Shown: piece by piece, positions 1-42,735 of the stretch | How positions within the stretch are numbered: position 1 is the stretch's first letter | Layout of the letters: the number at the start of each line of letters is the position of its first letter | Origin: a virus | Direction: 5' to 3' (one strand) | IMG/VR virus record: IMGVR_UViG_3300045988_164138 | Span: 1-42,735 of that record | DNA: 42,735 nt | Program-made: the position numbers and the translations under genes | Notes under the pieces: model-generated | What the model was told of the DNA's origin: nothing | The model's database searches: none | What the model saw: only the letters and a program-made list of their open reading frames with translations

Positions 1-55
1 CAAATGATCAAGCTATTCGACTGGGAATTCCTGAAGCATGTCGTTGAGATGTGCA
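1..55. repeat. 55-bp terminal direct repeat (circular-assembly overlap), copy 1
   Basis: Bases 1-55 (caaatgatcaagctattcga...gttgagatgtgca) recur exactly at 42681-42735. Confidence 0.95.
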
Positions 56-318
56 AGAATTACGTCGGCAAGGGCGGGAATGATTCACTCGGCCTGGAAG
101 TAAGCGCCTGGAACAACAGCATCCACATTGTGGTCGCATCGCCCGGGCATAGATTCATTTTCGAAGCGGATACTGTTCGCGGCTACAAGGCGACGATTTT
201 CGAGCAGACGAACCGTTATTGGGGTCCCATGTTCGACGTCGGCTACACTTTCGACGGCGACGAAATTCTTGACGCTTTCAATAGTTTTCTTGCCGACGTG
301 GAGGAGGAGAACAATTGA
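4..318 (+). CDS. hypothetical protein; the real start is probably the in-frame ATG at 42630 across the circular junction
   Basis: 104-aa ORF. In the circular form, ATG 42630 (ATGA overlap with the upstream stop) is in frame 18 codons upstream. The stop overlaps the TTG start of the next gene. Confidence 0.6.
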   Translation: MIKLFDWEFLKHVVEMCKNYVGKGGNDSLGLEVSAWNNSIHIVVASPGHRFIFEADTVRGYKATIFEQTNRYWGPMFDVGYTFDGDEILDAFNSFLADVEEENN

Positions 319-1886
319 GCGTCGAGAGGATTGCGGATTACGAGTTTGCGTCCCCGACGGGGGAGGTGCACTGTGATTGGTTTGCTGATAGGGTTATTGA
401 TTATTTGCAGTCCAGGTCGCCGGAGACGCCGCCTAGGTTTTTGTGGACGACTTTCTTGACGATGGTGTCCGCGCCGTTGTCTGCGAGGACTCATTTGTCT
501 GCGAGCGCACAGAACATGGTGCCGTTGACTTTGTATTCGCATTGTTTGGGTGCGTCTACTTTGTCGAGGAAGACGACGGCACAGTCTTTGGTGCGTAGTT
601 TTTTTGACGATTGCGTGGACGCGTTCAGGTGGGATTCGTCAGCGTCTTTGGCGGCCGTGCAGGAGGTTGATTCGGCACTCCGGATGCTGTTCCGTCGCCT
701 GGAGTCCCTGGAGAGGAGGAGCGGGCGTATCGATATTGACGAGTACCGGACGGAGCGGGACGATATCAATAATCGCATCACCGAGTTCGAGGCTGATCGT
801 AAAGATTTGCTGAACAGTATCGGTAATAGTCCATGCGAGCGTTCTCTTATGGCGAATGTCCTGTTCGGGTCGAATGTGACGGCCGAAGGTTTGAATTTGC
901 GGATGGCGCAGCGTCCTGGTGGGGTGTCTATCATGTTTGTAGACGAACTGCAGAATATGTATTCGGCGTCGCAGGGGGAGGGTTATCGTAGCGGTCTCAT
1001 CGGGTTCCTGACTGACGTCTACTCGGGTAAAACGGTTGAGTCTGTGCGTGTCGGTGATGATGGTGTGAGGCGGGCGGATAGTGAAAGGGTTTCTCATTCT
1101 ATTGCTTTCTGCGGCACCGGTATTCTCGGCGACGTAGTCGATAATATGTCTCAGTCTTTGTTCGAGACAGGGTGGGGGCCGCGTATTCTTTTTGCGTTGG
1201 ATGAGGAGGACCGCCAGTCTGATCCTTCGTCTTTCGGATGGGTCACCAACAATGACCGGAGCGCGCATGGTGGTGATGGTTTTGTTGAATATGCTTCCGA
1301 ACGCATTTCGACAATGTTGGGTATGATGCAGCACGAATTTCGTGGTACTGTCACTTGTGCCACCGAATTTTGGCCCGTCAACACGCCAATGGCCATGATC
1401 GTGACTGAGTCTGCACGGAATGTTTGGGTTGAAACAATGCGGGCCTGGGCCACGGAGGCGGCCCGCGAGTCGCCTTTCCAGCGGGCAGTGCAGGCGGTCA
1501 TTGATCGCATGGGGAATCACATTATGCGCGTTGCCGCTATTCTGTCTCTTTTTGAGCAGCAGATGAGCGTGTCATCGTCCGCAGTTCGGAAAGCTTTCAG
1601 TCTGGCCGCCGATTTCTGGCTTCCTGACGCGCTGAAGATGATCGACTACGTGTTTGTCCCGGATTTGACGCGCATGGTGGATGATTTCAGTAGTAATCCG
1701 CCGACTGAGACGCGCTTGTATAAAGTACTGGAGGCGAAGAATTTGTCTCCTCGGAGTGTGGAGGAGTATCGGCAGTATATTCTTCGCCGGGGTGTGAAGT
1801 TTCGTACGGAAGGTGCGATTGTGGATAATGATCTCGTGGAGGCGATTCTGCGGGATCAGATAGCGGAACCGTCGTACAGTGAGTGA
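315..1886 (+). CDS. putative replication protein, DUF3987-like helicase/NTPase candidate
   Basis: 523-aa ORF coupled to its neighbours. It has a Walker-B-like IMFVDELQNM segment and sits directly upstream of a primase-polymerase-like gene. The family call is from memory only. Confidence 0.4.
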   Translation: MSVERIADYEFASPTGEVHCDWFADRVIDYLQSRSPETPPRFLWTTFLTMVSAPLSARTHLSASAQNMVPLTLYSHCLGASTLSRKTTAQSLVRSFFDDCVDAFRWDSSASLAAVQEVDSALRMLFRRLESLERRSGRIDIDEYRTERDDINNRITEFEADRKDLLNSIGNSPCERSLMANVLFGSNVTAEGLNLRMAQRPGGVSIMFVDELQNMYSASQGEGYRSGLIGFLTDVYSGKTVESVRVGDDGVRRADSERVSHSIAFCGTGILGDVVDNMSQSLFETGWGPRILFALDEEDRQSDPSSFGWVTNNDRSAHGGDGFVEYASERISTMLGMMQHEFRGTVTCATEFWPVNTPMAMIVTESARNVWVETMRAWATEAARESPFQRAVQAVIDRMGNHIMRVAAILSLFEQQMSVSSSAVRKAFSLAADFWLPDALKMIDYVFVPDLTRMVDDFSSNPPTETRLYKVLEAKNLSPRSVEEYRQYILRRGVKFRTEGAIVDNDLVEAILRDQIAEPSYSE

Positions 1887-2778
1887 TGTTTTCGGGGCGC
1901 GTTTCCCTGTGATGGTAGCGGCCAATGTCCGCTCCATCACAGGGTGGCGTGCCACTAACGTAAACCTTAACGATTTTGCCGCCTTGTGCGAGGCGCCCTC
2001 GAAATGCGAGAAGAACGATGCTCCCGCGTTTTTCGCCGGCGTTCTTTCTGGGGGTAGACGGCAGAAGAGGAATTTTGTGTTCCGGTCTGCGATTGTTCTG
2101 GATGCGGATCACGGGTCACGGAAAGATTTTGTCGGGGACCGCATGCGGGCAGCGAATCTTGCCGGCATTGTGTGGGAGACGGCTTCGTCATCTTTTCCGT
2201 CCCCGCGTTTCCGCGTCGTCCTGCCGTGCACTCGCAGCATGGCGATAGGAGAGTGTGAGGCGATCGGTCGGACGTGTTTCAGTGTGTTGGGGCCGGTGTC
2301 TCAGTGGGACGGGTCGTGTGCTGAGGCGTCTCGAGCTTTCTTTCTGCCGTCACATCGTCTTGGTTTGAGGGTGCGTCATTGGCTCATTGATGGTGCCTGT
2401 TTGAGTGTTGATAAATGGTTGGAGAATATCGGGTATGAGGAGAAGAGTAGTGATGCCCCTTTGTCTTCTGTGCCCGATGGTGGCTATGGTGGGGTGATTG
2501 GCGAGTTCAATTCAAAGTACGGGTTTAATGATCTTGTCAGTTTGTTTGGTTGGCCGTATGAGCCTGTGGGGCGGCGGTGGCGGTATACGCGTGGTGGTAA
2601 CACGGCCCCGGGTGTGACGATGCTGGACAGTGGTCTGGTCTTCTCGCATCATGCGGATGATCCGCTCGCGGACGGGCGGGCGCACACAGTGTTTGATTGT
2701 ATGAGGCTTCTGGAGTGTGGTGGTGACGTGGGCATGGCGATGGGTGAGGCGCTGTCTCTCCTCCAACTGGAGATGTGA
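1879..2778 (+). CDS. putative archaeo-eukaryotic-type primase-polymerase (AEP-like)
   Basis: 299-aa ORF with a D-x-D motif (IVLDADHG), ETASSSFPSPRFRVVLP and FFLPSH segments resembling AEP motifs I-III. The start is uncertain (GTG 1879 or a later codon). Confidence 0.4.
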   Translation: MSDVFGARFPVMVAANVRSITGWRATNVNLNDFAALCEAPSKCEKNDAPAFFAGVLSGGRRQKRNFVFRSAIVLDADHGSRKDFVGDRMRAANLAGIVWETASSSFPSPRFRVVLPCTRSMAIGECEAIGRTCFSVLGPVSQWDGSCAEASRAFFLPSHRLGLRVRHWLIDGACLSVDKWLENIGYEEKSSDAPLSSVPDGGYGGVIGEFNSKYGFNDLVSLFGWPYEPVGRRWRYTRGGNTAPGVTMLDSGLVFSHHADDPLADGRAHTVFDCMRLLECGGDVGMAMGEALSLLQLEM

Positions 2779-2798
2779 GTGGAGTCACCTCCAGTTGG
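2763..2798 (+). terminator. hairpin at the 3' end of the primase-like gene
   Basis: ccaactggag (2763-2772) pairs with ctccagttgg (2789-2798), with a 16-nt loop. There is no T-run. Confidence 0.3.
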
Positions 2799-2830
2799 GT
2801 TGACCATGGGATGCACGGTCTGCCTATACT
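2797..2830 (+). promoter_or_regulatory. putative promoter: GGGTTGACC motif plus TATACT
   Basis: TTGACC at 2800-2805, a 19-nt spacer, then TATACT at 2825-2830. The GGGTTGAC(C/A) motif recurs at 12356 and 39674, each time upstream of a plus-strand gene block. Confidence 0.35.
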
Positions 2831-2877
2831 AGGACCGTCACCGAGGAACGGTGACAGTACAGAGAGAAGAGGAAATC

Positions 2878-3090
2878 ATGAACATCATCGCTCGTCGCAG
2901 CACCAGGAACGACGTCGTCGAGTTCGACATCATCCCCACGTTGGACAATGTGGGCGACTACAACGTTGCCGCAATCGCCGATGACGTGATCGGACAGTAC
3001 TTCTCCGCTACTGGTACTCCCTACTATGTGGTGGACGTTGACGAGGACGCCTACTGGGACGCCGTGCAGCGTCACGCCATCACCCACTGA
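2878..3090 (+). CDS. hypothetical protein (70 aa)
   Basis: ATG 2878 is preceded by the purine-rich RBS agagagaagaggaaatc. The longer GTG 2851 start has no RBS. Confidence 0.6.
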   Translation: MNIIARRSTRNDVVEFDIIPTLDNVGDYNVAAIADDVIGQYFSATGTPYYVVDVDEDAYWDAVQRHAITH

Positions 3091-3096
3091 CCCGAC

Positions 3097-3140
3097 ACAA
3101 CGAATCCCGTCTCATTGCTTGGTGAGGCGGGGTTTGTTGT
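3097..3140 (+). terminator. hairpin (18-bp stem with 3 G-T wobbles)
   Basis: acaacgaatcccgtctca / tgaggcggggtttgttgt, immediately after the stop at 3090. Confidence 0.4.
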
Positions 3141-3159
3141 GCAGAAAAGAGGAAAACAA

Positions 3160-3228
3160 GTGGCACTACTAGTGTTCGCGCTCGCCATTTGTCTGTTAGT
3201 GATCGTTTGGACGAATTTCAATGATTAA
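3160..3228 (+). CDS. possible 22-aa hydrophobic micro-ORF (MALLVFALAICLLVIVWTNFND)
   Basis: GTG start 9 nt after aaaagaggaaaac. The stop overlaps the SNF2 start. It is below the ORF-track size cut-off. Confidence 0.2.
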   Translation: MALLVFALAICLLVIVWTNFND

Positions 3229-4615
3229 CATTCGGCCCACTGGGGCGCAGGAAAGAGAAATCAACCGCACCGCCGTCGCGATTCGAGGTGGTGGTGGTGC
3301 TTTGCTGGCGTGGGAACCCGGCTGCGGAAAAACATACGGCGCCATCTGGGTTGCACAGAAACTCAATGCCGACAAGCGAGTCATTGTTGTGTGCCCGAAG
3401 CGCGTCATCCCATCATGGCAGACCAGTATCAAGATCATCACTGGCCAGGAAGCGAGAGTGCTGTCTCGCACTACCAAGGCTGGGCGTGCCAACATTGAGA
3501 GCATGTTGAACGGCGAGGATGGTTGGTGGGTTATTAATTTCGAGCTATTGGTTTCCCTGGGAAAGGCGGTAGACGCTGGAAAGTGGCCGAACGCTTCCTT
3601 TTCAAGGAAATCGTTCGATATGGTGGTCGTGGATGAGGTGCACCGTATCGCGAATCACCGTACTCAGTCTTTTCGGGCCGTAAAGGCGTTGAAGTCGAAG
3701 CATCGTCTTGGCTTGTCGGGGACGCCTGCCGGCAATAAACCTGTCAACATTTACGGGGTACTCAAATTCCTGAACTCGGGTAGTGTCGATCGTAGTTTCT
3801 ACCGGTTTGCTGACGAGTTTTTTGTTTCTCAGTTCAATCCTTTTGCGGCGTCCCCGTATGCCAGGATTTATGGTGGCGAAAAGAGTCCTGGTGCTCTCCG
3901 TGATTCTGTGGGTGACAATTGGTCTGCGATGCGGGGGGATGAGGTTTTCGGCGATCTACCCCCCGTAAATGTTCAACGTGTCATCTGTGGGATGAGGCGC
4001 GAACAGTGGAGGATGTATCGGGAGTTCGTGGATCATCGTTTGGTGATTATGGATGGTGGGGCCAGTGCGGCCTCGTCCGCCGCCGTTCTAGACGGGAGGC
4101 TCAGGCAGGTCACTCTTGGACCGTTGAGAATTGTGGGCGACAATGTTGAGTTCGAGGAGCGGGGATCCTCGAAGATCGACGCCACTCTCGATATTCTGTC
4201 TGATCTGCCGTCGGACGAGAAAGTTGTCCTGTGGTGTCACTCGCGTAAATTCATGGCACCATTGCGAAAGCGACTGGCCGATGCCGGCTATCAGAGTGTT
4301 GAATTGTCCGGCGATTACCGTGATGAGTGGCGGCGATTTTTGGAGCCTGATGGGCCGAGAATTCTTTGTGCCGTCATTGCGGCCGCTGCCGAGGGGATTG
4401 ACGGTCTACAGAATGTTTGTAACACTGAGATTTGGTTGAGTGAGGATAATAGTGTGATTTTGAATTTGCAGGCGTCTGCTCGTTTGAATCGTAAGGGGCA
4501 AACAAAGAGGGTGAATCGTTTTCTTTTGCAGTGTGAGAATACTATTGATGTGACAGCTGTGGAGCCGAGGTTGGCGGCGGGATATGAGCGTCTGCGTGAG
4601 AGCGGTCTCATATGA
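3221..4615 (+). CDS. SNF2-family (superfamily 2) helicase
   Basis: Walker A EPGCGKT, DEVH box VVDEVHRIAN, GLSGTP motif, and a C-terminal helicase domain (AAAEGIDGLQ, QASARLNRKGQ). Confidence 0.85.
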   Translation: MINIRPTGAQEREINRTAVAIRGGGGALLAWEPGCGKTYGAIWVAQKLNADKRVIVVCPKRVIPSWQTSIKIITGQEARVLSRTTKAGRANIESMLNGEDGWWVINFELLVSLGKAVDAGKWPNASFSRKSFDMVVVDEVHRIANHRTQSFRAVKALKSKHRLGLSGTPAGNKPVNIYGVLKFLNSGSVDRSFYRFADEFFVSQFNPFAASPYARIYGGEKSPGALRDSVGDNWSAMRGDEVFGDLPPVNVQRVICGMRREQWRMYREFVDHRLVIMDGGASAASSAAVLDGRLRQVTLGPLRIVGDNVEFEERGSSKIDATLDILSDLPSDEKVVLWCHSRKFMAPLRKRLADAGYQSVELSGDYRDEWRRFLEPDGPRILCAVIAAAAEGIDGLQNVCNTEIWLSEDNSVILNLQASARLNRKGQTKRVNRFLLQCENTIDVTAVEPRLAAGYERLRESGLI

Positions 4616-4932
4616 TGTGTGATAGAGGCCACGCCCACGTGGGTTGCGTACACCACCGTCACACGAATACAGTAGGTGCCATGAAGACAGAAACACATGG
4701 CGGCTCGGCCATTCGTCTAGTGCGACGTCGCATGACAGGCACTATCAGAAACATTCTCATATCCGATGACAGTGAGCTGGTCGGCAGGAATTTCCTGATC
4801 GTCACCCCAGTGAATGATGGACACTCAGACGTCAATGTCATCCATGTCACGGCGGACAATGTTGGCATTGTGCGCGGCATGGCCACCAATAACAATCTCG
4901 ACATTTATGAACTCACCACAGAGGAGGGGTGA
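4612..4932 (+). CDS. hypothetical protein
   Basis: ATGA overlap with the SNF2 stop. An alternative start is ATG 4681, preceded by aggtg. Confidence 0.5.
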   Translation: MMCDRGHAHVGCVHHRHTNTVGAMKTETHGGSAIRLVRRRMTGTIRNILISDDSELVGRNFLIVTPVNDGHSDVNVIHVTADNVGIVRGMATNNNLDIYELTTEEG

Positions 4933-4940
4933 AAAACATT

Positions 4941-5147
4941 ATGCGCATCACACAGGGCACCACGATTGACGAAATTGCCGGTCGCACCATTATTCTGAAG
5001 TGGCCGACACAGTTCGGCGTCAAGACAATGCAACTGCACGTGCCCAATATTCGATCGGAGAACATCTGGCGGATCCAATGCTATGCTGCCGTCATTTCTA
5101 CGGCGATCGAGGAGCGAGCCGGCCTCACAGCAACCATTATCGAATAA
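4941..5147 (+). CDS. hypothetical protein (68 aa)
   Basis: ATG 4941 lies 13 nt after gaggagg (4921-4927). The track ORF starts at GTG 4929. Confidence 0.5.
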   Translation: MRITQGTTIDEIAGRTIILKWPTQFGVKTMQLHVPNIRSENIWRIQCYAAVISTAIEERAGLTATIIE

Positions 5148-5190
5148 CACATCATCAATCAGCATTTAGGAAGAGAGAGTAAAAACACTA

Positions 5191-5457
5191 ATGGGCGTCT
5201 ACCTAGTATGGGAATCATCGCAGAAGGGCGACTATCGGGTCTATTCGAATCTCGAGCAGGCCGCAATGTGCGCCGAAGAGCTCGACGGCACGGTCTACGA
5301 AATCATGCCGGCCGGCGACGCAAGACTATTCTTCATTGAAGACATTGCGAGTGGAGACATTCAAGTCCAGCGCGACGTCAGGCTTGCCGCTATCGCCGCA
5401 ATTCAGGAAGGAGAGAAATTTGAATTTGAGCCCGGCCGCCGCAACAGCGGTCAGTAA
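5191..5457 (+). CDS. hypothetical protein (88 aa)
   Basis: ATG preceded by aggaagagagagtaaaaacact. Confidence 0.55.
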   Translation: MGVYLVWESSQKGDYRVYSNLEQAAMCAEELDGTVYEIMPAGDARLFFIEDIASGDIQVQRDVRLAAIAAIQEGEKFEFEPGRRNSGQ

Positions 5458-6169
5458 TGTTTTCGCCCCAACCGAACGCGACAAACAAACACGCATTGGC
5501 GTAAGCGAAATCGGGGACGATTGCGAACGGTGCATCGCAGATAAGCTTCTGGGAATCCCGCACGACACGGAAAATACGGGCATCCCACTGGCGCCTTTCC
5601 TGGGCACCGCGTTTCATGCTTACGCGGAATCACGCACAGAAAACGAGCCGAATGTTCTAGTGGAGCAGAGAGTGGAGGTGTGTGATCTTGAAGACTATGG
5701 GCGTATTTCTGGGAGTGTGGATCGTTTCGATATTGCGGCGGCGACAGTCCTAGACTGGAAGCTGCTCTCGCGGAAAAAGATTTCCGCATTTCGAAAGAGC
5801 ACTAAATGGGACAATGGTCTACCACGATTCGCCAACACGGCAGCAGGAAGTCAATTTCGTAAATATTACATTCAAATCATGCTCTACGGGTACGGTCTCA
5901 CGCAGCTCGGATATGAGGTGGCTCACTGTTCTATTGTTGCCCTTCCAAGGGACTGCAGTGTAGAGACTGTGCCGGGCAGTATTTGTGAGTTCTCTTTCCC
6001 GTGGCGGCAGGACGTCGCGCTCGCGGCCCTGGAGAGACTCCAAAACATTTGGGAGAGAGCAAGATCACAAGGCGGCGGGGTTGACAGCCTCCCATCATCC
6101 CCTCTATGTTGGTACTGCTCGCATGAGCGCCACACAGAAGCATTCAAAAACTACAATATCAACGGTTAA
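5420..6169 (+). CDS. Cas4/RecB-like PD-(D/E)XK exonuclease
   Basis: N-terminal Cys pair (DDCERC), GSVDRFD, VLDWKL (D/ExK), QIMLYGY (QhxxY) and C-terminal CWYC. TTG 5420 is preceded by aggaaggagag. The track start at 5336 overlaps the previous gene. Confidence 0.7.
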   Translation: MNLSPAAATAVSNVFAPTERDKQTRIGVSEIGDDCERCIADKLLGIPHDTENTGIPLAPFLGTAFHAYAESRTENEPNVLVEQRVEVCDLEDYGRISGSVDRFDIAAATVLDWKLLSRKKISAFRKSTKWDNGLPRFANTAAGSQFRKYYIQIMLYGYGLTQLGYEVAHCSIVALPRDCSVETVPGSICEFSFPWRQDVALAALERLQNIWERARSQGGGVDSLPSSPLCWYCSHERHTEAFKNYNING

Positions 6170-6185
6170 GGAGGTGAAACATAGT

Positions 6186-6926
6186 ATGACTTTCGAGGAC
6201 ACTCTTACCCGTCTCGGAATGACGGTCGTGAACCCGGAGCAGAATAATCATTTCAACATGCTTATTCATGGTGTGAGCGGCGTCGGCAAAACATCGCTCG
6301 CAGCCACGGCATCACAGGTGGATAACATGTCGCCCGTCCTGTACGTTGATTTTGAATCCGGCACACTCCCAGTACGGGATTGGGGGAACCTGCAGAACAT
6401 TACTGTCGTGCACTGCGACAAGTGGGTTGATTGCGCCAATCTTTGTGACAATATTGCACGCAATCTTGCAGGATTCCCCTACAAGACTGTCGTGTTCGAC
6501 ACGTTGGATAAGTGCCAGGAGCTTATCCTGGCCCACTATGAGACCGTGTCGAATGACACGTGGACGAAATGGCGGGCAGTATACGATTCACTGTTGAAGG
6601 CGATCGGTGTATTCCTGGACGCCCCCGACATTTCATTCATTGCTATCACGCATTCCGCGCGCGAAAGCAATGAGGTCACTGGGGAAACGTTCATTGCCCC
6701 GTCCTTCGAGGGGCAGAAATCTGGGCAGCGCATCCCCGCTTTGTTCAATTTCGTCGGCTACATGGAGTGGGCGAACGTGGATAATGGGGACGGAGAGGAG
6801 ATCACCGTGCCAGTCCTGTACACTCGCAAACCCAACGTTGTGACAAAGCAACAGACGCGTGGGTTCCCGCCAGCAATGGGGAATCCAAGCATGGCCAAGA
6901 TTCACGATTACATCACTAGCCACTAA
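6186..6926 (+). CDS. RecA-like AAA ATPase (Sak4/AAA_24-like recombination ATPase)
   Basis: P-loop IHGVSGVGKTSL and Walker B VVFDTLD. ATG 6186 follows ggaggtgaaaca. Confidence 0.6.
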   Translation: MTFEDTLTRLGMTVVNPEQNNHFNMLIHGVSGVGKTSLAATASQVDNMSPVLYVDFESGTLPVRDWGNLQNITVVHCDKWVDCANLCDNIARNLAGFPYKTVVFDTLDKCQELILAHYETVSNDTWTKWRAVYDSLLKAIGVFLDAPDISFIAITHSARESNEVTGETFIAPSFEGQKSGQRIPALFNFVGYMEWANVDNGDGEEITVPVLYTRKPNVVTKQQTRGFPPAMGNPSMAKIHDYITSH

Positions 6927-6956
6927 CCAAAACATTAGGAAGAGAGAAAAATCATT

Positions 6957-7070
6957 ATGGCTAAGATTACTGTTACCGCTGACCGTGGTGTCTCCGCTGA
7001 GACTCTCACTATCGCCGCCAACGCGATCAGGGAAGCACTCCGCAGCAAGCCCGACACTAGCGAGAACTGA
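6957..7070 (+). CDS. possible 37-aa small protein (MAKITVTADRGVSAETLTIAANAIREALRSKPDTSEN)
   Basis: ATG preceded by aggaagagagaaaaatcatt, the same RBS style as neighbouring genes. It fills an otherwise empty 187-nt gap. Confidence 0.35.
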   Translation: MAKITVTADRGVSAETLTIAANAIREALRSKPDTSEN

Positions 7071-7113
7071 CCACCGCAATTCCCTTGCACCATTTCATAG
7101 GAGCGCAATAATT

Positions 7114-7704
7114 ATGGCAAATGGCTTCAACTTCGGCACCGACCTCTCATCGTTGGAAGTCGCTACCGGCGGCGGTAACTTCGAGCCGCCCAAGCCCGGA
7201 AAGCACTCAGCATTCATCACCAAGGCTGAAATGACCACGTCCAAGAGCGGCAGGCCGATGCTTGTCACCGATTGGATGATCGACGGCGACGACGATGACG
7301 CCGGAAAGGCCCTCACCGACCGCACCGTTTTCACCATCAACAAGAATGGGAAGACTTTCATCCACTTCAACATTCCGAAGTATTTCAGCGCAGCTGGTCT
7401 GTGGCCGGCCGATGCTAGGGAGCGGGCCGATCTTCTTTCTCCGCAGAAGATTGATACTACCGTGAAGCGCGTGTGCGAGAACCTGGAGGGCGCTCACGCA
7501 ACCTTGGTGACACGGATGAGTAAACCTAGGCCTCGCCTTGACGATTATGGGCGTCCTGCATACGAGCAGGACGAGAACGGGATCACGGTCCTCGGTGAGG
7601 ACGGCGCCCCGAAGCCCGCATTCTGGCCTCCAAGGGCAGAGATTTCTTCCATTGATTTCGAGGCCAAGAGGAATACTGCGACCGCATCGCCGGTAGTTTT
7701 CTAA
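7114..7704 (+). CDS. DUF669-like protein (putative ssDNA-binding partner of Sak4-type ATPases)
   Basis: The N-terminus MANGFNFGTDLSSLEV...PPKPGKHSAFITKAEMTTSKSGRPMLV fits the DUF669 pattern as I recall it. It sits next to the AAA_24-like gene. Confidence 0.5.
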   Translation: MANGFNFGTDLSSLEVATGGGNFEPPKPGKHSAFITKAEMTTSKSGRPMLVTDWMIDGDDDDAGKALTDRTVFTINKNGKTFIHFNIPKYFSAAGLWPADARERADLLSPQKIDTTVKRVCENLEGAHATLVTRMSKPRPRLDDYGRPAYEQDENGITVLGEDGAPKPAFWPPRAEISSIDFEAKRNTATASPVVF

Positions 7705-7725
7705 CGCACACTGGTCGCATGATTT

Positions 7726-7763
7726 GAATAGCGGGGGCCACAATACTGTGGCCCCCGCTATTC
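7726..7763 (+). terminator. perfect 17-bp hairpin
   Basis: gaatagcgggggccaca atac tgtggcccccgctattc, 22 nt after the stop at 7704. Confidence 0.6.
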
Positions 7764-7793
7764 AACCCAACGAAGAGAAGAGAGAAAACACGA

Positions 7794-8843
7794 ATGATAC
7801 AACCATCATACAAGCTGTACAGGCTAGCCGCTAACAGGCTGGAGCGGCTTCAAACAAGCGTTCCCAGCGGGGAGTTTCTTTTCCCTTCCGTGGATGCCGC
7901 CCTAGAATGGTGCTTCACCTATTTGGAGGTTCCCGAGGACAAGAAATGGCGTTTCGTGCGCCCCGACATTACCAAGCCGATCGCCCCATGCAACCTTGAC
8001 GTAGCACTAGATCACACACCGGATATGCCGTATTTGCGCTACCATCGCAAAGCAAATGAGACTCTCATGCCGAGCCGTTCCTACAACGATATTCGCCTCA
8101 ATATTTGGGCGTGGCGAGAGGAGAACGGTGTAGATAATTTTGAGTTCGACGGCATGATGTCAGCTATCGAATGGTGCTACAACGAATTCAACCCATCGGT
8201 TGTGTTTGAATGGAAGTTCGCGACCGAGAACGGAGTATTTCGCCCTGGCGAAATCTCTATCATACGCACCAAGACAAGAAAGAAAGGTCGCAACCGCCGC
8301 ATTCTCCATCCGGTCAAGCCAGTAAACAAAAACTTGACCGGTGTCGAGCCGGAAATGGTAGGACGCCGCTTCCGACAGTGGGAAGTTACGTCCCCCGAGT
8401 ACAGGTTCATGAGCGATCACCATAAGTATTTTCATATGCGTTGCGTGAATTGCGGGGAAGCGAAGTGGATTCGTGTCTCGCGTTTCAGTGGCGGCGAACC
8501 CGTGAATTGCCCGTGCACCAGCTCATCGCTTCGCATGTACAAGGAGCTACCGAAATGGCTTACCCCTTCACTCATGCGACGCATTTATGATCTGAAAAGA
8601 TACGTTCCGAAAGAGGACTTCCATTTCGATTCCCCGCAGGATTGTGCAATATGGTGCTATAGGAATCTGCCTTTCCCGGATGACCCGGATACGCCGTGGA
8701 CTTTGAAAAAGGGGCGCGGTAAGCCAGTGGCGCCGGACACGCTGTGGCTCAAGGTAGACGGAGTGCGTTCGGACACTGTGAAGAATATTGCTACCGTGAA
8801 CAAGTCGCGGCGAAGCCTGCGAAAGAAAGGAGGAAAGGCGTGA
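7794..8843 (+). CDS. hypothetical protein with three internal repeats and a zinc-ribbon-like Cys cluster
   Basis: The motif F-x-(F)-D/S...A-(L/I)-(E/x)-W-C-(F/Y) occurs three times (FPSVDAALEWCF, FDGMMSAIEWCY, FDSPQDCAIWCY). A CVNCGEAKW...NCPC cluster is also present. Confidence 0.6.
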   Translation: MIQPSYKLYRLAANRLERLQTSVPSGEFLFPSVDAALEWCFTYLEVPEDKKWRFVRPDITKPIAPCNLDVALDHTPDMPYLRYHRKANETLMPSRSYNDIRLNIWAWREENGVDNFEFDGMMSAIEWCYNEFNPSVVFEWKFATENGVFRPGEISIIRTKTRKKGRNRRILHPVKPVNKNLTGVEPEMVGRRFRQWEVTSPEYRFMSDHHKYFHMRCVNCGEAKWIRVSRFSGGEPVNCPCTSSSLRMYKELPKWLTPSLMRRIYDLKRYVPKEDFHFDSPQDCAIWCYRNLPFPDDPDTPWTLKKGRGKPVAPDTLWLKVDGVRSDTVKNIATVNKSRRSLRKKGGKA

Positions 8844-9325
8844 TGCAGCGTGTGATGGCTGTTGACCCCGGCAAGTCAACAGGAATCGTCGTCGGAGAAT
8901 TCTATGACGATCGCGAATTCTCAATCATTCATGTTCAGCAATTCAAGTATGAGCATTGGACGGCTAGTGTCTACGATATTCTGGCTACACGAAATGAATT
9001 CGCCCCAGACATTGTCGTGTGCGAACAGTTCGATCTTCGACCGGGCAACAATTTTCTCGCAGACCTCACCCCAGTGAAAATCAACTCGGTACTGGAATGG
9101 GAGATCGGGGGCATCGTCTGGCAGACACCCGCAATGGCAAAAACCACCATGCCCGACCGTGTTTTGAAGTCTCTTGGTTTTTGGCCCACTGGGGCTACTG
9201 TGGGCCAGGCGGATGCGGACGACGCGCGTGATGCGGGACGGCATCTTTTCCTGTGGGCAGTCACTAAACGTCACGACAAGGCTGTGATCGCCCGCATCGT
9301 CGGAGACGACGTGGAGCGACGGTGA
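8843..9325 (+). CDS. RuvC-like Holliday junction resolvase
   Basis: MAVDPGKSTG (catalytic D), VCEQFD (E) and DADDARDA near the C-terminus. ATGA overlap with the upstream stop. Confidence 0.75.
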   Translation: MQRVMAVDPGKSTGIVVGEFYDDREFSIIHVQQFKYEHWTASVYDILATRNEFAPDIVVCEQFDLRPGNNFLADLTPVKINSVLEWEIGGIVWQTPAMAKTTMPDRVLKSLGFWPTGATVGQADADDARDAGRHLFLWAVTKRHDKAVIARIVGDDVERR

Positions 9326-9370
9326 ATGTTTCACGTGAAACACGAGGATGCGTGTTTCACGTGAAACATT
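9325..9370. repeat. 46-nt palindromic hairpin carrying two copies of GTTTCACGTGAAAC
   Basis: aatgtttcacgtgaaacacg aggatg cgtgtttcacgtgaaacatt forms 20-bp arms. Each arm contains the 14-bp self-palindrome (9328-9341 and 9354-9367). It starts at the last base of the RuvC stop codon. Confidence 0.85.
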
Positions 9371-9408
9371 ACTGCCCCCTACCAGACAAACGGTAGGGGG
9401 CAGTAATG
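9367..9408. terminator. bidirectional terminator hairpin at a convergent junction
   Basis: cattactgccccctacc agacaaac ggtagggggcagtaatg (17-bp stem) followed by tttt. It lies between plus gene end 9325 and minus gene end 9427. Confidence 0.7.
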
Positions 9409-9426
9409 TTTTACGAGCGGCAGAGG

Positions 9427-9663
9427 TCAGGCGACCTTGTCATCGTTGGCGGCCTCACCCTCACCGGCGGCGTGACGGCCAGCGGCCGCGCCGGGGCGAG
9501 TGTGATACGTAGCCAGCGCCAGAGTCAGAGCACCAACAATCTGGGTAACAGCATCGGCATACTGAGACGCCTGATCCGCGGAAATAACATTGAAAGCAGC
9601 GAAAACACCGAGAACGGCGGTGAGCAGAGCGTACAGGGCCTTGCGGACCTCGGGAGTAAACAT
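9427..9663 (-). CDS. putative holin (78 aa, two hydrophobic helices)
   Basis: ALYALLTAVLGVFAAF and IVGALTLALATY segments with a charged C-terminal tail. RBS gaggtga. Last gene of the lysis cassette. Confidence 0.5.
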   Translation of the reverse strand: MFTPEVRKALYALLTAVLGVFAAFNVISADQASQYADAVTQIVGALTLALATYHTRPGAAAGRHAAGEGEAANDDKVA

Positions 9664-9672
9664 GTTTATGAA

Positions 9673-10044
9673 TCACCTCATAGATTCCGGAATTTGAGGC
9701 TCAGTAGGGATTGAGTCCTCTTTATCAGATGGTATCAGAATTTTCAGGGACCGGCCCCAATCGAGAACAGTGTGTGCGAACGAGACGGCTTCCCACCACT
9801 TCACTTCAGCTCGACGGCGGCCGTCTTCCGCTAGGTCTGCGGCTCTTTCGGCTGCCGCAAGACTGGCCTCCAGAGCAGTCACTCTCTCGGAAAGAGACCG
9901 GACGGTAATGTCTAGGATTGAGATCTGTTCCTGATCGCGAGCATTCTTGCGCTGCGTTACGTTTGAGAATATTGTGCCGATGAGGGCAGCCAAAGCTACT
10001 AGGGTGGCGTCCGAGAGAACATCGTTCAGGAAAGTGGCAACCAT
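9673..10044 (-). CDS. membrane-anchored coiled-coil protein (lysis-associated candidate)
   Basis: Start MVATF at 10044 is preceded by aaagagga. N-terminal TM segment ATLVALAALIGTIF, then a heptad-like segment. The longer track ORF runs into the upstream hairpin. Confidence 0.45.
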   Translation of the reverse strand: MVATFLNDVLSDATLVALAALIGTIFSNVTQRKNARDQEQISILDITVRSLSERVTALEASLAAAERAADLAEDGRRRAEVKWWEAVSFAHTVLDWGRSLKILIPSDKEDSIPTEPQIPESMR

Positions 10045-10096
10045 ATATCTAATGTCCTCTTTGTCGCATTGTTTTGGCAGGGCTGCAATAGGAATT

Positions 10097-10148
10097 ATAT
10101 AACATTCCCCGCCTAACAATCGTCGTTGCTAGGCGGGGAATGTTATAT
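10097..10148. terminator. 18-bp hairpin between lysis-cassette genes
   Basis: atataacattccccgcct (16-nt loop) aggcggggaatgttatat. It shares the aacattcccc stem base with the hairpin at 16521. Confidence 0.55.
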
Positions 10149-10153
10149 TTTAG

Positions 10154-10384
10154 TTACTTTCTATGGAAGCCCGGATGGTAGCCGACAGTCCGCATGAACC
10201 GGACAGTGCGCACGCCGGCCCAAAGAATAATCGCACCAACACACCACAAAGAATCACGAGTCACATTCATGGCTCCATTGGTGTAATCTTCGTACACCAT
10301 GAGCGCGGCGTTTGCTGTCACCATGACGGCCGCAAAAATGGTAGCGACATAAAGCGATTTAGTCACCCTAATTTTCACTTTCAT
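10154..10384 (-). CDS. small membrane protein (second holin-like candidate)
   Basis: 76 aa with two hydrophobic segments (YVATIFAAVMVTANAALMVY, LWCVGAIILWAGV). No clear SD sequence. Confidence 0.4.
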   Translation of the reverse strand: MKVKIRVTKSLYVATIFAAVMVTANAALMVYEDYTNGAMNVTRDSLWCVGAIILWAGVRTVRFMRTVGYHPGFHRK

Positions 10385-10440
10385 TAGATGGATTGTACAC
10401 TATCGCCCTCATGCCTATTCCTAGAGCATGTCGGGTTAAT

Positions 10441-10544
10441 GCGTGTAGGAAAACATGAGGGCGATAGCATTCTCTTATTGCACCGTCGGAACGCGTAGGA
10501 AAATATTCGTGTATTAACCTTATTAGCGGTACGCAGGAAAGTAT
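10441..10544 (-). repeat. three direct repeats, CG(T/C)(G)TAGGAAA(A/G)(C/T)AT, in the leader of the holin genes
   Basis: gcgtgtaggaaaacat (10441-10456), acgcgtaggaaaatat (10491-10506), tacgcaggaaagtat (10530-10544). A 14-bp inverted repeat is also present: ctatcgccctcatg (10400-10413) / catgagggcgatag (10454-10467). Confidence 0.6.
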
Positions 10545-10548
10545 AGCA
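10540..10548 (-). promoter_or_regulatory. putative extended -10 (TGcTATACT) for the holin-side transcript
   Basis: The minus strand reads tgctatact directly after the terminator T-tract. No convincing -35 element. Confidence 0.3.
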
Positions 10549-10558
10549 CACAACAAAA

Positions 10559-10601
10559 GCAAGTCTCCAGACGGTCAATGAAAGATCGTCTGGAGACTTG
10601 C
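10559..10601 (-). terminator. intrinsic terminator downstream of the endolysin gene
   Basis: gcaagtctccagacg / cgtctggagacttgc (15-bp stem), followed on the minus strand by ttttgtt. Confidence 0.7.
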
Positions 10602-10663
10602 TCTACCACTGTCACAGGAGGTCACGGAGAGGGAAGAGAGTGAAGCTCCCCGCATGTCTTACC

Positions 10664-10710
10664 CATCATGACACGACACTCAGTATAATGCTGAGTGTCG
10701 TGTCATGATG
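10664..10710 (-). terminator. perfect 20-bp hairpin 19 nt after the endolysin stop
   Basis: catcatgacacgacactcag tataatg ctgagtgtcgtgtcatgatg. Confidence 0.65.
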
Positions 10711-10728
10711 GAACACCAACATGTCGCG

Positions 10729-12237
10729 TCAGGAATTCTGCTCCGGAGCCGGAGCAGGGGCAGGAGACTCCGGAGTCGGAGACTCTGCGACACCATCATG
10801 CGCCTGCAAAGATGACGGCGTCGACACGGCCTTACGAATCTCGTTCACAGCACCATAAATCGCACCAGCCTCACGAACATTCTCCTGACCCGGAGTCACA
10901 GAATGAAGAATCTGATCCACAGACGCGTGAATAGACTTGACCTCCTCGTAGGTGGCCTTAGCATACCAATTCATGTCGCCCGCAAAGTGATCCCCCGCCT
11001 TTCCACTACGGAAAAGATCGCGAATCTCCCTAAGCAGATCAACACCCTCACTCATATCCCAAAATTCCTCTCCGGCGCCCCCAGAAGGACGACCATAATC
11101 ATACCAAGACTTGCAACGATTACTGAAAAGAATCCCATAAGACTCATACGCACCGTATGGGGTTCCTGAATTATACCGCGACCCGACACGCTTCAAGGCC
11201 TCATAAGAATCGCCTTCAGCGTTGATAAGATCACGAAGAATACGGCAGCCGACTTCAGCTGACTTCTCCGGCATCCACCATTCACGATCCGGGTCATCCA
11301 AGAAATAACCCGGATACGTAATCTGCAACGGCCCTACACCGTTTGAAGTTTCGCCATCTCGAAGCGCCGCCAAGAATTCGCGGAAATTCTCCTCGGTCAC
11401 TTCCTCTCCGTGCGGACCGGCACCCCCGGCGTCGTGCCCGTAAATGTTCGCGCCGCGCTCGCCGGTCTCCATCCACAGGCACGCCAGGGCGGCCCACCAC
11501 GGACAATTCTCCGCGTCGGCGGCCCTGAGGACAGCCTCTTGAATTGAAGAAAGGCGGTACGAGCCGGCGGACTCGTGCCCGTTATCAGCATCGGTTCGTT
11601 TTCCGAAACGGATACATGTTGACCATGAGGCTGCGACGGTCATTGGATGACTACTGTACCGGACTACGTGCGTTTCGTAGCCGGTCTGGTCCCCCATCTG
11701 ACCTTCCGAGATTTCACCATTCTCATTAATCCACGCTTCAGCGAGAAGCGGGTCGCCTGCGTTGAATGAACCGTCGTCTTCGCGCACGCACATTGCGACA
11801 TGGCCGCCGTCTCCGGTGGTTTTCAGGACGAGGTCGCCGACATGGAATCCGCCCGACGGCGTGGACCCGTACCAGGTGTCCCCAATATCCATGAAACCGC
11901 GATTTGCGGCCAAGGAATTCAGGGTTTCGGTCCAGGTTTCGCCGGTTCGCGGGAACATGATCGGATCATCCCAACCGGTTCCCCAAACATTGTGGAATGC
12001 AACATTGTAGGCGCCTGCTACGCCGCTACTGCAATCCATGTCACCGGGGCCCGTTTTCCAGCCGGCATCATTGCTATTCCAGTAACAGGTCCACCGGTTA
12101 TCCTGGGCGTAACCGGTGCCCCCGTAGTCGCCTGTGGTGCACCAATATTTCATTTCCGACGCAGCATATTCTGTGACGGAATCTGCCAATTTTGCACCGC
12201 CTTTCGTAAAGGTTTTCGGTGGTCTTAATTTTATCAT
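10729..12237 (-). CDS. multidomain endolysin: N-terminal Cys-His peptidase (NlpC/P60- or CHAP-like), central lytic transglycosylase/lysozyme-like domain, C-terminal domain
   Basis: DCSSGVAGAY ... GDGGHVAMCV (Cys/His pair). WMETGERG ... GVGPLQITYPGYF (SLT-like E and GLMQ-like motifs). Start chosen at MIKLRPP (12237); the track ORF extends to 12294. Confidence 0.8.
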   Translation of the reverse strand: MIKLRPPKTFTKGGAKLADSVTEYAASEMKYWCTTGDYGGTGYAQDNRWTCYWNSNDAGWKTGPGDMDCSSGVAGAYNVAFHNVWGTGWDDPIMFPRTGETWTETLNSLAANRGFMDIGDTWYGSTPSGGFHVGDLVLKTTGDGGHVAMCVREDDGSFNAGDPLLAEAWINENGEISEGQMGDQTGYETHVVRYSSHPMTVAASWSTCIRFGKRTDADNGHESAGSYRLSSIQEAVLRAADAENCPWWAALACLWMETGERGANIYGHDAGGAGPHGEEVTEENFREFLAALRDGETSNGVGPLQITYPGYFLDDPDREWWMPEKSAEVGCRILRDLINAEGDSYEALKRVGSRYNSGTPYGAYESYGILFSNRCKSWYDYGRPSGGAGEEFWDMSEGVDLLREIRDLFRSGKAGDHFAGDMNWYAKATYEEVKSIHASVDQILHSVTPGQENVREAGAIYGAVNEIRKAVSTPSSLQAHDGVAESPTPESPAPAPAPEQNS

Positions 12238-12355
12238 GAGCACCTGGGGGGTCTTTGGCGCATATAGGTACGTGCGTGCGCGTATACCACACACGCCCAG
12301 TGTCTGTCAATACCTAACACAACATTGGTTTTGTGAGATGGGGCACCACCCATGT

Positions 12356-12389
12356 GGGTTGACCCATGGTGCACGAGAGAGCATGATTA
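12356..12389 (+). promoter_or_regulatory. putative promoter of the plus-strand accessory island (GGGTTGACC motif)
   Basis: tgtgggttgacccatggtgcacg closely matches 2794-2817 (gttgggttgaccatgggatgcacg). The -10 element is unclear (atgatt/tgatta). Confidence 0.3.
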
Positions 12390-12442
12390 AGACATCGGCA
12401 GGGAGGACAAGCCACCCAGCCAGAGATAGAGAGGACAAGACA

Positions 12443-12739
12443 ATGACCACCACCGTTGAGAGCATCGCCACTGACAAGGATATCGCCTACACCGTCGGCA
12501 CCGCTGCCAATGCTTGGGGCGACACGGACTACTGGGCGGATGAGACTGGCGAGATCATCGGCCTCATGCGACGCACCACCGATGGTGGGCAGGCGCTCGG
12601 ACTCCACGTGTGCGAGGACGTCGTCTCCTGGGCACTCTGGCAGTACGATGCTGACGGATTCACTATCGTCCACGAAGGACTCTCCGCCTTGACTGACGAG
12701 ACCATCGCCTACCTGGCCGATTGGTGGCTGGAGAACTGA
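12443..12739 (+). CDS. small, highly acidic hypothetical protein (98 aa)
   Basis: ATG 12443 follows agagatagagaggacaagaca. About 19 D/E against 3 K/R by eye. Confidence 0.6.
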   Translation: MTTTVESIATDKDIAYTVGTAANAWGDTDYWADETGEIIGLMRRTTDGGQALGLHVCEDVVSWALWQYDADGFTIVHEGLSALTDETIAYLADWWLEN

Positions 12740-12751
12740 CGCACACATAAC

Positions 12752-12785
12752 GGTGGTGGCCCATTATGAACGACGGGCCACCACC
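12752..12785 (+). terminator. 11-bp GC-rich hairpin
   Basis: ggtggtggccc (12-nt loop) gggccaccacc. Confidence 0.45.
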
Positions 12786-12829
12786 CACCCACCACCATCA
12801 CACACACATATTTTGAGAAGAGGATCATC

Positions 12830-13225
12830 ATGGCACGCCGTCGCACCGGATACGGATCATGCAAGACCACTGGAGGCGCCGTTTTCACCAACCTGAAGGG
12901 CACCAAGATTCACTTCCCCGCAAAAGGATACGAGAAAGGCGAGAGCGAATTCCGAGGCATCCCGGTCGAGCGAGTGACCGCCGTCGCAATTCTCACCGGC
13001 GCCGACCTCGTACAGGCCATTCCCGTTCAGCGGCCCGCCCTCGTCGGGAACGTTCGCAATGTTTTCATCCCCGAACACGCCCACGATTCCTTCCTTGTGA
13101 TCTGCACTGAAGGGAACGTCTACCGAGTTTTCGATATCAGCGAGGAAGAATTCGGGAACGCGCGCAACTTGATCAATGATTTGCGTGGGCTTCTCGGTGA
13201 CGGAATTGAGTGGGTCAAATCATGA
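12830..13225 (+). CDS. hypothetical protein (131 aa)
   Basis: ATG follows gagaagaggatcatc. No motif recognised. Confidence 0.6.
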   Translation: MARRRTGYGSCKTTGGAVFTNLKGTKIHFPAKGYEKGESEFRGIPVERVTAVAILTGADLVQAIPVQRPALVGNVRNVFIPEHAHDSFLVICTEGNVYRVFDISEEEFGNARNLINDLRGLLGDGIEWVKS

Positions 13226-13410
13226 AATACCCGACAATCCGCCGCATGGACGGACGCGAGGACGAGGTTCGTCGCAAGACGATCGAGTTTCAGGAGCACA
13301 AGAGGAATCGAGCGAAGAGAATCAAGAGCACACGTCACACTAAGCGCACAAACTTCAACTACAGTGACGGTTGGACCAACCGTCTCATGGCAGAACTGAA
13401 CGGAAAGTGA
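13222..13410 (+). CDS. small, highly basic hypothetical protein (62 aa)
   Basis: ATGA overlap with the upstream stop. R/K-rich sequence (RRKTIEFQEHKRNRAKRIKSTRHTKR). Confidence 0.5.
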   Translation: MKYPTIRRMDGREDEVRRKTIEFQEHKRNRAKRIKSTRHTKRTNFNYSDGWTNRLMAELNGK

Positions 13411-13422
13411 GGAACAACTATT

Positions 13423-13764
13423 ATGTCTACTTTTTCGAGTGCCCCGTCGGCTCCTACCCCCGCACCACCGCCACCGCCGCCACCGCCGTCGGCGACTAAT
13501 GCGCCCGCACCTCCGCCTCCTCCGCCTCGGCCTGCCCCGGCGCCGCCCGCATTGTCTGTGCCGCTCAGTGTGATGGCGCCCCCGCGTCCTACGAATCGTT
13601 TCGTGGCATGGCTTCGTAGGCCGAGGTCCACGGGCGAGGGTATGGCAATGGGTGCAGTCGCCCTCGTCGTTGGTGTTATCGGACTGTCTCTTGTGTGGCG
13701 TGCTTTTTGGTGGCTTCAGGTGTTTTTCGCTTACTTTGCCACGGTCGGCACTCTCGGTAACTGA
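13423..13764 (+). CDS. proline-rich membrane protein
   Basis: The N-terminal half is poly-Pro/Ala (PAPPPPPPPPSATNAPAPPPPPPRPAPAPP). The C-terminus has two hydrophobic helices (AMGAVALVVGVIGLSLVW, VFFAYFATVGTL). RBS gaggaa. Confidence 0.6.
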   Translation: MSTFSSAPSAPTPAPPPPPPPPSATNAPAPPPPPPRPAPAPPALSVPLSVMAPPRPTNRFVAWLRRPRSTGEGMAMGAVALVVGVIGLSLVWRAFWWLQVFFAYFATVGTLGN

Positions 13765-13781
13765 AATAGCGAGAAACAGCT

Positions 13782-14813
13782 ATGGACGTGGTGTTTTTGA
13801 AGCCGGTTTGGCTGTACTTGCCGGACGGCAGTAAAGAGAGAATCATGGCACAAACCGGCGACGACAAGGGGATTGGTTTCGATTCTATTTATGGCGGTGT
13901 AGAGAGAAGACACTATTTCAAATACGACGAGTATTCGATCACCCAGACGGAGAGAGGAGATTATGTGGTGTCACCTGTAGATGATGGGGGTGAGAAGATT
14001 TTCTACCCGAATGGCGTGTATGAGTATGTTTCAAAGGTAGTGCAGCATGATGGGTTCTGGGAGGTGCACGTCCGCCGCTACCATACTAGTGAATGGCGGA
14101 TAGAATGCTGGAGTCGCCGTTGCGTCTCTTTGGAGCACAAACACGACGGTTGGTATCGGCGGCGAATCGTAGGGTATCAGATTGATCCTGGCTATGAGTT
14201 GAAATTCACGGACGTGCCGACTCGCTTTCATGTCTCCGACGATTATGATGCGCCCGTTAAGAAGGTTTGTCGGTATTTCACTGGCGAATGGTGCATTTGG
14301 TATGAGAACGAAGAGGGTGGGGAAGCGTTTCTCATGTTCGACGAGCAGCGTTATGAGTTGACTCTTTGCGATAACATTCTCTATATCACAGAGAAGAATG
14401 ATGACATTTTCTATGACACAGAAAAGAATAGAGGGTGCGTTGAGGACAATGTACATGAGAATGAGGTAACTCACCCGTCACACTATGTGGCCCTCACCCC
14501 TGAGCCCATCACTTTCATTCGCGACAAAGACTATCTGACCAACAGTGCCCTGAAGTATATTTTCAGGGCTGGCCACAAGAATGGTGCCGACGAGAATGTT
14601 GACATGGGAAAGGCGGCATGGTATCTGCGTGAACTCGTCGCCGAGCAGGGAGACCAGACGGTGATCGCAATTCTGCGAAACGTCTACTGGGACACTATCA
14701 ATAGACAGCTCGCGCCAAAGGATCGCGCCAGGGAGGTTCGAGACCGGCTCACAGAATTCATGTCCGTCATTTCATATGATCACCTTAATAACTATATTCC
14801 AGAAGATAAGTGA
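13782..14813 (+). CDS. hypothetical protein with a C-terminal DUF3310 (SaV-like) domain
   Basis: HPSHY...PEPITFIRDKDYLTNSALKYIFRAGHKNG...DMGKAAWYLRELV matches the DUF3310 pattern as I recall it. The roughly 225-aa N-terminal region is unrecognised and the start is uncertain (13782 or ATG 13845). Confidence 0.55.
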   Translation: MDVVFLKPVWLYLPDGSKERIMAQTGDDKGIGFDSIYGGVERRHYFKYDEYSITQTERGDYVVSPVDDGGEKIFYPNGVYEYVSKVVQHDGFWEVHVRRYHTSEWRIECWSRRCVSLEHKHDGWYRRRIVGYQIDPGYELKFTDVPTRFHVSDDYDAPVKKVCRYFTGEWCIWYENEEGGEAFLMFDEQRYELTLCDNILYITEKNDDIFYDTEKNRGCVEDNVHENEVTHPSHYVALTPEPITFIRDKDYLTNSALKYIFRAGHKNGADENVDMGKAAWYLRELVAEQGDQTVIAILRNVYWDTINRQLAPKDRAREVRDRLTEFMSVISYDHLNNYIPEDK

Positions 14814-15304
14814 GCGTTATGGAAAATATTATCAACATTGTTTGCGTTGATTTGATGAAATGCGGCGATCAGTGGAATGCAGTTGCGTTTATGCACGCCA
14901 CCGACTGCAACTTCACTATCGGGAATTATTCCACCGATCCGTCCACTGCGATCCGCGAGCTTATGCGTACCGTGCAGCATATTCAAGTAGTAACGCTTGT
15001 TTTGCGTTCGTGGCGGGAAGGAGGAATCACTTTTACTAGGTGCACATATGCGAGTGAGATAGGCAAATATGTGCTCACTTACAGTGACTCATCGGACGAT
15101 GATGCGTACGTCTGTGCAATCATGTTGTCGGAACACGATGAAGACACGGTAGAAATCCTCCCGGGAGAGAAGCCTGCCCTTGCTCTCGAAGCTGAAGCAA
15201 TTTTGCGTGATAAAGGTTACGCGGTCCATGTGGTCGAGGAAACGAAAGGCAGGAGCTGCCAGAATGGCTACACTGAGCGATTTCACTCTCCGACGCAGAA
15301 TTGA
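14810..15304 (+). CDS. hypothetical protein
   Basis: GTG 14810 overlaps the upstream stop; an alternative start is ATG 14819. Confidence 0.5.
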   Translation: MSVMENIINIVCVDLMKCGDQWNAVAFMHATDCNFTIGNYSTDPSTAIRELMRTVQHIQVVTLVLRSWREGGITFTRCTYASEIGKYVLTYSDSSDDDAYVCAIMLSEHDEDTVEILPGEKPALALEAEAILRDKGYAVHVVEETKGRSCQNGYTERFHSPTQN

Positions 15305-15782
15305 TTGGGGTGAACTCATCTCCGACTGGCGCAAACCGTTGTCTATTCAGCCTGCGTCGGTAGAAGTGCGGTTGGACGAAAACATTATTACCTACCGTCA
15401 TGGCGACGAAAACATCACCATCGGTGAGAACGGTTACGAGCTGCTGCCGGGTGAATTCATTCTCGCGTCCACCCAGGAGAAAGTCAGTGTGCCCGCCGAC
15501 CTAGTGGCCAGGGTGGAAGGCAAGTCGTCGTGGGCGCGCCGCGGAATCCTCGTCCACGTGTCCGCGGGATACATTGACCCAGGATTCCAGGGAAACGTGA
15601 CCCTGGAAATCGCTAACCTGCATTCTGCTAAATCTGCCATTCTTCACCCTGGGGATAGGATTGCTCAGATTGCTTTCGAGGACTTGGACAGGCCCGCCAG
15701 CATGCCGTACGGCACCAATGGTCTCGGGTCGCATTATCAGGGGCAGACTGGTGTTACACCATCGGCCATGGGGGTAGAATAA
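15264..15782 (+). CDS. dcd: dCTP deaminase (Dcd/dUTPase superfamily)
   Basis: LPGEFILASTQEKVSVP, VEGKSSWARRGILVH, GYIDPGFQGNVTLEIAN and GDRIAQIAFE are hallmark Dcd motifs. ATG 15264 follows aaaggcaggag. Confidence 0.8.
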   Translation: MATLSDFTLRRRIDWGELISDWRKPLSIQPASVEVRLDENIITYRHGDENITIGENGYELLPGEFILASTQEKVSVPADLVARVEGKSSWARRGILVHVSAGYIDPGFQGNVTLEIANLHSAKSAILHPGDRIAQIAFEDLDRPASMPYGTNGLGSHYQGQTGVTPSAMGVE

Positions 15783-16036
15783 TGAGCAAGATCAATCGAC
15801 GCGAAATCGCGTTGGCTATTGTTAGGAAATTGCGGGACATGTTCCCGTCGCTTCGCATTTCCGACCGTGCCGGAGTTATCGTCATCGACTCCTCGGCGGG
15901 GAAGATAGAGGTCACCGATGACGGTGTCGTGGTGACGACGAAGCGAGGCGTGTCAGCGGGGTGGACCCATGAGGAATCCTGTAGTCCAGAACATTCTGCG
16001 ATGCGCTGTGGCCTACTTTTGGGGAGCGTCTCATGA
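15782..16036 (+). CDS. hypothetical protein (84 aa)
   Basis: The start codon overlaps the dcd stop (TAATG). Confidence 0.5.
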   Translation: MSKINRREIALAIVRKLRDMFPSLRISDRAGVIVIDSSAGKIEVTDDGVVVTTKRGVSAGWTHEESCSPEHSAMRCGLLLGSVS

Positions 16037-16500
16037 CAGCAAATGAGTCCATAGCGAAGATCAAGCGCGATATTAGCCTCGCACAGTTGTGGCTTCCGAA
16101 GCCTGACGAGTGTGACATTGACGAAGCGCATATGGTCGCTCATCTGAAGTGGCACAATCAATATAATGGTACTGGAATTGACGTCACTGTAGAAAACGGC
16201 AACGACGACGCTATCAGTAAATGGGTCATCTGGGGCTGGCCACTGAGCGTCGTGGGCGTTTACCATGAAACAAGTGGCGAGAGCACGTCCAATCTTGCGC
16301 GTCATCTAGCACGACAGTGGACTACCGTAGAGTGTGACGCAATCGCCGCCCGTCAAATCCGAGAGATAAATAACACGATTTACTCGATCCTGAACTCGCC
16401 GTCGATCGACGTTCAGGATGATGCGCGTTCCGATCTCATGGGCGTCCTGGACGATATTGCTCGCGAGCACGGAGGAAACTACCAACGCCTGGGACTATAG
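16033..16500 (+). CDS. hypothetical protein (155 aa)
   Basis: ATGA overlap with the upstream gene. Last gene of the island. Confidence 0.55.
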   Translation: MTANESIAKIKRDISLAQLWLPKPDECDIDEAHMVAHLKWHNQYNGTGIDVTVENGNDDAISKWVIWGWPLSVVGVYHETSGESTSNLARHLARQWTTVECDAIAARQIREINNTIYSILNSPSIDVQDDARSDLMGVLDDIAREHGGNYQRLGL

Positions 16501-16520
16501 TCTCTTGCGTTGGGCGCAAA

Positions 16521-16563
16521 AACATTCCCCCTCACCGCGATTTCTGCGGTGAGGGGGAATGTT
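16521..16563. terminator. bidirectional terminator hairpin at the second convergent junction
   Basis: aacattccccctcaccgc gatttct gcggtgagggggaatgtt (18-bp stem). Confidence 0.7.
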
Positions 16564-16574
16564 TCACGTGAAAC
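16558..16574. repeat. third copy of AATGTTTCACGTGAAAC
   Basis: Identical 17-mer to 9325-9341. It ends 1 nt before the stop codon (16576-16578) of the minus-strand hydrolase gene. Confidence 0.85.
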
Positions 16575-16575
16575 G

Positions 16576-17565
16576 TCAGGCGCCCGGCTGCGGAGCCGGA
16601 GACGCTTTCGCCTCCAATGCGGCAACGCGCTCAGCCAGGCCGAGGTAGCCGCCATGCCAAGCGATCACACGCTCCATAATCCAATCTGACGGAGGATTCT
16701 GGTAAGGGTTCTTCTCAGGCACCCACTGGCCACCCTCACCCTGCACCAGCTCGCCGTCGGTCACATACAAGTGTGAAACACCGAACGATGCGGCGCGGTC
16801 GATTACCTGTCGGAAGTTCTCTTTCGTAACCCCGTGGATGACGTGCCACCATTTGGTGGAAGGCTGTGCGCGCATCACGTCATTCGCGATCGGGTTATTG
16901 GGGTCGTCCGTCAAATACTTGGCGGCAGTGTTCTCGAAACTCATGCACACGTCAAAGTCAAGCGCGCACACGGCCTCAGTAATGTTACTGCCAGGGTTGA
17001 TAGCGATTGTGAAATTCTTGCCATAGGCACGTCGAATTTCGCCAATGAGATCACCGTACCAACCAACGCGTCCCGCCTGTGCCCCCCAGCCGTTGATTAC
17101 CTCATCCAAGAACACGCCCTGGAAAAGACCATCATACTGGGAGCGCAGGTTGGCGCACAGCTGCATAATGTATTCGCGCGTGAACTTGTCCGGGTCCGGC
17201 ACGCCATTCCGGGCGGCATCGTCTTTGGCGAGCGATGCGACACCGTAGCGGGTAGGAATGTACCAAAGAATTCTCTTCGCCCCGGCGGCCTGGGCGCGCT
17301 GCGCCTGCGCGAGAAAGTCGTTGTCTTTGGCGGACCAATCGCCCGTGGAGCGGTTCATGATTACGTAGCCGAGCGCATTCCCATAGGCCAGCGTCTTGGT
17401 CCATTTCGAGATCTTTCCGGCCTGGCCTTCATTGTAGAAGTCAGGCCAGAAGTACGTGACGGGGGAGTAGTAGTGTCCGCCGACCGTGAAAGGCGAGATT
17501 GAGGAGAACAGGGGGGCGACCAGCTTATCTACGCCGGCCTTAGTGTACCCAGTAATGTTTGCCAT
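16576..17565 (-). CDS. putative tail-associated glycoside hydrolase, Spherulin4/GH135-like TIM-barrel
   Basis: The pattern YVIMNRSTGDW ... AGAKRILWYIPTRYG ... FQGVFLDEV resembles the Spherulation-specific family 4 signature (NP.nGPG ... GYV.T.YG ... GiFfDe). Last gene of the tail module. Confidence 0.45.
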   Translation of the reverse strand: MANITGYTKAGVDKLVAPLFSSISPFTVGGHYYSPVTYFWPDFYNEGQAGKISKWTKTLAYGNALGYVIMNRSTGDWSAKDNDFLAQAQRAQAAGAKRILWYIPTRYGVASLAKDDAARNGVPDPDKFTREYIMQLCANLRSQYDGLFQGVFLDEVINGWGAQAGRVGWYGDLIGEIRRAYGKNFTIAINPGSNITEAVCALDFDVCMSFENTAAKYLTDDPNNPIANDVMRAQPSTKWWHVIHGVTKENFRQVIDRAASFGVSHLYVTDGELVQGEGGQWVPEKNPYQNPPSDWIMERVIAWHGGYLGLAERVAALEAKASPAPQPGA

Positions 17566-17574
17566 TGTGTTTTC

Positions 17575-17967
17575 TCACTCTCCGTAGGTCCAGGTAAGAC
17601 CATCGTCACTGACGGTGATCTTGCCACCATTGCCCTGGCCGCCGCCGTCAGGATTGCCGGGATCAGGGGTACTGCCGCCGTTCCATGCTGACAGGGAGGT
17701 CACCTGCACGTCACCGGAGGCCGGCAATTCTGCCCCGCGGACTTCGCGCGCCCAAACGCCGGCAACATTCAAGACGATCGCCCACCGTCCACCATGGCTG
17801 GCGTCTACCTCCACCTCAATCCTGCCCTTGTCGTCAGCATCGCCGCGTACCGGGGCAGGAACGGTAGTAATATTGTCGGACGTGTAGACGGTTTCCGGGC
17901 GGACGCTCATTGTTGCGTTGACTGTCTTGCCGGCCGCATTCACAACCGTCGCTATGACCTTGGTCAT
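17575..17967 (-). CDS. hypothetical tail-module protein (130 aa)
   Basis: RBS aggtga. Beta-rich sequence, Gly-rich near the C-terminus. Confidence 0.5.
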   Translation of the reverse strand: MTKVIATVVNAAGKTVNATMSVRPETVYTSDNITTVPAPVRGDADDKGRIEVEVDASHGGRWAIVLNVAGVWAREVRGAELPASGDVQVTSLSAWNGGSTPDPGNPDGGGQGNGGKITVSDDGLTWTYGE

Positions 17968-18008
17968 ATTATTATCACCTATTTCTAATAGTGAACTATA
18001 TTTGTTGA

Positions 18009-18710
18009 TTACAGGTCAACGCGAGTCGCACCAAGAGTAGCCACCGTAAAAACGGTACCCGGGAAAACGCCACCATCGTAATGCCAGTACGGGTCAGCAC
18101 CGTAACTACCCGCCGTAGTGTAAGCAACCCGGTGCGAGCCGGCCTCCACGGAAAGGCGCCACTGCATGTGATGGGTCATAAACGTGCGGTTGTACTGAAT
18201 TTCGGTCTGCCAAATACCCCGATTGTCAAGCTTGAACCCGAAAAAATACGAGCCGACCGCCTTATCCTTCTCCTCCTCGGAATGATAGTCCTCGTGTGCA
18301 ATGCTCACGCACACGTCAAGCGAGAACTCCATAAGACTCTTAATAGGTAGGGTAACAATGCCGTCGCCCCACGTGTAAGTGGCGTGATCCGAGGTCGGGC
18401 GTCCGCGGCCGTTCGTGTTATCGCGATGCCTGTAAAGCACGCCACTGAACGAGTTCGCAGGGTTAATGTTGAAACTGCCATCGCCGCCTTTAGAGCCGTC
18501 GGCAGTGTACAGAATGTCGTCAATAATGAAAACGGCGGGACGCGCTTTCGAGACCGCCCCAGACGGTGCAGCCGCAAGCATGACCCGCGCTGCCGCTACG
18601 GACGCCGCCGGCATAACCCTACCAGCGGAATCATCATAAGCGTCCCAAGCCTCAATGAGATTATCGTCTACCGTGGGGACGATACCGCCGGTCCACCTAG
18701 TGTTAGGCAT
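18009..18710 (-). CDS. hypothetical tail-module protein (233 aa)
   Basis: RBS aggagaaaa. Assigned from its position between the fibre and hydrolase genes. Confidence 0.5.
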   Translation of the reverse strand: MPNTRWTGGIVPTVDDNLIEAWDAYDDSAGRVMPAASVAAARVMLAAAPSGAVSKARPAVFIIDDILYTADGSKGGDGSFNINPANSFSGVLYRHRDNTNGRGRPTSDHATYTWGDGIVTLPIKSLMEFSLDVCVSIAHEDYHSEEEKDKAVGSYFFGFKLDNRGIWQTEIQYNRTFMTHHMQWRLSVEAGSHRVAYTTAGSYGADPYWHYDGGVFPGTVFTVATLGATRVDL

Positions 18711-18744
18711 ATTGTTTTCTCCTAAAAATATTGTTACACAATCT

Positions 18745-20661
18745 TCAGTAGGTGAGCCAGCTAGCCGTCATCTCGCCCCAATCCATAATTGTACCCTCGT
18801 CAATATTCTGATACGTATAAAGTGCAATCCGATCCCCGACGTTCAGGCGCCTGACGCCTGTCACCTGCAACGCCGTCCACAAACCATGGTTCAGCGCGGC
18901 ATACATGTAAACGCCGTATTCATCATCGTTACTGCGAGAAACCTTCGTGCCACCAACGTATCCGGCCCATGATGATCTGTACCATGTTGTGCCATCTAGA
19001 CGATAAAGACCACTCTGCGGAATAATGATCTCTACACCGTCCACCTGCATACCGCCACGAACGATCTTCTCCTGCGCCCCGACCGGGACCTTGGTCCACT
19101 TATCTTTCACAGTCCACAAATGGGCATTGTTTGTTGCCAAGTGGGCGAAAGGCGGCTCTGTGAAAGTGCGCCACGACGACGCGTGAGGCGCGGGCGACCC
19201 GGGCGGGTCGTAGGACACACCATTCGTGTCCATAATGAGCTCGCCGCCCTGACGGTCGGTGATCTGTATCTTCGCCACACCCTCGTCGTCGCGGAAAATA
19301 TGCAAACCCGAGGAGCGACTCATTTTCCATGACACGTACATGGAATAAATGATTCCGAGCGTCATTCCCGGCGTGAAAACATCGTTCGTGCGGGCACTGA
19401 TGTAGAAAGGCGTGTCGGTGTCTTGGATCCACGCGCCGTCGGGTAGCGTGAAATCGAATCTTATTTTCTGCCCGGCCGTCGCCTGCTCGTCAACGGCAAT
19501 GATTCTATTCTTGCCAATGTTGATCGTGAGAATCGCGCGACCGTTCCACGACGGCGTAAAAAGAATATACCCCTCGACCTTGCCGACACCCTCGCCGGCA
19601 ATACCATAGGTTTTTGGTTTCGCAACAGCAATGTCGTAGATTGCCATCTGCGCCCCATCGTTACGATTAGGGCGATCCCTGTCAGTCAGAACGAATCGCG
19701 TGCCACCCTCCATCTCATCGACGGTCGCGATTTTGGGAGACCAGATAGACTCCCAGAACCCGTATTCACTGCCAAGTCCGAATCGAATATTCTTCTCACC
19801 CGACGTCGGCTCAGTATCAACAAGCGAAAGCTCACCACCAATAAGCCTGTTACCGATGAGATCACCGGTGACCTTTGCCGCGTTGAATGTTGCGTTTCCG
19901 GCAGTCAACATTTCCGTAGTGACGGACGCGAACGCCGCGATTTTCGCCCAGAGTTCCCCGGACGCGTAAATGTTGCGAGCGGACACAGAACCATCGGCCA
20001 GTGAGACGTTCCCCACGGACGAGGGGACGAGAATGCTGCCGGCGACCATCGTCCTGGTAACCCACTGCGTACCGTCCCAAATACGCACGTCAGTAATGTG
20101 CCCAGCATTATCTGTGACATACCAAATCAATCCTGTGACAGGATTCTCTGGAGCGGTCTGGGCCACTACGGGCGGCCGGTTAGCTTCCGCAATCTGGACA
20201 GCTTTTTCCGCGTCTTTCGCGGCCTTATTCGCAGCACCTTCAGCCTTGTTTGCCCGGTCGCGAATCGCGTCGGCCTCCTTGAAAGCACGTTCGGCGTCTT
20301 TTGCGGCCTGGCTGAGCATTTTACCAGTATGCCCGAGATTCTCAACTTTTGCACCGGAAGGCGGCTCAGCAATAGGGTCACTGATCTTGACTACACGGCC
20401 GGATGAGTCAATGATGACGAGTACGCGGGCGCCTATCCACGTGGCAATCCCGTCGGATTCGCCAACAGCATGGGAGGTCGGATTGCTGTAGGGGATTCCT
20501 ACTTCTACCCATCCGGACGGGAGCGTACTGTCGGTGGCGGACGTGCCGGTGATTTTCCCGTACGTCCATGATACTGAGGATTGCTGAACAATAACATTGT
20601 TATTGTTGCGCCCGCCGCCGTTTCGTGGCGCCGTGTCAAGCAATAGTGACGGTCTGACCAT
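18745..20661 (-). CDS. minor tail / tail fibre protein with a coiled-coil segment
   Basis: 638 aa. Contains the coiled-coil AKDAERAFKEADAIRDRANKAEGAANKAAKDAEKAVQIAEANR. Located after the Tal-like gene. Confidence 0.6.
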   Translation of the reverse strand: MVRPSLLLDTAPRNGGGRNNNNVIVQQSSVSWTYGKITGTSATDSTLPSGWVEVGIPYSNPTSHAVGESDGIATWIGARVLVIIDSSGRVVKISDPIAEPPSGAKVENLGHTGKMLSQAAKDAERAFKEADAIRDRANKAEGAANKAAKDAEKAVQIAEANRPPVVAQTAPENPVTGLIWYVTDNAGHITDVRIWDGTQWVTRTMVAGSILVPSSVGNVSLADGSVSARNIYASGELWAKIAAFASVTTEMLTAGNATFNAAKVTGDLIGNRLIGGELSLVDTEPTSGEKNIRFGLGSEYGFWESIWSPKIATVDEMEGGTRFVLTDRDRPNRNDGAQMAIYDIAVAKPKTYGIAGEGVGKVEGYILFTPSWNGRAILTINIGKNRIIAVDEQATAGQKIRFDFTLPDGAWIQDTDTPFYISARTNDVFTPGMTLGIIYSMYVSWKMSRSSGLHIFRDDEGVAKIQITDRQGGELIMDTNGVSYDPPGSPAPHASSWRTFTEPPFAHLATNNAHLWTVKDKWTKVPVGAQEKIVRGGMQVDGVEIIIPQSGLYRLDGTTWYRSSWAGYVGGTKVSRSNDDEYGVYMYAALNHGLWTALQVTGVRRLNVGDRIALYTYQNIDEGTIMDWGEMTASWLTY

Positions 20662-20671
20662 GATGCCCCGT

Positions 20672-21745
20672 TTATTCTCCCAGTACCTCTATGTCTACCC
20701 TCATTGTAGCGGACGGATCAGACAATGGGAGACTGTAGGCTGTGACGCGGCCTGCAATATGCTCCCCCTCCTCGGTAATCGCACCGACAATATCCCCGAC
20801 CTCAATACGGGCATCCGGAATAATAGTCAAAGAGCGGGAAGAGCGAGAGGAAATGTCCTGAATCATATACGTGTCCGCAGCCTCGGACACCTCTCGCGCC
20901 GAGCTTGCGGCGCTGAATTCTTTATGCGAAGTAACCCAACCATAGCCGGACGGCTCATAAGGCGGGTCAGTAAATTCTCGTTCCGCTGTCCAACGCTCCT
21001 CTTGCTCGCCCTGAGCTTTTTGCTGCTTGCTACCGGTAACGTACCAACGATTAGGGCGACGGCCTCCCGACCTCGGGGCGCGTGGGGCCTCCAAGAGGAA
21101 ACCTGACTCGTACGTGTAAATCTCATCGGGCGCAGTTTTGTCGCGGAGTTTGAAAATGTGCAGCATCCCGTCAGCGCCGCTACGAATACCGCATCCCCGC
21201 GATTCGACGAGCTTATAGATTGATTCGATTCGCGAATTTCCCCACTGTGTGGTGCGGGGAATGGGCGCGTCCCAGACGTCGTCCTCCAGTTTCACTCGCA
21301 CGTATTCGGCGAGTTCGTTGGCCTCGGAAAGTAGGGTTGCGCCAGCGGTGGGGGAGGACGGCCACGGACGAGGGGTATCGGCAAGAATCTGCGTCAAATC
21401 TTTACAGGAGACATTCACTTTTTCTTTCGACACGGACCATTCCATGTTGACAAACTCGCCGAGCGGAATTTCCCAGTAGTCGCCGCGCCGATTCTCATAG
21501 AGTGCGGTTACCATGGAACGCTGTCCGAAATTGTTGAGCGCGTCCAACGGCCATTCCGGGACCCAGGACATTGGGCAAGAATAAGTCAGAGCGCCCGGGA
21601 CTTGGCGGTTCGTTGAGGACCACTCGACTTTCACTTCAGAGGCGGGGATTCCTGTTTTGAGAACTTCGCCGCCTCGAATGATGTCGATTCTTGCGCCGAT
21701 GCTGAGACCGTCTGAAAGGGCGGCCAGTGTGGGGCCGTTTCTCAT
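20672..21745 (-). CDS. minor tail protein (Tal/baseplate-hub-like, by position)
   Basis: ATG 21745 forms an ATGA overlap with the upstream stop. Second gene after the tape measure. Confidence 0.5.
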   Translation of the reverse strand: MRNGPTLAALSDGLSIGARIDIIRGGEVLKTGIPASEVKVEWSSTNRQVPGALTYSCPMSWVPEWPLDALNNFGQRSMVTALYENRRGDYWEIPLGEFVNMEWSVSKEKVNVSCKDLTQILADTPRPWPSSPTAGATLLSEANELAEYVRVKLEDDVWDAPIPRTTQWGNSRIESIYKLVESRGCGIRSGADGMLHIFKLRDKTAPDEIYTYESGFLLEAPRAPRSGGRRPNRWYVTGSKQQKAQGEQEERWTAEREFTDPPYEPSGYGWVTSHKEFSAASSAREVSEAADTYMIQDISSRSSRSLTIIPDARIEVGDIVGAITEEGEHIAGRVTAYSLPLSDPSATMRVDIEVLGE

Positions 21746-22521
21746 GGCATACCCGCAATCATTTTGCAAATCTCAATGTATGTGCGCGACTTCCAGACTT
21801 TGTCGACTTCACGCCATTCGCCCCAGGTGACGCAAGGTGCAGCTCCCCAGCCAGCGTGAGGGCCGACAAGCATTGGCGAATCTTCAGGGACTTCATGCCA
21901 TTTCACGTTCCACCGGATAATACCGTCTCCCGTGATCCTGGCACTGTCAACCTTGTCCACGGTGATGAATCGTGAAGGTAGAACGTCGGCGGGGGCGCCG
22001 GGCGTGAGAATGAGAGGCTCACGCTTCTGCAAGATCTCCCAAACATTGTTAACGTGAGACGGGTCATCTAGAACGAATTGTCCGCCTCCAGTGCGAGCCA
22101 CTTCTAGCATCGGCCACCTGGCGATAAGTGAATTATATCTCGAAATTGGGGAGGACCATTCTCTTTTATCCTGAGCCTCCTCCCAGATGAGCCCGGGCAC
22201 GGTGCGCCCGTTGAGGCCGCTCACCATGCCACGCCACCACTCCACCTCGGGGCGAGTCAACGTGACCGAGGAGTCGCCCTGAGTATATTTTATTGTGGTG
22301 CCCGGCACAGCGTATGCGTCTGAGAGGATCATTGTCACCGGCTCGGTGAGCTGGGGGCCCTCGAGTTCGCGAATCATTTTTGCACGCCCAGTGAGTGGTC
22401 TTTTGTCGCGAGCCATCCCGGGCACAGCGAAAAGACGATCCCCCGCATAGACGGGTTCTTTGCCTGTGGCCATTATTGACGGCAGCCCCGTGTGTGTAGC
22501 AATCCATCCCGTGATCGGCAT
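21742..22521 (-). CDS. distal tail protein (Dit-like, by position)
   Basis: 259 aa, first gene after the tape measure. Confidence 0.5.
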   Translation of the reverse strand: MPITGWIATHTGLPSIMATGKEPVYAGDRLFAVPGMARDKRPLTGRAKMIRELEGPQLTEPVTMILSDAYAVPGTTIKYTQGDSSVTLTRPEVEWWRGMVSGLNGRTVPGLIWEEAQDKREWSSPISRYNSLIARWPMLEVARTGGGQFVLDDPSHVNNVWEILQKREPLILTPGAPADVLPSRFITVDKVDSARITGDGIIRWNVKWHEVPEDSPMLVGPHAGWGAAPCVTWGEWREVDKVWKSRTYIEICKMIAGMP

Positions 22522-22548
22522 TATTTCGTGCTTTCCGTCATAATGGTT

Positions 22549-25500
22549 TTATCGGTTCATTCGGTCATAGTCTACTATGGCCGATGTCGCCTCTACTTGC
22601 ATGCGGCCGACAAGATCGTTGTCCACGTCTCGAATTTCGAGCACGTCCGGGCCGAGTGCACGATTCTCCAGAAGGTTGATCAGCTTGTCCATTTTCTCCC
22701 ACTGGGCTGACGTGAAAACGGGCTCCGGGCGGCCGGTCTTATTCTCAATTGTTGAGAGGCCGGGCTGCAGGAATCCGCCGTTATCGTAGCGAAGATTTCC
22801 TGCGGACGGTCCACCGTAGATCGGGACCTCACGTACCGGGATACCGAAAGTCGGCGCTTCGACCATCATCCCGTTACCGGAGGCAATAGCAACGTGGTGG
22901 GCCGGGTAACCCCAGAACAGGAGCGTTCCGGGAACCATGGGATTACCGGGAGATGACATTGCCTGATATCCGGCCGCCGTGAGACGCGGCACATGAATAC
23001 CCATAGCATTGAGCGCCCAATAGACAAGACCAGAACAGTCGAGCCCGCCCCCCGGAGAGACGCCACCCCAAACATACGGGGTACCAATAGCCCGTCGCGC
23101 AGTATTCACGAGGTCGCCAGCGGCGGCACCAATAGCACCGATTCCGCCACCGAATCCGCTGACCACAGGCATGTGATCTTTAATCCAGTCACCGAGCGCG
23201 TCAATGGTTTTATCCACGCCCGCCTTTCCGGCGTCAAAGAATGGCTTTGCCCCGTCGCCGCCCCATGAATCGAGAAGCTTGTGAACCGGAGCCTTGATGA
23301 CAGTCTCGACGGCTCCGATCGGGTCGGAGAAGATCGAGGACACCGCATCAGCGGCGCCGGTGATCCAATTAAGCGCGGCGGACGCGCCTTTTTCTACTGT
23401 TGATTTGACAGGATCCCAAATACCGCCTGGAGCGAATGCGGCATACCCCGCATCACCACCGGGAATCCGGTCCCCGTGCGCGGCGGCACGGTTCATGGCA
23501 TTCACCATTGCAGGCCCACCGACCGCTTTAACCCATTCGGGTCGCATGATTGCTTCTCCGCCGGAAAGCGCGAGCCGGCCACCACCATCAGGTGACACGA
23601 AATGGTAAATGTCGCGGCCCGGAGAGTATCCGGGCAGAACCCCACCGGACGCGTACCCACCAATTGTAGGGGCCTCGGGAAGACGAAGATCGAGGGAGAG
23701 CTTCTCCATCATTCCGTTAACGAGTTTCCGCAGCCCATTGTTGTAGACTGTGCCGATAACGAAGTTAACGGGCTTGGCGGCGGCTTCTTTAATTTTGTCC
23801 CACGCCGTCCTAACACCGTCTTTCATTGTGTTGGCGGCGGCTACGACCCTGTCCCAGGCGCTTGTAATTGCGGGGACGAGCGTGTTGGCAATCCAATCTT
23901 TAACGATTTGGATTTCGCCTTTCAGGATGTTCCACGCGGAGACGACCATGTTTTTCAGCCAGCTGGTCCACGAAACAACGGTGTTCCAGGCGGCGCTGAT
24001 CGTGGTGGCTGCGCCTTGGATTACGGCGACTCCCATGGTGACCGCGGCGATGATGGATGCGAATACGAACGCGATGATTCCGCCCAGAATTTTCGCACCC
24101 GTAGAGATTATCTCCCAGGCCACGCTAATAACGGGTGCAGCGTAGGTTTGAATCCAATTCACCACAGGCTGCATTACAGCCCAAATACCATTCCATGTCG
24201 CCGACAGGGAGCCCCACATTATGGAGGCCGTATCTTTAATGGCGTTGAATGCTCCGACCACCCATGGCCACGCAATATTGTAAATCCAATCGACCACGGG
24301 CTGAATAGTGGCCCAAATACCGTTCCACGCCGCTGATATGGTGCCCCAAAGGGACGATGCGGTGTCTTTGATTGTGTTGAACGTATCTACTACCCATGGC
24401 CACGCCGTATAGTAGATCCACTCAACTACCGGCTGCATAGCCGCCTGAATCGCAGCCCACGCGACCTGAATATTAGACCACATGTTAGCGGCCGTATCTT
24501 TAATCGCATTAAACGCGCCGACCACCCACGGCCAGACTGTGTTGTAAATCCAATCCGCAACGGGCTGAATAGCGGTCTGAATGGCAGTCCAAGCGATTTG
24601 AATATCGGCCCACATCATGGAGGCGGTGTCTTTGATCGCGTTAAAGGCACCGACCACCATGGGCCAGATATCATTGTAGATTTGTGTGGCGACGGGCATG
24701 ATTGCTGCCCAAATGGCGTCCCACGCCCACTGAATCGTAGACCAAAGCGCACTTACACCCCAACTGATAGCATCCCATGCCGTAGTGAGATACAGGGCAG
24801 CGACGTTGACAATCCAATCGACGACGGGCCGAATTATGTCGCTGATCCCCTGCCAGGCTGCGACCATCCCGTTCCACACGATCATCGCGCCCGCGGAAAT
24901 GCCGTCCCATGCTGCCTGAAGATTGGGCCACGCAGTATTTACGATCCAATCAACGACGGCTTGAATGACGGGCTGTATTCCCTGCCATGCGCCGACGATA
25001 CCGTTCCATACCCATTGGGCGCCGGCGACGATTCCGTCCCACGCCGCCTGAAGTGCGGGCCATGCGGTGCCGACTATCCAATCAACAACCGCCTGAATGA
25101 CAGGTTGCATTCCCTGCCAGACGGATACCATGACGCCCCACATCCACTGGGCGCCTGCCACGATCCCGTCCCAGGCAACTTGCATGAGAGGCCATACGTT
25201 AGCGGCGAACCAATCTGCCACGGCCCCGGCGGCAGTTTTGATTGCTTCCCAACAGGAAATGACAACATTCCGGAATGTTTCGGAGTTCTGCCATGCCACA
25301 ATGATTGCCGCAACCAATGCTGCGATAGCGATCACAACAAGGCCGATCGGGTTAGCGTCCATTGCGGCGTTGAATGCCCACTGCGCCGCGGTCGAGGCGA
25401 TTGTTGCAGTTTTGTGAAGAACCATCATTGCCGTGGCCCTACCCCAAGCAACCGCCTGCATCGTGATCTGTGTCGTTGCACGTGCGATATTCGATAGGAA

Positions 25501-26979
25501 TTCGCCGGCGTACATGAGATTGAGCTGCGCGGTCTCCACCACATCTCTGACTTTCGCCACGGTCATTGCGTTAATGGCCGTAGTGACACGCCCTGCGACG
25601 CCGGCTACGCCTTCCATGTCATTCAACCATTGCTGCATTGAGGACATGACCATAACGGCTTTCCATGCCGTAAACGCAGCCGCAATACTGTAAACCGCCA
25701 CTTTACTATTGAGAATAGCGACGGTCAGACTTTCCATGAATTGGACGAGGCTGCTGTTCGCGATGGTGCTGAGAGCGGTAGCAATGCCGGGGACGAGTGT
25801 CCCGACAATGAATTTGCCGAGCTCGACGAAACTGTTACGAACATTAGTGATGTACGAGATAATTCCGGAGTCTTTGTCGAATCCGAAAATCGTCCCAGTG
25901 AAATCACCGGACAGAAGCAAATCTTTAAGATTCTTCAACGACGGGACGAGCGTTTTGTTGATCCATTCCCCCGCGGCGGCAGCAGCGTCACGCATGCGGA
26001 AAAGAAAATCAACGAAGCTCGAATCTTCCTCGAATGAGAAGATCGGACCGGTGAAGTCGCCCTTGCGGATAATGTTGAAAGCATTCGTAATACTGGGGAT
26101 GAACGAGTTACTCACCCAGTTGAATACTTTTTCGAACCCTTTGCTCATGGCGTCGAGGGATGCGGTAATCCACGGGAGTGCTTTTTCGGCGATTTCCTGC
26201 GCCCCGGTCACAAGGGTCGCCTTGAAATTCCCCCAAGCACCTTCCAGGGTTTTGGTGGATGTAGCGGCCTCAATGGCCACGTCCTCCATACCGAGGTCGA
26301 GGATTGCTTGGTTGAATTCCTCGGCGGTGATTTCACCTTTTTCCATGGCTTCCCGGAAATTGCCCGTGTAGGCGCCATTCTTTTTCATGGCTTCCTGCAA
26401 TTTACCGGACGCGCCTGGAATGGCGTCGGAAAGCTGGTTCCAGTTCTCTGTGGTGAGTTTTCCAGCGCCCGCGGTCTGCGTCATGACGAGGCCGACCGTT
26501 TTGAACGTCTGCGCATTTCCGCCTGCAACGGCGTTCAGGTTACCGGCCGCCTCTGCGAGCTTATCGTAGCCCTTTACACCGTTGGATGCGAGCTGTGCGG
26601 TGATTGATTGAATGTCGTCGAGCTCGTAAATTGTGCGGTCTGCGTAGGAGCGTGTGCTTTTTGTGAGCGCGTTGATTTCGTCAGCGCTTTTACCAGCGAA
26701 TGCGAGCGTTTGTTTGAATTTGATTGTGGCGTCGGCTGCGTTGAATGCTTCTTTTGCGACGCCGCCGAACGCGACTGCGATGCCGCCGATGGCGAGCCCT
26801 CCAAGCGCAGCGCCGGCGACTTTTGCCACCGATTTGAACGCGCCACCCAGCCCGGACGTGATTTTCCTTTCGGCCGGGCCGGTGTCGACGTTGCCGATTT
26901 CGCTATTGATACTTCGGGCGAGGCCTCGCACGGACGGGCTGATCTGAATCCATGCGGTCCCGAGATCATATCCGGCCAT
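22549..26979 (-). CDS. tape measure protein with a C-terminal NlpC/P60 peptidoglycan hydrolase domain
   Basis: 1476 aa with TM-like central helices and tandem W-rich repeats. GGYASGGVLPGYSPGRD motif. YVWGGVSPGGGLDCSGLVYW ... HHVAIASGNGMMVEAP (NlpC/P60 Cys-His) at about 22810-23118. Confidence 0.9.
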   Translation of the reverse strand: MAGYDLGTAWIQISPSVRGLARSINSEIGNVDTGPAERKITSGLGGAFKSVAKVAGAALGGLAIGGIAVAFGGVAKEAFNAADATIKFKQTLAFAGKSADEINALTKSTRSYADRTIYELDDIQSITAQLASNGVKGYDKLAEAAGNLNAVAGGNAQTFKTVGLVMTQTAGAGKLTTENWNQLSDAIPGASGKLQEAMKKNGAYTGNFREAMEKGEITAEEFNQAILDLGMEDVAIEAATSTKTLEGAWGNFKATLVTGAQEIAEKALPWITASLDAMSKGFEKVFNWVSNSFIPSITNAFNIIRKGDFTGPIFSFEEDSSFVDFLFRMRDAAAAAGEWINKTLVPSLKNLKDLLLSGDFTGTIFGFDKDSGIISYITNVRNSFVELGKFIVGTLVPGIATALSTIANSSLVQFMESLTVAILNSKVAVYSIAAAFTAWKAVMVMSSMQQWLNDMEGVAGVAGRVTTAINAMTVAKVRDVVETAQLNLMYAGEFLSNIARATTQITMQAVAWGRATAMMVLHKTATIASTAAQWAFNAAMDANPIGLVVIAIAALVAAIIVAWQNSETFRNVVISCWEAIKTAAGAVADWFAANVWPLMQVAWDGIVAGAQWMWGVMVSVWQGMQPVIQAVVDWIVGTAWPALQAAWDGIVAGAQWVWNGIVGAWQGIQPVIQAVVDWIVNTAWPNLQAAWDGISAGAMIVWNGMVAAWQGISDIIRPVVDWIVNVAALYLTTAWDAISWGVSALWSTIQWAWDAIWAAIMPVATQIYNDIWPMVVGAFNAIKDTASMMWADIQIAWTAIQTAIQPVADWIYNTVWPWVVGAFNAIKDTAANMWSNIQVAWAAIQAAMQPVVEWIYYTAWPWVVDTFNTIKDTASSLWGTISAAWNGIWATIQPVVDWIYNIAWPWVVGAFNAIKDTASIMWGSLSATWNGIWAVMQPVVNWIQTYAAPVISVAWEIISTGAKILGGIIAFVFASIIAAVTMGVAVIQGAATTISAAWNTVVSWTSWLKNMVVSAWNILKGEIQIVKDWIANTLVPAITSAWDRVVAAANTMKDGVRTAWDKIKEAAAKPVNFVIGTVYNNGLRKLVNGMMEKLSLDLRLPEAPTIGGYASGGVLPGYSPGRDIYHFVSPDGGGRLALSGGEAIMRPEWVKAVGGPAMVNAMNRAAAHGDRIPGGDAGYAAFAPGGIWDPVKSTVEKGASAALNWITGAADAVSSIFSDPIGAVETVIKAPVHKLLDSWGGDGAKPFFDAGKAGVDKTIDALGDWIKDHMPVVSGFGGGIGAIGAAAGDLVNTARRAIGTPYVWGGVSPGGGLDCSGLVYWALNAMGIHVPRLTAAGYQAMSSPGNPMVPGTLLFWGYPAHHVAIASGNGMMVEAPTFGIPVREVPIYGGPSAGNLRYDNGGFLQPGLSTIENKTGRPEPVFTSAQWEKMDKLINLLENRALGPDVLEIRDVDNDLVGRMQVEATSAIVDYDRMNR
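24115..25257 (-). repeat. about nine tandem 44-aa (132-bp) repeats inside the tape measure gene
   Basis: Two repeat flavours: AWDGIVAGAQW.W......WQG.QPVIQAVVDWIV.TAWP.LQA, and WPWVVGAFNAIKDTA..MW...Q.AW.AIQ...QPV.DWIYNT. They span aa ~575-955 by my count. Confidence 0.8.
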
Positions 26980-27072
26980 CGATACCTCTCCGAAATCATG
27001 TGTAGCGAAAATGGTTCACGCCAATCTTTGTCTTGGCGTGAACCATTTTACACTATCCGATAGAAACGCGGC

Positions 27073-27794
27073 TTACTTGCCGTATCGGGCGAGCCATTTC
27101 TCACCCTTAGCTTTCTGCGCTTTAGCGTGCTTGCTTGACACTCTGGGGTTACCGGTTTCCCGGTATCCTTCAGCAGGTGGCTTCGGCGCTTCAGGCCATT
27201 TATCTTTCTTTACCCCATTGACGGCGAGTAGCGTGGTCTGGATATTATGTGCTGACATTATTGTGGCGGCTACTTCGTCGGACCAGTATCTGTCTCCGCC
27301 TCGCGCTCTATCGAATGTCGACCCGGGCGGGAGGCCGCCGATGAGTGCCATTACCCGCCGCGGGGTTATTCTGCCTCGATACAAGTCGAGAAGATCTGTG
27401 TTGTAGTATCGTTGCAGGTCGGCTTCTATCTCCCACCCATACTCGCGGAGTAGTGGTGGGAGAATTGTCAGTTTCCCGCGCCCACCTCGGACACGATTGA
27501 CTGCATAAAGTCGGTCACCGCATCGATTGGAACGCGACCGTTCTCGTCTTCCAGAGCAGAGTAGACCTCATCTTTGTGGTCGCCTACGATGAGGCGGAAA
27601 AGCGGGAAAGGGTTGCCTGCGTCGAGGGCCTCGAATGCGCGGAAGTCTTCCAGCGCCTCCGGAGGAATGTCGAACTCGATCCCCTCGTAGTCCACGTGAA
27701 TCGGGTCGCGCGTAGCCTCAGCCTTGGCCAACCTGTCAGCCGGCGCCTTAGCTCCAGCGGCCTTTGCCTTGCTCTTCGTATCCTTGTCAGACAT
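27073..27794 (-). CDS. tail assembly chaperone G-T fusion made by -1 programmed frameshift
   Basis: After slipping on G GGA AAC, the -1 frame reads GKLTILPPLLREYGWEIEADLQRYYNTDLLDLYRGRITPRRV..., continuous with ORF 27073-27384. Confidence 0.75.
27468..27794 (-). CDS. tail assembly chaperone (gpG equivalent)
   Basis: 108-aa acidic protein between the major tail and tape measure genes. It ends in GGG AAA C TGA. Confidence 0.75.
   Translation of the reverse strand: MSDKDTKSKAKAAGAKAPADRLAKAEATRDPIHVDYEGIEFDIPPEALEDFRAFEALDAGNPFPLFRLIVGDHKDEVYSALEDENGRVPIDAVTDFMQSIVSEVGAGN
27471..27477 (-). other. -1 frameshift slippery heptamer GGGAAAC
   Basis: The plus strand gtttccc at 27471-27477 equals minus GGGAAAC (X XXY YYZ form), immediately before the gpG stop. 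Confidence 0.75.
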
Positions 27795-27851
27795 AATGGG
27801 TTGTCCTCAAAATTGTTTCATAAAGTGGGTGGGTTGTGTTTGTTTTTGGAT

Positions 27852-27902
27852 CTTCCCCGCTATTCCGCGACAACCCATCCGAAACACGGAATAGCGGGGA
27901 AG
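27852..27902 (-). terminator. 16-bp hairpin just downstream of the major tail gene (attenuator candidate)
   Basis: cttccccgctattccg (19-nt loop) cggaatagcggggaag. No T-run on the minus strand. Confidence 0.45.
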
Positions 27903-27910
27903 CATAATTG

Positions 27911-28495
27911 TCAGGCGGGGAACAGGGCCTTGTGGTCGGAGTAGATAATGTAGTCGCCCAGCACGGAGAGGTTGTACTCGTATCCGGTGATCTCAGCCTG
28001 CTGGAAAGTAATCTCGCCGCGCTCACCGAGCTCAAGACGCGGGAAAACAATACGAATCTGCGCACCCACACCAGAAACGTCGAAGAAATCTGCGACACCG
28101 CAGAGGAGCTTAACCTTACGGGAAGACTTCGCGGTGATCTTCACACCCTTGGTGGCGCCCCCATCCTCAACCTTCTCACTAGTAGCGTCAAGATACCAAG
28201 AGAGAGGAGCAAGCATGGTCTCCAGGAGAGTGGCGCTGAAAGTCGTCTCCGAGGAGTCGAGGAACGTCTTGACGACACCGTGGCCCTGGTGTCCCTTGAT
28301 CTTGGTGACGGAGTCGTCAGACGTAAGCTTGAACCCATCCTCACTGATCCACCCAACATTGGTGAGACCGGTCACGCCGGAGAGGTCCTGGGTGAGTGAC
28401 GTGACCTTTTCGCCGAACTTCTCAACGTAGTCGCCCAGCCAGAGCGCGTCATTGTCGGACGAGAAAATGAGTGCATTGTCAGCGTTAACAGCCAT
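27911..28495 (-). CDS. major tail protein
   Basis: 194 aa, directly upstream of the G/G-T chaperone genes. RBS aggtga. Confidence 0.75.
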   Translation of the reverse strand: MAVNADNALIFSSDNDALWLGDYVEKFGEKVTSLTQDLSGVTGLTNVGWISEDGFKLTSDDSVTKIKGHQGHGVVKTFLDSSETTFSATLLETMLAPLSWYLDATSEKVEDGGATKGVKITAKSSRKVKLLCGVADFFDVSGVGAQIRIVFPRLELGERGEITFQQAEITGYEYNLSVLGDYIIYSDHKALFPA

Positions 28496-28502
28496 TATTT
28501 GT

Positions 28503-28892
28503 TCACCTGTGTGCTGTAATTGTTAATGTTGCAGTCGCCCTCGCCTGAGACGTGTCCGGATCGGGCATTTCTATCGGATAGGATGATTGTACCATCACTA
28601 TACCATCCTGATAGTTCGGCATAGTGTGCGCCACATTCACGGCCTCGCACGCGATTTTCATCGCCTCACCCGACGACTGCGCATAGGCGTCGATCGTTTC
28701 CAATGCGGTGCAGAGTGCTTTCTGTGTGACACCGGTACCTCCTGTGGAGAGGACTCGAATGAATGCGGTGGGACGGTCTGGACTTTCGGGGCGGCGAGCC
28801 ACGATCGGCACGTTCATGTGTGTGGACAGGAAGTCCATGAGTCGCTTCTTTATGTCCGGCACCGTGGGTGCGCGATCGTATGTTGGGCTCAT
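28503..28892 (-). CDS. tail terminator / tail completion protein (by position)
   Basis: 129 aa. ATGA overlap with the upstream gene. Confidence 0.5.
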   Translation of the reverse strand: MSPTYDRAPTVPDIKKRLMDFLSTHMNVPIVARRPESPDRPTAFIRVLSTGGTGVTQKALCTALETIDAYAQSSGEAMKIACEAVNVAHTMPNYQDGIVMVQSSYPIEMPDPDTSQARATATLTITAHR

Positions 28893-29143
28893 TTCCCGCC
28901 GCCCATTGTGAGGCCAATCGCACGCTCCAGTGTGTGTTCTCTCATCTGTTTACGCATTGCGGCAATGGTGCGCGCCCTAACGTATCCGCGGGTACGATTT
29001 CCATGCGTCATCTCGCCCTCGAATCCGCGACCGGCGGCGTTGGCTACACGCCCGGTCTCTAATGCTACGGTTCGGGCTACGTCAGGGCCGCGCAGAAGAT
29101 CGGCGACACCGTCACGGTTGAGCTGGAATTTTACTTTCGGCAT
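28889..29143 (-). CDS. HK97 gp10-like neck/tail component
   Basis: 84 aa, MPKVKFQLNRDGVADLL...GYVRARTIAAMR pattern. Assigned by position. Confidence 0.45.
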   Translation of the reverse strand: MPKVKFQLNRDGVADLLRGPDVARTVALETGRVANAAGRGFEGEMTHGNRTRGYVRARTIAAMRKQMREHTLERAIGLTMGGGK

Positions 29144-29472
29144 TATTCGCTCACCTTGTCTTCGTTGGCGCGAATCTGCACGACCATTCCCTTGGGGTAG
29201 GGGGAAGGACGGCCCTCGACACGGTATTCTATGCCGTCTACAATTAGGTGATCTTCTGCGGTCACGTCAATTGTGGTATTCCGCCAGTAAAGGGCGGCGG
29301 GCACGGTGACGGGCATCGCCCCGGCACTGATCGGCTCAGTAGATGTGGCCGGCGCAAACACGGCAGGTGGCAGAGCAACGTTCTCCCACTGTCCTGGCAC
29401 GGGATTCCCGTACTGGTCTTTCGACGCGGGTCCTCTTCTGCGTCGCGTGACGGGCACGTATCCGGACAGCAT
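29143..29472 (-). CDS. head closure (stopper) protein
   Basis: 109 aa. TAATG overlap with the upstream gene. Assigned by position. Confidence 0.5.
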   Translation of the reverse strand: MLSGYVPVTRRRRGPASKDQYGNPVPGQWENVALPPAVFAPATSTEPISAGAMPVTVPAALYWRNTTIDVTAEDHLIVDGIEYRVEGRPSPYPKGMVVQIRANEDKVSE

Positions 29473-29957
29473 TACTGTTCCTGCCCGCTGATCGCGTTAA
29501 TGTCTTCGATCAGCTGATCCGTAGCAGACCGCACATCGTAATCCTGCAGGAGGTCTACCTCGAACGCCCCGCCAGAGCCTCCGAGGGCGTCTTTTTCCTC
29601 ACGTTTCAGGTAGAGGCCGCCTTCAGGATTCTGATACGTAAACTGATCACTGAACGGGCCGGTCGTGTGTGATTCTGACGCGATAATTCCGTGGGGTTCA
29701 GAGTAGATTCCGCCGCCACTGTCTGTGACGCCTCCGATAGCATCTCCGCCCTGCATTGCGCGGCGCACCACAGCGCATGCTACACGCTTCCGCGTGCGAG
29801 GCGTGGCGGATTCCCAGCGGGGGCATTTCGACACGATAAGGTCGGTTGCGTCGGCGAGGAGTACGTCGGCGCGGATACGCTCATTGTCGGAGAGCGCCCG
29901 CCACCGCGCTTCTAGGTCTTCGACTGTGGCGAACGGGATAATGTCGTCGGGGATCAC
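29472..29957 (-). CDS. head-tail adaptor (gp6-like connector)
   Basis: ATVEDLEARWRALSDNERIRADVLLADATDLI is typical of gp6-like connectors. GTGA overlap with the upstream gene. Confidence 0.6.
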   Translation of the reverse strand: MIPDDIIPFATVEDLEARWRALSDNERIRADVLLADATDLIVSKCPRWESATPRTRKRVACAVVRRAMQGGDAIGGVTDSGGGIYSEPHGIIASESHTTGPFSDQFTYQNPEGGLYLKREEKDALGGSGGAFEVDLLQDYDVRSATDQLIEDINAISGQEQ

Positions 29958-30166
29958 TTGGCGGACTTTCTGGGGCGGCCTCGTCCCCGGCGAGGGGTAG
30001 GTGCCGGCGAGGCAGTGCGAGAGGAGGAGGGGGAGGGGGGCTCGTCTGCCTCGCCGGCGTCATCATTCCCGGGGGTAATTTCGGTGTATTCGTCTCCGAG
30101 CATCACATTGTGATCGTCCGCGAGATGGATCACAATGTCGTGGTCTCGGTGTTTGTAGGATCGCAT
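29954..30166 (-). CDS. small acidic protein with a C-terminal AT-hook-like motif
   Basis: 70 aa ending in PRRGRGRPRKSAK (GRP core flanked by R/K). Confidence 0.5.
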   Translation of the reverse strand: MRSYKHRDHDIVIHLADDHNVMLGDEYTEITPGNDDAGEADEPPSPSSSRTASPAPTPRRGRGRPRKSAK

Positions 30167-30236
30167 TTCCGGAATCGCCCCTGGGAAAGATTTTGCTTTG
30201 GATGGGTTGTGTTATTTTTTCTTTACGGCGATTTTA

Positions 30237-31169
30237 TCAGGCGCCGGCCTTGGTCTTAATCGTCGCGAACTTGTCCGGGAAAACGTACCAAGCGTACAGA
30301 ATCTCAAGGCGGAGAGCGATCTGGTTCCGGCGCTTCAGGTCACCCTGACCGTCCGGGTCGCCGAAACGGATAATCTCGAGCGGCAGAGACCGCTGAATCC
30401 CCCACCGAATACCGTCCACAAAATCACCGACGATACCCTCGACATTGGTAGCGGCGGTAGCCTCAGGCTTGCCAGCAACAGTGTTTCCAGCGGCGACCGG
30501 AAGCCCCATGAAATTATCAATGTCGACGCCGAGGCCGATCTGCGGGTAACGCGGCGTACCCGAAGGAGAACCGTCAGCATTCTTGGTCTGGAGGCTGCCG
30601 AGCGCCCAAACGGCGGACGGGGCCAAAGCGAGGCCGGTGGGAGTAATCGGCGCAGCGTTGTCGTTAATGAGCAGACCAGCGGCCTGGCGGATCGCCTGGT
30701 CCATCTCCGTAGTGCCGATCTCGACATTCTTGGTGGTGGAGGTCAGGTAGTTGTTCCACGCGTCGATAACGGCGCCCGTCAGCGGGTTAACACGGTGGTA
30801 AAGGCCGAGGTCGAGGGCACGGGAAAGCGCCTCACCGCCCTTCTGTGCGAGCTGGTTGAGGACGTCCAACTGATAGTCCTCGTCGGCCCACTGGACCTCC
30901 TCGTTGAATCGCATAGTGACCTGAGCCTTGTGCGGCTTAGCGGTCACGTAACCGAATTCACCGGAGGTGGGTGCCTTCTCGGCGCCCTCGTCGACGAACT
31001 CGGCGCACGGGAAATTATCGAAAGTGATAATGTCCACGTCGCCGAAGGTCATGGGGATTCCGCCGTTGAGCTTGGCGACGGTGGAGAGGGTCTGGGTGCG
31101 AGCAATGATCCCGTCGGCGATCTGCCGAGGCATGAGGACCTTTGCCTTGCCTGAATCAAACACGGCCAT
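30237..31169 (-). CDS. major capsid protein
   Basis: 310 aa, directly after the scaffold gene. Strongly C/G-ending codons suggest high expression. Confidence 0.8.
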   Translation of the reverse strand: MAVFDSGKAKVLMPRQIADGIIARTQTLSTVAKLNGGIPMTFGDVDIITFDNFPCAEFVDEGAEKAPTSGEFGYVTAKPHKAQVTMRFNEEVQWADEDYQLDVLNQLAQKGGEALSRALDLGLYHRVNPLTGAVIDAWNNYLTSTTKNVEIGTTEMDQAIRQAAGLLINDNAAPITPTGLALAPSAVWALGSLQTKNADGSPSGTPRYPQIGLGVDIDNFMGLPVAAGNTVAGKPEATAATNVEGIVGDFVDGIRWGIQRSLPLEIIRFGDPDGQGDLKRRNQIALRLEILYAWYVFPDKFATIKTKAGA

Positions 31170-31228
31170 TTTTGTTGGTTTCCGTTTCTTTCTAGTGTTT
31201 ACTTTTTTAGAATGGCGGCTAGTGTGTT

Positions 31229-31714
31229 TTAGTCGCCGGCGAAAACGTTCCGAGCGAATTCTGCAAGATTGCCGCCGTGATTGTCGGGCGTGGCTCCGGC
31301 TTGTGGTACCACGGGGGCAACAGACGGTTTAGCGTCGTGCAGTGCCTTGGCGATTGCGGCGGCATGAGCGTTGATTTCGTCCTCGGTTGTTCCTCGGATA
31401 AGATCGGCGCTGATGCCGTGTTCTGCGGCTGCGTTGGCGGACCATTCGCGGACTTTGGCGTCGGTTTCGAAGTCGGCCACCTTTGCTTTTAGGGCTTCGA
31501 TTGTGGCGTCTTTGTCGCCGATTGCCTTGGCGAGCTCGTCTCGTTCGTTGGCGGCGCGCCCGTTCTCTTTGGCGCGGTTCTTCCACTTCCGGGACTCGCT
31601 CTTCCAGTCGATTTCAGGCTTACTAGCGGCAGCATTGTCCTCATTCTTGGGGGCATTGTCGTCGTTAGTGGCACTGTTGTCTGCTTGCGTGTCGCTTGCG
31701 GCATTGTCGCGCAT
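31229..31714 (-). CDS. scaffolding protein
   Basis: 161 aa, acidic and helical (ERDELAKAIGDKDATIEALKAKVADFETDAKVREW). Assigned by position. Confidence 0.7.
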   Translation of the reverse strand: MRDNAASDTQADNSATNDDNAPKNEDNAAASKPEIDWKSESRKWKNRAKENGRAANERDELAKAIGDKDATIEALKAKVADFETDAKVREWSANAAAEHGISADLIRGTTEDEINAHAAAIAKALHDAKPSVAPVVPQAGATPDNHGGNLAEFARNVFAGD

Positions 31715-31823
31715 TGGGCGTTTCCTATATTTTGACCGTGCGGTTATTGTGATGTTTTCAGGCAGCTATTTTCGGGCTTTGCAGCCGTCCTTCACTGGCC
31801 TTTGTTTATGCATTGTAGCACAA

Positions 31824-32549
31824 TCATTCAATTGGCTTTGTGCGCCATTCTGCGAGTTCCTCTTGGTGTGTGTCTATCCACGATGAGACGAGTTCGCGGT
31901 GGCGTTCGCGGCCTTTTTCAGTTTTGTGTCTGGCTGCGAGCGTGTATGCTTTTGCGGGGACTTCACGTGCAGTCGGGTCCCATGCGGGGACGGCGACACA
32001 TTTGCAATTATCGTGCGCCCCGAATGACGCGGTCCCCTGGCTGCGGTAGTAGCATTCGTTCATTGTGAGCATGACGCAGAAATTGCATGCTTGAGGGTTA
32101 CGTGTTCGTCTTTCCCATCCCATTGCTTCTGGGTCGGCCCATGTCATGTCTGCGATTTGCGAGCGGGCGCCGTCGCTGACGTATCGGATGAGTGCCCCGG
32201 TCAAATAGGATAGGGCGATGTCGGGGGTTCCGGCGTATAGTGCTCCTGCGCTGAATCTGACGCTGTCGTCGATTTCGCCTTGCGGTGTGAGTGATGTTTG
32301 TACTGTGGGGGCGTCGCCGGGAATGTCCTGGTCTAGGCGCATGTCGCGGTACCATTCGTCGGCGATTGCGGCGGCCGCCCCACCGTATTGGTCTACGAGG
32401 GCGGGCATGATTTCGAGTAGAAGATCGCGGGCTTGTTCGGGGCGTTGTCTAGCGGCGTGGGACCATAGTGTGTGTAAATCGTTTTGGGCGAGTGTGGTGA
32501 GCGAGTCTATTGCTCGACCGTACGCCCCGATTTCTGCGGTTGATAGCAT
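31824..32549 (-). CDS. MuF/SPP1 gp7-like minor head protein
   Basis: 241 aa directly after the portal gene. CNFCVML...CKCVAVP Cys cluster. Confidence 0.55.
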   Translation of the reverse strand: MLSTAEIGAYGRAIDSLTTLAQNDLHTLWSHAARQRPEQARDLLLEIMPALVDQYGGAAAAIADEWYRDMRLDQDIPGDAPTVQTSLTPQGEIDDSVRFSAGALYAGTPDIALSYLTGALIRYVSDGARSQIADMTWADPEAMGWERRTRNPQACNFCVMLTMNECYYRSQGTASFGAHDNCKCVAVPAWDPTAREVPAKAYTLAARHKTEKGRERHRELVSSWIDTHQEELAEWRTKPIE

Positions 32550-32556
32550 AATGGTG

Positions 32557-34164
32557 TTAGTTTATTGGTGTTTTGGTGCCGCCGGGCAGTTTAATGTTGC
32601 GCCTAACCCGGTTCTTTGTATTGGGTGCGTTATTAAGGCCCAGGTTGCTGCCATTGCCGTTATTGCCAGCATTGTTATTGGCGATGTTATAGGCGTTGTC
32701 ACCATCGGCGTCATTGTCCGTGTCACCGTTCTCGCCGTTCTCGTCCACATTCTCGTTATTCGTGGCGGCGAGAGCGCGATCAAGCAACGAAACTGCATTC
32801 TTTTTGCGATTCTCGGCGTTAATGTCTGCGAGATCATCCTCGGTGAGCCCAGCACGCCGCATAAGAGTCTGCGACTCCTGCAACGACGGGAACGCAGACA
32901 CCATTTTGACCGCGAAATCGGCTGCAGACGACGGCGAGGAATAGCGGGCGGGGGTCCACTTCACAGAAGTCTTCCACGACTCCTGCGGCGGCTCGTCAAG
33001 CTTGTCCCTGACCATAATAATGTTCTGCAGCGTGCGCCGCAACGGTGCAGTAAAAATACGCCACTGATACTCGGCTTCGTCCGCGAGCGCCGCCTCAGCA
33101 GCCTGCATCGCCTCAGCCGAGGCAGGGTTCTCCGCGAATACTCCGATCGCGGACTGAGGAAGATTTGTGGCCGCGCACAAATTCTGCGCCAGCTGCCGGT
33201 ACATTTCCAAGTGCGGGCTCATGGTCATTTGTGAGAATTGCCCAACCGACGGGATATCCCCGTTTTCATTCGGCTCCAAAACTTGGACGCGTGCCATGAT
33301 TGCGGACCACCTGTCTTGGCCGGCAAAATCTGCTCTTTCCGCACCGAGCACGTACCGCTGTGGTGAGGAGAAGAATTCTGCGGACGTTTCTGCGCGGACC
33401 ATTGTCCTCACCGCCGCGTCCGTGAGGTACCTTACTTCACGGGTGATTCGTGAATGCCCCAACGGCCTGTTCAATTGTGGGTCGTAGCAGAGTGCTTCGA
33501 CGAAAATGCGGTTGGGCGTGTCTCCTAGTTTTTCAGCTTTCCATCCGCCGCCGTTCTCTTTGGCGTCGATTCGCCAAATGGCGGTGGGGGTGTGCATGAT
33601 GGCGCCGGCCGGCTGCCCGTATTTGTCGGTCTGATCGATCGTGAGGGCGGCCTCGATTATGCGACGCCTAGTGTCCCAAAGAGCGGCAGACCATTCCGCG
33701 TCACGGGCCTGCACCACAACAGGAGGCTCACCGATGGTCTCATCCCCCCGCGTCACTGTGAGCAATGAGAAAGAATGCTTGTAGGCAGACGTGATCGCCT
33801 GGGCGAGATCAAGATCATAATTGTTTGCAGATAGTATTTCGTTTGCTTCGAAAGCGTCCGGGGCACCGTTCAGGGAATAGCCTTCGAACACATGCCTCCT
33901 GGAGAGCATGGTGACGACTTTCTGAGGCCACCCCAACGCGGCCTTGGTGCGCGTCATTTGTGGCGGAATACTGATCCCCAAATCCTGGAAAGCGCGGTGA
34001 CCGTCATAGTAGACGGAGAGCAGTTTGTTTTTGTTTGAGTGCTGCTGCCATTTCTGCCACAGTTGCAGAAATGTTGCATGGTCTTCACCGGGGAGTCCGG
34101 AAATGCGGGTCGGGGCCGGCGTAGCATTAACGAGTCGTCCATCGTCAGGATAAATTTCAGTCAT
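32557..34164 (-). CDS. portal protein
   Basis: 535 aa. ATGA overlap with the TerL stop. SPP1-type order: portal, MuF, scaffold, capsid. Confidence 0.85.
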   Translation of the reverse strand: MTEIYPDDGRLVNATPAPTRISGLPGEDHATFLQLWQKWQQHSNKNKLLSVYYDGHRAFQDLGISIPPQMTRTKAALGWPQKVVTMLSRRHVFEGYSLNGAPDAFEANEILSANNYDLDLAQAITSAYKHSFSLLTVTRGDETIGEPPVVVQARDAEWSAALWDTRRRIIEAALTIDQTDKYGQPAGAIMHTPTAIWRIDAKENGGGWKAEKLGDTPNRIFVEALCYDPQLNRPLGHSRITREVRYLTDAAVRTMVRAETSAEFFSSPQRYVLGAERADFAGQDRWSAIMARVQVLEPNENGDIPSVGQFSQMTMSPHLEMYRQLAQNLCAATNLPQSAIGVFAENPASAEAMQAAEAALADEAEYQWRIFTAPLRRTLQNIIMVRDKLDEPPQESWKTSVKWTPARYSSPSSAADFAVKMVSAFPSLQESQTLMRRAGLTEDDLADINAENRKKNAVSLLDRALAATNNENVDENGENGDTDNDADGDNAYNIANNNAGNNGNGSNLGLNNAPNTKNRVRRNIKLPGGTKTPIN

Positions 34165-35654
34165 AGGAACAATACTCCGCCGCCACGATCATTTCTACTA
34201 TTGGCGTTTTCGATTTTATCATAAGGCTTGTAACGGGGTCGTCTTTTTGTTGTGCGTGCCGCCCACATTGCGAGCGTGCATGCTTCCAGGCCGGCTACCG
34301 TGGCTCCGGGCGGGGCTTGTAGCGCCCATCCTCCTGATGTTCCGATTGGGCGCGGCGTCGCAGACGCGGCCTCGGTCCTCAATTGCATGTCGTCTAGGTG
34401 GGTGATTGTGTTTTCGCGTAGTGAGGCGTCTAACATGCTGTAGGCGTCTATGATTTGCGTGATTGTGGGGGTGATGATGACTTGGGGGCGTACTCCGATG
34501 GCGCGTAGTCTTTCGATTGTGTCGCCGGCACCGTATTTTCCGTCTACGATGATTTGCGCCCATCTGTCTTTGGTGTCCGCAATGTAGTCGATTATCCATT
34601 GTGTACCTTCGTTCATGCGGCGGACGCCCTGGTGGGTGCATAGTTCGACGTGCGTGGGCGTGTTTGCCTTGTGTCCCGCTCGGGCTAGGGCGCATGTTGA
34701 TCCGTCGGGTGCGAATCTGATTGCGGCACACCATCGCATGCCGGTCGGCGTGTTTTCTGGCCGTATTGTGGCGGTGTTCCAGGCGGCGGGGTCGATTGCG
34801 AGCCTGTCGTTGGCTCGGTCCCATATTCCGAGGCCTTCACGGCGGAATGATTCTTCTCCGAGTTGTCTGCGCATTCTTAGAATGGCGGATTCGGGTGTGC
34901 GGCGCGGGTATGATGGGTTTGCTTTTTCCCATTGTTTCCGGTCGTCGCTGTTAGCGTCGTAGTCGGCGGCTAGTTCGAGGTAGAGGCCGTCTTTTATTTC
35001 GCCTTGTAGGGCGAGGTTGCGGAATTCGCTGAATGCTTCTGATGGGTCTTTTGGTTTTGGTGGTGTTCCTATTTTGATGATGAGCGGATCCGGGGCGGTG
35101 TTTGTGGCGGGGATCATGTCGTCTAGTGCGGCTGCGCCCAGGATCTGGGCTTCGTCGAAGAGGATCATGTCTACGCCGTGGAATCCTCGTCCGAATCCGC
35201 CTTCGCGGGCGCCGAAGAGGATTCGTGATCCGTTGTTGAAGAGGATGGCTTGTTGCCCGTTCGCTTGCCGTATTTTATTCACGTACGGTGCGATGTTGGG
35301 GATTTGTGCCATTCCTTTCATGTCGTTGAATGTTTCGTCTGCTGTGCGTGTGCGGTGTGCGGTCCAGAGTACGAAGTAGTTTGGGTGGATGGTGGCGAGT
35401 GCGAATGTGAGGCCGCCGATTGTGTATGTTTTGCCGACCTGTCGTGGGATGCTGGCTTGGATTCCGTCGATGCTGGCGGCGTAGTGGCCGTCGTTTCGTT
35501 TTGCGAGGATTGCTTTGAGCCAGTCTTGTTGCCATGTGTCGAGGGGGTATTGCATTTCTTGGAGGCGGTGTTTGACTGGCGGCCAGGCGGTGTGTGTGAT
35601 GTTTTCTGGGAGGGTGAGGTGGGCGGCGATTTCGCTGAGGTGTTTTTCGCTCAT
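34161..35654 (-). CDS. terL: terminase large subunit
   Basis: Walker A PRQVGKTY, Walker B MILFDEAQ, and a C-terminal nuclease region. Confidence 0.9.
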   Translation of the reverse strand: MSEKHLSEIAAHLTLPENITHTAWPPVKHRLQEMQYPLDTWQQDWLKAILAKRNDGHYAASIDGIQASIPRQVGKTYTIGGLTFALATIHPNYFVLWTAHRTRTADETFNDMKGMAQIPNIAPYVNKIRQANGQQAILFNNGSRILFGAREGGFGRGFHGVDMILFDEAQILGAAALDDMIPATNTAPDPLIIKIGTPPKPKDPSEAFSEFRNLALQGEIKDGLYLELAADYDANSDDRKQWEKANPSYPRRTPESAILRMRRQLGEESFRREGLGIWDRANDRLAIDPAAWNTATIRPENTPTGMRWCAAIRFAPDGSTCALARAGHKANTPTHVELCTHQGVRRMNEGTQWIIDYIADTKDRWAQIIVDGKYGAGDTIERLRAIGVRPQVIITPTITQIIDAYSMLDASLRENTITHLDDMQLRTEAASATPRPIGTSGGWALQAPPGATVAGLEACTLAMWAARTTKRRPRYKPYDKIENANSRNDRGGGVLFL

Positions 35655-35655
35655 T

Positions 35656-35937
35656 TTAGATGCCGTCCCAGGTTTGTGTTTCGTTTGAAATGTCGGTGGG
35701 GTGTGTGGTGGTGTTTTCGTTTTGTGTGGTGGCGAGTTGGTCTGTGATTTGTATGAGTTGTGCGGTGAGTTTTGTGAGTGCTGTGTCGCCTGTTCTGGGG
35801 TCGTCTATGACGGTGGCGATTTTGTGTGCGAGTGCTTGGCGGATGAGTGTTGGGTTGTTTGTGTTTGTGGCGTCTGTGATGGGTGTGGGGCTGTTGGGTT
35901 CGTATATGGTGATTGTGGTATTTGTGTGGGTTGTCAT
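35656..35937 (-). CDS. hypothetical protein (possible small terminase subunit, by position only)
   Basis: 93 aa. T/N-rich ends and a helical core. RBS agaggg. It stops 1 nt before the terL start. Confidence 0.35.
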   Translation of the reverse strand: MTTHTNTTITIYEPNSPTPITDATNTNNPTLIRQALAHKIATVIDDPRTGDTALTKLTAQLIQITDQLATTQNENTTTHPTDISNETQTWDGI

Positions 35938-35979
35938 ACCCTCTATTATATGCTGTGATACTCCTTACGTCTGTCAGAG

Positions 35980-36075
35980 TTTTCCACAGGGTTTTCCACA
36001 GGGTGGGGAGTTTTCCACATGATGGCGGTCACATTGTGATCTGGGTTACTGGAGTTATCCACAAGGTTTTCCACA
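35980..36075 (+). promoter_or_regulatory. cluster of five same-orientation DnaA-box-like 9-mers, TT(T/A)TCCACA
   Basis: ttttccaca at 35980-35988, 35992-36000, 36011-36019 and 36067-36075. The exact consensus ttatccaca is at 36055-36063. Confidence 0.6.
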
Positions 36076-36259
36076 AGCAGGGAGGGATGGGCAGACCTTC
36101 GGGGTGTTCGCGGCCGGATGGGGGAGGGGGGGGTGGCCCCCATCACACAATTTGTGTGGTGTGCGTCTCGTTTCGCTCCGTTCCCTGCCTTGTTTTGTGG
36201 TGTGAGTCCCACTTTAAGGAATCCCTTACTGTTGTGGGGCCCCCCTTCGTTCGTCTCGT

Positions 36260-36590
36260 TTTGTTGCCATGGTTTTTTTGAACACCATTGTTTGGTTTGT
36301 GCCTTTGAATTTTTTTGCATGTTTTTGTAACATTTCTTTTGTTTTTATGCGTTTTTGCGTGTTTGTGCGTTTGTGCGTTGTGTTGCCTTTGTGGCATGCG
36401 TTGGCACCATGCATGGTGCATGGTATTGGTATGCATGTCATGCATCATGTCATCATCACATGTTCATCATCATGTTGATCATGTTCATTGTCGATCATGA
36501 TTGATCATCATCATGTTCGTTGTTCATTGTTATTGATTGTTGATTGAACGTTGATCATGTTGATCATGATCGTTCGTTGGTTGTGTGATC
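36260..36590. repeat. T-rich/AT-rich tract with GCGTTT iterons, a 14-bp palindrome and a GATC/TGATCA cluster
   Basis: gcgtttttgcgtgtttgtgcgtttgtgcgttgtg. caccatgcatggtg at 36405-36418. Seven GATC between 36477 and 36590, including gttgatcatg at 36474, 36550 and 36559. Confidence 0.7.
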
Positions 36591-36948
36591 GTGAACGAGT
36601 GAGAGTAGATGAGTGGATGGTGTCCGTCTCTCGTCTGTGTGGTGTGTGGAATGGCGGTTGGTGTGTGTTGCTGCTGGCCTGCGCTGTCCGGTGTGTGCGG
36701 CCCGGCCCGCACTCCACCTCCTCGGTGCGCGGTGAGTACTGCGTCATGTCGTGTACTGTTCCTTGCCGGGTGTGTGGTGCAGTGCGGGTGAGTGTCTGTC
36801 TGTGCTGTTCGTGTGATGGGGTATCCTTCGTCTGCTCTCCCCTGGTCGTGGTGGTGGGTGGGGCTATCGTGGATGGGTGGGCGGCATTGTGGTGGTGGGT
36901 GGCATAGCATTGAAGGGCGGGTGCTGTGATGCTGTCCCTCCCGTCTGC

Positions 36949-36987
36949 GTGTTGGCGTCCCCCTTGTTCGGTGTTGGCGTCCCCCTT
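36949..36987 (+). repeat. 17-bp direct repeat gtgttggcgtccccctt x2 (22-bp period)
   Basis: Copies at 36949-36965 and 36971-36987. Confidence 0.85.
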
Positions 36988-37358
36988 CCGTTTGCGTGGT
37001 GGTCCTGTTGAATGGCGGGGGTGGCGTGTGTTGTGGTGTTCCGTGTTCGGATTGGGTCTTTCCCTTCATGTTGTCCCTGGTCCTCTCGTATTGTCCTCGC
37101 TCCTCTTCCTCTTGTGTTGCTGCGTCTGTTGTGGGTGTGGGGGGGGTGCGGGCGGGGGTTTACCTCGTTGTGAAACTGTGGCTTGCTTCTCCTCTCTCTT
37201 TGTGTTCACTGTCACAGTATTGTTGGTTAGGGTGGTGTGTTTGTGGCAGGGTTGTGTTATTGTGGAATGGCGGTGGTGTGGTGAGGGTGTGTGGTCTCGT
37301 TATCTGTTTTCCTGTTTCTTTTCTTCTTCTTTCTTTTCTTCTTCTTCCTTTTCTTGTT

Positions 37359-37415
37359 GGTGTTCGGGGTAGTGCGCGCGCAGCCATGCGAGCACGCACG
37401 TTATCCCCGAACACC
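37359..37415. ncRNA. structured hairpin element, copy 1 (11-bp outer stem plus conserved 32-nt core)
   Basis: ggtgttcgggg [tagtgcgcgcgcagccatgcgagcacgcacgt tat] ccccgaacacc. On the plus strand it is preceded by a roughly 45-nt polypyrimidine tract. Confidence 0.5.
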
Positions 37416-37508
37416 ATGTGTTCCCTTGTTGTTTTGTCTTCTCTTCTTCCTGTTCCTTGATCTTCTTCCTCGTCCGCTTTTCCTTTTGTTGGAATGGCGG
37501 TGGGTGTT

Positions 37509-37853
37509 TCACCATGTGTCAGAGTGTTCGGTGGGCATGACGGCGACGGGTAGTCTGTCTCGCTCGTCCTCGTTTTTCTGGTAGTGGCGTGCTCTTCCTT
37601 TGCCTCCTCGTCCGTTGCCTCGTCTGCTGTTGCATTTGGCGCAGAGGACTCGTCCGTTGTCCGGGTGATTGGTTCCGCCTAACGAGGCTGGGATTATGTG
37701 GTCCGCTTCGGCGCTGTTTGGTTTGCGTTCCCCGTTATTGTTGTATTGGAGTTTTACTCCGCATGCTGGGCAGTGTGTGATGCCTATTTGTTGTGCTCTG
37801 GCGAGTACTTGTTTTCTGAATTGTTTGTGTTCGCGTGTGCTTGTTCTGCTCAT
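37509..37853 (-). CDS. HNH endonuclease
   Basis: CPACG...ADHIIPASLGGTNHPDNGRVLCAKCN (HNH with two CxxC pairs). RBS agagagaagagaac. Confidence 0.85.
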   Translation of the reverse strand: MSRTSTREHKQFRKQVLARAQQIGITHCPACGVKLQYNNNGERKPNSAEADHIIPASLGGTNHPDNGRVLCAKCNSRRGNGRGGKGRARHYQKNEDERDRLPVAVMPTEHSDTW

Positions 37854-38016
37854 CGTGTGTTCTCTTCTCTCTTTGCTTTTCTCTCTCGTGTTTGTGTTAG
37901 GTGGTGGCGCGTCGCAGCGTCAGCGAGACGAGCGCCTCCACCGTCTAACACTACCCTCCCTGTTCTCTTCTCGTCTTTCTTCTCGTCGCCTTTCTTCTCT
38001 TCTCGTCTTGTGGGTT

Positions 38017-38076
38017 GGCGTGCGTTGTGTAGTGCGCGCGCAGCCATGCGAGCACGCACGTAACACAGCGCACGCC
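38017..38076. ncRNA. structured hairpin element, copy 2 (14-bp outer stem, same 32-nt core)
   Basis: ggcgtgcgttgtgt [agtgcgcgcgcagccatgcgagcacgcacgt a] acacagcgcacgcc. The outer stem sequence differs from copy 1 but remains complementary (one G-T pair). Confidence 0.5.
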
Positions 38077-38230
38077 CCCCTTGTGTTCTGGCTTGTCTTA
38101 TTGGTCGCATGTTGTGTGCCTACCATCACACGTAATGCTTGTTGCATCCATCGCAACACGGCATCTATTGCTTACACCACACACTGTTCGTTGTTAACGA
38201 TCACCACGCTCACCATTGAACACTAATTAC

Positions 38231-38239
38231 GTTATAACA
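38231..38239 (-). promoter_or_regulatory. putative extended -10 (TGtTATAAC) of the late operon
   Basis: The minus strand reads tgttataac. The nearest palindromic operator is centred about 25 bp upstream. Nothing but HNH and the late genes lies downstream. Confidence 0.3.
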
Positions 38240-38252
38240 CACGTTCCCTAAA

Positions 38253-38305
38253 TAGACACTGTCTAACAAAAATAGACACTGTCTAACACGACTAGACAGT
38301 GTCTA
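38253..38305. promoter_or_regulatory. three 13-bp palindromic operator-like sites, TAGACAnTGTCTA, spaced exactly 20 bp apart
   Basis: Sites at 38253-38265 and 38273-38285 (tagacactgtcta) and 38293-38305 (tagacagtgtcta). The first two lie inside an identical 19-mer, aaatagacactgtctaaca. Confidence 0.65.
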
Positions 38306-38312
38306 ATTCTAG

Positions 38313-38328
38313 TACTCTTTTAAGAGTA
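38313..38328. promoter_or_regulatory. 16-bp palindrome tactctt-tt-aagagta next to the operator array
   Basis: 7-bp arms separated by a 2-nt centre. Confidence 0.4.
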
Positions 38329-38759
38329 TAGGTTGAGCCCAACACAGTGGCGAGCTCTTCGAAAACACCCTGCGGCGCCGACGCTCGCTTGCGTCGCTAG
38401 GGCTCCTCAGCGGCTGCGCCGCAGATCGTCTTCGACGATTCGTCTACTCGAGTGTAGCATACGGGACCAAAGTCACCGCAACAAACACTGCCAACAAAGC
38501 AACTGCAACAGAGACTATTCGTTGCAATCACAAGGAACACACTGACACAAACCCTTGCTACAAGGGCAGAAAGTGTGACGACACGCACCAACATTGTACT
38601 AACACAAACGGGTATTTTCGCCCTAGAACCCCGGTTGCTAGCAAACAACCCACATGCATGGAAAGTTAATGGAAGGTTAACGGAAACTGTGAAAGATCGG
38701 CGTGTTGGCGACACCGCACACCACCATCACACACCGCCCTTCTACAGCAGGCGCACCAC

Positions 38760-38806
38760 GACGACAAAAGCCCCACCTCCTCGTCGAAGATGGGGCCTTT
38801 GTCGTC
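38760..38806. terminator. 16-bp hairpin downstream of the minus-strand cassette
   Basis: gacgacaaaagcccca (15-nt loop) tggggcctttgtcgtc, with one mismatch. Confidence 0.55.
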
Positions 38807-38821
38807 CTCAGGGTAGTCAAG

Positions 38822-39163
38822 TCAGTAAGGCCACGCGAAGCGATACAGCAGAGCGCGCGAATCGGCGACCATCTCCCCGTCGTCGACAGGGACGAGGGCG
38901 ACCTCGAGGATGGCGTGGGCGAGATAGGCGTCCATGGCGAGACGAGCGAGGCGAGGCCAAATGTTCTCGTCGGCCATCGCGTACTCGTAGGCGTCGTCCC
39001 ATCCGTCGGGCGTCTCCAGCGGCTCCACCGAGCTGACGCCGCAATCGTCACCCGTCGTGTAGAGGGTCCAGGGGGTGCCGGTGCGGGGAGCGTGGACCCG
39101 GTAGATGGCGCCGAACTCGATGGTCTTGAGTGCGGGGTCGTCAGTACGGTGGATGGTGCCCAT
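38822..39163 (-). CDS. hypothetical protein (113 aa), GC3-rich
   Basis: ATG 39163 follows caggaaggaaagagaaa. Codons are almost all C/G-ending, unlike most of the genome. Confidence 0.6.
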   Translation of the reverse strand: MGTIHRTDDPALKTIEFGAIYRVHAPRTGTPWTLYTTGDDCGVSSVEPLETPDGWDDAYEYAMADENIWPRLARLAMDAYLAHAILEVALVPVDDGEMVADSRALLYRFAWPY

Positions 39164-39288
39164 TTTCTCTTTCCTTCCTGGCTGGTTGGTCTGTTCTGTT
39201 GGTATAAGAATGCCCCTTGGGCCTTGGCTAACACAAGACCCAAGGGGGGGGGTGTCCTCTGTCACATCGTGAGGGTGGGGTGGGCGGC

Positions 39289-39582
39289 TCAGTCGGCTAG
39301 ATCGGCTTCGACGCGGTCGATCAGCCGCCGCAGCGCGGCGTCGATCCGGGTCGCCGCCTCCTCACCCTCGAAGCCCCTGACGTCATTCGTGGTATCAGTG
39401 ATGATGATGCGAGCCAGCCGGATGGCATCGTGGACGGGGAGGTCGGCGGTGAAGCGGCGCACCAGCGCACGCGCGTATTGGTAGGCGGCCTCCTCGTGGC
39501 TCAGGGCGTAGCGGAGCATGAGGGCCATCGTGGTCTCGGGTTCGAGGGCGGGTGAGATGCACGGAGTAGTTGAGGTATCCAT
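39289..39582 (-). CDS. hypothetical protein, GC3-rich; start uncertain (the ORF is open to 39657)
   Basis: MDTSTT start chosen. Alternative starts are GTG 39657 and ATG 39528. None has a good SD, so a leaderless mRNA is possible. Confidence 0.45.
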   Translation of the reverse strand: MDTSTTPCISPALEPETTMALMLRYALSHEEAAYQYARALVRRFTADLPVHDAIRLARIIITDTTNDVRGFEGEEAATRIDAALRRLIDRVEADLAD

Positions 39583-39673
39583 GCCCGTATGGTGACATGG
39601 ATGCGGGTAGCGGCGCAAGCCCACGGGCGCAGAAGCTCCCATAACCCATTGAGACACATGTCACATGCGTTGA

Positions 39674-39682
39674 GGGTTGACA
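39674..39682 (+). promoter_or_regulatory. putative early promoter -35 element (GGGTTGACA)
   Basis: Third copy of GGGTTGAC, about 85 nt upstream of the first early gene. It is followed by the perfect hairpin gccgacgc aa gcgtcggc (39721-39738). Confidence 0.3.
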
Positions 39683-39761
39683 GCACCACCCCCGCCGCCA
39701 TTTCATAGTAGACGCACACACGCCGACGCAAGCGTCGGCACACAGAGAGAGGACACACACA

Positions 39762-40199
39762 GTGGGCAACACACTAGACGAGGGTGTGCTCATTCGACAC
39801 ATAGACCTGCGCCGGGCCACAAGGTCGTCGGACGACTCCCCGGCCCGGCTCGCAATTATGGTCGAGCACATGGATGGCACGAACTACATGATGAGCGTCG
39901 CCGACAAAAAAGAGACACCCGAACATATGACGACACTCCTCGCCGTCGTCAGCCGCGGCGCTGACATGATGTTCCGTGCCCTCGACATTCTCCGCGCTAT
40001 CGGATACGTGGACACGCTCCCCGTCGCACTATTGGGCAGGCAAATCGTTTTCGGATTGGACCGTGTCACGCTTGAGGTTGAAATTATTGAGCACAGTGAC
40101 GGCGAGATTGAGTGCGGCATTAGCGTTGCCGGTGTGAATGTGGAGAATGTTGAGGAGATTGGGGGTGTGCTGGAGGAGAACAACATTAACGTCATCTAA
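39762..40199 (+). CDS. hypothetical protein (145 aa), first gene of the early operon
   Basis: GTG start after agagagaggacacacaca. Confidence 0.6.
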   Translation: MGNTLDEGVLIRHIDLRRATRSSDDSPARLAIMVEHMDGTNYMMSVADKKETPEHMTTLLAVVSRGADMMFRALDILRAIGYVDTLPVALLGRQIVFGLDRVTLEVEIIEHSDGEIECGISVAGVNVENVEEIGGVLEENNINVI

Positions 40200-40459
40200 G
40201 GCGGTATGACAGAGGGCGTCGGGCTGGCATTGTGTCCTCCGTCTCGTGATTGCACGGGCGAGGATGTAACCATGTGTAGTCCACCGCCATCCGCCTTTCA
40301 TGGTGTTCTGGGGGTGATGGGCTGACGTGTCGTGGACCAACACCCTGGAGTGTGGCGGACGTCTCACCCTCGGGGGGTGGGCAGGCAGGCATCGGCGTCC
40401 TAGAGTTAAGGCATCGGGAGCAAGACAACCCAAACCATCACGTAGAAAGAGGAAACATC

Positions 40460-40642
40460 ATGACCATGAGGCATGCGGCACCGAGGCGCGCCAACGTTGC
40501 GTCCCGCCGCCCTTTGAAGCGCGGCAACGAAATCATCCTCGCCGCCGTCATCTACCTGACGGCGGCGTGTCTCGCTGTGATCGGGACGCTCGGTGTCGTG
40601 GCAGTCGTCTGGACCTTGTGGGGTGCGCTGGGGGTACGGTAA
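40460..40642 (+). CDS. small membrane protein (60 aa)
   Basis: ATG follows agaaagaggaaacatc. Basic N-terminus, then a long hydrophobic stretch IILAAVIYLTAACLAVIGTLGVVAVVWTLWGAL. Confidence 0.5.
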   Translation: MTMRHAAPRRANVASRRPLKRGNEIILAAVIYLTAACLAVIGTLGVVAVVWTLWGALGVR

Positions 40643-40694
40643 CCCCCCCCGCAATTCTGGCAACACAAACACAGAGGAAGAGAAGAGACACGCC

Positions 40695-41609
40695 ATGTTT
40701 TACGACGCGCATTTCATTGTCGACGTCACGAATTGGTCGCGGGGCATTTGGTTGGACGGCACAATGCAGATAATGGACGGTGAGGACATTCTTCTGTCCG
40801 ACCGCCTCGTACCAGCCTACCTCTCCGAGTTTCCGGATGATCGTCGTTCCGCCAATGAGGGGCTGGCTTCCATGCTGGGTATGGCTAAGGTTTACGATCG
40901 CATTCTTACCCTGGCCGACGAGCACGGTTTGCATGTTGACGAGGATGAGTTTTCGGCTTTGACAGTGTCGTCTGGCGGGGTGACGATTGGCACCATGATG
41001 GTTGCTATGAGGCGAAGTGGCGTCGAGCTGGACGTTGACCCGTTCATTGGGGAGGGCGCGTCGAAGCGCCCCATTTGGGACCACTTTGTGGATGGCATCA
41101 CTCACGACCCTGTCGTTGAGCATTCCCGCACTCCCGTTGGTGGCACTATTGGGGTAAGGCCAGAGAGGCCGCTCACACATTCAATGCGATTCCACGTTTA
41201 CATGAATCCGATAGGTGAGATGGCGTTCGTTTCCGGCGAGATCGCGTTGACCGAGGATAATATTGAGACTCTCCACTGGGGGGCCAATGTTGGTGTAGTC
41301 CGTGCCGAGGGCGTTGCGGGTAGGGTTCAGGAAATGTTCGACCGTCTTGTTGTGGGCGCTTCGGTCATGGATAGTCTCACTTCAGTGGCGGGCGCTTGTG
41401 GTATCACTCTCGCGATGGCGGGGGACTCTTTGATTGTCGCCTATTTCGCTGGTGAGATTATTGGGCAGATTGCTGTGGGCGCGGATGAGAGTGGTGTCGA
41501 GTTTATCCCCGGCGTGTTGGATTCCCATGACCGGTCGGACGCCACGAAGAAGGCGTGGGGTTGGTTCTGTGCTCGAATCCGGGAGATTCCTGACAGTGTG
41601 ATCGTTTGA
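40695..41609 (+). CDS. hypothetical protein (304 aa)
   Basis: ATG follows gaggaagagaagagaca. No motif recognised. Confidence 0.65.
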   Translation: MFYDAHFIVDVTNWSRGIWLDGTMQIMDGEDILLSDRLVPAYLSEFPDDRRSANEGLASMLGMAKVYDRILTLADEHGLHVDEDEFSALTVSSGGVTIGTMMVAMRRSGVELDVDPFIGEGASKRPIWDHFVDGITHDPVVEHSRTPVGGTIGVRPERPLTHSMRFHVYMNPIGEMAFVSGEIALTEDNIETLHWGANVGVVRAEGVAGRVQEMFDRLVVGASVMDSLTSVAGACGITLAMAGDSLIVAYFAGEIIGQIAVGADESGVEFIPGVLDSHDRSDATKKAWGWFCARIREIPDSVIV

Positions 41610-41769
41610 CCCCACCGAAATTCTAACTGACGCGCAGGACAAGTTGAGTGATCTGTGTGATTTGGGGGGGGGTGTGGGGCGGGTAATGGGCTCCGACATT
41701 TAACCTTTCGTCTTTCGACGGCAAATAGTAGTATCCATCACAATATTTTGGGAAGAGAGAAGCATTACT

Positions 41770-42051
41770 ATGGCTACAGTTTTCGAAACGGTTATCGCTC
41801 AGGCGGTCTGTGAATGGAATAATGATGGGCGCCGCCATGAGTTCAACGTGCATGCGCCTGCACGTAAGATTTACGACGGTGGAATCATCACTATCGGCAG
41901 CACTTGCCGTATTGTGGTCGCCGGCGACACTGTGAGGGCGAGGTCCATTAAGAGGAAGAGCGCCGCGATTACTCCGGAGAGTGTTGGTGAGTTTGTTCGT
42001 CGTGCTTTGACCGTGGCGGCGGCCCGCGGGAGGGCGGCCGGCAATGAGTGA
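41770..42051 (+). CDS. hypothetical protein (93 aa)
   Basis: ATG follows gggaagagagaagcattact. Confidence 0.6.
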   Translation: MATVFETVIAQAVCEWNNDGRRHEFNVHAPARKIYDGGIITIGSTCRIVVAGDTVRARSIKRKSAAITPESVGEFVRRALTVAAARGRAAGNE

Positions 42052-42379
42052 CGCTACTGTCGATAAGGCAGTGTTCGCCTTTCTTGCTAGTTGTGTTGGC
42101 GATTTTGCTCAGTGGCCCCAGTGTTCGATTGCCGCTTTGCATGGCAACAATGAAGGTGGCCGTCTTTTTGGGGTTCTGTTCAGGGCGACGGCCAGGAATC
42201 CTGACGATAGGACCGTCTTCAGGATTGTTGTCACGAAAGACGATGGGTGGCGGGTTCGTGTTGTTCAGCTGTCTAATCATGTCATTTTGGATGAGCGTGA
42301 CGCTGACCGTGGCACTATCGTCAGTGCTGTGAATCGCTTCATAGAGATGGCTGGCATGGTGGAAAGGCGGGAGTCATGA
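42044..42379 (+). CDS. hypothetical protein (111 aa)
   Basis: 8-nt overlap with the upstream gene. Confidence 0.6.
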   Translation: MSDATVDKAVFAFLASCVGDFAQWPQCSIAALHGNNEGGRLFGVLFRATARNPDDRTVFRIVVTKDDGWRVRVVQLSNHVILDERDADRGTIVSAVNRFIEMAGMVERRES

Positions 42380-42633
42380 TTGACGATGAGCTGCGCCCCA
42401 TTGTGACTGAGTTCATTGTGGAAATGTTCAATGATCCGCGCTGCGAATCCATTCTGTTAGACACGGGCGAGGATGCCATATTGGACAGTGACCTGCCCAT
42501 CCTTTATTCGGACGTCATCGGGAAACGATACGGGTACACTCTCAACATTGCGGGGGATGAGTATTCGGTGAGCATTCGAGATCGCAACACGAACAGCACA
42601 ATAACAACGGTAGAGAGAGGAAAAGGAGCATGA
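42376..42633 (+). CDS. hypothetical protein (85 aa)
   Basis: ATGA overlap with the upstream stop. Confidence 0.6.
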   Translation: MIDDELRPIVTEFIVEMFNDPRCESILLDTGEDAILDSDLPILYSDVIGKRYGYTLNIAGDEYSVSIRDRNTNSTITTVERGKGA

Positions 42634-42735
42634 GAGTTTCAGGAGTTGATCGCCGAAATCAAGACAAAACTGTGGGAGGACAAATGATCAAGCTATTCGA
42701 CTGGGAATTCCTGAAGCATGTCGTTGAGATGTGCA
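42630..42735 (+). CDS. 5' part of the junction-spanning gene that continues as 4..318
   Basis: ATG 42630 has an ATGA overlap with the upstream stop and RBS gagagaggaaaaggagc. It is in frame with ATG 42684, which equals position 4. Confidence 0.5.
   Translation, partial: MRVSGVDRRNQDKTVGGQMIKLFDWEFLKHVVEMC
42681..42735. repeat. 55-bp terminal direct repeat, copy 2
   Basis: Identical to 1-55. Confidence 0.95.

What the first reader, a model, noticed from the sequence alone, without database searches (positions are those of the whole stretch)
34161..38120. Patchwork of strand-coordinated C-to-T-like tracts at synonymous and non-coding sites
- In terL, the 93-aa gene, HNH and the MuF-like gene (all minus strand), codons end almost only in A or C (CAA, AAA, GAA, ACA, GCA, CGA, CTA). 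The plus strand is therefore G/T-rich and C-poor there.
- The intervening non-coding DNA is extremely G+T-rich.
- Plus-strand genes at 315-2778, 3490-4615, 13782-14813 and 40020-42400 end in G or T (TTG for Leu, GAT, GGT, CGT). This gives the same plus-strand bias despite the opposite coding orientation.
- Other stretches show the opposite polarity (plus strand A/C-rich): about 4.6-9.1 kb, 18.0-18.7 kb, 38.12-38.76 kb and 39.76-40.02 kb.
- The capsid gene and the 38.8-39.6 kb cassette keep plain C/G-ending codons.
- The simplest description is a GC3-rich ancestor overwritten by tracts of C->T changes confined to one strand per tract.
- Possible causes are ssDNA cytosine deamination (resection, rolling-circle or recombination intermediates, or a deaminase-type host attack) or mosaic exchange between differently decayed relatives.
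Basis: partly seen in the sequence, partly recalled or inferred. Interest (0 to 1): 0.7.

Follow-up and report, generated by a model that had tools for sequence, protein, structure and literature searches.

The report
Patchy one-strand G+T bias in phage
One DNA strand of this uncultured phage is strongly enriched in G and T in discrete tracts, whichever strand the genes are on; this resembles the replication-linked strand bias already described in acne-bacterium phages, but here it is patchy, and relatives show a new population signature hinting that mismatch handling during recombination shapes it.

Summary
In 34.2-38.1 kb the + strand is 11% A, 21% C, 33% G and 35% T. Codons of terL, the terS-like gene, HNH and MuF end in A or C in 79-96% of cases. 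Early + strand genes end in G or T. Segmentation gives eight statistically distinct tracts whose borders fall inside genes.

It is not a C-to-T overwrite. The A-to-G-like component is as strong or stronger, A is the most depleted base, and GC3 is unchanged. It is not a deaminase burst either:
- All 62 relatives (~90% identical) share the bias.
- Differences between relatives sit at synonymous sites.
- There is no dinucleotide context.

The closest known case is the transcription-independent G excess of C. acnes phages, attributed to replication. PA6 shows the same codon pattern genome-wide.

New here: among relatives, alleles at neighbouring transition polymorphisms are coordinated as G/T versus A/C on one strand (z about 20-27), out to roughly 800 bp, but not as GC versus AT. 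The signal recurs in C. acnes phages. It was not detected in Lactococcus, lambda-like (lower power) or L5-like phage populations.

Best reading: strand-asymmetric handling of G·T versus A·C mispairs during replication and recombination in an actinobacterial host, shuffled by recombination. The mechanism is inferred, not shown.

The parts
34388..37912 (+). Core G+T-rich, A-poor tract. It is the strongest segment of the patchwork.
   Evidence: Segmentation: G+T 0.69; A 11%, C 20%, G 33%, T 36%. The 300-nt windows reach G+T 0.77 and 5% A.
34161..35654 (-). Large terminase gene with 84% A/C-ending codons.
   Evidence: Pfam Terminase_6N. About 50% amino-acid identity to Arthrobacter and Rothia phage terminases. 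Third positions are A35 C49 G13 T4. The bias declines toward the 3' end: 0.90 falling to 0.62 in 60-codon windows.
35656..35937 (-). 93-aa terS-like gene with 96% A/C-ending codons and an amino-acid content also shifted to A/C-only codons.
   Evidence: PHROG phrog_1459, terminase small subunit, E = 9e-5. Third positions are A39 C56 G2 T2, first positions A51 T4. The translation is rich in Thr, Asn, Pro and Gln.
35938..37508 (.). 1.57-kb non-coding stretch between HNH and the terS-like gene, with the most extreme composition. Related phages have about 200 bp here.
   Evidence: A 10.4%, C 20.9%, G 31.2%, T 37.4%. No Rfam family or tRNA. Only low-complexity ORFs, made possible by the lack of stop codons on the T-poor strand. 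Repeat families are listed.
36085..36097 (.). Inferred physical genome end (cos). The skew does not change sign here.
   Evidence: At least 13 relatives' contigs end within window 36085-36097. Several, from different IMG/VR metagenome records, start at the identical base (TGCCCATCCC...). The gene order gene 1-terminase-portal-MuF-scaffold-capsid starts at the left end of Rothia phage Spartoi and Arthrobacter phage MrSmee.
35979..36075 (+). Five direct repeats GTT(T/A)TCCACA, which match the DnaA-box consensus, within about 115 nt of the genome end.
   Evidence: There are 5-9 copies in most relatives that cover the site. Their function (origin or terminase-binding site) was not tested.
37509..37853 (-). 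HNH endonuclease gene with 89% A/C-ending codons.
   Evidence: Pfam HNH and HNH_5. Third positions are A43 C46 G9 T3. The same A/C-ending HNH is seen in PA6 (A37 C51 G8 T4), MrSmee and L072 (A19 C71 G8 T2).
31047..32699 (+). Second G+T-rich tract. It covers the MuF-like gene, the scaffold gene, the 5' end of the capsid gene and the portal's low-complexity 3' tail.
   Evidence: Segmentation G+T 0.63. MuF/VG15 (31824-32549) has third positions A33 C45 G14 T7, and scaffold (31229-31714) has 21/49/16/14.
32700..34387 (.). Unbiased patch inside the biased region. It covers the portal body plus the last 226 nt of terL.
   Evidence: G+T 0.52. Portal third positions are 15/34/31/20. Here the window is shifted toward A/C on the + strand relative to most relatives (ratios 0.43-0.55; 46 versus 3 directional differences against L037). 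The portal is only 34% identical to the L072 portal, whereas that phage's terL (P0007) is 62% identical.
37913..38878 (+). Sharp switch to an A+C-rich + strand. Non-coding regulatory region with three palindromic operator-like sites.
   Evidence: G+T 0.44. TAGACA(C/G)TGTCTA at 38253, 38273 and 38293. Sequence shown.
1..4628 (+). Early-gene tract with the same + strand G+T bias, although these genes are on the + strand. It ends abruptly at a gene junction.
   Evidence: G+T 0.59. Genes are a DUF3987 protein, an unnamed ORF and an SNF2 helicase, with + strand G+T at third positions of 0.75, 0.73 and 0.66. The next gene (4612-4932) is 0.44.
38879..42735 (+). Moderately G+T-rich tract that continues into 1-4628 if the genome is circular.
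   Evidence: G+T 0.55. Genes 40593-42379 have third-position G+T of 0.63-0.70. Relatives' loci run continuously from window 42735 to window 1.

Best explanation
What it is. The flagged region is the strongest part of a strand compositional asymmetry: G+T ('keto') excess on the + strand. The genome is an uncultured, human-associated cos-type siphophage whose nearest terminase relatives are Actinomyces and Schaalia prophages. The asymmetry is of the same kind as the transcription-independent skew of C. acnes phages.

How it most likely works. At weakly constrained sites, changes that put G or T on the + strand (A-to-G-like and C-to-T-like) have been preferentially generated and/or fixed over a long time. 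The most likely cause is the asymmetric treatment of the two classes of transition mispair in an actinobacterial host. G·T mispairs are made more often on one nascent strand and are corrected by NucS/EndoMS. A·C mispairs are not corrected. This would act:
(a) during replication by the host replisome, as a mutational asymmetry; and
(b) in heteroduplex DNA when ~90%-identical relatives recombine. There, only the A·C-forming alleles of the incoming strand survive, which amounts to a strand-specific biased conversion.

Homologous recombination among relatives then cuts the signal into tracts whose borders ignore gene borders.

Shown:
- The composition and its independence of coding strand.
- That all relatives share it.
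- That alleles are coordinated along one strand in tracts.

Inferred:
- The host phylum.
- The role of NucS.
- The relative weight of (a) and (b).
- The direction of replication.
For: 1. The bias follows the absolute strand and both transition classes. Minus-strand late genes end in A/C and plus-strand early genes end in G/T. GC3 is unchanged.

2. The bias is old and filtered by selection.
- It is shared by 24-61 relatives per gene.
- Pairwise differences are spaced by multiples of three.

3. Tract borders fall inside genes.

4. Among 49-60 genomes, the variance of local G/T-allele counts exceeds random allele labelling by z = 19-27. GC labelling gives z = 0-2.6.

5. Signed linkage in G/T coding falls from r = 0.07 to 0 over roughly 800 bp.
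- It is equal for T/C-T/C, G/A-G/A and mixed pairs.
- It survives the control for minor-allele clustering.
- It is also seen in the early genes and the non-coding end.
- It is also seen among private variants: 199 concordant versus 114 discordant, p = 0.0012.

6. Test in other phage populations.
- C. acnes phages are positive, z = 5.9, 4.1 and 3.1.
- Lactococcus 936-type phages are null with good power.
- Lambda-like phages are null, with less power.

7. C. acnes phage PA6 shows the same codon pattern genome-wide, with a flip near its right-end non-coding region and an A/C-ending HNH. Marinelli et al. 2012 attributed that skew to replication rather than transcription (PMC3448167).

8. Published basis for the mismatch asymmetry.
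- EndoMS cuts G/T but not C/A. Wild-type C. glutamicum lines show A>G 48 versus T>C 13 on the leading strand (PMC6159521).
- In M. smegmatis, G-T and G-G mismatches brought in by an annealed strand are removed within a patch of about 5-6 bp, while A-C mismatches on the same strand persist (PMC11551744).
- NucS is present in 300 species of class Actinobacteria and lowers recombination 10-fold at 90% identity (PMC5290159).

9. Site-frequency fits. For sense A/G sites, a difference in fixation bias (B +1.8 versus -2.3) fits better than a difference in mutation input.
Against: - The host is not identified. No prophage copy was found in 185,579 species genomes, so the presence of NucS is assumed.
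- L5-like mycobacteriophages also infect a NucS host. They show neither the patchwork nor the coordinated linkage.
- No simple origin/terminus geometry fits.
  - The skew has the same sign on both sides of the inferred genome end and of the DnaA-box-like cluster.
  - In MrSmee the polarity differs between the two genome ends, and in PA6 between the right end and the rest of the genome.
- For sense C/T sites the frequency spectra are better fitted by a difference in mutation input than by a difference in fixation bias.
- G/C and A/T transversion sites should also be coordinated under the conversion model. There were too few of them (17 and 18) to tell.
- Most relatives are metagenome assemblies that may be chimeric between co-occurring strains. 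Generic linkage is lost beyond about 30-60 bp.
- Bias and module ancestry do not line up. MuF is biased and the portal is not, yet both are only about 30% identical to the nearest outside relatives.
Confidence: 0.5

Rival explanations
1. Spontaneous deamination of exposed single-stranded DNA, as on the mitochondrial heavy strand. The + strand would spend more time single-stranded in certain regions, through delayed lagging-strand synthesis, rolling-circle tails or resection. It would accumulate C-to-U and A-to-hypoxanthine changes. Exposure episodes would give clusters of same-strand changes.
For: - Both C-to-T-like and A-to-G-like excess lie on one strand, independent of transcription.
- Changes are coordinated along one strand over a few hundred bp, including private variants.
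- The bias is strongest around the genome end, where ends and resection occur.
Against: - + strand A, not C, is the most depleted base. Cytosine deaminates far faster than adenine (established chemistry).
- Resection from a cos end predicts opposite polarity on its two sides. Here the polarity is the same.
- The profile rises toward 38.1 kb and 4.6 kb and then drops sharply. This is the reverse of what simple strand-displacement geometry predicts (inference).
- The coordination is a small shift at nearly all site pairs rather than a few tightly linked clusters.
- Lactococcus phages, with similar diversity, show no such linkage, although deamination chemistry is universal.
Confidence: 0.17
2. 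Selection on strand composition itself. One possibility is that the minus strand, or its late transcript, must be poor in G and T/U. Reasons could include evading a defence that modifies G or T in single-stranded DNA (DarT-type ADP-ribosyltransferases), keeping a long leader RNA unstructured, or loading Rho.
For: - Frequency spectra suggest a fixation bias toward + strand T at sense A/G sites and a strong preference for sense C over T.
- The terS-like gene is unusually conserved at synonymous sites, with 95% median identity.
- The minus-strand RNA of 35.7-36.0 kb would have a C:G ratio of about 2.9.
- HNH is A/C-ending in five different phages of differing G+C content.
Against: - Early genes carry the opposite sense-strand composition, so no rule at the RNA level fits both gene sets.
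- Uniform directional selection on composition predicts no positive coupling between neighbouring alleles, and stabilising selection predicts negative coupling. Neither predicts the observed positive coupling (inference).
- No over-represented oriented motif was found beyond base composition.
- No defence or anti-defence gene was identified nearby.
Confidence: 0.12
3. Enzymatic hypermutation. Bursts of editing by a host or phage single-stranded-DNA deaminase (APOBEC-like or toxin-type) hit one strand per tract.
For: Tracts of 150-1000 bp exist in which nearly all differences between two genomes go one way. An example is 24 against 1 in 27385-27678 versus L012.
Against: - The differences lie almost only at third codon positions. 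A burst would hit all positions.
- Other genomes carry about half of each state rather than two allele classes.
- A-to-G-like changes are as common as C-to-T-like changes.
- There is no dinucleotide context: TC 1.04-1.06, CC 1.07-1.26.
- All relatives share the bias.
- Given the modest over-dispersion, such extreme pairs are expected from scanning about 60 genomes (inference).
Confidence: 0.03
4. Nothing special: ordinary gene-specific codon usage, chance, or an assembly artefact.
For: - Highly expressed capsid and portal genes look 'normal'. The capsid shows strong avoidance of A-ending codons.
- Relatives are mostly metagenome assemblies.
Against: - The bias has opposite sense-strand sign in early and late genes, and it is strongest in non-coding DNA.
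- Tape-measure and minor tail genes, needed in few copies, are unbiased.
- Tract borders lie inside genes.
- terL versus portal gives p = 2.5e-32.
- The bias is reproduced in contigs from many IMG/VR metagenome records and in the isolate-derived C. acnes phage genome PA6.
Confidence: 0.02

Closest known systems
Transcription-independent GC skew of C. acnes (Pahexavirus) phages (Marinelli et al. 2012, PMC3448167)
   Same: - One strand carries excess G (and, as computed here for PA6, T) across genes of both orientations. This gives G/T-ending codons on one arm and A/C-ending codons on the other.
- There is a sharp flip at a non-coding region near the right end, and the HNH gene is A/C-ending.
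- Genome architecture is similar, and neither phage has a polymerase gene identified (for the genes scanned here; for the PA6 annotation).
   Different: - In PA6 the skew covers about 27.5 of 29.7 kb, and the right-end 2.2 kb carries the opposite polarity to the rest.
- Here it is patchy: half of the genome is neutral and an unbiased block lies inside the biased region.
- Here the main-body polarity relative to the gene map is inverted.
- Here the sign does not change at the inferred genome end.
Strand-specific codon usage of Borrelia and Lawsonia chromosomes (for example PMC2671203)
   Same: Codon third positions, and some amino-acid content, are set by which replication strand a gene lies on. 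Genes on the leading strand are rich in G/T-ending codons.
   Different: - Those are chromosome-wide, two-replichore patterns with a known origin.
- Here the tracts are 1-5 kb long.
- The magnitude is larger: third-position AT skew is about 0.8 in terL.
Vertebrate mitochondrial heavy/light-strand asymmetry
   Same: Comparable magnitude. C-to-T-like and A-to-G-like pressure are coupled on one strand, and amino-acid content is affected.
   Different: - There, the base depleted most on the exposed strand is C, and the bias forms a gradient tied to mapped origins.
- Here A is depleted most and the profile is stepwise.
GC-biased gene conversion
   Same: Behaves like a fixation bias that acts in recombination tracts on synonymous and non-coding sites alike.
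   Different: - The alleles grouped here are G/T versus A/C on one strand, not GC versus AT. GC coding shows no coordination.
- A conversion bias of this strand-specific kind turned up in none of the four papers that mention both 'biased gene conversion' and NucS, judged from their titles and abstracts.
NucS/EndoMS non-canonical mismatch repair of Actinobacteria (PMC6159521, PMC11551744, PMC5290159)
   Same: Its specificity (G/T, G/G and T/T are cut; A/C is not) defines exactly the two allele classes that are coordinated here. It acts on annealed-strand heteroduplex with a short patch and suppresses recombination at 90% identity.
   Different: No link to phage base composition or to conversion bias turned up in the searches made. 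Here the involvement of NucS is an inference, and the host is unknown.
APOBEC-type hypermutation and kataegis
   Same: Strand-coordinated clusters of transitions.
   Different: No C-only signature, no sequence context, confined to synonymous sites, and shared by the whole clade.

Membership tests
Replication-linked strand skew as in C. acnes phages | Skew keeps its sign where the coding strand switches | tested here: met
   Late minus-strand genes are A/C-ending and early plus-strand genes are G/T-ending. Both give + strand G+T excess.
Replication-linked strand skew as in C. acnes phages | G over C and T over A on the same strand | tested here: met
   In the 500-nt windows spanning 34001-38000, GC skew is +0.04 to +0.46 and AT skew -0.27 to -0.72. 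Composition is given.
Replication-linked strand skew as in C. acnes phages | Sharp polarity flip at a non-coding region near the right end (proposed origin) | tested here: inconclusive
   There is a sharp flip at about 37.9 kb next to the 38.1-38.8 kb non-coding operator region. G+T excess resumes at 38.9 kb, and no origin has been mapped.
Replication-linked strand skew as in C. acnes phages | Genome-wide extent with two polarity domains | tested here: not met
   4629-26049 is neutral (0.49). There is an unbiased block at 32700-34387. The skew does not change sign at the inferred genome end.
Deaminase-type hypermutation | Only C-to-T (G-to-A) changes, with a preferred neighbouring base | tested here: not met
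   A/G differences are as frequent as C/T differences. Dinucleotide ratios are unremarkable for NC contexts.
Deaminase-type hypermutation | Hits all codon positions in individual genomes | tested here: not met
   Directional differences are spaced by threes. The bias is shared by all relatives.
Mitochondrial-type single-strand deamination gradient | C-to-T and A-to-G on the same strand | tested here: met
Mitochondrial-type single-strand deamination gradient | Monotonic gradient from an origin, with C most depleted | tested here: not met
   The profile is stepwise, with an unbiased block inside. A is the rarest base.
Translational codon bias | Preference follows the coding strand and expression level | tested here: not met
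   The sense-strand preference is opposite in early and late genes. Non-coding DNA is the most biased. Low-copy tail genes are unbiased.
NucS/EndoMS mismatch-class effect (working hypothesis) | Alleles group by G·T-forming versus A·C-forming class, not by GC content | tested here: met
   G/T coding gives z = 19-27 and GC coding z = 0-2.6. All three pair types behave alike. The result is robust to major/minor coding.
NucS/EndoMS mismatch-class effect (working hypothesis) | Host carries NucS and lacks MutS/MutL | tested here: inconclusive
   The host is unknown. The nearest named terminases (59-61% identity) are in Actinomyces and Schaalia genomes. No prophage was found in GTDB genomes. NucS is near-universal in class Actinobacteria (PMC5290159).
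NucS/EndoMS mismatch-class effect (working hypothesis) | Signal present in actinophage populations and absent in phages of MutS/MutL hosts | tested here: inconclusive
   Present in this phage and in C. acnes phages. Not detected in Lactococcus 936-type phages (good power) or lambda-like phages (less power). Also absent in L5-like mycobacteriophages. Only five populations were tested.
NucS/EndoMS mismatch-class effect (working hypothesis) | Dependence on nucS in crosses | not testable with these tools
   Needs wet-lab crosses in wild-type and nucS-deleted hosts.

The most novel reading that the evidence does not exclude
In phages of actinobacteria, recombination between diverged relatives may be filtered by the host's NucS/EndoMS repair. 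G·T, G·G and T·T mismatches in heteroduplex are removed in short patches, while A·C mismatches survive. Each exchange would then transfer only those donor alleles that put A or C on the incoming strand. This would be a strand-specific biased gene conversion. It would produce the coordinated G/T-versus-A/C linkage seen here. Where one strand is habitually the incoming one, it would drive the extreme strand skew. The patchwork would then be a map of which strand invades or anneals where.
Probability: 0.25. Interest if true: 0.85.

Novelty: new variant of a known kind. Interest (0 to 1): 0.6.

Why it matters
Strand skew is routinely read as a footprint of replication, and its cause is still debated. 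This phage gives three things.

1. An unusually strong skew that is also patchy, so it cannot be explained by a simple origin-terminus geometry.
2. A large natural population (62 relatives fetched here; the terminase protein cluster has 1,765 member sequences) in which the process can be watched at polymorphic sites.
3. A specific, testable link to the non-canonical mismatch repair of Actinobacteria.

If the link holds, it would add a new evolutionary force, analogous to GC-biased gene conversion, that shapes codon usage and even protein composition in actinophages. It would also caution against using skew flips to call phage replication origins.

If the link fails, the region is still a clear example of how far strand bias can push a coding sequence: 96% A/C-ending codons, and 5% of one base over 300 nt.

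Tried and rejected
Searches that found nothing:
- Nucleotide search of the phage collection found no close relative.
- Rfam and tRNA scans of the window found nothing, so the 1.57-kb non-coding stretch is not a known RNA.
- A prophage search in 185,579 species genomes gave only 41%-identity hits in Leucobacter, so the host stays unknown.
- The cluster look-up gave only 'Caudoviricetes sp.' names.

Ideas tested and dropped:
- A Chi-like or other oriented motif behind the G+T richness. k-mer enrichment showed only the local repeats (TTTTCCACA, GGAATGGCGG, GATCATG) and generic GT-rich words.
- Origin and terminus models were reasoned through. These were a bidirectional origin at the DnaA-box cluster, at 38-40 kb or at 26 kb; strand displacement; and symmetric end resection. 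None fits all tracts.

Analyses with limits:
- Polarising substitutions by major versus minor allele or by singletons. Synonymous sites are near saturation, and conditioning on the consensus base biases per-site rates. The apparent lack of C>T and A>G singletons is therefore not evidence against mutation bias.
- Beta-binomial site-frequency models (one search timed out). The two site classes give conflicting answers.
- Transversion-site linkage, meant to separate conversion from deamination, had too few sites.
- The only near-identical genome pair (L027 and L059) differs at 10 sites, nine of them in one 24-bp cluster. This is uninformative.
- The extreme directional tracts are not independent evidence. 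Other genomes are intermediate, and such extremes are expected from the modest over-dispersion.

Full report
**What the window is**

The window is a complete, circularly permuted genome of a siphophage.
- Late genes lie on the minus strand from about 38.1 kb down to 16.5 kb. They include HNH, a terS-like 93-aa gene, terL, an SPP1-type portal, a VG15/MuF-like gene, scaffold, capsid and the tape measure.
- Early genes lie on the plus strand from about 39.8 kb through the window junction to 9.7 kb. They include a DUF3987 protein, an SNF2 helicase, an AAA_24 protein and a DUF669 protein.
- The terminase is about 50% identical to those of Arthrobacter, Rothia and Propionibacterium phages, and 59-63% identical to proteins in Actinomyces and Schaalia genomes.
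- No cultured relative or prophage copy was found. The host is probably an actinobacterium but is not known.
- IMG/VR holds 62 relatives of 42-43 kb with about 90% nucleotide identity.
- At least 13 of their contigs end within window 36085-36097, several at the identical base. Together with synteny to phages whose genomes start with gene 1 and terminase, this places the physical end (cos) about 156 nt upstream of the terS-like gene.

- Between 34.2 and 38.1 kb the + strand is 10.9% A, 21.5% C, 32.5% G and 35.1% T. It falls to 5% A in 300 nt.
- Sense-strand third positions are 84% A/C in terL, 96% in the terS-like gene, 89% in HNH and 79% in MuF. They are 49% in the portal and 48% in the capsid. 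terL versus portal gives p = 2.5e-32.
- Plus-strand early genes show the mirror image in sense terms (A6 C19 G42 T32). In absolute terms this is the same + strand G+T excess.
- Likelihood segmentation gives eight tracts.
- Tract borders fall inside genes: 142 nt into the portal's 3' end, 226 nt into terL's 3' end and about 120 nt into the capsid's 5' end.
- First and second codon positions and protein composition are also shifted where constraint is weak. Examples are the terS-like protein and the portal's Asn-rich tail.

**The description 'C-to-T tracts' is too narrow**

- Relative to unbiased genes, the sense strand loses G3 to A3 and T3 to C3. On the + strand these are C-to-T-like and A-to-G-like changes together.
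- GC3 stays at about 62-65%.
- The AT skew (up to -0.72) exceeds the GC skew.
- The rarest + strand base is A, not C.
- The base ranking G > T > C > A is the same at third positions of the late genes (read as their complement) and of the early genes. In the non-coding DNA A is again by far the rarest base, with T slightly above G. This ranking fits a G/T-favouring pressure added to the general GC-favouring pressure seen in the unbiased genes (inference).

**It is not a burst of editing**

- All relatives carry the bias.
- Differences between relatives lie at every third base.
- There is no dinucleotide context.
- A single event that saturated synonymous sites would have destroyed the proteins (inference).

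**Population evidence**

- Compared with its relatives, the window is shifted toward G/T in some 500-bp bins (ratios up to 2.9) and toward A/C in the portal (0.43-0.55).
- Scans find 150-1000-bp stretches in which nearly all differences from one relative go one way. Other genomes are intermediate rather than falling into two allele classes. I therefore treat these stretches as the tails of a diffuse effect.
- The decisive test randomises allele labels.
  - The variance among 49-60 genomes of the local count of G/T alleles at transition polymorphisms exceeds random labelling by z = 19-27. It is significant in every sub-region.
  - GC labelling is indistinguishable from random.
- Signed correlation in G/T coding is 0.07 below 10 bp and decays to zero by roughly 800 bp. 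It is equal for T/C-T/C, G/A-G/A and mixed pairs.
- The correlation stays positive for pairs in which the G/T allele is the major allele at one site and the minor allele at the other (0.039, 0.033, 0.010). This excludes clustering of rare alleles as the cause.
- The signal is also present in the early genes (z = 5.6) and the non-coding end (z = 2.9). Neighbouring private transitions in one genome also agree in direction (199 versus 114, p = 0.0012).
- Generic linkage (r squared) is at baseline beyond 30-60 bp. Either recombination is extremely fine-grained or the assemblies are chimeric.

**Controls in other phage populations (same pipeline)**

- C. acnes phages, many of them under IMG isolate-genome identifiers, are positive (z = 5.9, 4.1, 3.1).
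- Lactococcus 936-type phages are null with tight errors (r = -0.006 +/- 0.008 and 0.000 +/- 0.004).
- Lambda-like phages are null with less power.
- L5-like mycobacteriophages are null.
- The statistic is therefore not a method artefact. It is also not universal among actinophages.

**Comparison with known cases**

- PA6, a C. acnes phage, shows the same phenomenon genome-wide.
  - Left-arm genes are A2 C8 G45 T45.
  - Right-arm genes on the other strand are about A28 C51 G15 T7.
  - There is a flip at about 27.5 kb, and the HNH gene is A37 C51 G8 T4.
- Marinelli et al. 2012 reported the G excess, its independence of transcription and the flip in the right-end non-coding region. They attributed it to replication (PMC3448167).
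- Arthrobacter phage MrSmee and an Actinomyces-type phage (L072) show partial versions, again with an A/C-ending HNH.
- Lambda, HK97 and L5 have half the between-gene spread.
- The kind of feature is therefore known. Three things are unusual here:
  - its patchiness;
  - its sign, which is inverted relative to PA6 on the main body and unchanged across the genome end;
  - a 1.57-kb non-coding insert with extreme composition.

**Mechanism**

The two allele classes that are coordinated are exactly the two transition mispair classes. An allele that puts G or T on a strand forms G·T in heteroduplex. An allele that puts A or C on it forms A·C.

Published work in actinobacteria shows the following.
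- EndoMS/NucS cuts G/T but not C/A.
- Wild-type C. glutamicum accumulates A>G over T>C (48 versus 13). The authors also describe a preference, of slightly different extent, for C>T over G>A on the leading strand (PMC6159521).
- In M. smegmatis, G-T and G-G mismatches brought in by an annealed strand are removed within about 5-6 bp, while A-C mismatches on the same strand persist (PMC11551744).
- NucS lowers recombination 10-fold at 90% identity and is present in 300 species of class Actinobacteria (PMC5290159).

From this I infer two routes that are not mutually exclusive.
- A replication-error asymmetry that enriches G/T on the leading strand.
- A strand-specific biased conversion, in which each exchange imports only one allele class.

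The second route would explain three observations.
- The positive coupling over tract-length distances.
- The very short generic linkage.
- The frequency spectra, which for sense A/G sites are better fitted by a change in fixation bias (B +1.8 versus -2.3) than by a change in mutation input.

The evidence is incomplete.
- The C/T site class points the other way.
- The transversion test was underpowered.
- L5-like phages lack the signal.
- The host is unknown.
- No replication geometry I tried fits all tracts.

**Verdict**

The feature is a new, patchy and extreme variant of a strand skew already described in actinophages. It comes with a previously unreported population signature that makes a repair-linked mechanism directly testable.

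Noticed in passing
window 35979-36075: Five direct repeats GTT(T/A)TCCACA match the DnaA-box consensus TTATCCACA and lie within about 115 nt of the inferred genome end. Most relatives that cover the site have 5-9 copies. They could be a host-DnaA-dependent origin or terminase (cosB-like) binding sites.
   Followed up: partly
window 36085-36097: At least 13 relatives' contigs end here, several at exactly the same base and from different IMG/VR metagenome records. This points to a defined physical terminus (cos). A smaller group of four contigs ends at about 38056-38206.
   Followed up: partly
window 37369-37401 and 38029-38061: A perfect 33-nt direct repeat (GTAGTGCGCGCGCAGCCATGCGAGCACGCACGT) with hairpin potential. 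Each copy is preceded by a C/T-rich run. Its core is absent from almost all relatives (61 of 62 have no copy), although only about 20-30 of them cover this region.
   Followed up: partly
window 36645, 37006, 37261, 37488: Four copies of a 24-nt repeat with the core GGAATGGCGG, spaced 361, 255 and 227 bp apart in the non-coding stretch. The last copy abuts the HNH stop codon. Relatives that cover the region have 1-4 copies.
   Followed up: partly
window 38253-38306: Three palindromic sites TAGACA(C/G)TGTCTA at exact 20-bp spacing between the divergent early and late gene sets. They look like repressor operators. Some relatives have 1-3 copies.
   Followed up: partly
window 36430-36580: A cluster of GATCATG / TGATCA motifs and CAT-rich short repeats interrupts the otherwise A-poor strand.
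   Followed up: no
window 32557-32760: The portal protein ends in a low-complexity Asn/Gly/Asp-rich tail encoded by A/C-rich codons. The portal alignment is 1668 columns long against a 1608-nt gene, so relatives differ by insertions or deletions, but their position was not checked.
   Followed up: partly
window 36530-37069 and neighbours, minus strand: Long ORFs (up to 179 aa) with low-complexity translations arise only because the T-poor strand lacks stop codons. They have no family match and should not be called genes.
   Followed up: partly
window 24300-36000 (population of relatives): Common transversion polymorphisms are strongly strand-asymmetric. There are 100 G/T sites against 18 A/C sites on the + strand, and only 17 G/C and 18 A/T sites.
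   Followed up: no
window 24300-36000 (population of relatives): Pairwise divergence is a uniform 6-10%, and ordinary linkage disequilibrium vanishes beyond about 30-60 bp. Either recombination is extraordinarily fine-grained or the metagenome assemblies are chimeric between co-occurring strains.
   Followed up: partly
L400 (C. acnes phage PA6) 1-29739: PA6 has 70-92% G/T at third positions on the top strand across about 27.5 kb, whatever the gene orientation. The polarity flips for the last 2.2 kb, including HNH. The published account found here mentions only GC skew.
   Followed up: yes
window 30237-34164 versus L072 and L073: Module ancestry is mosaic. terL is about 60% identical to Actinomyces-type phages, but portal is only 34% and MuF 29% identical to L072. 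The capsid is 62% identical to a Schaalia prophage capsid, whereas L070 and L072 use a different capsid family.
   Followed up: partly

What the first reader, a model, noticed from the sequence alone, without database searches (positions are those of the whole stretch)
35938..37508. 1.57-kb gene-free region with oriC-like architecture between HNH and the terminase genes
Read from left to right on the plus strand, the region contains:
- Five same-orientation DnaA-box-like 9-mers within 96 bp (four TTTTCCACA and one perfect TTATCCACA).
- A G-run/C-run (36120-36141).
- A roughly 150-bp T-rich tract with GCGTTT(T)G iterons.
- A 14-bp palindrome, CACCATGCATGGTG.
- Seven GATC in 114 bp, including three GTTGATCATG.
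- A 17-bp direct repeat pair.
- Four GAATGGCGG motifs and a second G-run (37139-37158).

Interpretation:
- ORFs here are low-complexity and lack RBSs.
- DnaA boxes, an AT-rich unwinding-type element and clustered GATC are the grammar of oriC and P1 oriR-type origins.
- The location (HNH ... terS/terL) is also where cos sites normally lie.
- It may be a DnaA-dependent phage origin, a DnaA-titrating element, a cos/packaging region, or a combination.
Basis: partly seen in the sequence, partly recalled or inferred. Interest (0 to 1): 0.7.

Follow-up and report, generated by a model that had tools for sequence, protein, structure and literature searches.

The report
Phage cos junction with DnaA-box array
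The gene-free stretch is where the two sticky ends of a roughly 43-kb phage genome join (its packaging cut site), flanked on one side by a row of host-initiator (DnaA)-type binding sites and on the other by a long non-coding tail; it is mostly ordinary, with an unusual DnaA-box twist.

Summary
The best-supported identity is the cohesive-end (cos) junction, not an oriC-like origin.

**Termini.** At least 9 independent metagenomic contigs of 96-99% related phages start at exactly window 36093. One of them has an Illumina adapter fused to that base. Right-end contigs stop exactly at 36105. The 11 nt between them (36094-36104) are missing from both ends, as expected for a 3' overhang. The termini are homologous to the determined ends of Rothia phage Spartoi and P. 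freudenreichii phage G4.

**G-run/C-run.** It is a conserved part of this cos family.

**The five boxes.** They lie 19-114 bp inside the left end, in the cosB position, upstream of a conserved TATAAT-N7-ATG (leaderless) terS start. They are true DnaA-type arrays. Across 165 copies only the known degenerate position varies. The same pair of boxes 3 bp apart occurs in 112 unrelated viral contigs, often beside terminase or replication genes.

**Against an oriC-type origin.** No DnaA-trios or adjacent unwinding element, no GC-skew switch, and no nearby initiator gene. An origin role is unsupported but not excluded.

**Remaining 1.4 kb.** It is non-coding right-end DNA, absent from the isolated relatives and analogous to the P. 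acnes phage non-coding region. It contains a covariation-supported hairpin.

The parts
37509..37853 (-). HNH endonuclease gene, the last gene before the right genome end
   Evidence: Pfam HNH and HNH_5, E about 1e-10. HNH is also the last gene in Spartoi, MrSmee, G4 and PA6.
37359..37415 (-). Hairpin A: a GC-rich stem-loop in a nearly invariant 60-nt block, flanked by variable polypurine (AAG) tracts
   Evidence: 95-99% identical across 24 relatives. RNA fold -39 kcal/mol, z -5.5. Found only in this lineage. It shares its core with hairpin B, whose outer stem covaries.
38017..38075 (-). Hairpin B: a second copy of the same core, upstream of HNH (outside the finding)
   Evidence: 7 pairs with changes on both sides; 27 such cells against 7.0 +/- 2.1 in shuffles (0 of 500); 93.8% of cells paired.
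36649..37500 (-). Four CACCGCCATTCCA motifs (GAATGGCGG on the + strand at 36649, 37010, 37265 and 37492); function unknown
   Evidence: 7 of 7 copies in the window lie on one strand, against 0.77 expected. All four positions are conserved in relatives. In many relatives the motif forms the 3' base of hairpin B.
37090..37180 (.). Hypervariable, indel-rich stretch that includes the second G-run
   Evidence: Identity 0.21-0.36 and gap fraction 0.4-0.6 in the alignment.
36434..36590 (.). Degenerate short tandem repeats (ATGATCA / CATG units) that carry the GATC cluster
   Evidence: Tandem Repeats Finder arrays. In all 25 genomes 3-9 GATC persist 350-490 bp from the right end, with turnover of individual sites.
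36399..36445 (.). Highly conserved CATG-rich block that includes the palindrome CACCATGCATGGTG (36406-36419)
   Evidence: 90-97% identity, higher than the roughly 91% DNA identity of the aligned coding regions.
36250..36370 (-). A-rich tract (T-rich on the + strand) with phased A-tracts, probably intrinsically bent DNA, 150-265 bp from the right end
   Evidence: A-tract centres at 249.5, 239.5, 219.5 and 208.5 bp from the end, spaced about 10 bp or multiples of it. Blocks are 95% conserved. It ranks among the least stable duplex segments of the window but is not the least stable.
36144..36158 (.). Palindrome CACACAA-T-TTGTGTG, 40-54 bp from the right end
   Evidence: Seen in the sequence. The CACA...TGTG arms are kept in relatives.
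36120..36141 (.). G-run/C-run inverted repeat, a conserved element on the right side of the cos site
   Evidence: Equivalent G-run/C-run hairpins lie about 20-50 nt from the right ends of Spartoi, MrSmee and G4. 99% conserved here.
36105..36119 (-). Right genome end: forward-strand sequence ...CATCCGGCCGCGAACA, last paired base at 36105
   Evidence: Contigs L095 and L109 end exactly here. L099 has unrelated sequence immediately after it. L137, L140, L141 and L145 end 7-17 nt short of it.
36094..36104 (-). Inferred 11-nt 3' cohesive overhang, 5'-CCCCGAAGGTC on the forward strand
   Evidence: It is missing from both end-type contigs of one sample (L045 and L095) but present in more than 30 contigs that span the junction. 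It is homologous in position to G4's 12-nt 3' extension (PMC5831693) and to the Spartoi right end.
36076..36093 (-). Left genome end, TGCCCATCCCTCCCTGCT (C-run element)
   Evidence: At least 9 contigs from at least 4 samples begin at exactly 36093. L045 has the adapter CTGAACCGCTCTTCCGATCT fused to it. A C-run at positions 9-15 is shared with the left ends of isolated relatives.
35980..36075 (-). Array of five same-orientation DnaA-type boxes, C-N-TGTGGA(A/T)AAC; two pairs have 3-bp spacers; cosB position
   Evidence: 165 boxes in 25 genomes, with only box position 3 varying (A 122, T 41, C 2). There are 5-9 copies per genome, and the last box always starts 50-51 nt before the terS ATG. The same tandem 22-mer occurs in 112 unrelated viral contigs.
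36029..36039 (.). Palindrome TCACA-A-TGTGA between boxes 2 and 3; candidate site for a dimeric protein
   Evidence: CACAATGTGAC is conserved in relatives, and several carry the perfect GTCACAATGTGAC.
35945..35950 (-). TATAAT -10 hexamer, 7 nt before the terS ATG: putative promoter of a leaderless late-operon mRNA
   Evidence: CATATAAT is invariant in 23 of 24 relatives, while the 7 nt between it and the ATG vary. That it acts as a promoter is inferred.
35656..35937 (-). terS-like gene (93 aa, acidic)
   Evidence: PHROG 1459, terminase small subunit, E 9e-5. pI 4.55 with only 4 Lys+Arg. 17-22% identical to TerS of isolated relatives.
34161..35654 (-). terL (large terminase subunit)
   Evidence: Pfam Terminase_6N. 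45-50% identical to TerL of Arthrobacter, Rothia and P. freudenreichii cos phages.

Best explanation
The region is the joined cohesive-end site (cos) of a roughly 43-kb cos-type siphovirus of an actinobacterial host (probably human-associated), together with the non-coding DNA on either side of it.

Cleavage. The phage-forward strand is the window minus strand. The junction reads ...CATCCGGCCGCGAACA / CCCCGAAGGTC / TGCCCATCCCTCCC.... Terminase (TerS plus TerL), helped by the adjacent HNH nuclease, nicks the forward strand between 36094 and 36093 and the other strand between 36104 and 36105. This gives 11-nt 3' overhangs.

Packaging. It starts at the left end and runs towards terS-terL. The 1.4-kb right-end non-coding DNA is therefore packaged last and, by analogy with lambda, injected first.

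Recognition elements. The G-run/C-run and neighbouring palindrome on the right-end side, and the C-run plus first box on the left-end side, are the conserved recognition module of this terminase lineage.

The box array. In this lineage the single left-end box has been inverted and amplified into 5-9 direct DnaA-type boxes. They occupy the cosB position and abut a leaderless terS promoter. They most likely bind host DnaA, forming a nucleoprotein complex that assists or regulates terminase assembly, late-operon expression, or both.

What is shown and what is inferred. Shown in silico: the position of the ends, homology to determined cos sites, the non-coding nature of the region, and the character of the box motif. 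Inferred: the 3' polarity and exact length of the overhang, DnaA binding, the promoter, and the direction of packaging and injection.
For: Ends:
- Contig starts cluster at window 36093. L002, L012, L024, L027, L035, L051, L057 and L062 start at exactly the same base, and L053 starts one base outside it.
- L045 carries an Illumina adapter fused to that base.
- Right-end contigs L095 and L109 end exactly at ...GCGAACA. L099 has foreign sequence directly after it. L137, L140, L141 and L145 end within 17 nt of it. All of these are true contig ends.
- L045 and L095 come from the same HMP-type sample, and both lack the 11-mer.

Homology:
- The Spartoi right end...GGGGGGCAAGCCCCCATCGGCGGGCCAGACGAACACCCCCCGGCGAT, aligns with ours.
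- G4 has a determined 12-nt 3' extension at the equivalent place (PMC5831693). P. acnes phages have an 11-nt 3' extension (PMC3448167).
- The left ends of Spartoi, MrSmee, AbbyDaisy and G4 share a C-run followed by TTTTCCACA at nt 19-29, and two Leucobacter prophages have the same sequence about 1 kb upstream of terL. Our first box lies at nt 19-27.

Gene order: HNH, gap, terS, terL.

Boxes:
- Variation is restricted to the degenerate position of the DnaA consensus, there are pairs with 3-bp spacers, and the distance to the terS ATG is fixed.
- Tandem boxes no more than 3 bp apart are the commonest arrangement in chromosomal origins (PMC8287927) and also occur in the T5 iss region (bioRxiv 10.1101/866236).
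- The identical tandem 22-mer occurs in 112 unrelated viral contigs with GC 27-70%.
- Some of these sit directly upstream of terminase genes: L196, L200, L205, L215 and L224. L155 has the order HNH, boxes, terS, terL.
- TerS here is acidic and lacks a basic arm.

Non-coding: no codon periodicity, and the length varies between relatives.
Against: - No wet-lab mapping of the ends has been done for this phage. The overhang polarity rests on both contig ends lacking the 11-mer and on what is known for relatives.
- Some contigs break inside the box repeats (36004-36022). That is ordinary assembly behaviour and shows that repeats also cause contig ends here.
- Across the wider terminase family the left-end element drifts away from the DnaA consensus: TTTTCCACC, TTTTTCGCA, TTTTTCCCA, TTTTCCACG and TTTTCCGCA. 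The ancestral single box may therefore be a terminase site rather than a DnaA site.
- The box orientation is inverted here relative to the isolated relatives.
- Near-terminase placement of tandem boxes in unrelated phages is only about 16-19% of loci, a modest enrichment at best.
- The function of the 1.4-kb right-end DNA is not explained by packaging, because isolated relatives manage with 49-157 bp.
Confidence: 0.6

Rival explanations
1. DnaA-dependent phage replication origin that straddles cos. After the ends anneal, the DnaA-box array (left end) is brought next to the bent A-rich tract, the palindromes and the ATGATCA repeats (right end). DnaA then opens the AT-rich DNA and the phage primase-helicase is loaded.
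For: - There is a genuine DnaA-type array with tandem pairs.
- In unrelated phages the same tandem unit often lies beside replication initiator or primase-helicase genes and iteron-like repeats: L164, L187, L198, L250 and L252.
- 36256-36355 and 36420-36569 rank among the least stable duplex segments of the window.
- The 36105-36460 block is more conserved than the coding DNA.
- P. acnes phages have an analogous non-coding region that was proposed to be an origin (PMC3448167).
Against: - No DnaA-trios lie on either side of the array (direct reading of 36076-36110 and 35938-35979).
- The AT-rich tract is 175 bp from the nearest box, behind a 99% conserved GC-rich cos core.
- There is no GC-skew sign change at the region.
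- The replication genes lie 7 kb or more away, at about 300-7000 in the window.
- The least stable segment of the window is elsewhere, at 38187-38336.
- Isolated relatives have a single box and no long non-coding DNA.
Confidence: 0.2
2. The boxes are terminase (TerS, TerL or HNH) recognition repeats, a classical cosB. Their likeness to DnaA boxes is coincidental and DnaA plays no part.
For: - The array sits between the nick site and terS, as the lambda R sites do.
- A T-run followed by CCACA at nt 19-29 of the left end is conserved across the terminase family and drifts away from the DnaA consensus in mycobacteriophages and a Gordonia phage. This is the pattern expected of a phage-specific site.
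- Positions outside the 9-mer (C at -2, C at +10) are invariant in this lineage.
Against: - TerS is acidic (pI 4.55, 4 Lys+Arg) and only 17-22% identical to relatives' TerS, yet the box is identical.
- Variation among the 165 boxes falls only at the DnaA-degenerate position.
- The exact tandem 22-mer recurs in 112 unrelated phage contigs with unrelated terminases and a wide range of GC content. A lineage-specific protein cannot explain that.
Confidence: 0.2
3. The contig-end pile-up is an assembly artefact caused by the repeats and homopolymer runs. Under this reading there is no defined terminus here.
For: Several contigs break inside the box repeats (36004-36022), and two contigs show fold-back chimeras at this spot: L033 and L055.
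Against: - The same base is the first base of 8 contigs from at least 4 samples.
- An adapter is fused exactly there (L045), and foreign sequence is fused exactly at the other end (L099).
- The two ends leave a constant 11-nt gap.
- The termini are homologous to experimentally determined ends of isolated phages (PMC5831693).
Confidence: 0.04

Closest known systems
cos sites of HNH-associated actinobacteriophages with 3' overhangs (Rothia phage Spartoi, Arthrobacter phages MrSmee and AbbyDaisy, P. freudenreichii phages G4, B22, E6 and Doucette)
   Same: The gene order HNH, cos, terS, terL is the same, and TerL is 45-50% identical. All have a G-run/C-run hairpin about 20-50 nt from the right end. 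The ...GAACA-CCCC... cut context resembles Spartoi. All have a C-run and one TTTTCCACA-type box at nt 19-29 of the left end, and an overhang of 11-12 nt (G4: 12-nt 3' extension).
   Different: Here the box is inverted and amplified to 5-9 copies. There are 1.4 kb of non-coding DNA between HNH and the right end, against 49-157 bp in the isolates. A TATAAT-N7-ATG leaderless start precedes terS. TerS is very divergent and acidic.
Lambda cos (cosQ-cosN-cosB with TerS R sites and IHF sites)
   Same: A nick site is flanked on the terS side by repeated protein-binding sites and on the other side by a termination-type element. Bent DNA and a host factor are plausible.
   Different: There is no sequence relation. 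The overhang is 3' rather than 5'. An HNH helper nuclease is present. The repeats have the sequence of DnaA boxes rather than R sites, and binding has not been tested.
Right-end non-coding region of P. acnes (Cutibacterium) phages (Marinelli et al. 2012, PMC3448167)
   Same: It is more than 1 kb of non-coding DNA near the right end, next to HNH. It is the most variable part of the genome, has odd base composition and conserved low-complexity runs, and has polypyrimidine/polypurine tracts and repeated hairpins. It was proposed to be an origin, without experimental evidence.
   Different: In PA6 it lies upstream of the gp46-48/HNH cluster, whereas here most of it lies between HNH and cos, with a smaller part and hairpin B upstream of HNH. 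There is no detectable DNA similarity, and no DnaA boxes have been reported there.
T5 injection-stop (iss) region (bioRxiv 10.1101/866236)
   Same: [quoted passage not shown] It has DnaA boxes in pairs 3 bp apart, and the authors judge it not to be the origin.
   Different: T5 has terminal repeats, not cos. Its boxes lie on the first-injected DNA in inverted-repeat modules. Here the boxes lie on the probably last-injected left end, as a direct array beside terS.
Chromosomal oriC basal unwinding system, and P1 oriR or plasmid iteron origins
   Same: There are tandem same-orientation DnaA boxes with a 3-bp spacer, an AT-rich tract and clustered GATC in the neighbourhood, and five boxes as in P1 oriR and datA.
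   Different: There are no DnaA-trios and no adjacent unwinding element. There is no Rep/initiator gene and there are no long iterons. Dam dependence is unknown, and no methylase was found among the ORFs scanned.

Membership tests
cos site of a cos-packaging phage (HNH/TerS/TerL type, 3' overhang) | Unique, defined genome termini at one sequence position | tested here: met
   In silico only. Eight contigs start at 36093 and a ninth starts one base outside it. One carries an adapter fused there. Two contigs end exactly at 36105 and a third has foreign sequence fused directly after the end, and four end within 17 nt of it.
cos site of a cos-packaging phage (HNH/TerS/TerL type, 3' overhang) | Complementary single-stranded extensions of about 10-13 nt | tested here: inconclusive
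   The 11 nt at 36094-36104 are absent from both end-type contigs and present in junction-spanning contigs. This is consistent with 3' overhangs removed by end repair. Polarity was not measured directly.
cos site of a cos-packaging phage (HNH/TerS/TerL type, 3' overhang) | Location between HNH endonuclease and terS-terL | tested here: met
cos site of a cos-packaging phage (HNH/TerS/TerL type, 3' overhang) | Sequence homology of the termini to experimentally determined cos ends of relatives | tested here: met
   Spartoi right end; left-end C-run plus box in Spartoi, MrSmee, AbbyDaisy and G4; G4 ends as determined in PMC5831693.
cos site of a cos-packaging phage (HNH/TerS/TerL type, 3' overhang) | Cleavage by terminase plus HNH at this site | not testable with these tools
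   Needs an in vitro cos-cleavage assay.
DnaA-box array (sites bound by host DnaA) | Match to TT(A/T)TNCACA, with variation confined to tolerated positions | tested here: met
   5 of 5 boxes in the window. Across 165 boxes in 25 genomes only position 3 varies.
DnaA-box array (sites bound by host DnaA) | Recurrence of the same unit across hosts, independent of phage lineage | tested here: met
   112 unrelated viral contigs, GC 27-70%.
DnaA-box array (sites bound by host DnaA) | Physical binding of DnaA | not testable with these tools
   Needs EMSA, footprinting or ChIP. The host is not identified.
oriC-type / basal-unwinding-system origin | Tandem DnaA boxes no more than 3 bp apart | tested here: met
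   Boxes 1-2 and 4-5 have 3-bp spacers. Criterion taken from PMC8287927.
oriC-type / basal-unwinding-system origin | DnaA-trios (three or more N-A-N triplets in register) within about 16 bp of the box | tested here: not met
   Read directly. 36076-36110 has no run of central-A triplets in any frame on either strand. The terS side is the wrong side and is not conserved.
oriC-type / basal-unwinding-system origin | AT-rich unwinding element directly beyond the trios | tested here: not met
   The nearest AT-rich tract (36250-36370) is 175 bp away, across the GC-rich cos core.
oriC-type / basal-unwinding-system origin | Strand-composition (GC-skew) switch at the site | tested here: not met
   The skew stays positive on both sides, from 30-38 kb. 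This is weak evidence for a phage.
oriC-type / basal-unwinding-system origin | Supports autonomous or initiator-dependent replication | not testable with these tools
   Needs a plasmid replication assay, or marker-frequency or 2D-gel analysis.
P1 oriR / iteron-plasmid-type origin | Adjacent Rep/initiator gene with its iterons, plus DnaA boxes | tested here: not met
   The flanking genes are HNH and terS/terL. Only degenerate 6-16-bp repeats are present.
Lambda-type cosB | Repeated protein sites between the nick site and the terS gene | tested here: met
   The array lies 19-114 bp from the left end, upstream of terS.
Lambda-type cosB | The sites are bound by TerS | not testable with these tools
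   TerS is acidic, pI 4.55, which argues weakly against direct binding.
P. acnes-phage-type right-end non-coding region | More than 1 kb of non-coding, hypervariable, low-complexity DNA next to HNH at the right end | tested here: met
   PA6 layout; PMC3448167. There is no sequence similarity, so this is an analogy, not homology.

The most novel reading that the evidence does not exclude
Host DnaA is a built-in cofactor of the packaging and late-gene switch. It binds a DnaA-box array in the cosB position and does for terminase what IHF does at lambda cosB. Alternatively, it acts as a genome-copy counter: amplified phage genomes titrate DnaA and thereby time terS-terL expression and cos cleavage. 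The tandem-box unit sits just upstream of terminase genes in several unrelated phage lineages (L155, L196, L200/L205/L215 and L224). This suggests the arrangement may be general rather than peculiar to this phage.
Probability: 0.22. Interest if true: 0.8.

Novelty: new variant of a known kind. Interest (0 to 1): 0.45.

Why it matters
- **Genome ends.** The work fixes the genome ends, the orientation and probably the packaging mode of an abundant, uncultured, human-associated actinophage lineage: more than 60 near-identical IMG/VR contigs that currently carry arbitrary start points.
- **The 'oriC grammar'.** What looked like origin grammar is mostly cos grammar for this terminase family.
- **An open question.** It is not known why bona fide DnaA-type box arrays sit beside packaging genes. 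If DnaA takes part in cos recognition or late timing, that would be a new host-factor dependency. It could be tested by EMSA or ChIP, and it would be relevant to Actinobacteria, which are generally thought to lack classical IHF (background knowledge, not tested here).
- **Data quality.** The analysis also exposes adapter and chimeric sequence at the ends of public viral contigs.

Tried and rejected
- Megablast of the region against 50,697 phage records gave no match.
- Rfam gave only sub-threshold chance hits. No tRNA genes were found.
- Protein-coding reading rejected: there are no Pfam hits, no codon periodicity, and indels that do not preserve frame.
- Host identification failed:
  - The terL scan of GTDB genomes found only 41%-identical Leucobacter prophages.
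  - The exact HNH protein is not on record.
  - A lysis-region protein has only weak Rothia and Streptococcus phage matches.
- P1-pac-like Dam control of the TGATCA cluster was considered. No methylase was found among the ORFs scanned and the cluster is 370-490 bp from the cut, so this was left open.
- A Chi-like role for CCGCCATTC was considered. All 7 copies lie on the strand that ends 3' at the right terminus, but nothing tests the idea.
- The hairpin search in IMG/VR found only this lineage.
- The consensus promoter scan does not report the TATAAT at 35945-35950, because there is no -35 match.
- Using locus ends to ask whether arrays in unrelated phages lie at contig ends was abandoned. 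Loci from pattern scans are storage chunks, not contig ends.
- The literature search for DnaA boxes together with cos and terminase returned nothing.
Full report
**1.

The 1571-bp gap at 35938-37508 lies between minus-strand genes. HNH is at 37853-37509. A 93-aa terS-like gene is at 35937-35656, followed by terL and the portal gene.

- The five TTWTCCACA 9-mers are at 35980-36075, all on the + strand. The whole window has 6 matches against 0.53 expected by chance.
- GATC occurs 7 times in 36477-36590.
- GAATGGCGG occurs 4 times in the region.
- The G-run/C-run, the 14-bp palindrome, the 17-bp direct repeat and the T-rich repeats are all in the sequence.

The region is non-coding:
- The three longest ORFs have no Pfam hit.
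- In 24 distinct relatives the gap length varies from 1385 to 1825 bp.
- Substitutions show no codon periodicity (0.121/0.112/0.112), while terL in the same genomes gives 0.020/0.007/0.098.

**2. What the window is**

TerL is 45-50% identical to TerL of Arthrobacter phages MrSmee and AbbyDaisy, Rothia phage Spartoi, and P. freudenreichii phages G4, B22, E6 and Doucette. In all of these terL starts 325-990 nt from the left physical end.

IMG/VR holds 62 loci with 94-99% TerL identity, mostly on 42-43-kb contigs.

The window's + strand genes at about 300-7000 encode primase/helicase, helicase and Sak4. The layout is therefore that of P. acnes phages: the left arm runs rightward, the right arm runs leftward, and HNH is alone at the extreme right (PMC3448167). 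The window is a circular permutation of such a genome.

**3. The physical ends lie inside the finding**

I mapped the first bases of the related contigs onto the window.

*Left end:*
- L002, L012, L024, L027, L035, L051, L057 and L062 all begin with the same base, TGCCCATCC... (L057 reads TGCTCATCC). L053 starts one base outside it. This base is window 36093 read on the minus strand.
- L045 begins with the Illumina adapter tail CTGAACCGCTCTTCCGATCT fused directly to that base.

*Right end* (scan for the sequence on the far side of the junction):
- L095 and L109 end exactly at ...CATCCGGCCGCGAACA (window 36105).
- L099 carries unrelated sequence immediately after it.
- L137, L141 and L145 end 12-17 nt short of it. 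L140 ends 7 nt short, in a Nextera adapter.
- All of these are true contig ends.

*The overhang:*
- L045 and L095 come from one sample, and both lack the 11 nt CCCCGAAGGTC.
- More than 30 contigs that span the junction contain those 11 nt.
- Loss from both ends is what end repair does to 3' overhangs. A 5' overhang would be filled in and appear at both ends.

*Homology to determined ends:*
- The Spartoi record ends ...GGGGGGCAAGCCCCCATCGGCGGGCCAGACGAACACCCCCCGGCGAT. Ours reads ...GGGGGCCACCCCCCCCTCCCCCATCCGGCCGCGAACA|CCCCGAAGGTC.
- G4's determined 12-nt 3' extension, CCAACAAGTCAT, sits at the equivalent place (PMC5831693).
- P. acnes phages have an 11-nt 3' extension (PMC3448167).

I put the cos assignment at about 0.95.

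**4. Several 'oriC-like' items are cos parts**

- A G-run/C-run inverted repeat lies about 20-50 nt from the right end in Spartoi, MrSmee and G4 as well.
- The left ends of Spartoi, MrSmee, AbbyDaisy and G4 share a C-run followed by TTTTCCACA at nt 19-29, and two Leucobacter prophages have the same sequence about 1 kb upstream of terL. Our first box occupies nt 19-27, but inverted.
- In more distant TerL relatives (37-43% identity) the element drifts: TTTTCCACC (ZoeJ), TTTTTCGCA (Fionnbharth), TTTTTCCCA (MarkPhew) and TTTTCCACG (Lucky10). One Leucobacter prophage has TTTTCCGCA.
- The cos core at 36069-36140 is 99% conserved among 24 relatives. That is more than the coding DNA, which is about 91%.

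**5. The boxes**

Across 25 genomes there are 165 boxes, all in one orientation, with 5-9 per genome. They are arranged in pairs 12 bp apart, centre to centre, which gives a 3-bp spacer. The pair units repeat every 31 bp.

The consensus is C-N-TGTGGA(A/T)AAC. Only the third box position varies: A 122, T 41 and C 2, the last giving the actinobacterial form TTGTCCACA. The last box always starts 50-51 nt before the terS ATG, although the intervening sequence varies.

Are they DnaA boxes or lineage-specific terminase sites? Of the hits, 112 loci are unrelated to this phage, with GC from 27% to 70%. Nearly all are intergenic, and they often form arrays of 2-8 boxes. By my estimate, fewer than one hit is expected by chance even in 10^11 bases.

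Their neighbours include:
- replication initiators and primase-helicases (L164, L187, L198, L225, L250, L252);
- terminase genes (L196 upstream of terS; L200, L205 and L215 83-90 nt upstream of an HNH-TerL fusion; L224 between terS and terL; L172; L236);
- methylases;
- microvirus pilot proteins.

A phmmer lower bound finds a TerL homologue within 3.5 kb in 21 loci and replication proteins in 17. L155 (GC 0.47) has the order HNH, small ORFs, three boxes, terS, terL.

Only a universal binder explains this recurrence, and that points to DnaA. Further support:
- Tandem boxes no more than 3 bp apart are the commonest arrangement in chromosomal origins (PMC8287927).
- They also occur in the non-coding iss region of T5-like phages (bioRxiv 10.1101/866236).
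- TerS here is acidic (pI 4.55, 4 Lys+Arg) and only 17-22% identical to relatives' TerS.

I put DnaA binding at about 0.65. The family-wide drift described in section 4 keeps the classical-cosB reading alive.

**6. Why this is not an oriC-type origin**

- The DNA next to box 1 is the GC-rich left end and the cos core.
- No run of central-A triplets (DnaA-trios) exists there in any frame, by direct reading.
- The AT-rich tract starts 175 bp away, on the other genome end.
- It is unstable but not uniquely so. The least stable 100-150-bp segment of the window is 38187-38336.
- GC skew does not change sign here.
- There is no adjacent initiator gene and no second DnaA-box cluster.
- Isolated relatives have one box and only 49-157 bp between HNH and the end.

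An origin that is assembled only on joining of the ends remains possible, at about 0.2.

**7. The right-end 1.4 kb**

Conservation is patchy.

*Conserved parts:*
- The 350 bp nearest the end: a palindrome; phased A-tracts at 208-250 bp from the end; and a CATG-palindrome block.
- A 60-nt block holding hairpin A, at 95-99% identity.
- The four CACCGCCATTCCA motifs.

*Variable parts:*
- 37090-37180 is hypervariable.
- The GATC/TGATCA cluster persists as 3-9 sites at 350-490 bp from the end in every relative, but individual sites turn over. What is kept is therefore the repeat character, not particular sites.

*Hairpins:*
- The core of hairpin A recurs upstream of HNH as hairpin B (38017-38075).
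- The outer stem of hairpin B covaries: 7 pairs change on both sides, with 27 such cells against 7.0 +/- 2.1 in shuffles (0 of 500).
- An invariant T-G pair on the forward strand hints that this strand, as HNH-sense RNA, is the one that folds.

The region as a whole parallels the non-coding region of more than 1 kb in P. acnes phages (PMC3448167), but without sequence similarity. By analogy with lambda it would be the first DNA injected. That is an inference.

**8. Late promoter**

CATATAAT is invariant in 23 of 24 relatives and ends 7 nt before the terS ATG, while those 7 nt vary. This fits a leaderless actinobacterial mRNA. The fixed 50-51-nt distance from the last box to the ATG suggests that the array and the promoter are functionally linked. 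Both points are inferences.

**9. Verdict**

I rate the feature a new variant of a known kind. It is a cos site of a known terminase lineage whose single left-end box has become a 5-9-copy DnaA-type array, combined with a long structured non-coding right end.

Noticed in passing
window 38253-38265, 38273-38285, 38293-38305: Three 13-bp palindromes (TAGACACTGTCTA twice, TAGACAGTGTCTA once) are spaced exactly 20 bp apart. They lie in the least stable segment of the window, between HNH and the first leftward early genes, next to a promoter-like TCGCCA-17-TATACT on the minus strand. They look like an operator array for an early regulator.
   Followed up: partly
window 37359-37415 and 38017-38075: Two hairpins flank the HNH gene. 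They share an identical 28-nt core and have different, covarying outer stems, and each lies among polypurine tracts. They may be RNA processing or stability elements, or insulators. They are found only in this phage lineage.
   Followed up: partly
window 31000-38000: Strand composition is extremely asymmetric: AT skew reaches -0.67 and GC skew +0.36 on the + strand. The asymmetry extends into terS and terL. As a result terS encodes a Thr/Asn/His/Pro-rich acidic protein, and the T-poor forward strand carries long spurious ORFs.
   Followed up: partly
window 14091, 31210, 34880, 36649, 37010, 37265, 37492: All seven copies of GAATGGCGG (CCGCCATTC on the phage-forward strand) lie on one strand. 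One copy sits in the short intergenic gap upstream of the gene at 30237-31169. In many relatives the motif forms the 3' foot of hairpin B. Its function is unknown; a Chi-like role or an RNA signal was considered but not tested.
   Followed up: partly
L153-L267 (IMG/VR): The tandem DnaA-box unit TGTGGAWAACYYTGTGGAWAAC occurs in 112 unrelated viral contigs (GC 27-70%), mostly intergenic. At least 21 have a TerL homologue within 3.5 kb and at least 17 have a replication protein within 3.5 kb. L155 and L184 repeat the order HNH, boxes, terS, terL.
   Followed up: partly
L045:1-20, L140 end, L099 end, L033:1-110, L055:1-40: Public IMG/VR contigs of this phage carry non-phage sequence at their ends: an Illumina adapter, a Nextera adapter, 68 nt of unrelated sequence, and fold-back chimeras centred on the 11-nt overhang.
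   Followed up: yes
window 36949-36987: The 17-bp direct repeat is a 22-bp tandem duplication. It is polymorphic among relatives (gap fraction 0.42 in the alignment), so it looks like a recent slippage event rather than a functional iteron pair.
   Followed up: partly
window 36029-36039: The palindrome TCACA-A-TGTGA lies between boxes 2 and 3, and several relatives carry the perfect GTCACAATGTGAC. It is conserved and looks like a site for a dimeric protein inside the box array.
   Followed up: no
window 10729-12294 (minus strand): A 521-aa ORF with an endolysin-like domain (Pfam ELLD) lies on the opposite strand, inside the otherwise + strand early/replication arm.
   Followed up: no

What the first reader, a model, noticed from the sequence alone, without database searches (positions are those of the whole stretch)
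37320..38076. Two copies of a hairpin element with an identical core and compensatory outer stems bracket the HNH gene
- The 32-nt core TAGTGCGCGCGCAGCCATGCGAGCACGCACGT is identical at 37370-37401 and 38030-38061. It can itself fold into an imperfect GC hairpin.
- In copy 1 the core is enclosed by ggtgttcgggg/ccccgaacacc.
- In copy 2 it is enclosed by a different but still complementary pair, ggcgtgcgttgtgt/acacagcgcacgcc.
- Different sequence with maintained pairing argues for selection on structure.
- On the plus strand each copy is preceded by a 45-60 nt polypyrimidine tract (a GA-rich tract after the hairpin in the late-transcript sense).
- The pair flanks the HNH ORF at a 660-bp distance.
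- Possible roles: RNA stability or processing elements framing the HNH message, protein-binding sites, H-DNA-forming tract plus cruciform, or the ends of a mobile HNH cassette.
Basis: seen in the sequence. Interest (0 to 1): 0.65.

Follow-up and report, generated by a model that had tools for sequence, protein, structure and literature searches.

The report
Twin conserved hairpins flanking phage HNH gene
Two copies of a long GC-rich hairpin with the same 32-base core sit on either side of the packaging-nuclease (HNH) gene of an abundant uncultured phage; they are conserved, base-paired signals, probably marking the boundaries of that gene's message, but their exact job and working strand remain unproven.

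Summary
The 32-nt core is identical at 37370-37401 and 38030-38061. Each copy sits inside its own outer stem, giving hairpins at 37359-37415 (D, downstream of HNH) and 38017-38076 (U, upstream).

- **Distribution:** about 90 related metagenomic phage genomes carry both copies around HNH, never more than two per contig. Bacterial genomes, Rfam and more distant phages have none.
- **Structure:** U's outer stem co-varies (7 pairs with double changes, 0/500 shuffles).
- **Sequence constraint:** the irregular upper helix is invariant in about 170 copies. An ordinary terminator hairpin in the same genomes drifts freely.
- **Loop:** only the loop varies, and it tends to be the same in both copies of a genome (27/40 against 8.4 expected).
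- **Rejected:** these are not cos (the physical end maps to 36094-36104), not cassette ends (no genome lacks HNH or a copy), and not canonical terminators in the HNH sense (no U tract).

My best reading is a factor-recognised boundary or processing stem-loop of the HNH transcript (confidence about 0.3). Wobble statistics lean towards the opposite strand, so plus-strand RNA terminators and single-stranded-DNA signals stay live rivals. I rate it a new variant of a known kind, of moderate interest.

The parts
38017..38076 (.). Outer stem 38017-38029 / 38064-38076 (13 bp), asymmetric internal loop, core 38030-38061.
   Evidence: Sequence and folds on both strands. Present in every relative. Outer stem co-varies. 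CM score 89.3 bits.
37359..37415 (.). Outer stem 37359-37369 / 37405-37415 (11 bp), core 37370-37401.
   Evidence: The outer stem and the flanking ACACAAT are essentially invariant in 42 IMG/VR relatives, with identity 0.97-1.00. A CM built only from U copies finds it at 63.8 bits.
38030..38061 (.). 32-nt core of U. HNH sense: ACGUGCGUGC-UC-GCA-NNGC-UGC-GCGCGCACUA, that is an 8-bp helix with one U.G, a 2-nt bulge, a 3-bp helix and a 4-nt loop.
   Evidence: It varies only in the loop triplet, apart from one compensatory C-G to U-A change (L032).
37370..37401 (.). 32-nt core of D, identical to the core of U.
   Evidence: In 45 further metagenome copies anchored on the D arms, all variation lies in 3 loop positions, apart from one T>C.
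37509..37853 (-). HNH endonuclease gene (114 aa) bracketed by the hairpins; terminase-associated type.
   Evidence: Pfam HNH/HNH_5 and PHROG HNH families. Orthologues are the last gene before the right genome end in Cutibacterium, Propionibacterium, Arthrobacter and Rothia phages.
37894..37951 (.). Third hairpin, about 40 nt upstream of the HNH start and 100% invariant in 33 relatives. Probably part of the same control region.
   Evidence: Identity 1.00. Folds at -30.8 / -31.4 kcal/mol. Its 5' end, GTGTTAGAC, repeats an operator half-site.
37296..37358 (.). Hypervariable purine-rich (HNH sense) / pyrimidine-rich (plus strand) spacer next to D. Similar spacers lie at 37416-37487, 37856-37893 and 37955-38015.
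   Evidence: 83-92% pyrimidine on the plus strand. Identity to relatives is only 0.36-0.58, with many indels.
38250..38353 (-). Conserved promoter-like site (TCGCCA-17-TATACT, and TAGAAT) followed by three TAGACAnTGTCTA operators. Candidate start of the HNH-sense transcript that would contain U.
   Evidence: The 38301-38460 part of this region is 0.95-1.00 conserved; the operator stretch 38261-38300 scores about 0.48 because the operator copy number varies.

Best explanation
U and D are two copies of one cis-acting stem-loop signal. It works as folded single-stranded nucleic acid and is read by a conserved trans-acting factor through its irregular, sequence-invariant upper helix. That helix is 8 bp with a fixed U.G, a UC bulge, 3 bp, and an asymmetric internal loop below it. 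The loop and, in U, the lower stem need only the right shape.

The mechanism I think most likely:
1. Both copies are transcribed in the HNH sense, from the operator-controlled promoter near 38.3 kb.
2. They act as boundary elements of the HNH message. These would be U-tract-less 3'-end-forming or double-strand-nuclease processing sites that leave protective hairpins, as T7 RNase III sites do.
3. The potentially toxic packaging nuclease thereby gets a discrete, stabilised and separately controlled mRNA.
4. Transcription does not run on through 1.3 kb of non-coding DNA and cos into the terminase operon, which has its own leaderless promoter.

Status of each step:
- **Shown:** two copies per genome, the fold, covariation, sequence invariance of the core, concerted loop evolution, and a position flanking HNH and away from cos.
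- **Inferred:** transcription in the HNH sense, the existence and identity of the factor, and cleavage or termination.
For: - **Real and non-random.**
- **Conserved islands.** The elements score 0.93-1.00 identity inside spacers at 0.36-0.58. They are present in all 44 IMG/VR relatives and in 45 metagenome contigs.
- **Base pairing is selected.** 96.3% of cells are paired, 7 pairs show double changes in 32 cells, and 0/500 shuffles reach this. One compensatory change lies in the upper helix (L032).
- **Sequence, not just shape, is selected in the core.** It is invariant outside the loop in about 170 copies. The terminator hairpin at 38760-38806 in the same genomes changes freely by compensation.
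- **Geometry.** An 11-13 bp lower stem, an internal loop and an 11-bp upper stem give about two helical turns with a bulge or loop. That is the architecture of single-cut RNase III sites, which leave protective 3' hairpins (PMC1540722).
- **All neighbouring genes are on the minus strand.** These are HNH, TerS, TerL and two small upstream ORFs.
- **A promoter lies upstream of U.** A conserved promoter-plus-operator block sits about 240 nt upstream in that sense.
- **No competing terminator.** No canonical terminator exists on that strand between 38273 and 35500.
- **House style.** Long hairpins that mostly lack U tracts mark the intergenic regions elsewhere in this phage.
- **TerS has its own promoter.** An invariant TATAAT lies exactly 7 nt before its ATG, so HNH can be a separate unit.
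- **A sharp composition edge.** A stretch with only 4-10% U (HNH sense) begins about 60 nt upstream of U.
Against: - **No transcript data.** The working strand is not established.
- **Wobble asymmetry points the other way.** In U's variable stem, non-Watson-Crick cells are C.A in the HNH sense (G.U on the plus strand) 43 times, against 1 U.G. The polymorphism spectrum of the region is only about 1.3-fold biased, so mutation bias does not explain this. It favours plus-strand folding.
- **Free energy does not discriminate.** Mean MFE is -40.3 against -39.7 kcal/mol.
- **RNase III would not explain the invariance.** It needs no invariant 28-nt sequence. By E. coli rules, G-C pairs next to the cleavage site are antideterminants, and these helices are G-C rich.
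- **No U tract in the HNH sense.** Classical intrinsic termination is therefore excluded. Termination without a U tract is disputed for actinobacterial RNA polymerase (own knowledge).
- **No candidate RNA-binding factor was found**. The basic C-terminal tail of HNH is shared with relatives that lack the hairpins.
- **Unexplained asymmetry.** The model does not say why D's lower stem is invariant while U's is free.
Confidence: 0.3

Rival explanations
1. The hairpins work on plus-strand RNA, antisense to HNH, as intrinsic terminators or insulators. D would end a plus-sense non-coding RNA made from the right-end non-coding region: a CU-rich, anti-Shine-Dalgarno-like body plus a terminator hairpin, like a Gram-positive sRNA. 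U would stop read-through or an antisense HNH RNA before it reaches the operator region.
For: - Wobble asymmetry of 43:1 favours plus-strand pairing in U's lower stem, and mutation bias does not explain it.
- On the plus strand each hairpin is followed by a relatively conserved U-rich flank: AUUGUGUC after D and CUUGUGUUUU after U in relatives.
- On the plus strand each is preceded by a 45-60 nt pyrimidine tract.
- A weak TTGCTG-17-TAGGGT motif lies in a conserved block upstream of D.
- Abundant non-coding RNAs from the right genome end are known in Cluster A mycobacteriophages (PMC5712189).
Against: - There is no plus-strand gene or convincing promoter. The scan finds none, and the A of the candidate -10 is G in several relatives.
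- U-richness of the tails is close to the 40-47% T background of this strand.
- The terminator scan did not call either hairpin.
- On this strand the upper helix carries a conserved C.A mismatch.
- A simple terminator would not need an invariant 28-nt helix.
Confidence: 0.2
2. The hairpins work at the DNA level. They extrude on single-stranded plus-strand DNA, or as cruciforms, and serve as recognition sites for replication: primosome or primase loading on the lagging-strand template downstream of an origin near cos, like ssi signals or mitochondrial OriL. Alternatively they act as supercoil-absorbing non-B DNA together with the flanking homopurine-homopyrimidine tracts.
For: - G.T is the tolerated mismatch on the plus strand.
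- Loop variants are mostly C/T on the plus strand: CC, TC, CT, TT.
- The plus strand is depleted of A and, outside the spacers, of C, as expected for a strand often single-stranded.
- A cluster of 5-9 DnaA-box-like repeats and an AT-rich block lie 0.8-1.4 kb from D.
- The phage encodes a DUF3987 primase/helicase-like protein, an SNF2 helicase and an AAA_24 recombinase-like protein.
- Both copies have the same orientation.
- The core and U's arms are alternating purine-pyrimidine, which is Z-DNA prone.
- Sequence-specific recognition of a DNA hairpin stem with bulges, and indifference to the loop, is typical of ssDNA-hairpin enzymes (own knowledge).
Against: - Such signals are not established in cos siphoviruses.
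- GC skew does not place a bidirectional origin at 36 kb.
- The skew gradient is opposite to that expected if lagging-strand synthesis started at U (inference).
- No biochemical evidence exists.
- Cruciform selection alone cannot give a 43:1 wobble asymmetry.
Confidence: 0.2
3. The hairpins are nascent-RNA recruitment sites for processive antitermination or elongation control, like lambda nut boxB, HK022 put or HIV TAR. They would let RNA polymerase cross the long untranslated, C-rich, Rho-prone leader between HNH and the terminase genes.
For: - Two identical copies lie in one transcript orientation, downstream of a regulated promoter.
- An irregular helix with a pyrimidine bulge and a wobble is the kind of target arginine-rich peptides or polymerase read (own knowledge).
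- About 1.3 kb of untranslated RNA with C>G follows D.
- Loop alleles co-vary between the two copies.
Against: - TerS has its own conserved leaderless promoter, so read-through is not required.
- In boxB the loop is the recognition element; here the loop is the only free part.
- No boxA and no N- or Q-like protein were detected.
- No Rfam match.
- No terminators lie downstream in this sense.
Confidence: 0.1
4. The two cores are ends or recombination sites of a mobile or excisable HNH cassette: a homing endonuclease cassette, IS200/IS605-like subterminal hairpins, or attC- or lox-like sites.
For: - They are direct repeats bracketing a nuclease gene.
- Loop identity within a genome (27/40; rare variants shared) resembles the requirement for identical crossover regions, or reflects gene conversion.
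- One D5'-core-U3' hybrid exists.
Against: - HNH and both copies are present in every relative.
- There are zero deletion hybrids.
- The single hybrid lies at a contig end and is explained by assembly across a 32-nt repeat.
- Each site keeps its own complementary arms, so neither is a recombinant hybrid.
- No transposase, integrase or recombinase is encoded.
- No copies occur elsewhere in the phage or in bacterial genomes.
- The HNH is orthologous to the packaging HNH at the same position in distant phages that lack the hairpins.
Confidence: 0.03
5. The hairpins are part of cos, or are terminase or HNH recognition sites for genome cutting and packaging.
For: In related phages the genome end lies 50-170 bp after the HNH gene, which in this window is where D sits.
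Against: - The physical end maps elsewhere. At least 8 independent contigs start at TGCCCATCCC (window 36093), one with an Illumina adapter fused to it. Others end at ...GCGAACA (36105), which implies an 11-nt stagger, CCCCGAAGGTC.
- D and U are therefore 1.26 and 1.91 kb inside the right end.
- Candidate terminase or DnaA repeats lie next to cos instead.
Confidence: 0.02

Closest known systems
Bacteriophage T7 RNase III processing signals (R1.1 type)
   Same: - Irregular hairpins of about two helical turns, with an internal loop or bulge.
- They recur with shared sequence between genes of one phage, bracket individual cistrons, and leave protective 3' hairpins (PMC1540722; the repetition in T7 is from own knowledge).
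   Different: - Here there are only two copies.
- 28 nt of helix is invariant, far more than RNase III needs.
- The helices flanking the internal loop are G-C rich, which is an antideterminant in E. coli.
- Cleavage is untested, and the host enzyme and even the transcribed strand are unknown.
Intrinsic terminators, including U-tract-less 'I-shaped' actinobacterial terminators
   Same: A stable GC-rich hairpin after a gene (D). This phage uses long hairpins, mostly without U tracts, in other intergenic regions.
   Different: - No U tract in the gene sense, and only a borderline one in the antisense.
- The stem is twice the usual length, with an internal loop.
- The sequence is invariant, whereas a real terminator in the same genomes co-varies freely.
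- U does not follow a gene.
Lambda nutL/nutR boxB, HK022 putL/putR, HIV TAR
   Same: Two near-identical RNA hairpins per phage that act in cis on transcription. The irregular helix would be the protein or polymerase target, and the variants are lineage-specific.
   Different: - Both copies lie in one operon, 660 nt apart.
- The loop is free to vary, whereas in boxB the loop is essential.
- No boxA and no N-like gene.
- No downstream terminators, and the terminase operon has its own promoter.
IS200/IS605 subterminal hairpins, integron attC sites, and T4-type promoter-stem-loop (PeSL) cassettes
   Same: - Directly repeated imperfect hairpins bracket a single gene.
- The stems carry extrahelical bases, and the terminal loop is variable.
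- There is evidence of sequence exchange between the copies.
   Different: - No transposase or integrase.
- No presence/absence polymorphism.
- No further copies anywhere.
- The conserved part is the inner helix, not the outer boxes.
- The gene is a core packaging gene.
Single-strand initiation signals (G4/phiX-type ssi, plasmid sso, mitochondrial OriL)
   Same: An orientation-specific DNA hairpin with a conserved stem, on the strand that carries the deamination-like skew, located near a candidate origin.
   Different: Not known in cos siphoviruses. No priming evidence. The skew gradient does not fit a start at U.

Membership tests
Canonical intrinsic (Rho-independent) terminator | GC-rich hairpin | tested here: met
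Canonical intrinsic (Rho-independent) terminator | U tract immediately 3' of the stem on the transcribed strand | tested here: not met
   In the HNH sense the tails are AACAAGAAAAGG and AACCCACAAGAC, with no U. The scan calls neither hairpin on either strand. The plus-sense tails, AUUGUGUC and CUUGUGUUUU, are borderline and near the strand's background T content.
Canonical intrinsic (Rho-independent) terminator | Termination of RNA polymerase | not testable with these tools
   Needs in vitro transcription or Term-seq.
RNase III processing signal (T7 R1.1 type) | About two turns (about 22 bp) of double helix | tested here: met
   11-13 bp plus 11 bp.
RNase III processing signal (T7 R1.1 type) | Internal loop or bulge restricting cleavage to one strand | tested here: met
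   An asymmetric internal loop (4-5 nt / 2 nt) and a 2-nt bulge are conserved in all copies.
RNase III processing signal (T7 R1.1 type) | No inhibitory G-C pairs in the proximal or distal boxes | tested here: inconclusive
   The helices next to the internal loop are G-C rich (GUGCG/CGCAC and GGGG/CCCC). By E. coli rules these can block binding or cleavage. The rules for the unknown actinobacterial host are not known.
RNase III processing signal (T7 R1.1 type) | Cleavage by RNase III | not testable with these tools
   -
nut/put-type antitermination RNA | Match to a described family or a boxA-boxB arrangement with a cognate N- or Q-like protein | tested here: not met
   No Rfam match even at E<=1. 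No such protein by PHROGs or Pfam. The loop is the variable part.
Mobile element ends (IS200/IS605, homing cassette, attC) | Associated transposase or integrase | tested here: not met
Mobile element ends (IS200/IS605, homing cassette, attC) | Presence/absence polymorphism or additional copies | tested here: not met
   Both copies and HNH are in all relatives. There are 0 deletion hybrids, only 2 copies per genome, and only 7 isolated single matches in bacterial genome contigs, none in an actinobacterial host-like context or in tandem.
cos / terminase recognition site | Located at the physical genome end | tested here: not met
   The ends map to 36093/36105. The hairpins are 1.26 and 1.91 kb away.
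CRISPR repeat mimic (solitary repeat unit) | Sequence matches repeats of a host CRISPR array | tested here: not met
   The core pattern gives only 7 isolated single hits in unrelated GC-rich genomes and no arrays.
Palindromic double-stranded DNA operator | Conserved half-sites with a free centre, and no need for intrastrand pairing | tested here: inconclusive
   The conserved inner arms and free centre fit. The covariation of U's outer arms requires intrastrand pairing, which an operator does not explain.

The most novel reading that the evidence does not exclude
The twin hairpins are a previously undescribed class of phage cis-signal, read on single-stranded plus-strand nucleic acid by a dedicated and highly conserved factor. 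One version is OriL- or ssi-like priming signals beside a DnaA-box origin at cos. Another is a polymerase-modifying RNA of actinobacterial phages. Either way, the two copies would be kept identical by gene conversion because both must fit the same factor, and they would mark the edge of an extraordinary 3.5-kb strand-biased domain (4-10% A on the plus strand) that spans HNH, cos and the terminase genes.
Probability: 0.15. Interest if true: 0.75.

Novelty: new variant of a known kind. Interest (0 to 1): 0.5.

Why it matters
**A ready-made mutational map.** This phage lineage is very abundant in public metagenomes: at least 139 HNH clusters at 90% identity, with many complete genomes of about 43 kb. 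It has no cultured representative. Its packaging-nuclease gene sits alone in about 3 kb of non-coding DNA that is packed with conserved signals. The twin hairpins are the clearest of these. Helix sequence is fixed, the loop is free, one lower stem is free and the other is fixed. That predicts a specific binding partner.

**Gene expression.** If the hairpins delimit or regulate the HNH message, they show how a cos phage keeps a potentially toxic nuclease under separate control from the terminase genes.

**Replication.** If instead they act on the plus strand or on DNA, they would point to the replication mechanism of this phage and explain the extreme strand bias around cos.

**For annotators.** Public gene calls extend the HNH ORF to 175-200 aa through the T-poor spacers. 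These calls are artefacts.

Tried and rejected
- **Known phage.** No megablast hit in 50,697 phage records. The nearest TerL is about 50% identical.
- **Rfam.** Nothing at gathering score over the whole window. Only chance-level hits at E<=1 in 35.0-39.5 kb. No tRNA or tmRNA.
- **cos hypothesis.** Rejected by mapping the contig ends.
- **Mobile cassette.** Rejected.
- **Host or prophage copy, or CRISPR-repeat mimic.** Only chance single hits in 185k genomes.
- **Third or degenerate copies.** A covariance model with filters off finds only the two.
- **Analogous hairpin pairs around HNH in distant relatives** (Rothia Spartoi, Arthrobacter MrSmee, P. freudenreichii B22, four IMG/VR contigs). None.
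- **Deciding the strand by free energy.** No difference.
- **Explaining the C.A excess by mutation bias.** The polymorphism spectrum is only about 1.3-fold biased.
- **HNH's arginine-rich tail as a lineage-specific hairpin binder.** The tail is shared with relatives that lack the hairpins.
- **An N-terminally extended HNH translated through the hairpin region.** The U-to-ATG distance varies from 192 to 234 nt in all three phases, so there is no conserved frame.
- **A plus-sense promoter upstream of D.** Only a weak motif whose key A is not conserved.
- **attC-like R boxes, and a boxA-like reading of CCGCCAUUCC.** Judged by eye; not convincing.
- **Transcript evidence from Logan contigs.** Contigs cross both hairpins and carry no library information. 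The window's own HNH is not on record.
- **A draft report** was rejected by the schema. It carried no results.
Full report
**1. What is in the sequence**

The 32-nt core TAGTGCGCGCGCAGCCATGCGAGCACGCACGT occurs exactly twice in the 42,735-bp window, at 37370-37401 and 38030-38061. No further match appears at up to 3 mismatches, and none appears in 100 shuffles.

Each core lies inside its own inverted repeat:
- GGTGTTCGGGG / CCCCGAACACC, at 37359-37369 and 37405-37415.
- GGCGTGCGTTGTG / CACAGCGCACGCC, at 38017-38029 and 38064-38076.

Each element folds as one long hairpin on either strand, at -37.7 to -45.6 kcal/mol and z = -4.4 to -6.1. Both also form independently in a fold of the whole 761-nt HNH region.

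In the sense of the HNH gene the architecture is:
- a lower stem of 11 or 13 bp;
- an asymmetric internal loop (AUAAC or UUAC opposite UA);
- an 8-bp helix containing one U.G;
- a 2-nt UC bulge;
- a 3-bp helix;
- a 4-nt loop, NNGC.

They fill every spacer around HNH, not only the one before each hairpin.

**2. Genomic context**

The window is a complete, circularly permuted cos-siphovirus genome.

*Genes.*
- Minus strand: HNH (37853..37509), TerS (35937..35656, phrog_1459), TerL (35654..34161) and the structural genes down to 16576.
- Plus strand: replication-type genes, namely DUF3987, an SNF2 helicase, AAA_24 and a dCTP-deaminase-like protein.
- No integrase or recombinase was detected.

*Relatives.* The nearest isolates are Arthrobacter, Rothia and Propionibacterium phages, with TerL about 50% identical. 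In these, and in Cutibacterium phages, the orthologous HNH is the last gene, 50-170 bp from the right genome end. That fits the known association of HNH genes with cos and terminase (PMC3592412).

*Is D the cos site?* That layout raised the possibility, but it is not.
- At least eight independent contigs begin exactly at TGCCCATCCC (window 36093).
- One of them has an Illumina adapter fused directly to that base.
- Fold-back chimeras start at the complement of CCCCGAAGGTC.
- Other contigs end at ...GCGAACA (36105).
- The cohesive end is therefore the 11-nt stagger at 36094-36104. D lies 1.26 kb and U 1.91 kb inside the right end.

*The non-coding setting.* Between HNH and TerS lie 1.4 kb with no conserved reading frame, full of indels among relatives.

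*TerS promoter.* TerS carries an invariant TATAAT exactly 7 nt before its ATG. The spacer is variable and often not SD-like, which marks a leaderless promoter.

*Candidate HNH-sense promoter.* About 240 nt upstream of U, in the HNH sense, lies a 95-100% conserved block. It holds a promoter-like site and one to three TAGACAnTGTCTA operators.

**3. Comparative evidence**

*Distribution.*
- A search with the HNH protein found 44 IMG/VR contigs of about 43 kb with HNH 88-96% identical.
- The protein database holds at least 139 clusters at 89-96% identity, all metagenomic.
- Every relative whose locus covers the region has both hairpins, 632-688 bp apart.
- A pattern search gives at most two copies per contig, and only in this lineage.
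- The 185,579 bacterial and archaeal genomes give seven isolated chance-like hits.
- A covariance model built from U copies finds U (89.3 bits) and D (63.8 bits) in the window and nothing else above 24 bits.
- More distant phages have no comparable pair.

*Conservation.* In a 33-genome alignment the hairpins score 0.93-1.00 identity. The flanking spacers score 0.36-0.58.

**4. What is constrained**

- **(a) U's lower stem is constrained in structure only.** Among 40 distinct copies, 96.3% of cells pair. Six of its 13 pairs, and 7 of all 24, show changes on both sides in 32 cells. None of 500 shuffles reaches these values.
- **(b) D's lower stem and its flank ACACAAT are essentially invariant**.
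- **(c) The upper helix, bulge, wobble and internal loop are invariant in about 170 copies.** The exceptions are one compensatory C-G to U-A pair (L032) and rare single changes. This exceeds what background similarity would give. The ordinary terminator hairpin after the upstream gene (38760-38806) changes freely by compensation, or is replaced, in the same genomes.
- **(d) Only the loop triplet varies.** There are at least 10 alleles. It is the same in U and D of one genome in 27 of 40 cases, against 8.4 +/- 2.5 expected (0 of 10,000 permutations). Rare alleles (CTGGGC, CCGGGC) are shared by both copies of the same contig.

So the two cores evolve in concert, through gene conversion or a shared constraint. 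The helix is under sequence-specific purifying selection. That pattern argues for a trans-acting reader of the irregular helix that ignores the loop.

**5. Which strand?**

This is unresolved.

*For the HNH sense:*
- All flanking genes, and the only convincing promoter, are on that strand.
- The fixed non-canonical pair in the upper helix is a U.G there. On the plus strand it is a C.A mismatch.
- A stretch with only 4-10% U begins about 60 nt upstream of U. It runs through HNH, the spacers, cos, TerS and the start of TerL.

*For the plus strand:*
- In U's variable stem the non-Watson-Crick cells are C.A or A.C in the HNH sense 43 times and U.G once. On the plus strand those 43 are G.U.
- The local polymorphism spectrum is only about 1.3-fold biased in the direction that would create C.A.

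*Neutral:* free energies are equal, at -40.3 against -39.7 kcal/mol.

**6. Mechanism**

*Excluded or unlikely:*
- cos (section 2).
- A mobile cassette: there is no polymorphism, no deletion hybrids, and the single hybrid sits at a contig end.
- A CRISPR-repeat mimic.
- A classical terminator in the gene sense, since there is no U tract.

*My preferred model (about 0.3).* A factor-recognised boundary element of the HNH transcription unit.
- The two-turn helix with an internal loop and bulge is the architecture of single-cut RNase III sites, which leave protective 3' hairpins (PMC1540722).
- T7 repeats such sites between cistrons (own knowledge).
- This phage elsewhere uses long hairpins, mostly without U tracts, between genes.
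- Since TerS has its own promoter, isolating the HNH message makes sense.

*Weaknesses of the preferred model.*
- RNase III does not need an invariant sequence.
- The G-C-rich flanks would be antideterminants in E. coli.
- The wobble asymmetry points the other way.
- There are no RNA data.

*Rivals.*
- Plus-sense terminators or sRNA 3' ends (0.2). The CU-rich body plus hairpin plus U-rich tail resembles an sRNA. Cluster A mycobacteriophages make abundant right-end non-coding RNAs (PMC5712189).
- Plus-strand ssDNA or non-B DNA signals near a candidate origin (0.2).
- nut/put/TAR-like elongation control (0.1).

**7. Comparison and novelty**

No Rfam family matches. No defining set of features of any family I considered is fully met (see the membership table). 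It works most like T7-type processing signals or hairpin terminators, but three traits set it apart:
- an invariant helix with a free loop;
- one free and one fixed lower stem;
- concerted evolution of exactly two copies.

I class it as a new variant of a known kind: phage cis-acting stem-loop signals. It is of moderate interest. Interest would rise if the plus-strand or DNA reading proves right.

Noticed in passing
window 36094-36104 (minus strand CCCCGAAGGTC); left end starts at 36093: The physical genome ends (cos) can be read from public contigs. At least 8 contigs start at TGCCCATCCC, one (L128) with the Illumina PE adapter ...CTGAACCGCTCTTCCGATCT fused to it. Fold-back chimeras occur (L120, L168). 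Other contigs end at ...GCGAACA. Together these imply an 11-nt cohesive end, 1.4 kb after HNH rather than the 50-170 bp seen in related phages.
   Followed up: yes
window 35979-36075: Five same-orientation repeats TGTGGAWAAC lie between cos and TerS (0.12 expected). On the plus strand they read TTWTCCACA, the DnaA-box consensus. Relatives have 5-9 copies. They may be an origin, terminase small-subunit sites or late-activator sites.
   Followed up: partly
window 35937-35953: An invariant TATAAT lies exactly 7 nt before the TerS ATG. The 7-nt spacer is variable and often not Shine-Dalgarno-like. This looks like a leaderless late promoter of the actinobacterial type.
   Followed up: partly
window 38253-38305 and 38325-38353: Three 13-bp palindromes TAGACAnTGTCTA, 20 bp apart (0.01 expected), lie directly downstream of a promoter-like TCGCCA-17-TATACT / TAGAAT. 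Relatives have 1-3 copies. The adjoining block 38301-38460 is 95-100% conserved and contains a 30-nt inverted repeat.
   Followed up: partly
window 37894-37951: A third hairpin, about 40 nt upstream of the HNH start, is 100% identical in 33 relatives. Its 5' end, GTGTTAGAC, repeats an operator half-site.
   Followed up: partly
window ~34500-38140: Extreme strand bias. The plus strand has only 4-10% A (minus-sense RNA 4-10% U) across HNH, the spacers, cos, TerS and the start of TerL. This biases even amino-acid composition: TerS is Thr-rich. There is a sharp edge about 60 nt upstream of hairpin U, where A jumps to 30%. Between 38100 and 38800 the bias is reversed.
   Followed up: partly
window 36648-36657, 37009-37018, 37264-37273, 37491-37500 (minus strand); genome-wide: The motif CCGCCATTCC occurs three times exactly and once nearly in the non-coding right end. 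Genome-wide it occurs 24 times at up to 1 mismatch, against 4.6 expected, with strand orientation that tracks GC skew. In about 12 relatives it abuts U's 3' arm. To the right of U it lies on the other strand. It may be a polar, Chi-like or protein-binding motif.
   Followed up: partly
window 36440-36580: An AT-richer, well-conserved block of CATGATCA / ATGATCAAC repeats lies in the non-coding right end. It may be an unwinding element or iterons.
   Followed up: no
window 7725-7764, 9320-9375, 10096-10149, 10553-10607, 16500-16560, 27008-27049, 38760-38806: Many long (17-22 bp), nearly perfect intergenic hairpins, most without U tracts. They appear to be this phage's usual terminator or insulator style. 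The one at 38760-38806 co-varies freely among relatives.
   Followed up: partly
window 9329-9340, 9355-9366, 16562-16573: The palindrome TTTCACGTGAAA occurs three times (0.13 expected), each inside or next to a long intergenic hairpin. GGGGAATGTT recurs in the stems at 10096-10149 and 16500-16560.
   Followed up: no
HNH homologues P0001-P0120: Public gene calls give this HNH 138-200 aa instead of 114. ORF finders run on through the stop-codon-free, T-poor spacer to a GTG in or near hairpin U. The distance varies in all three phases, so the extension is an artefact.
   Followed up: yes
contig ends of L014, L037, L042, L043: Several public assemblies break, or are chimeric, exactly inside the 32-nt core. 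The repeat is longer than common k-mer sizes.
   Followed up: yes
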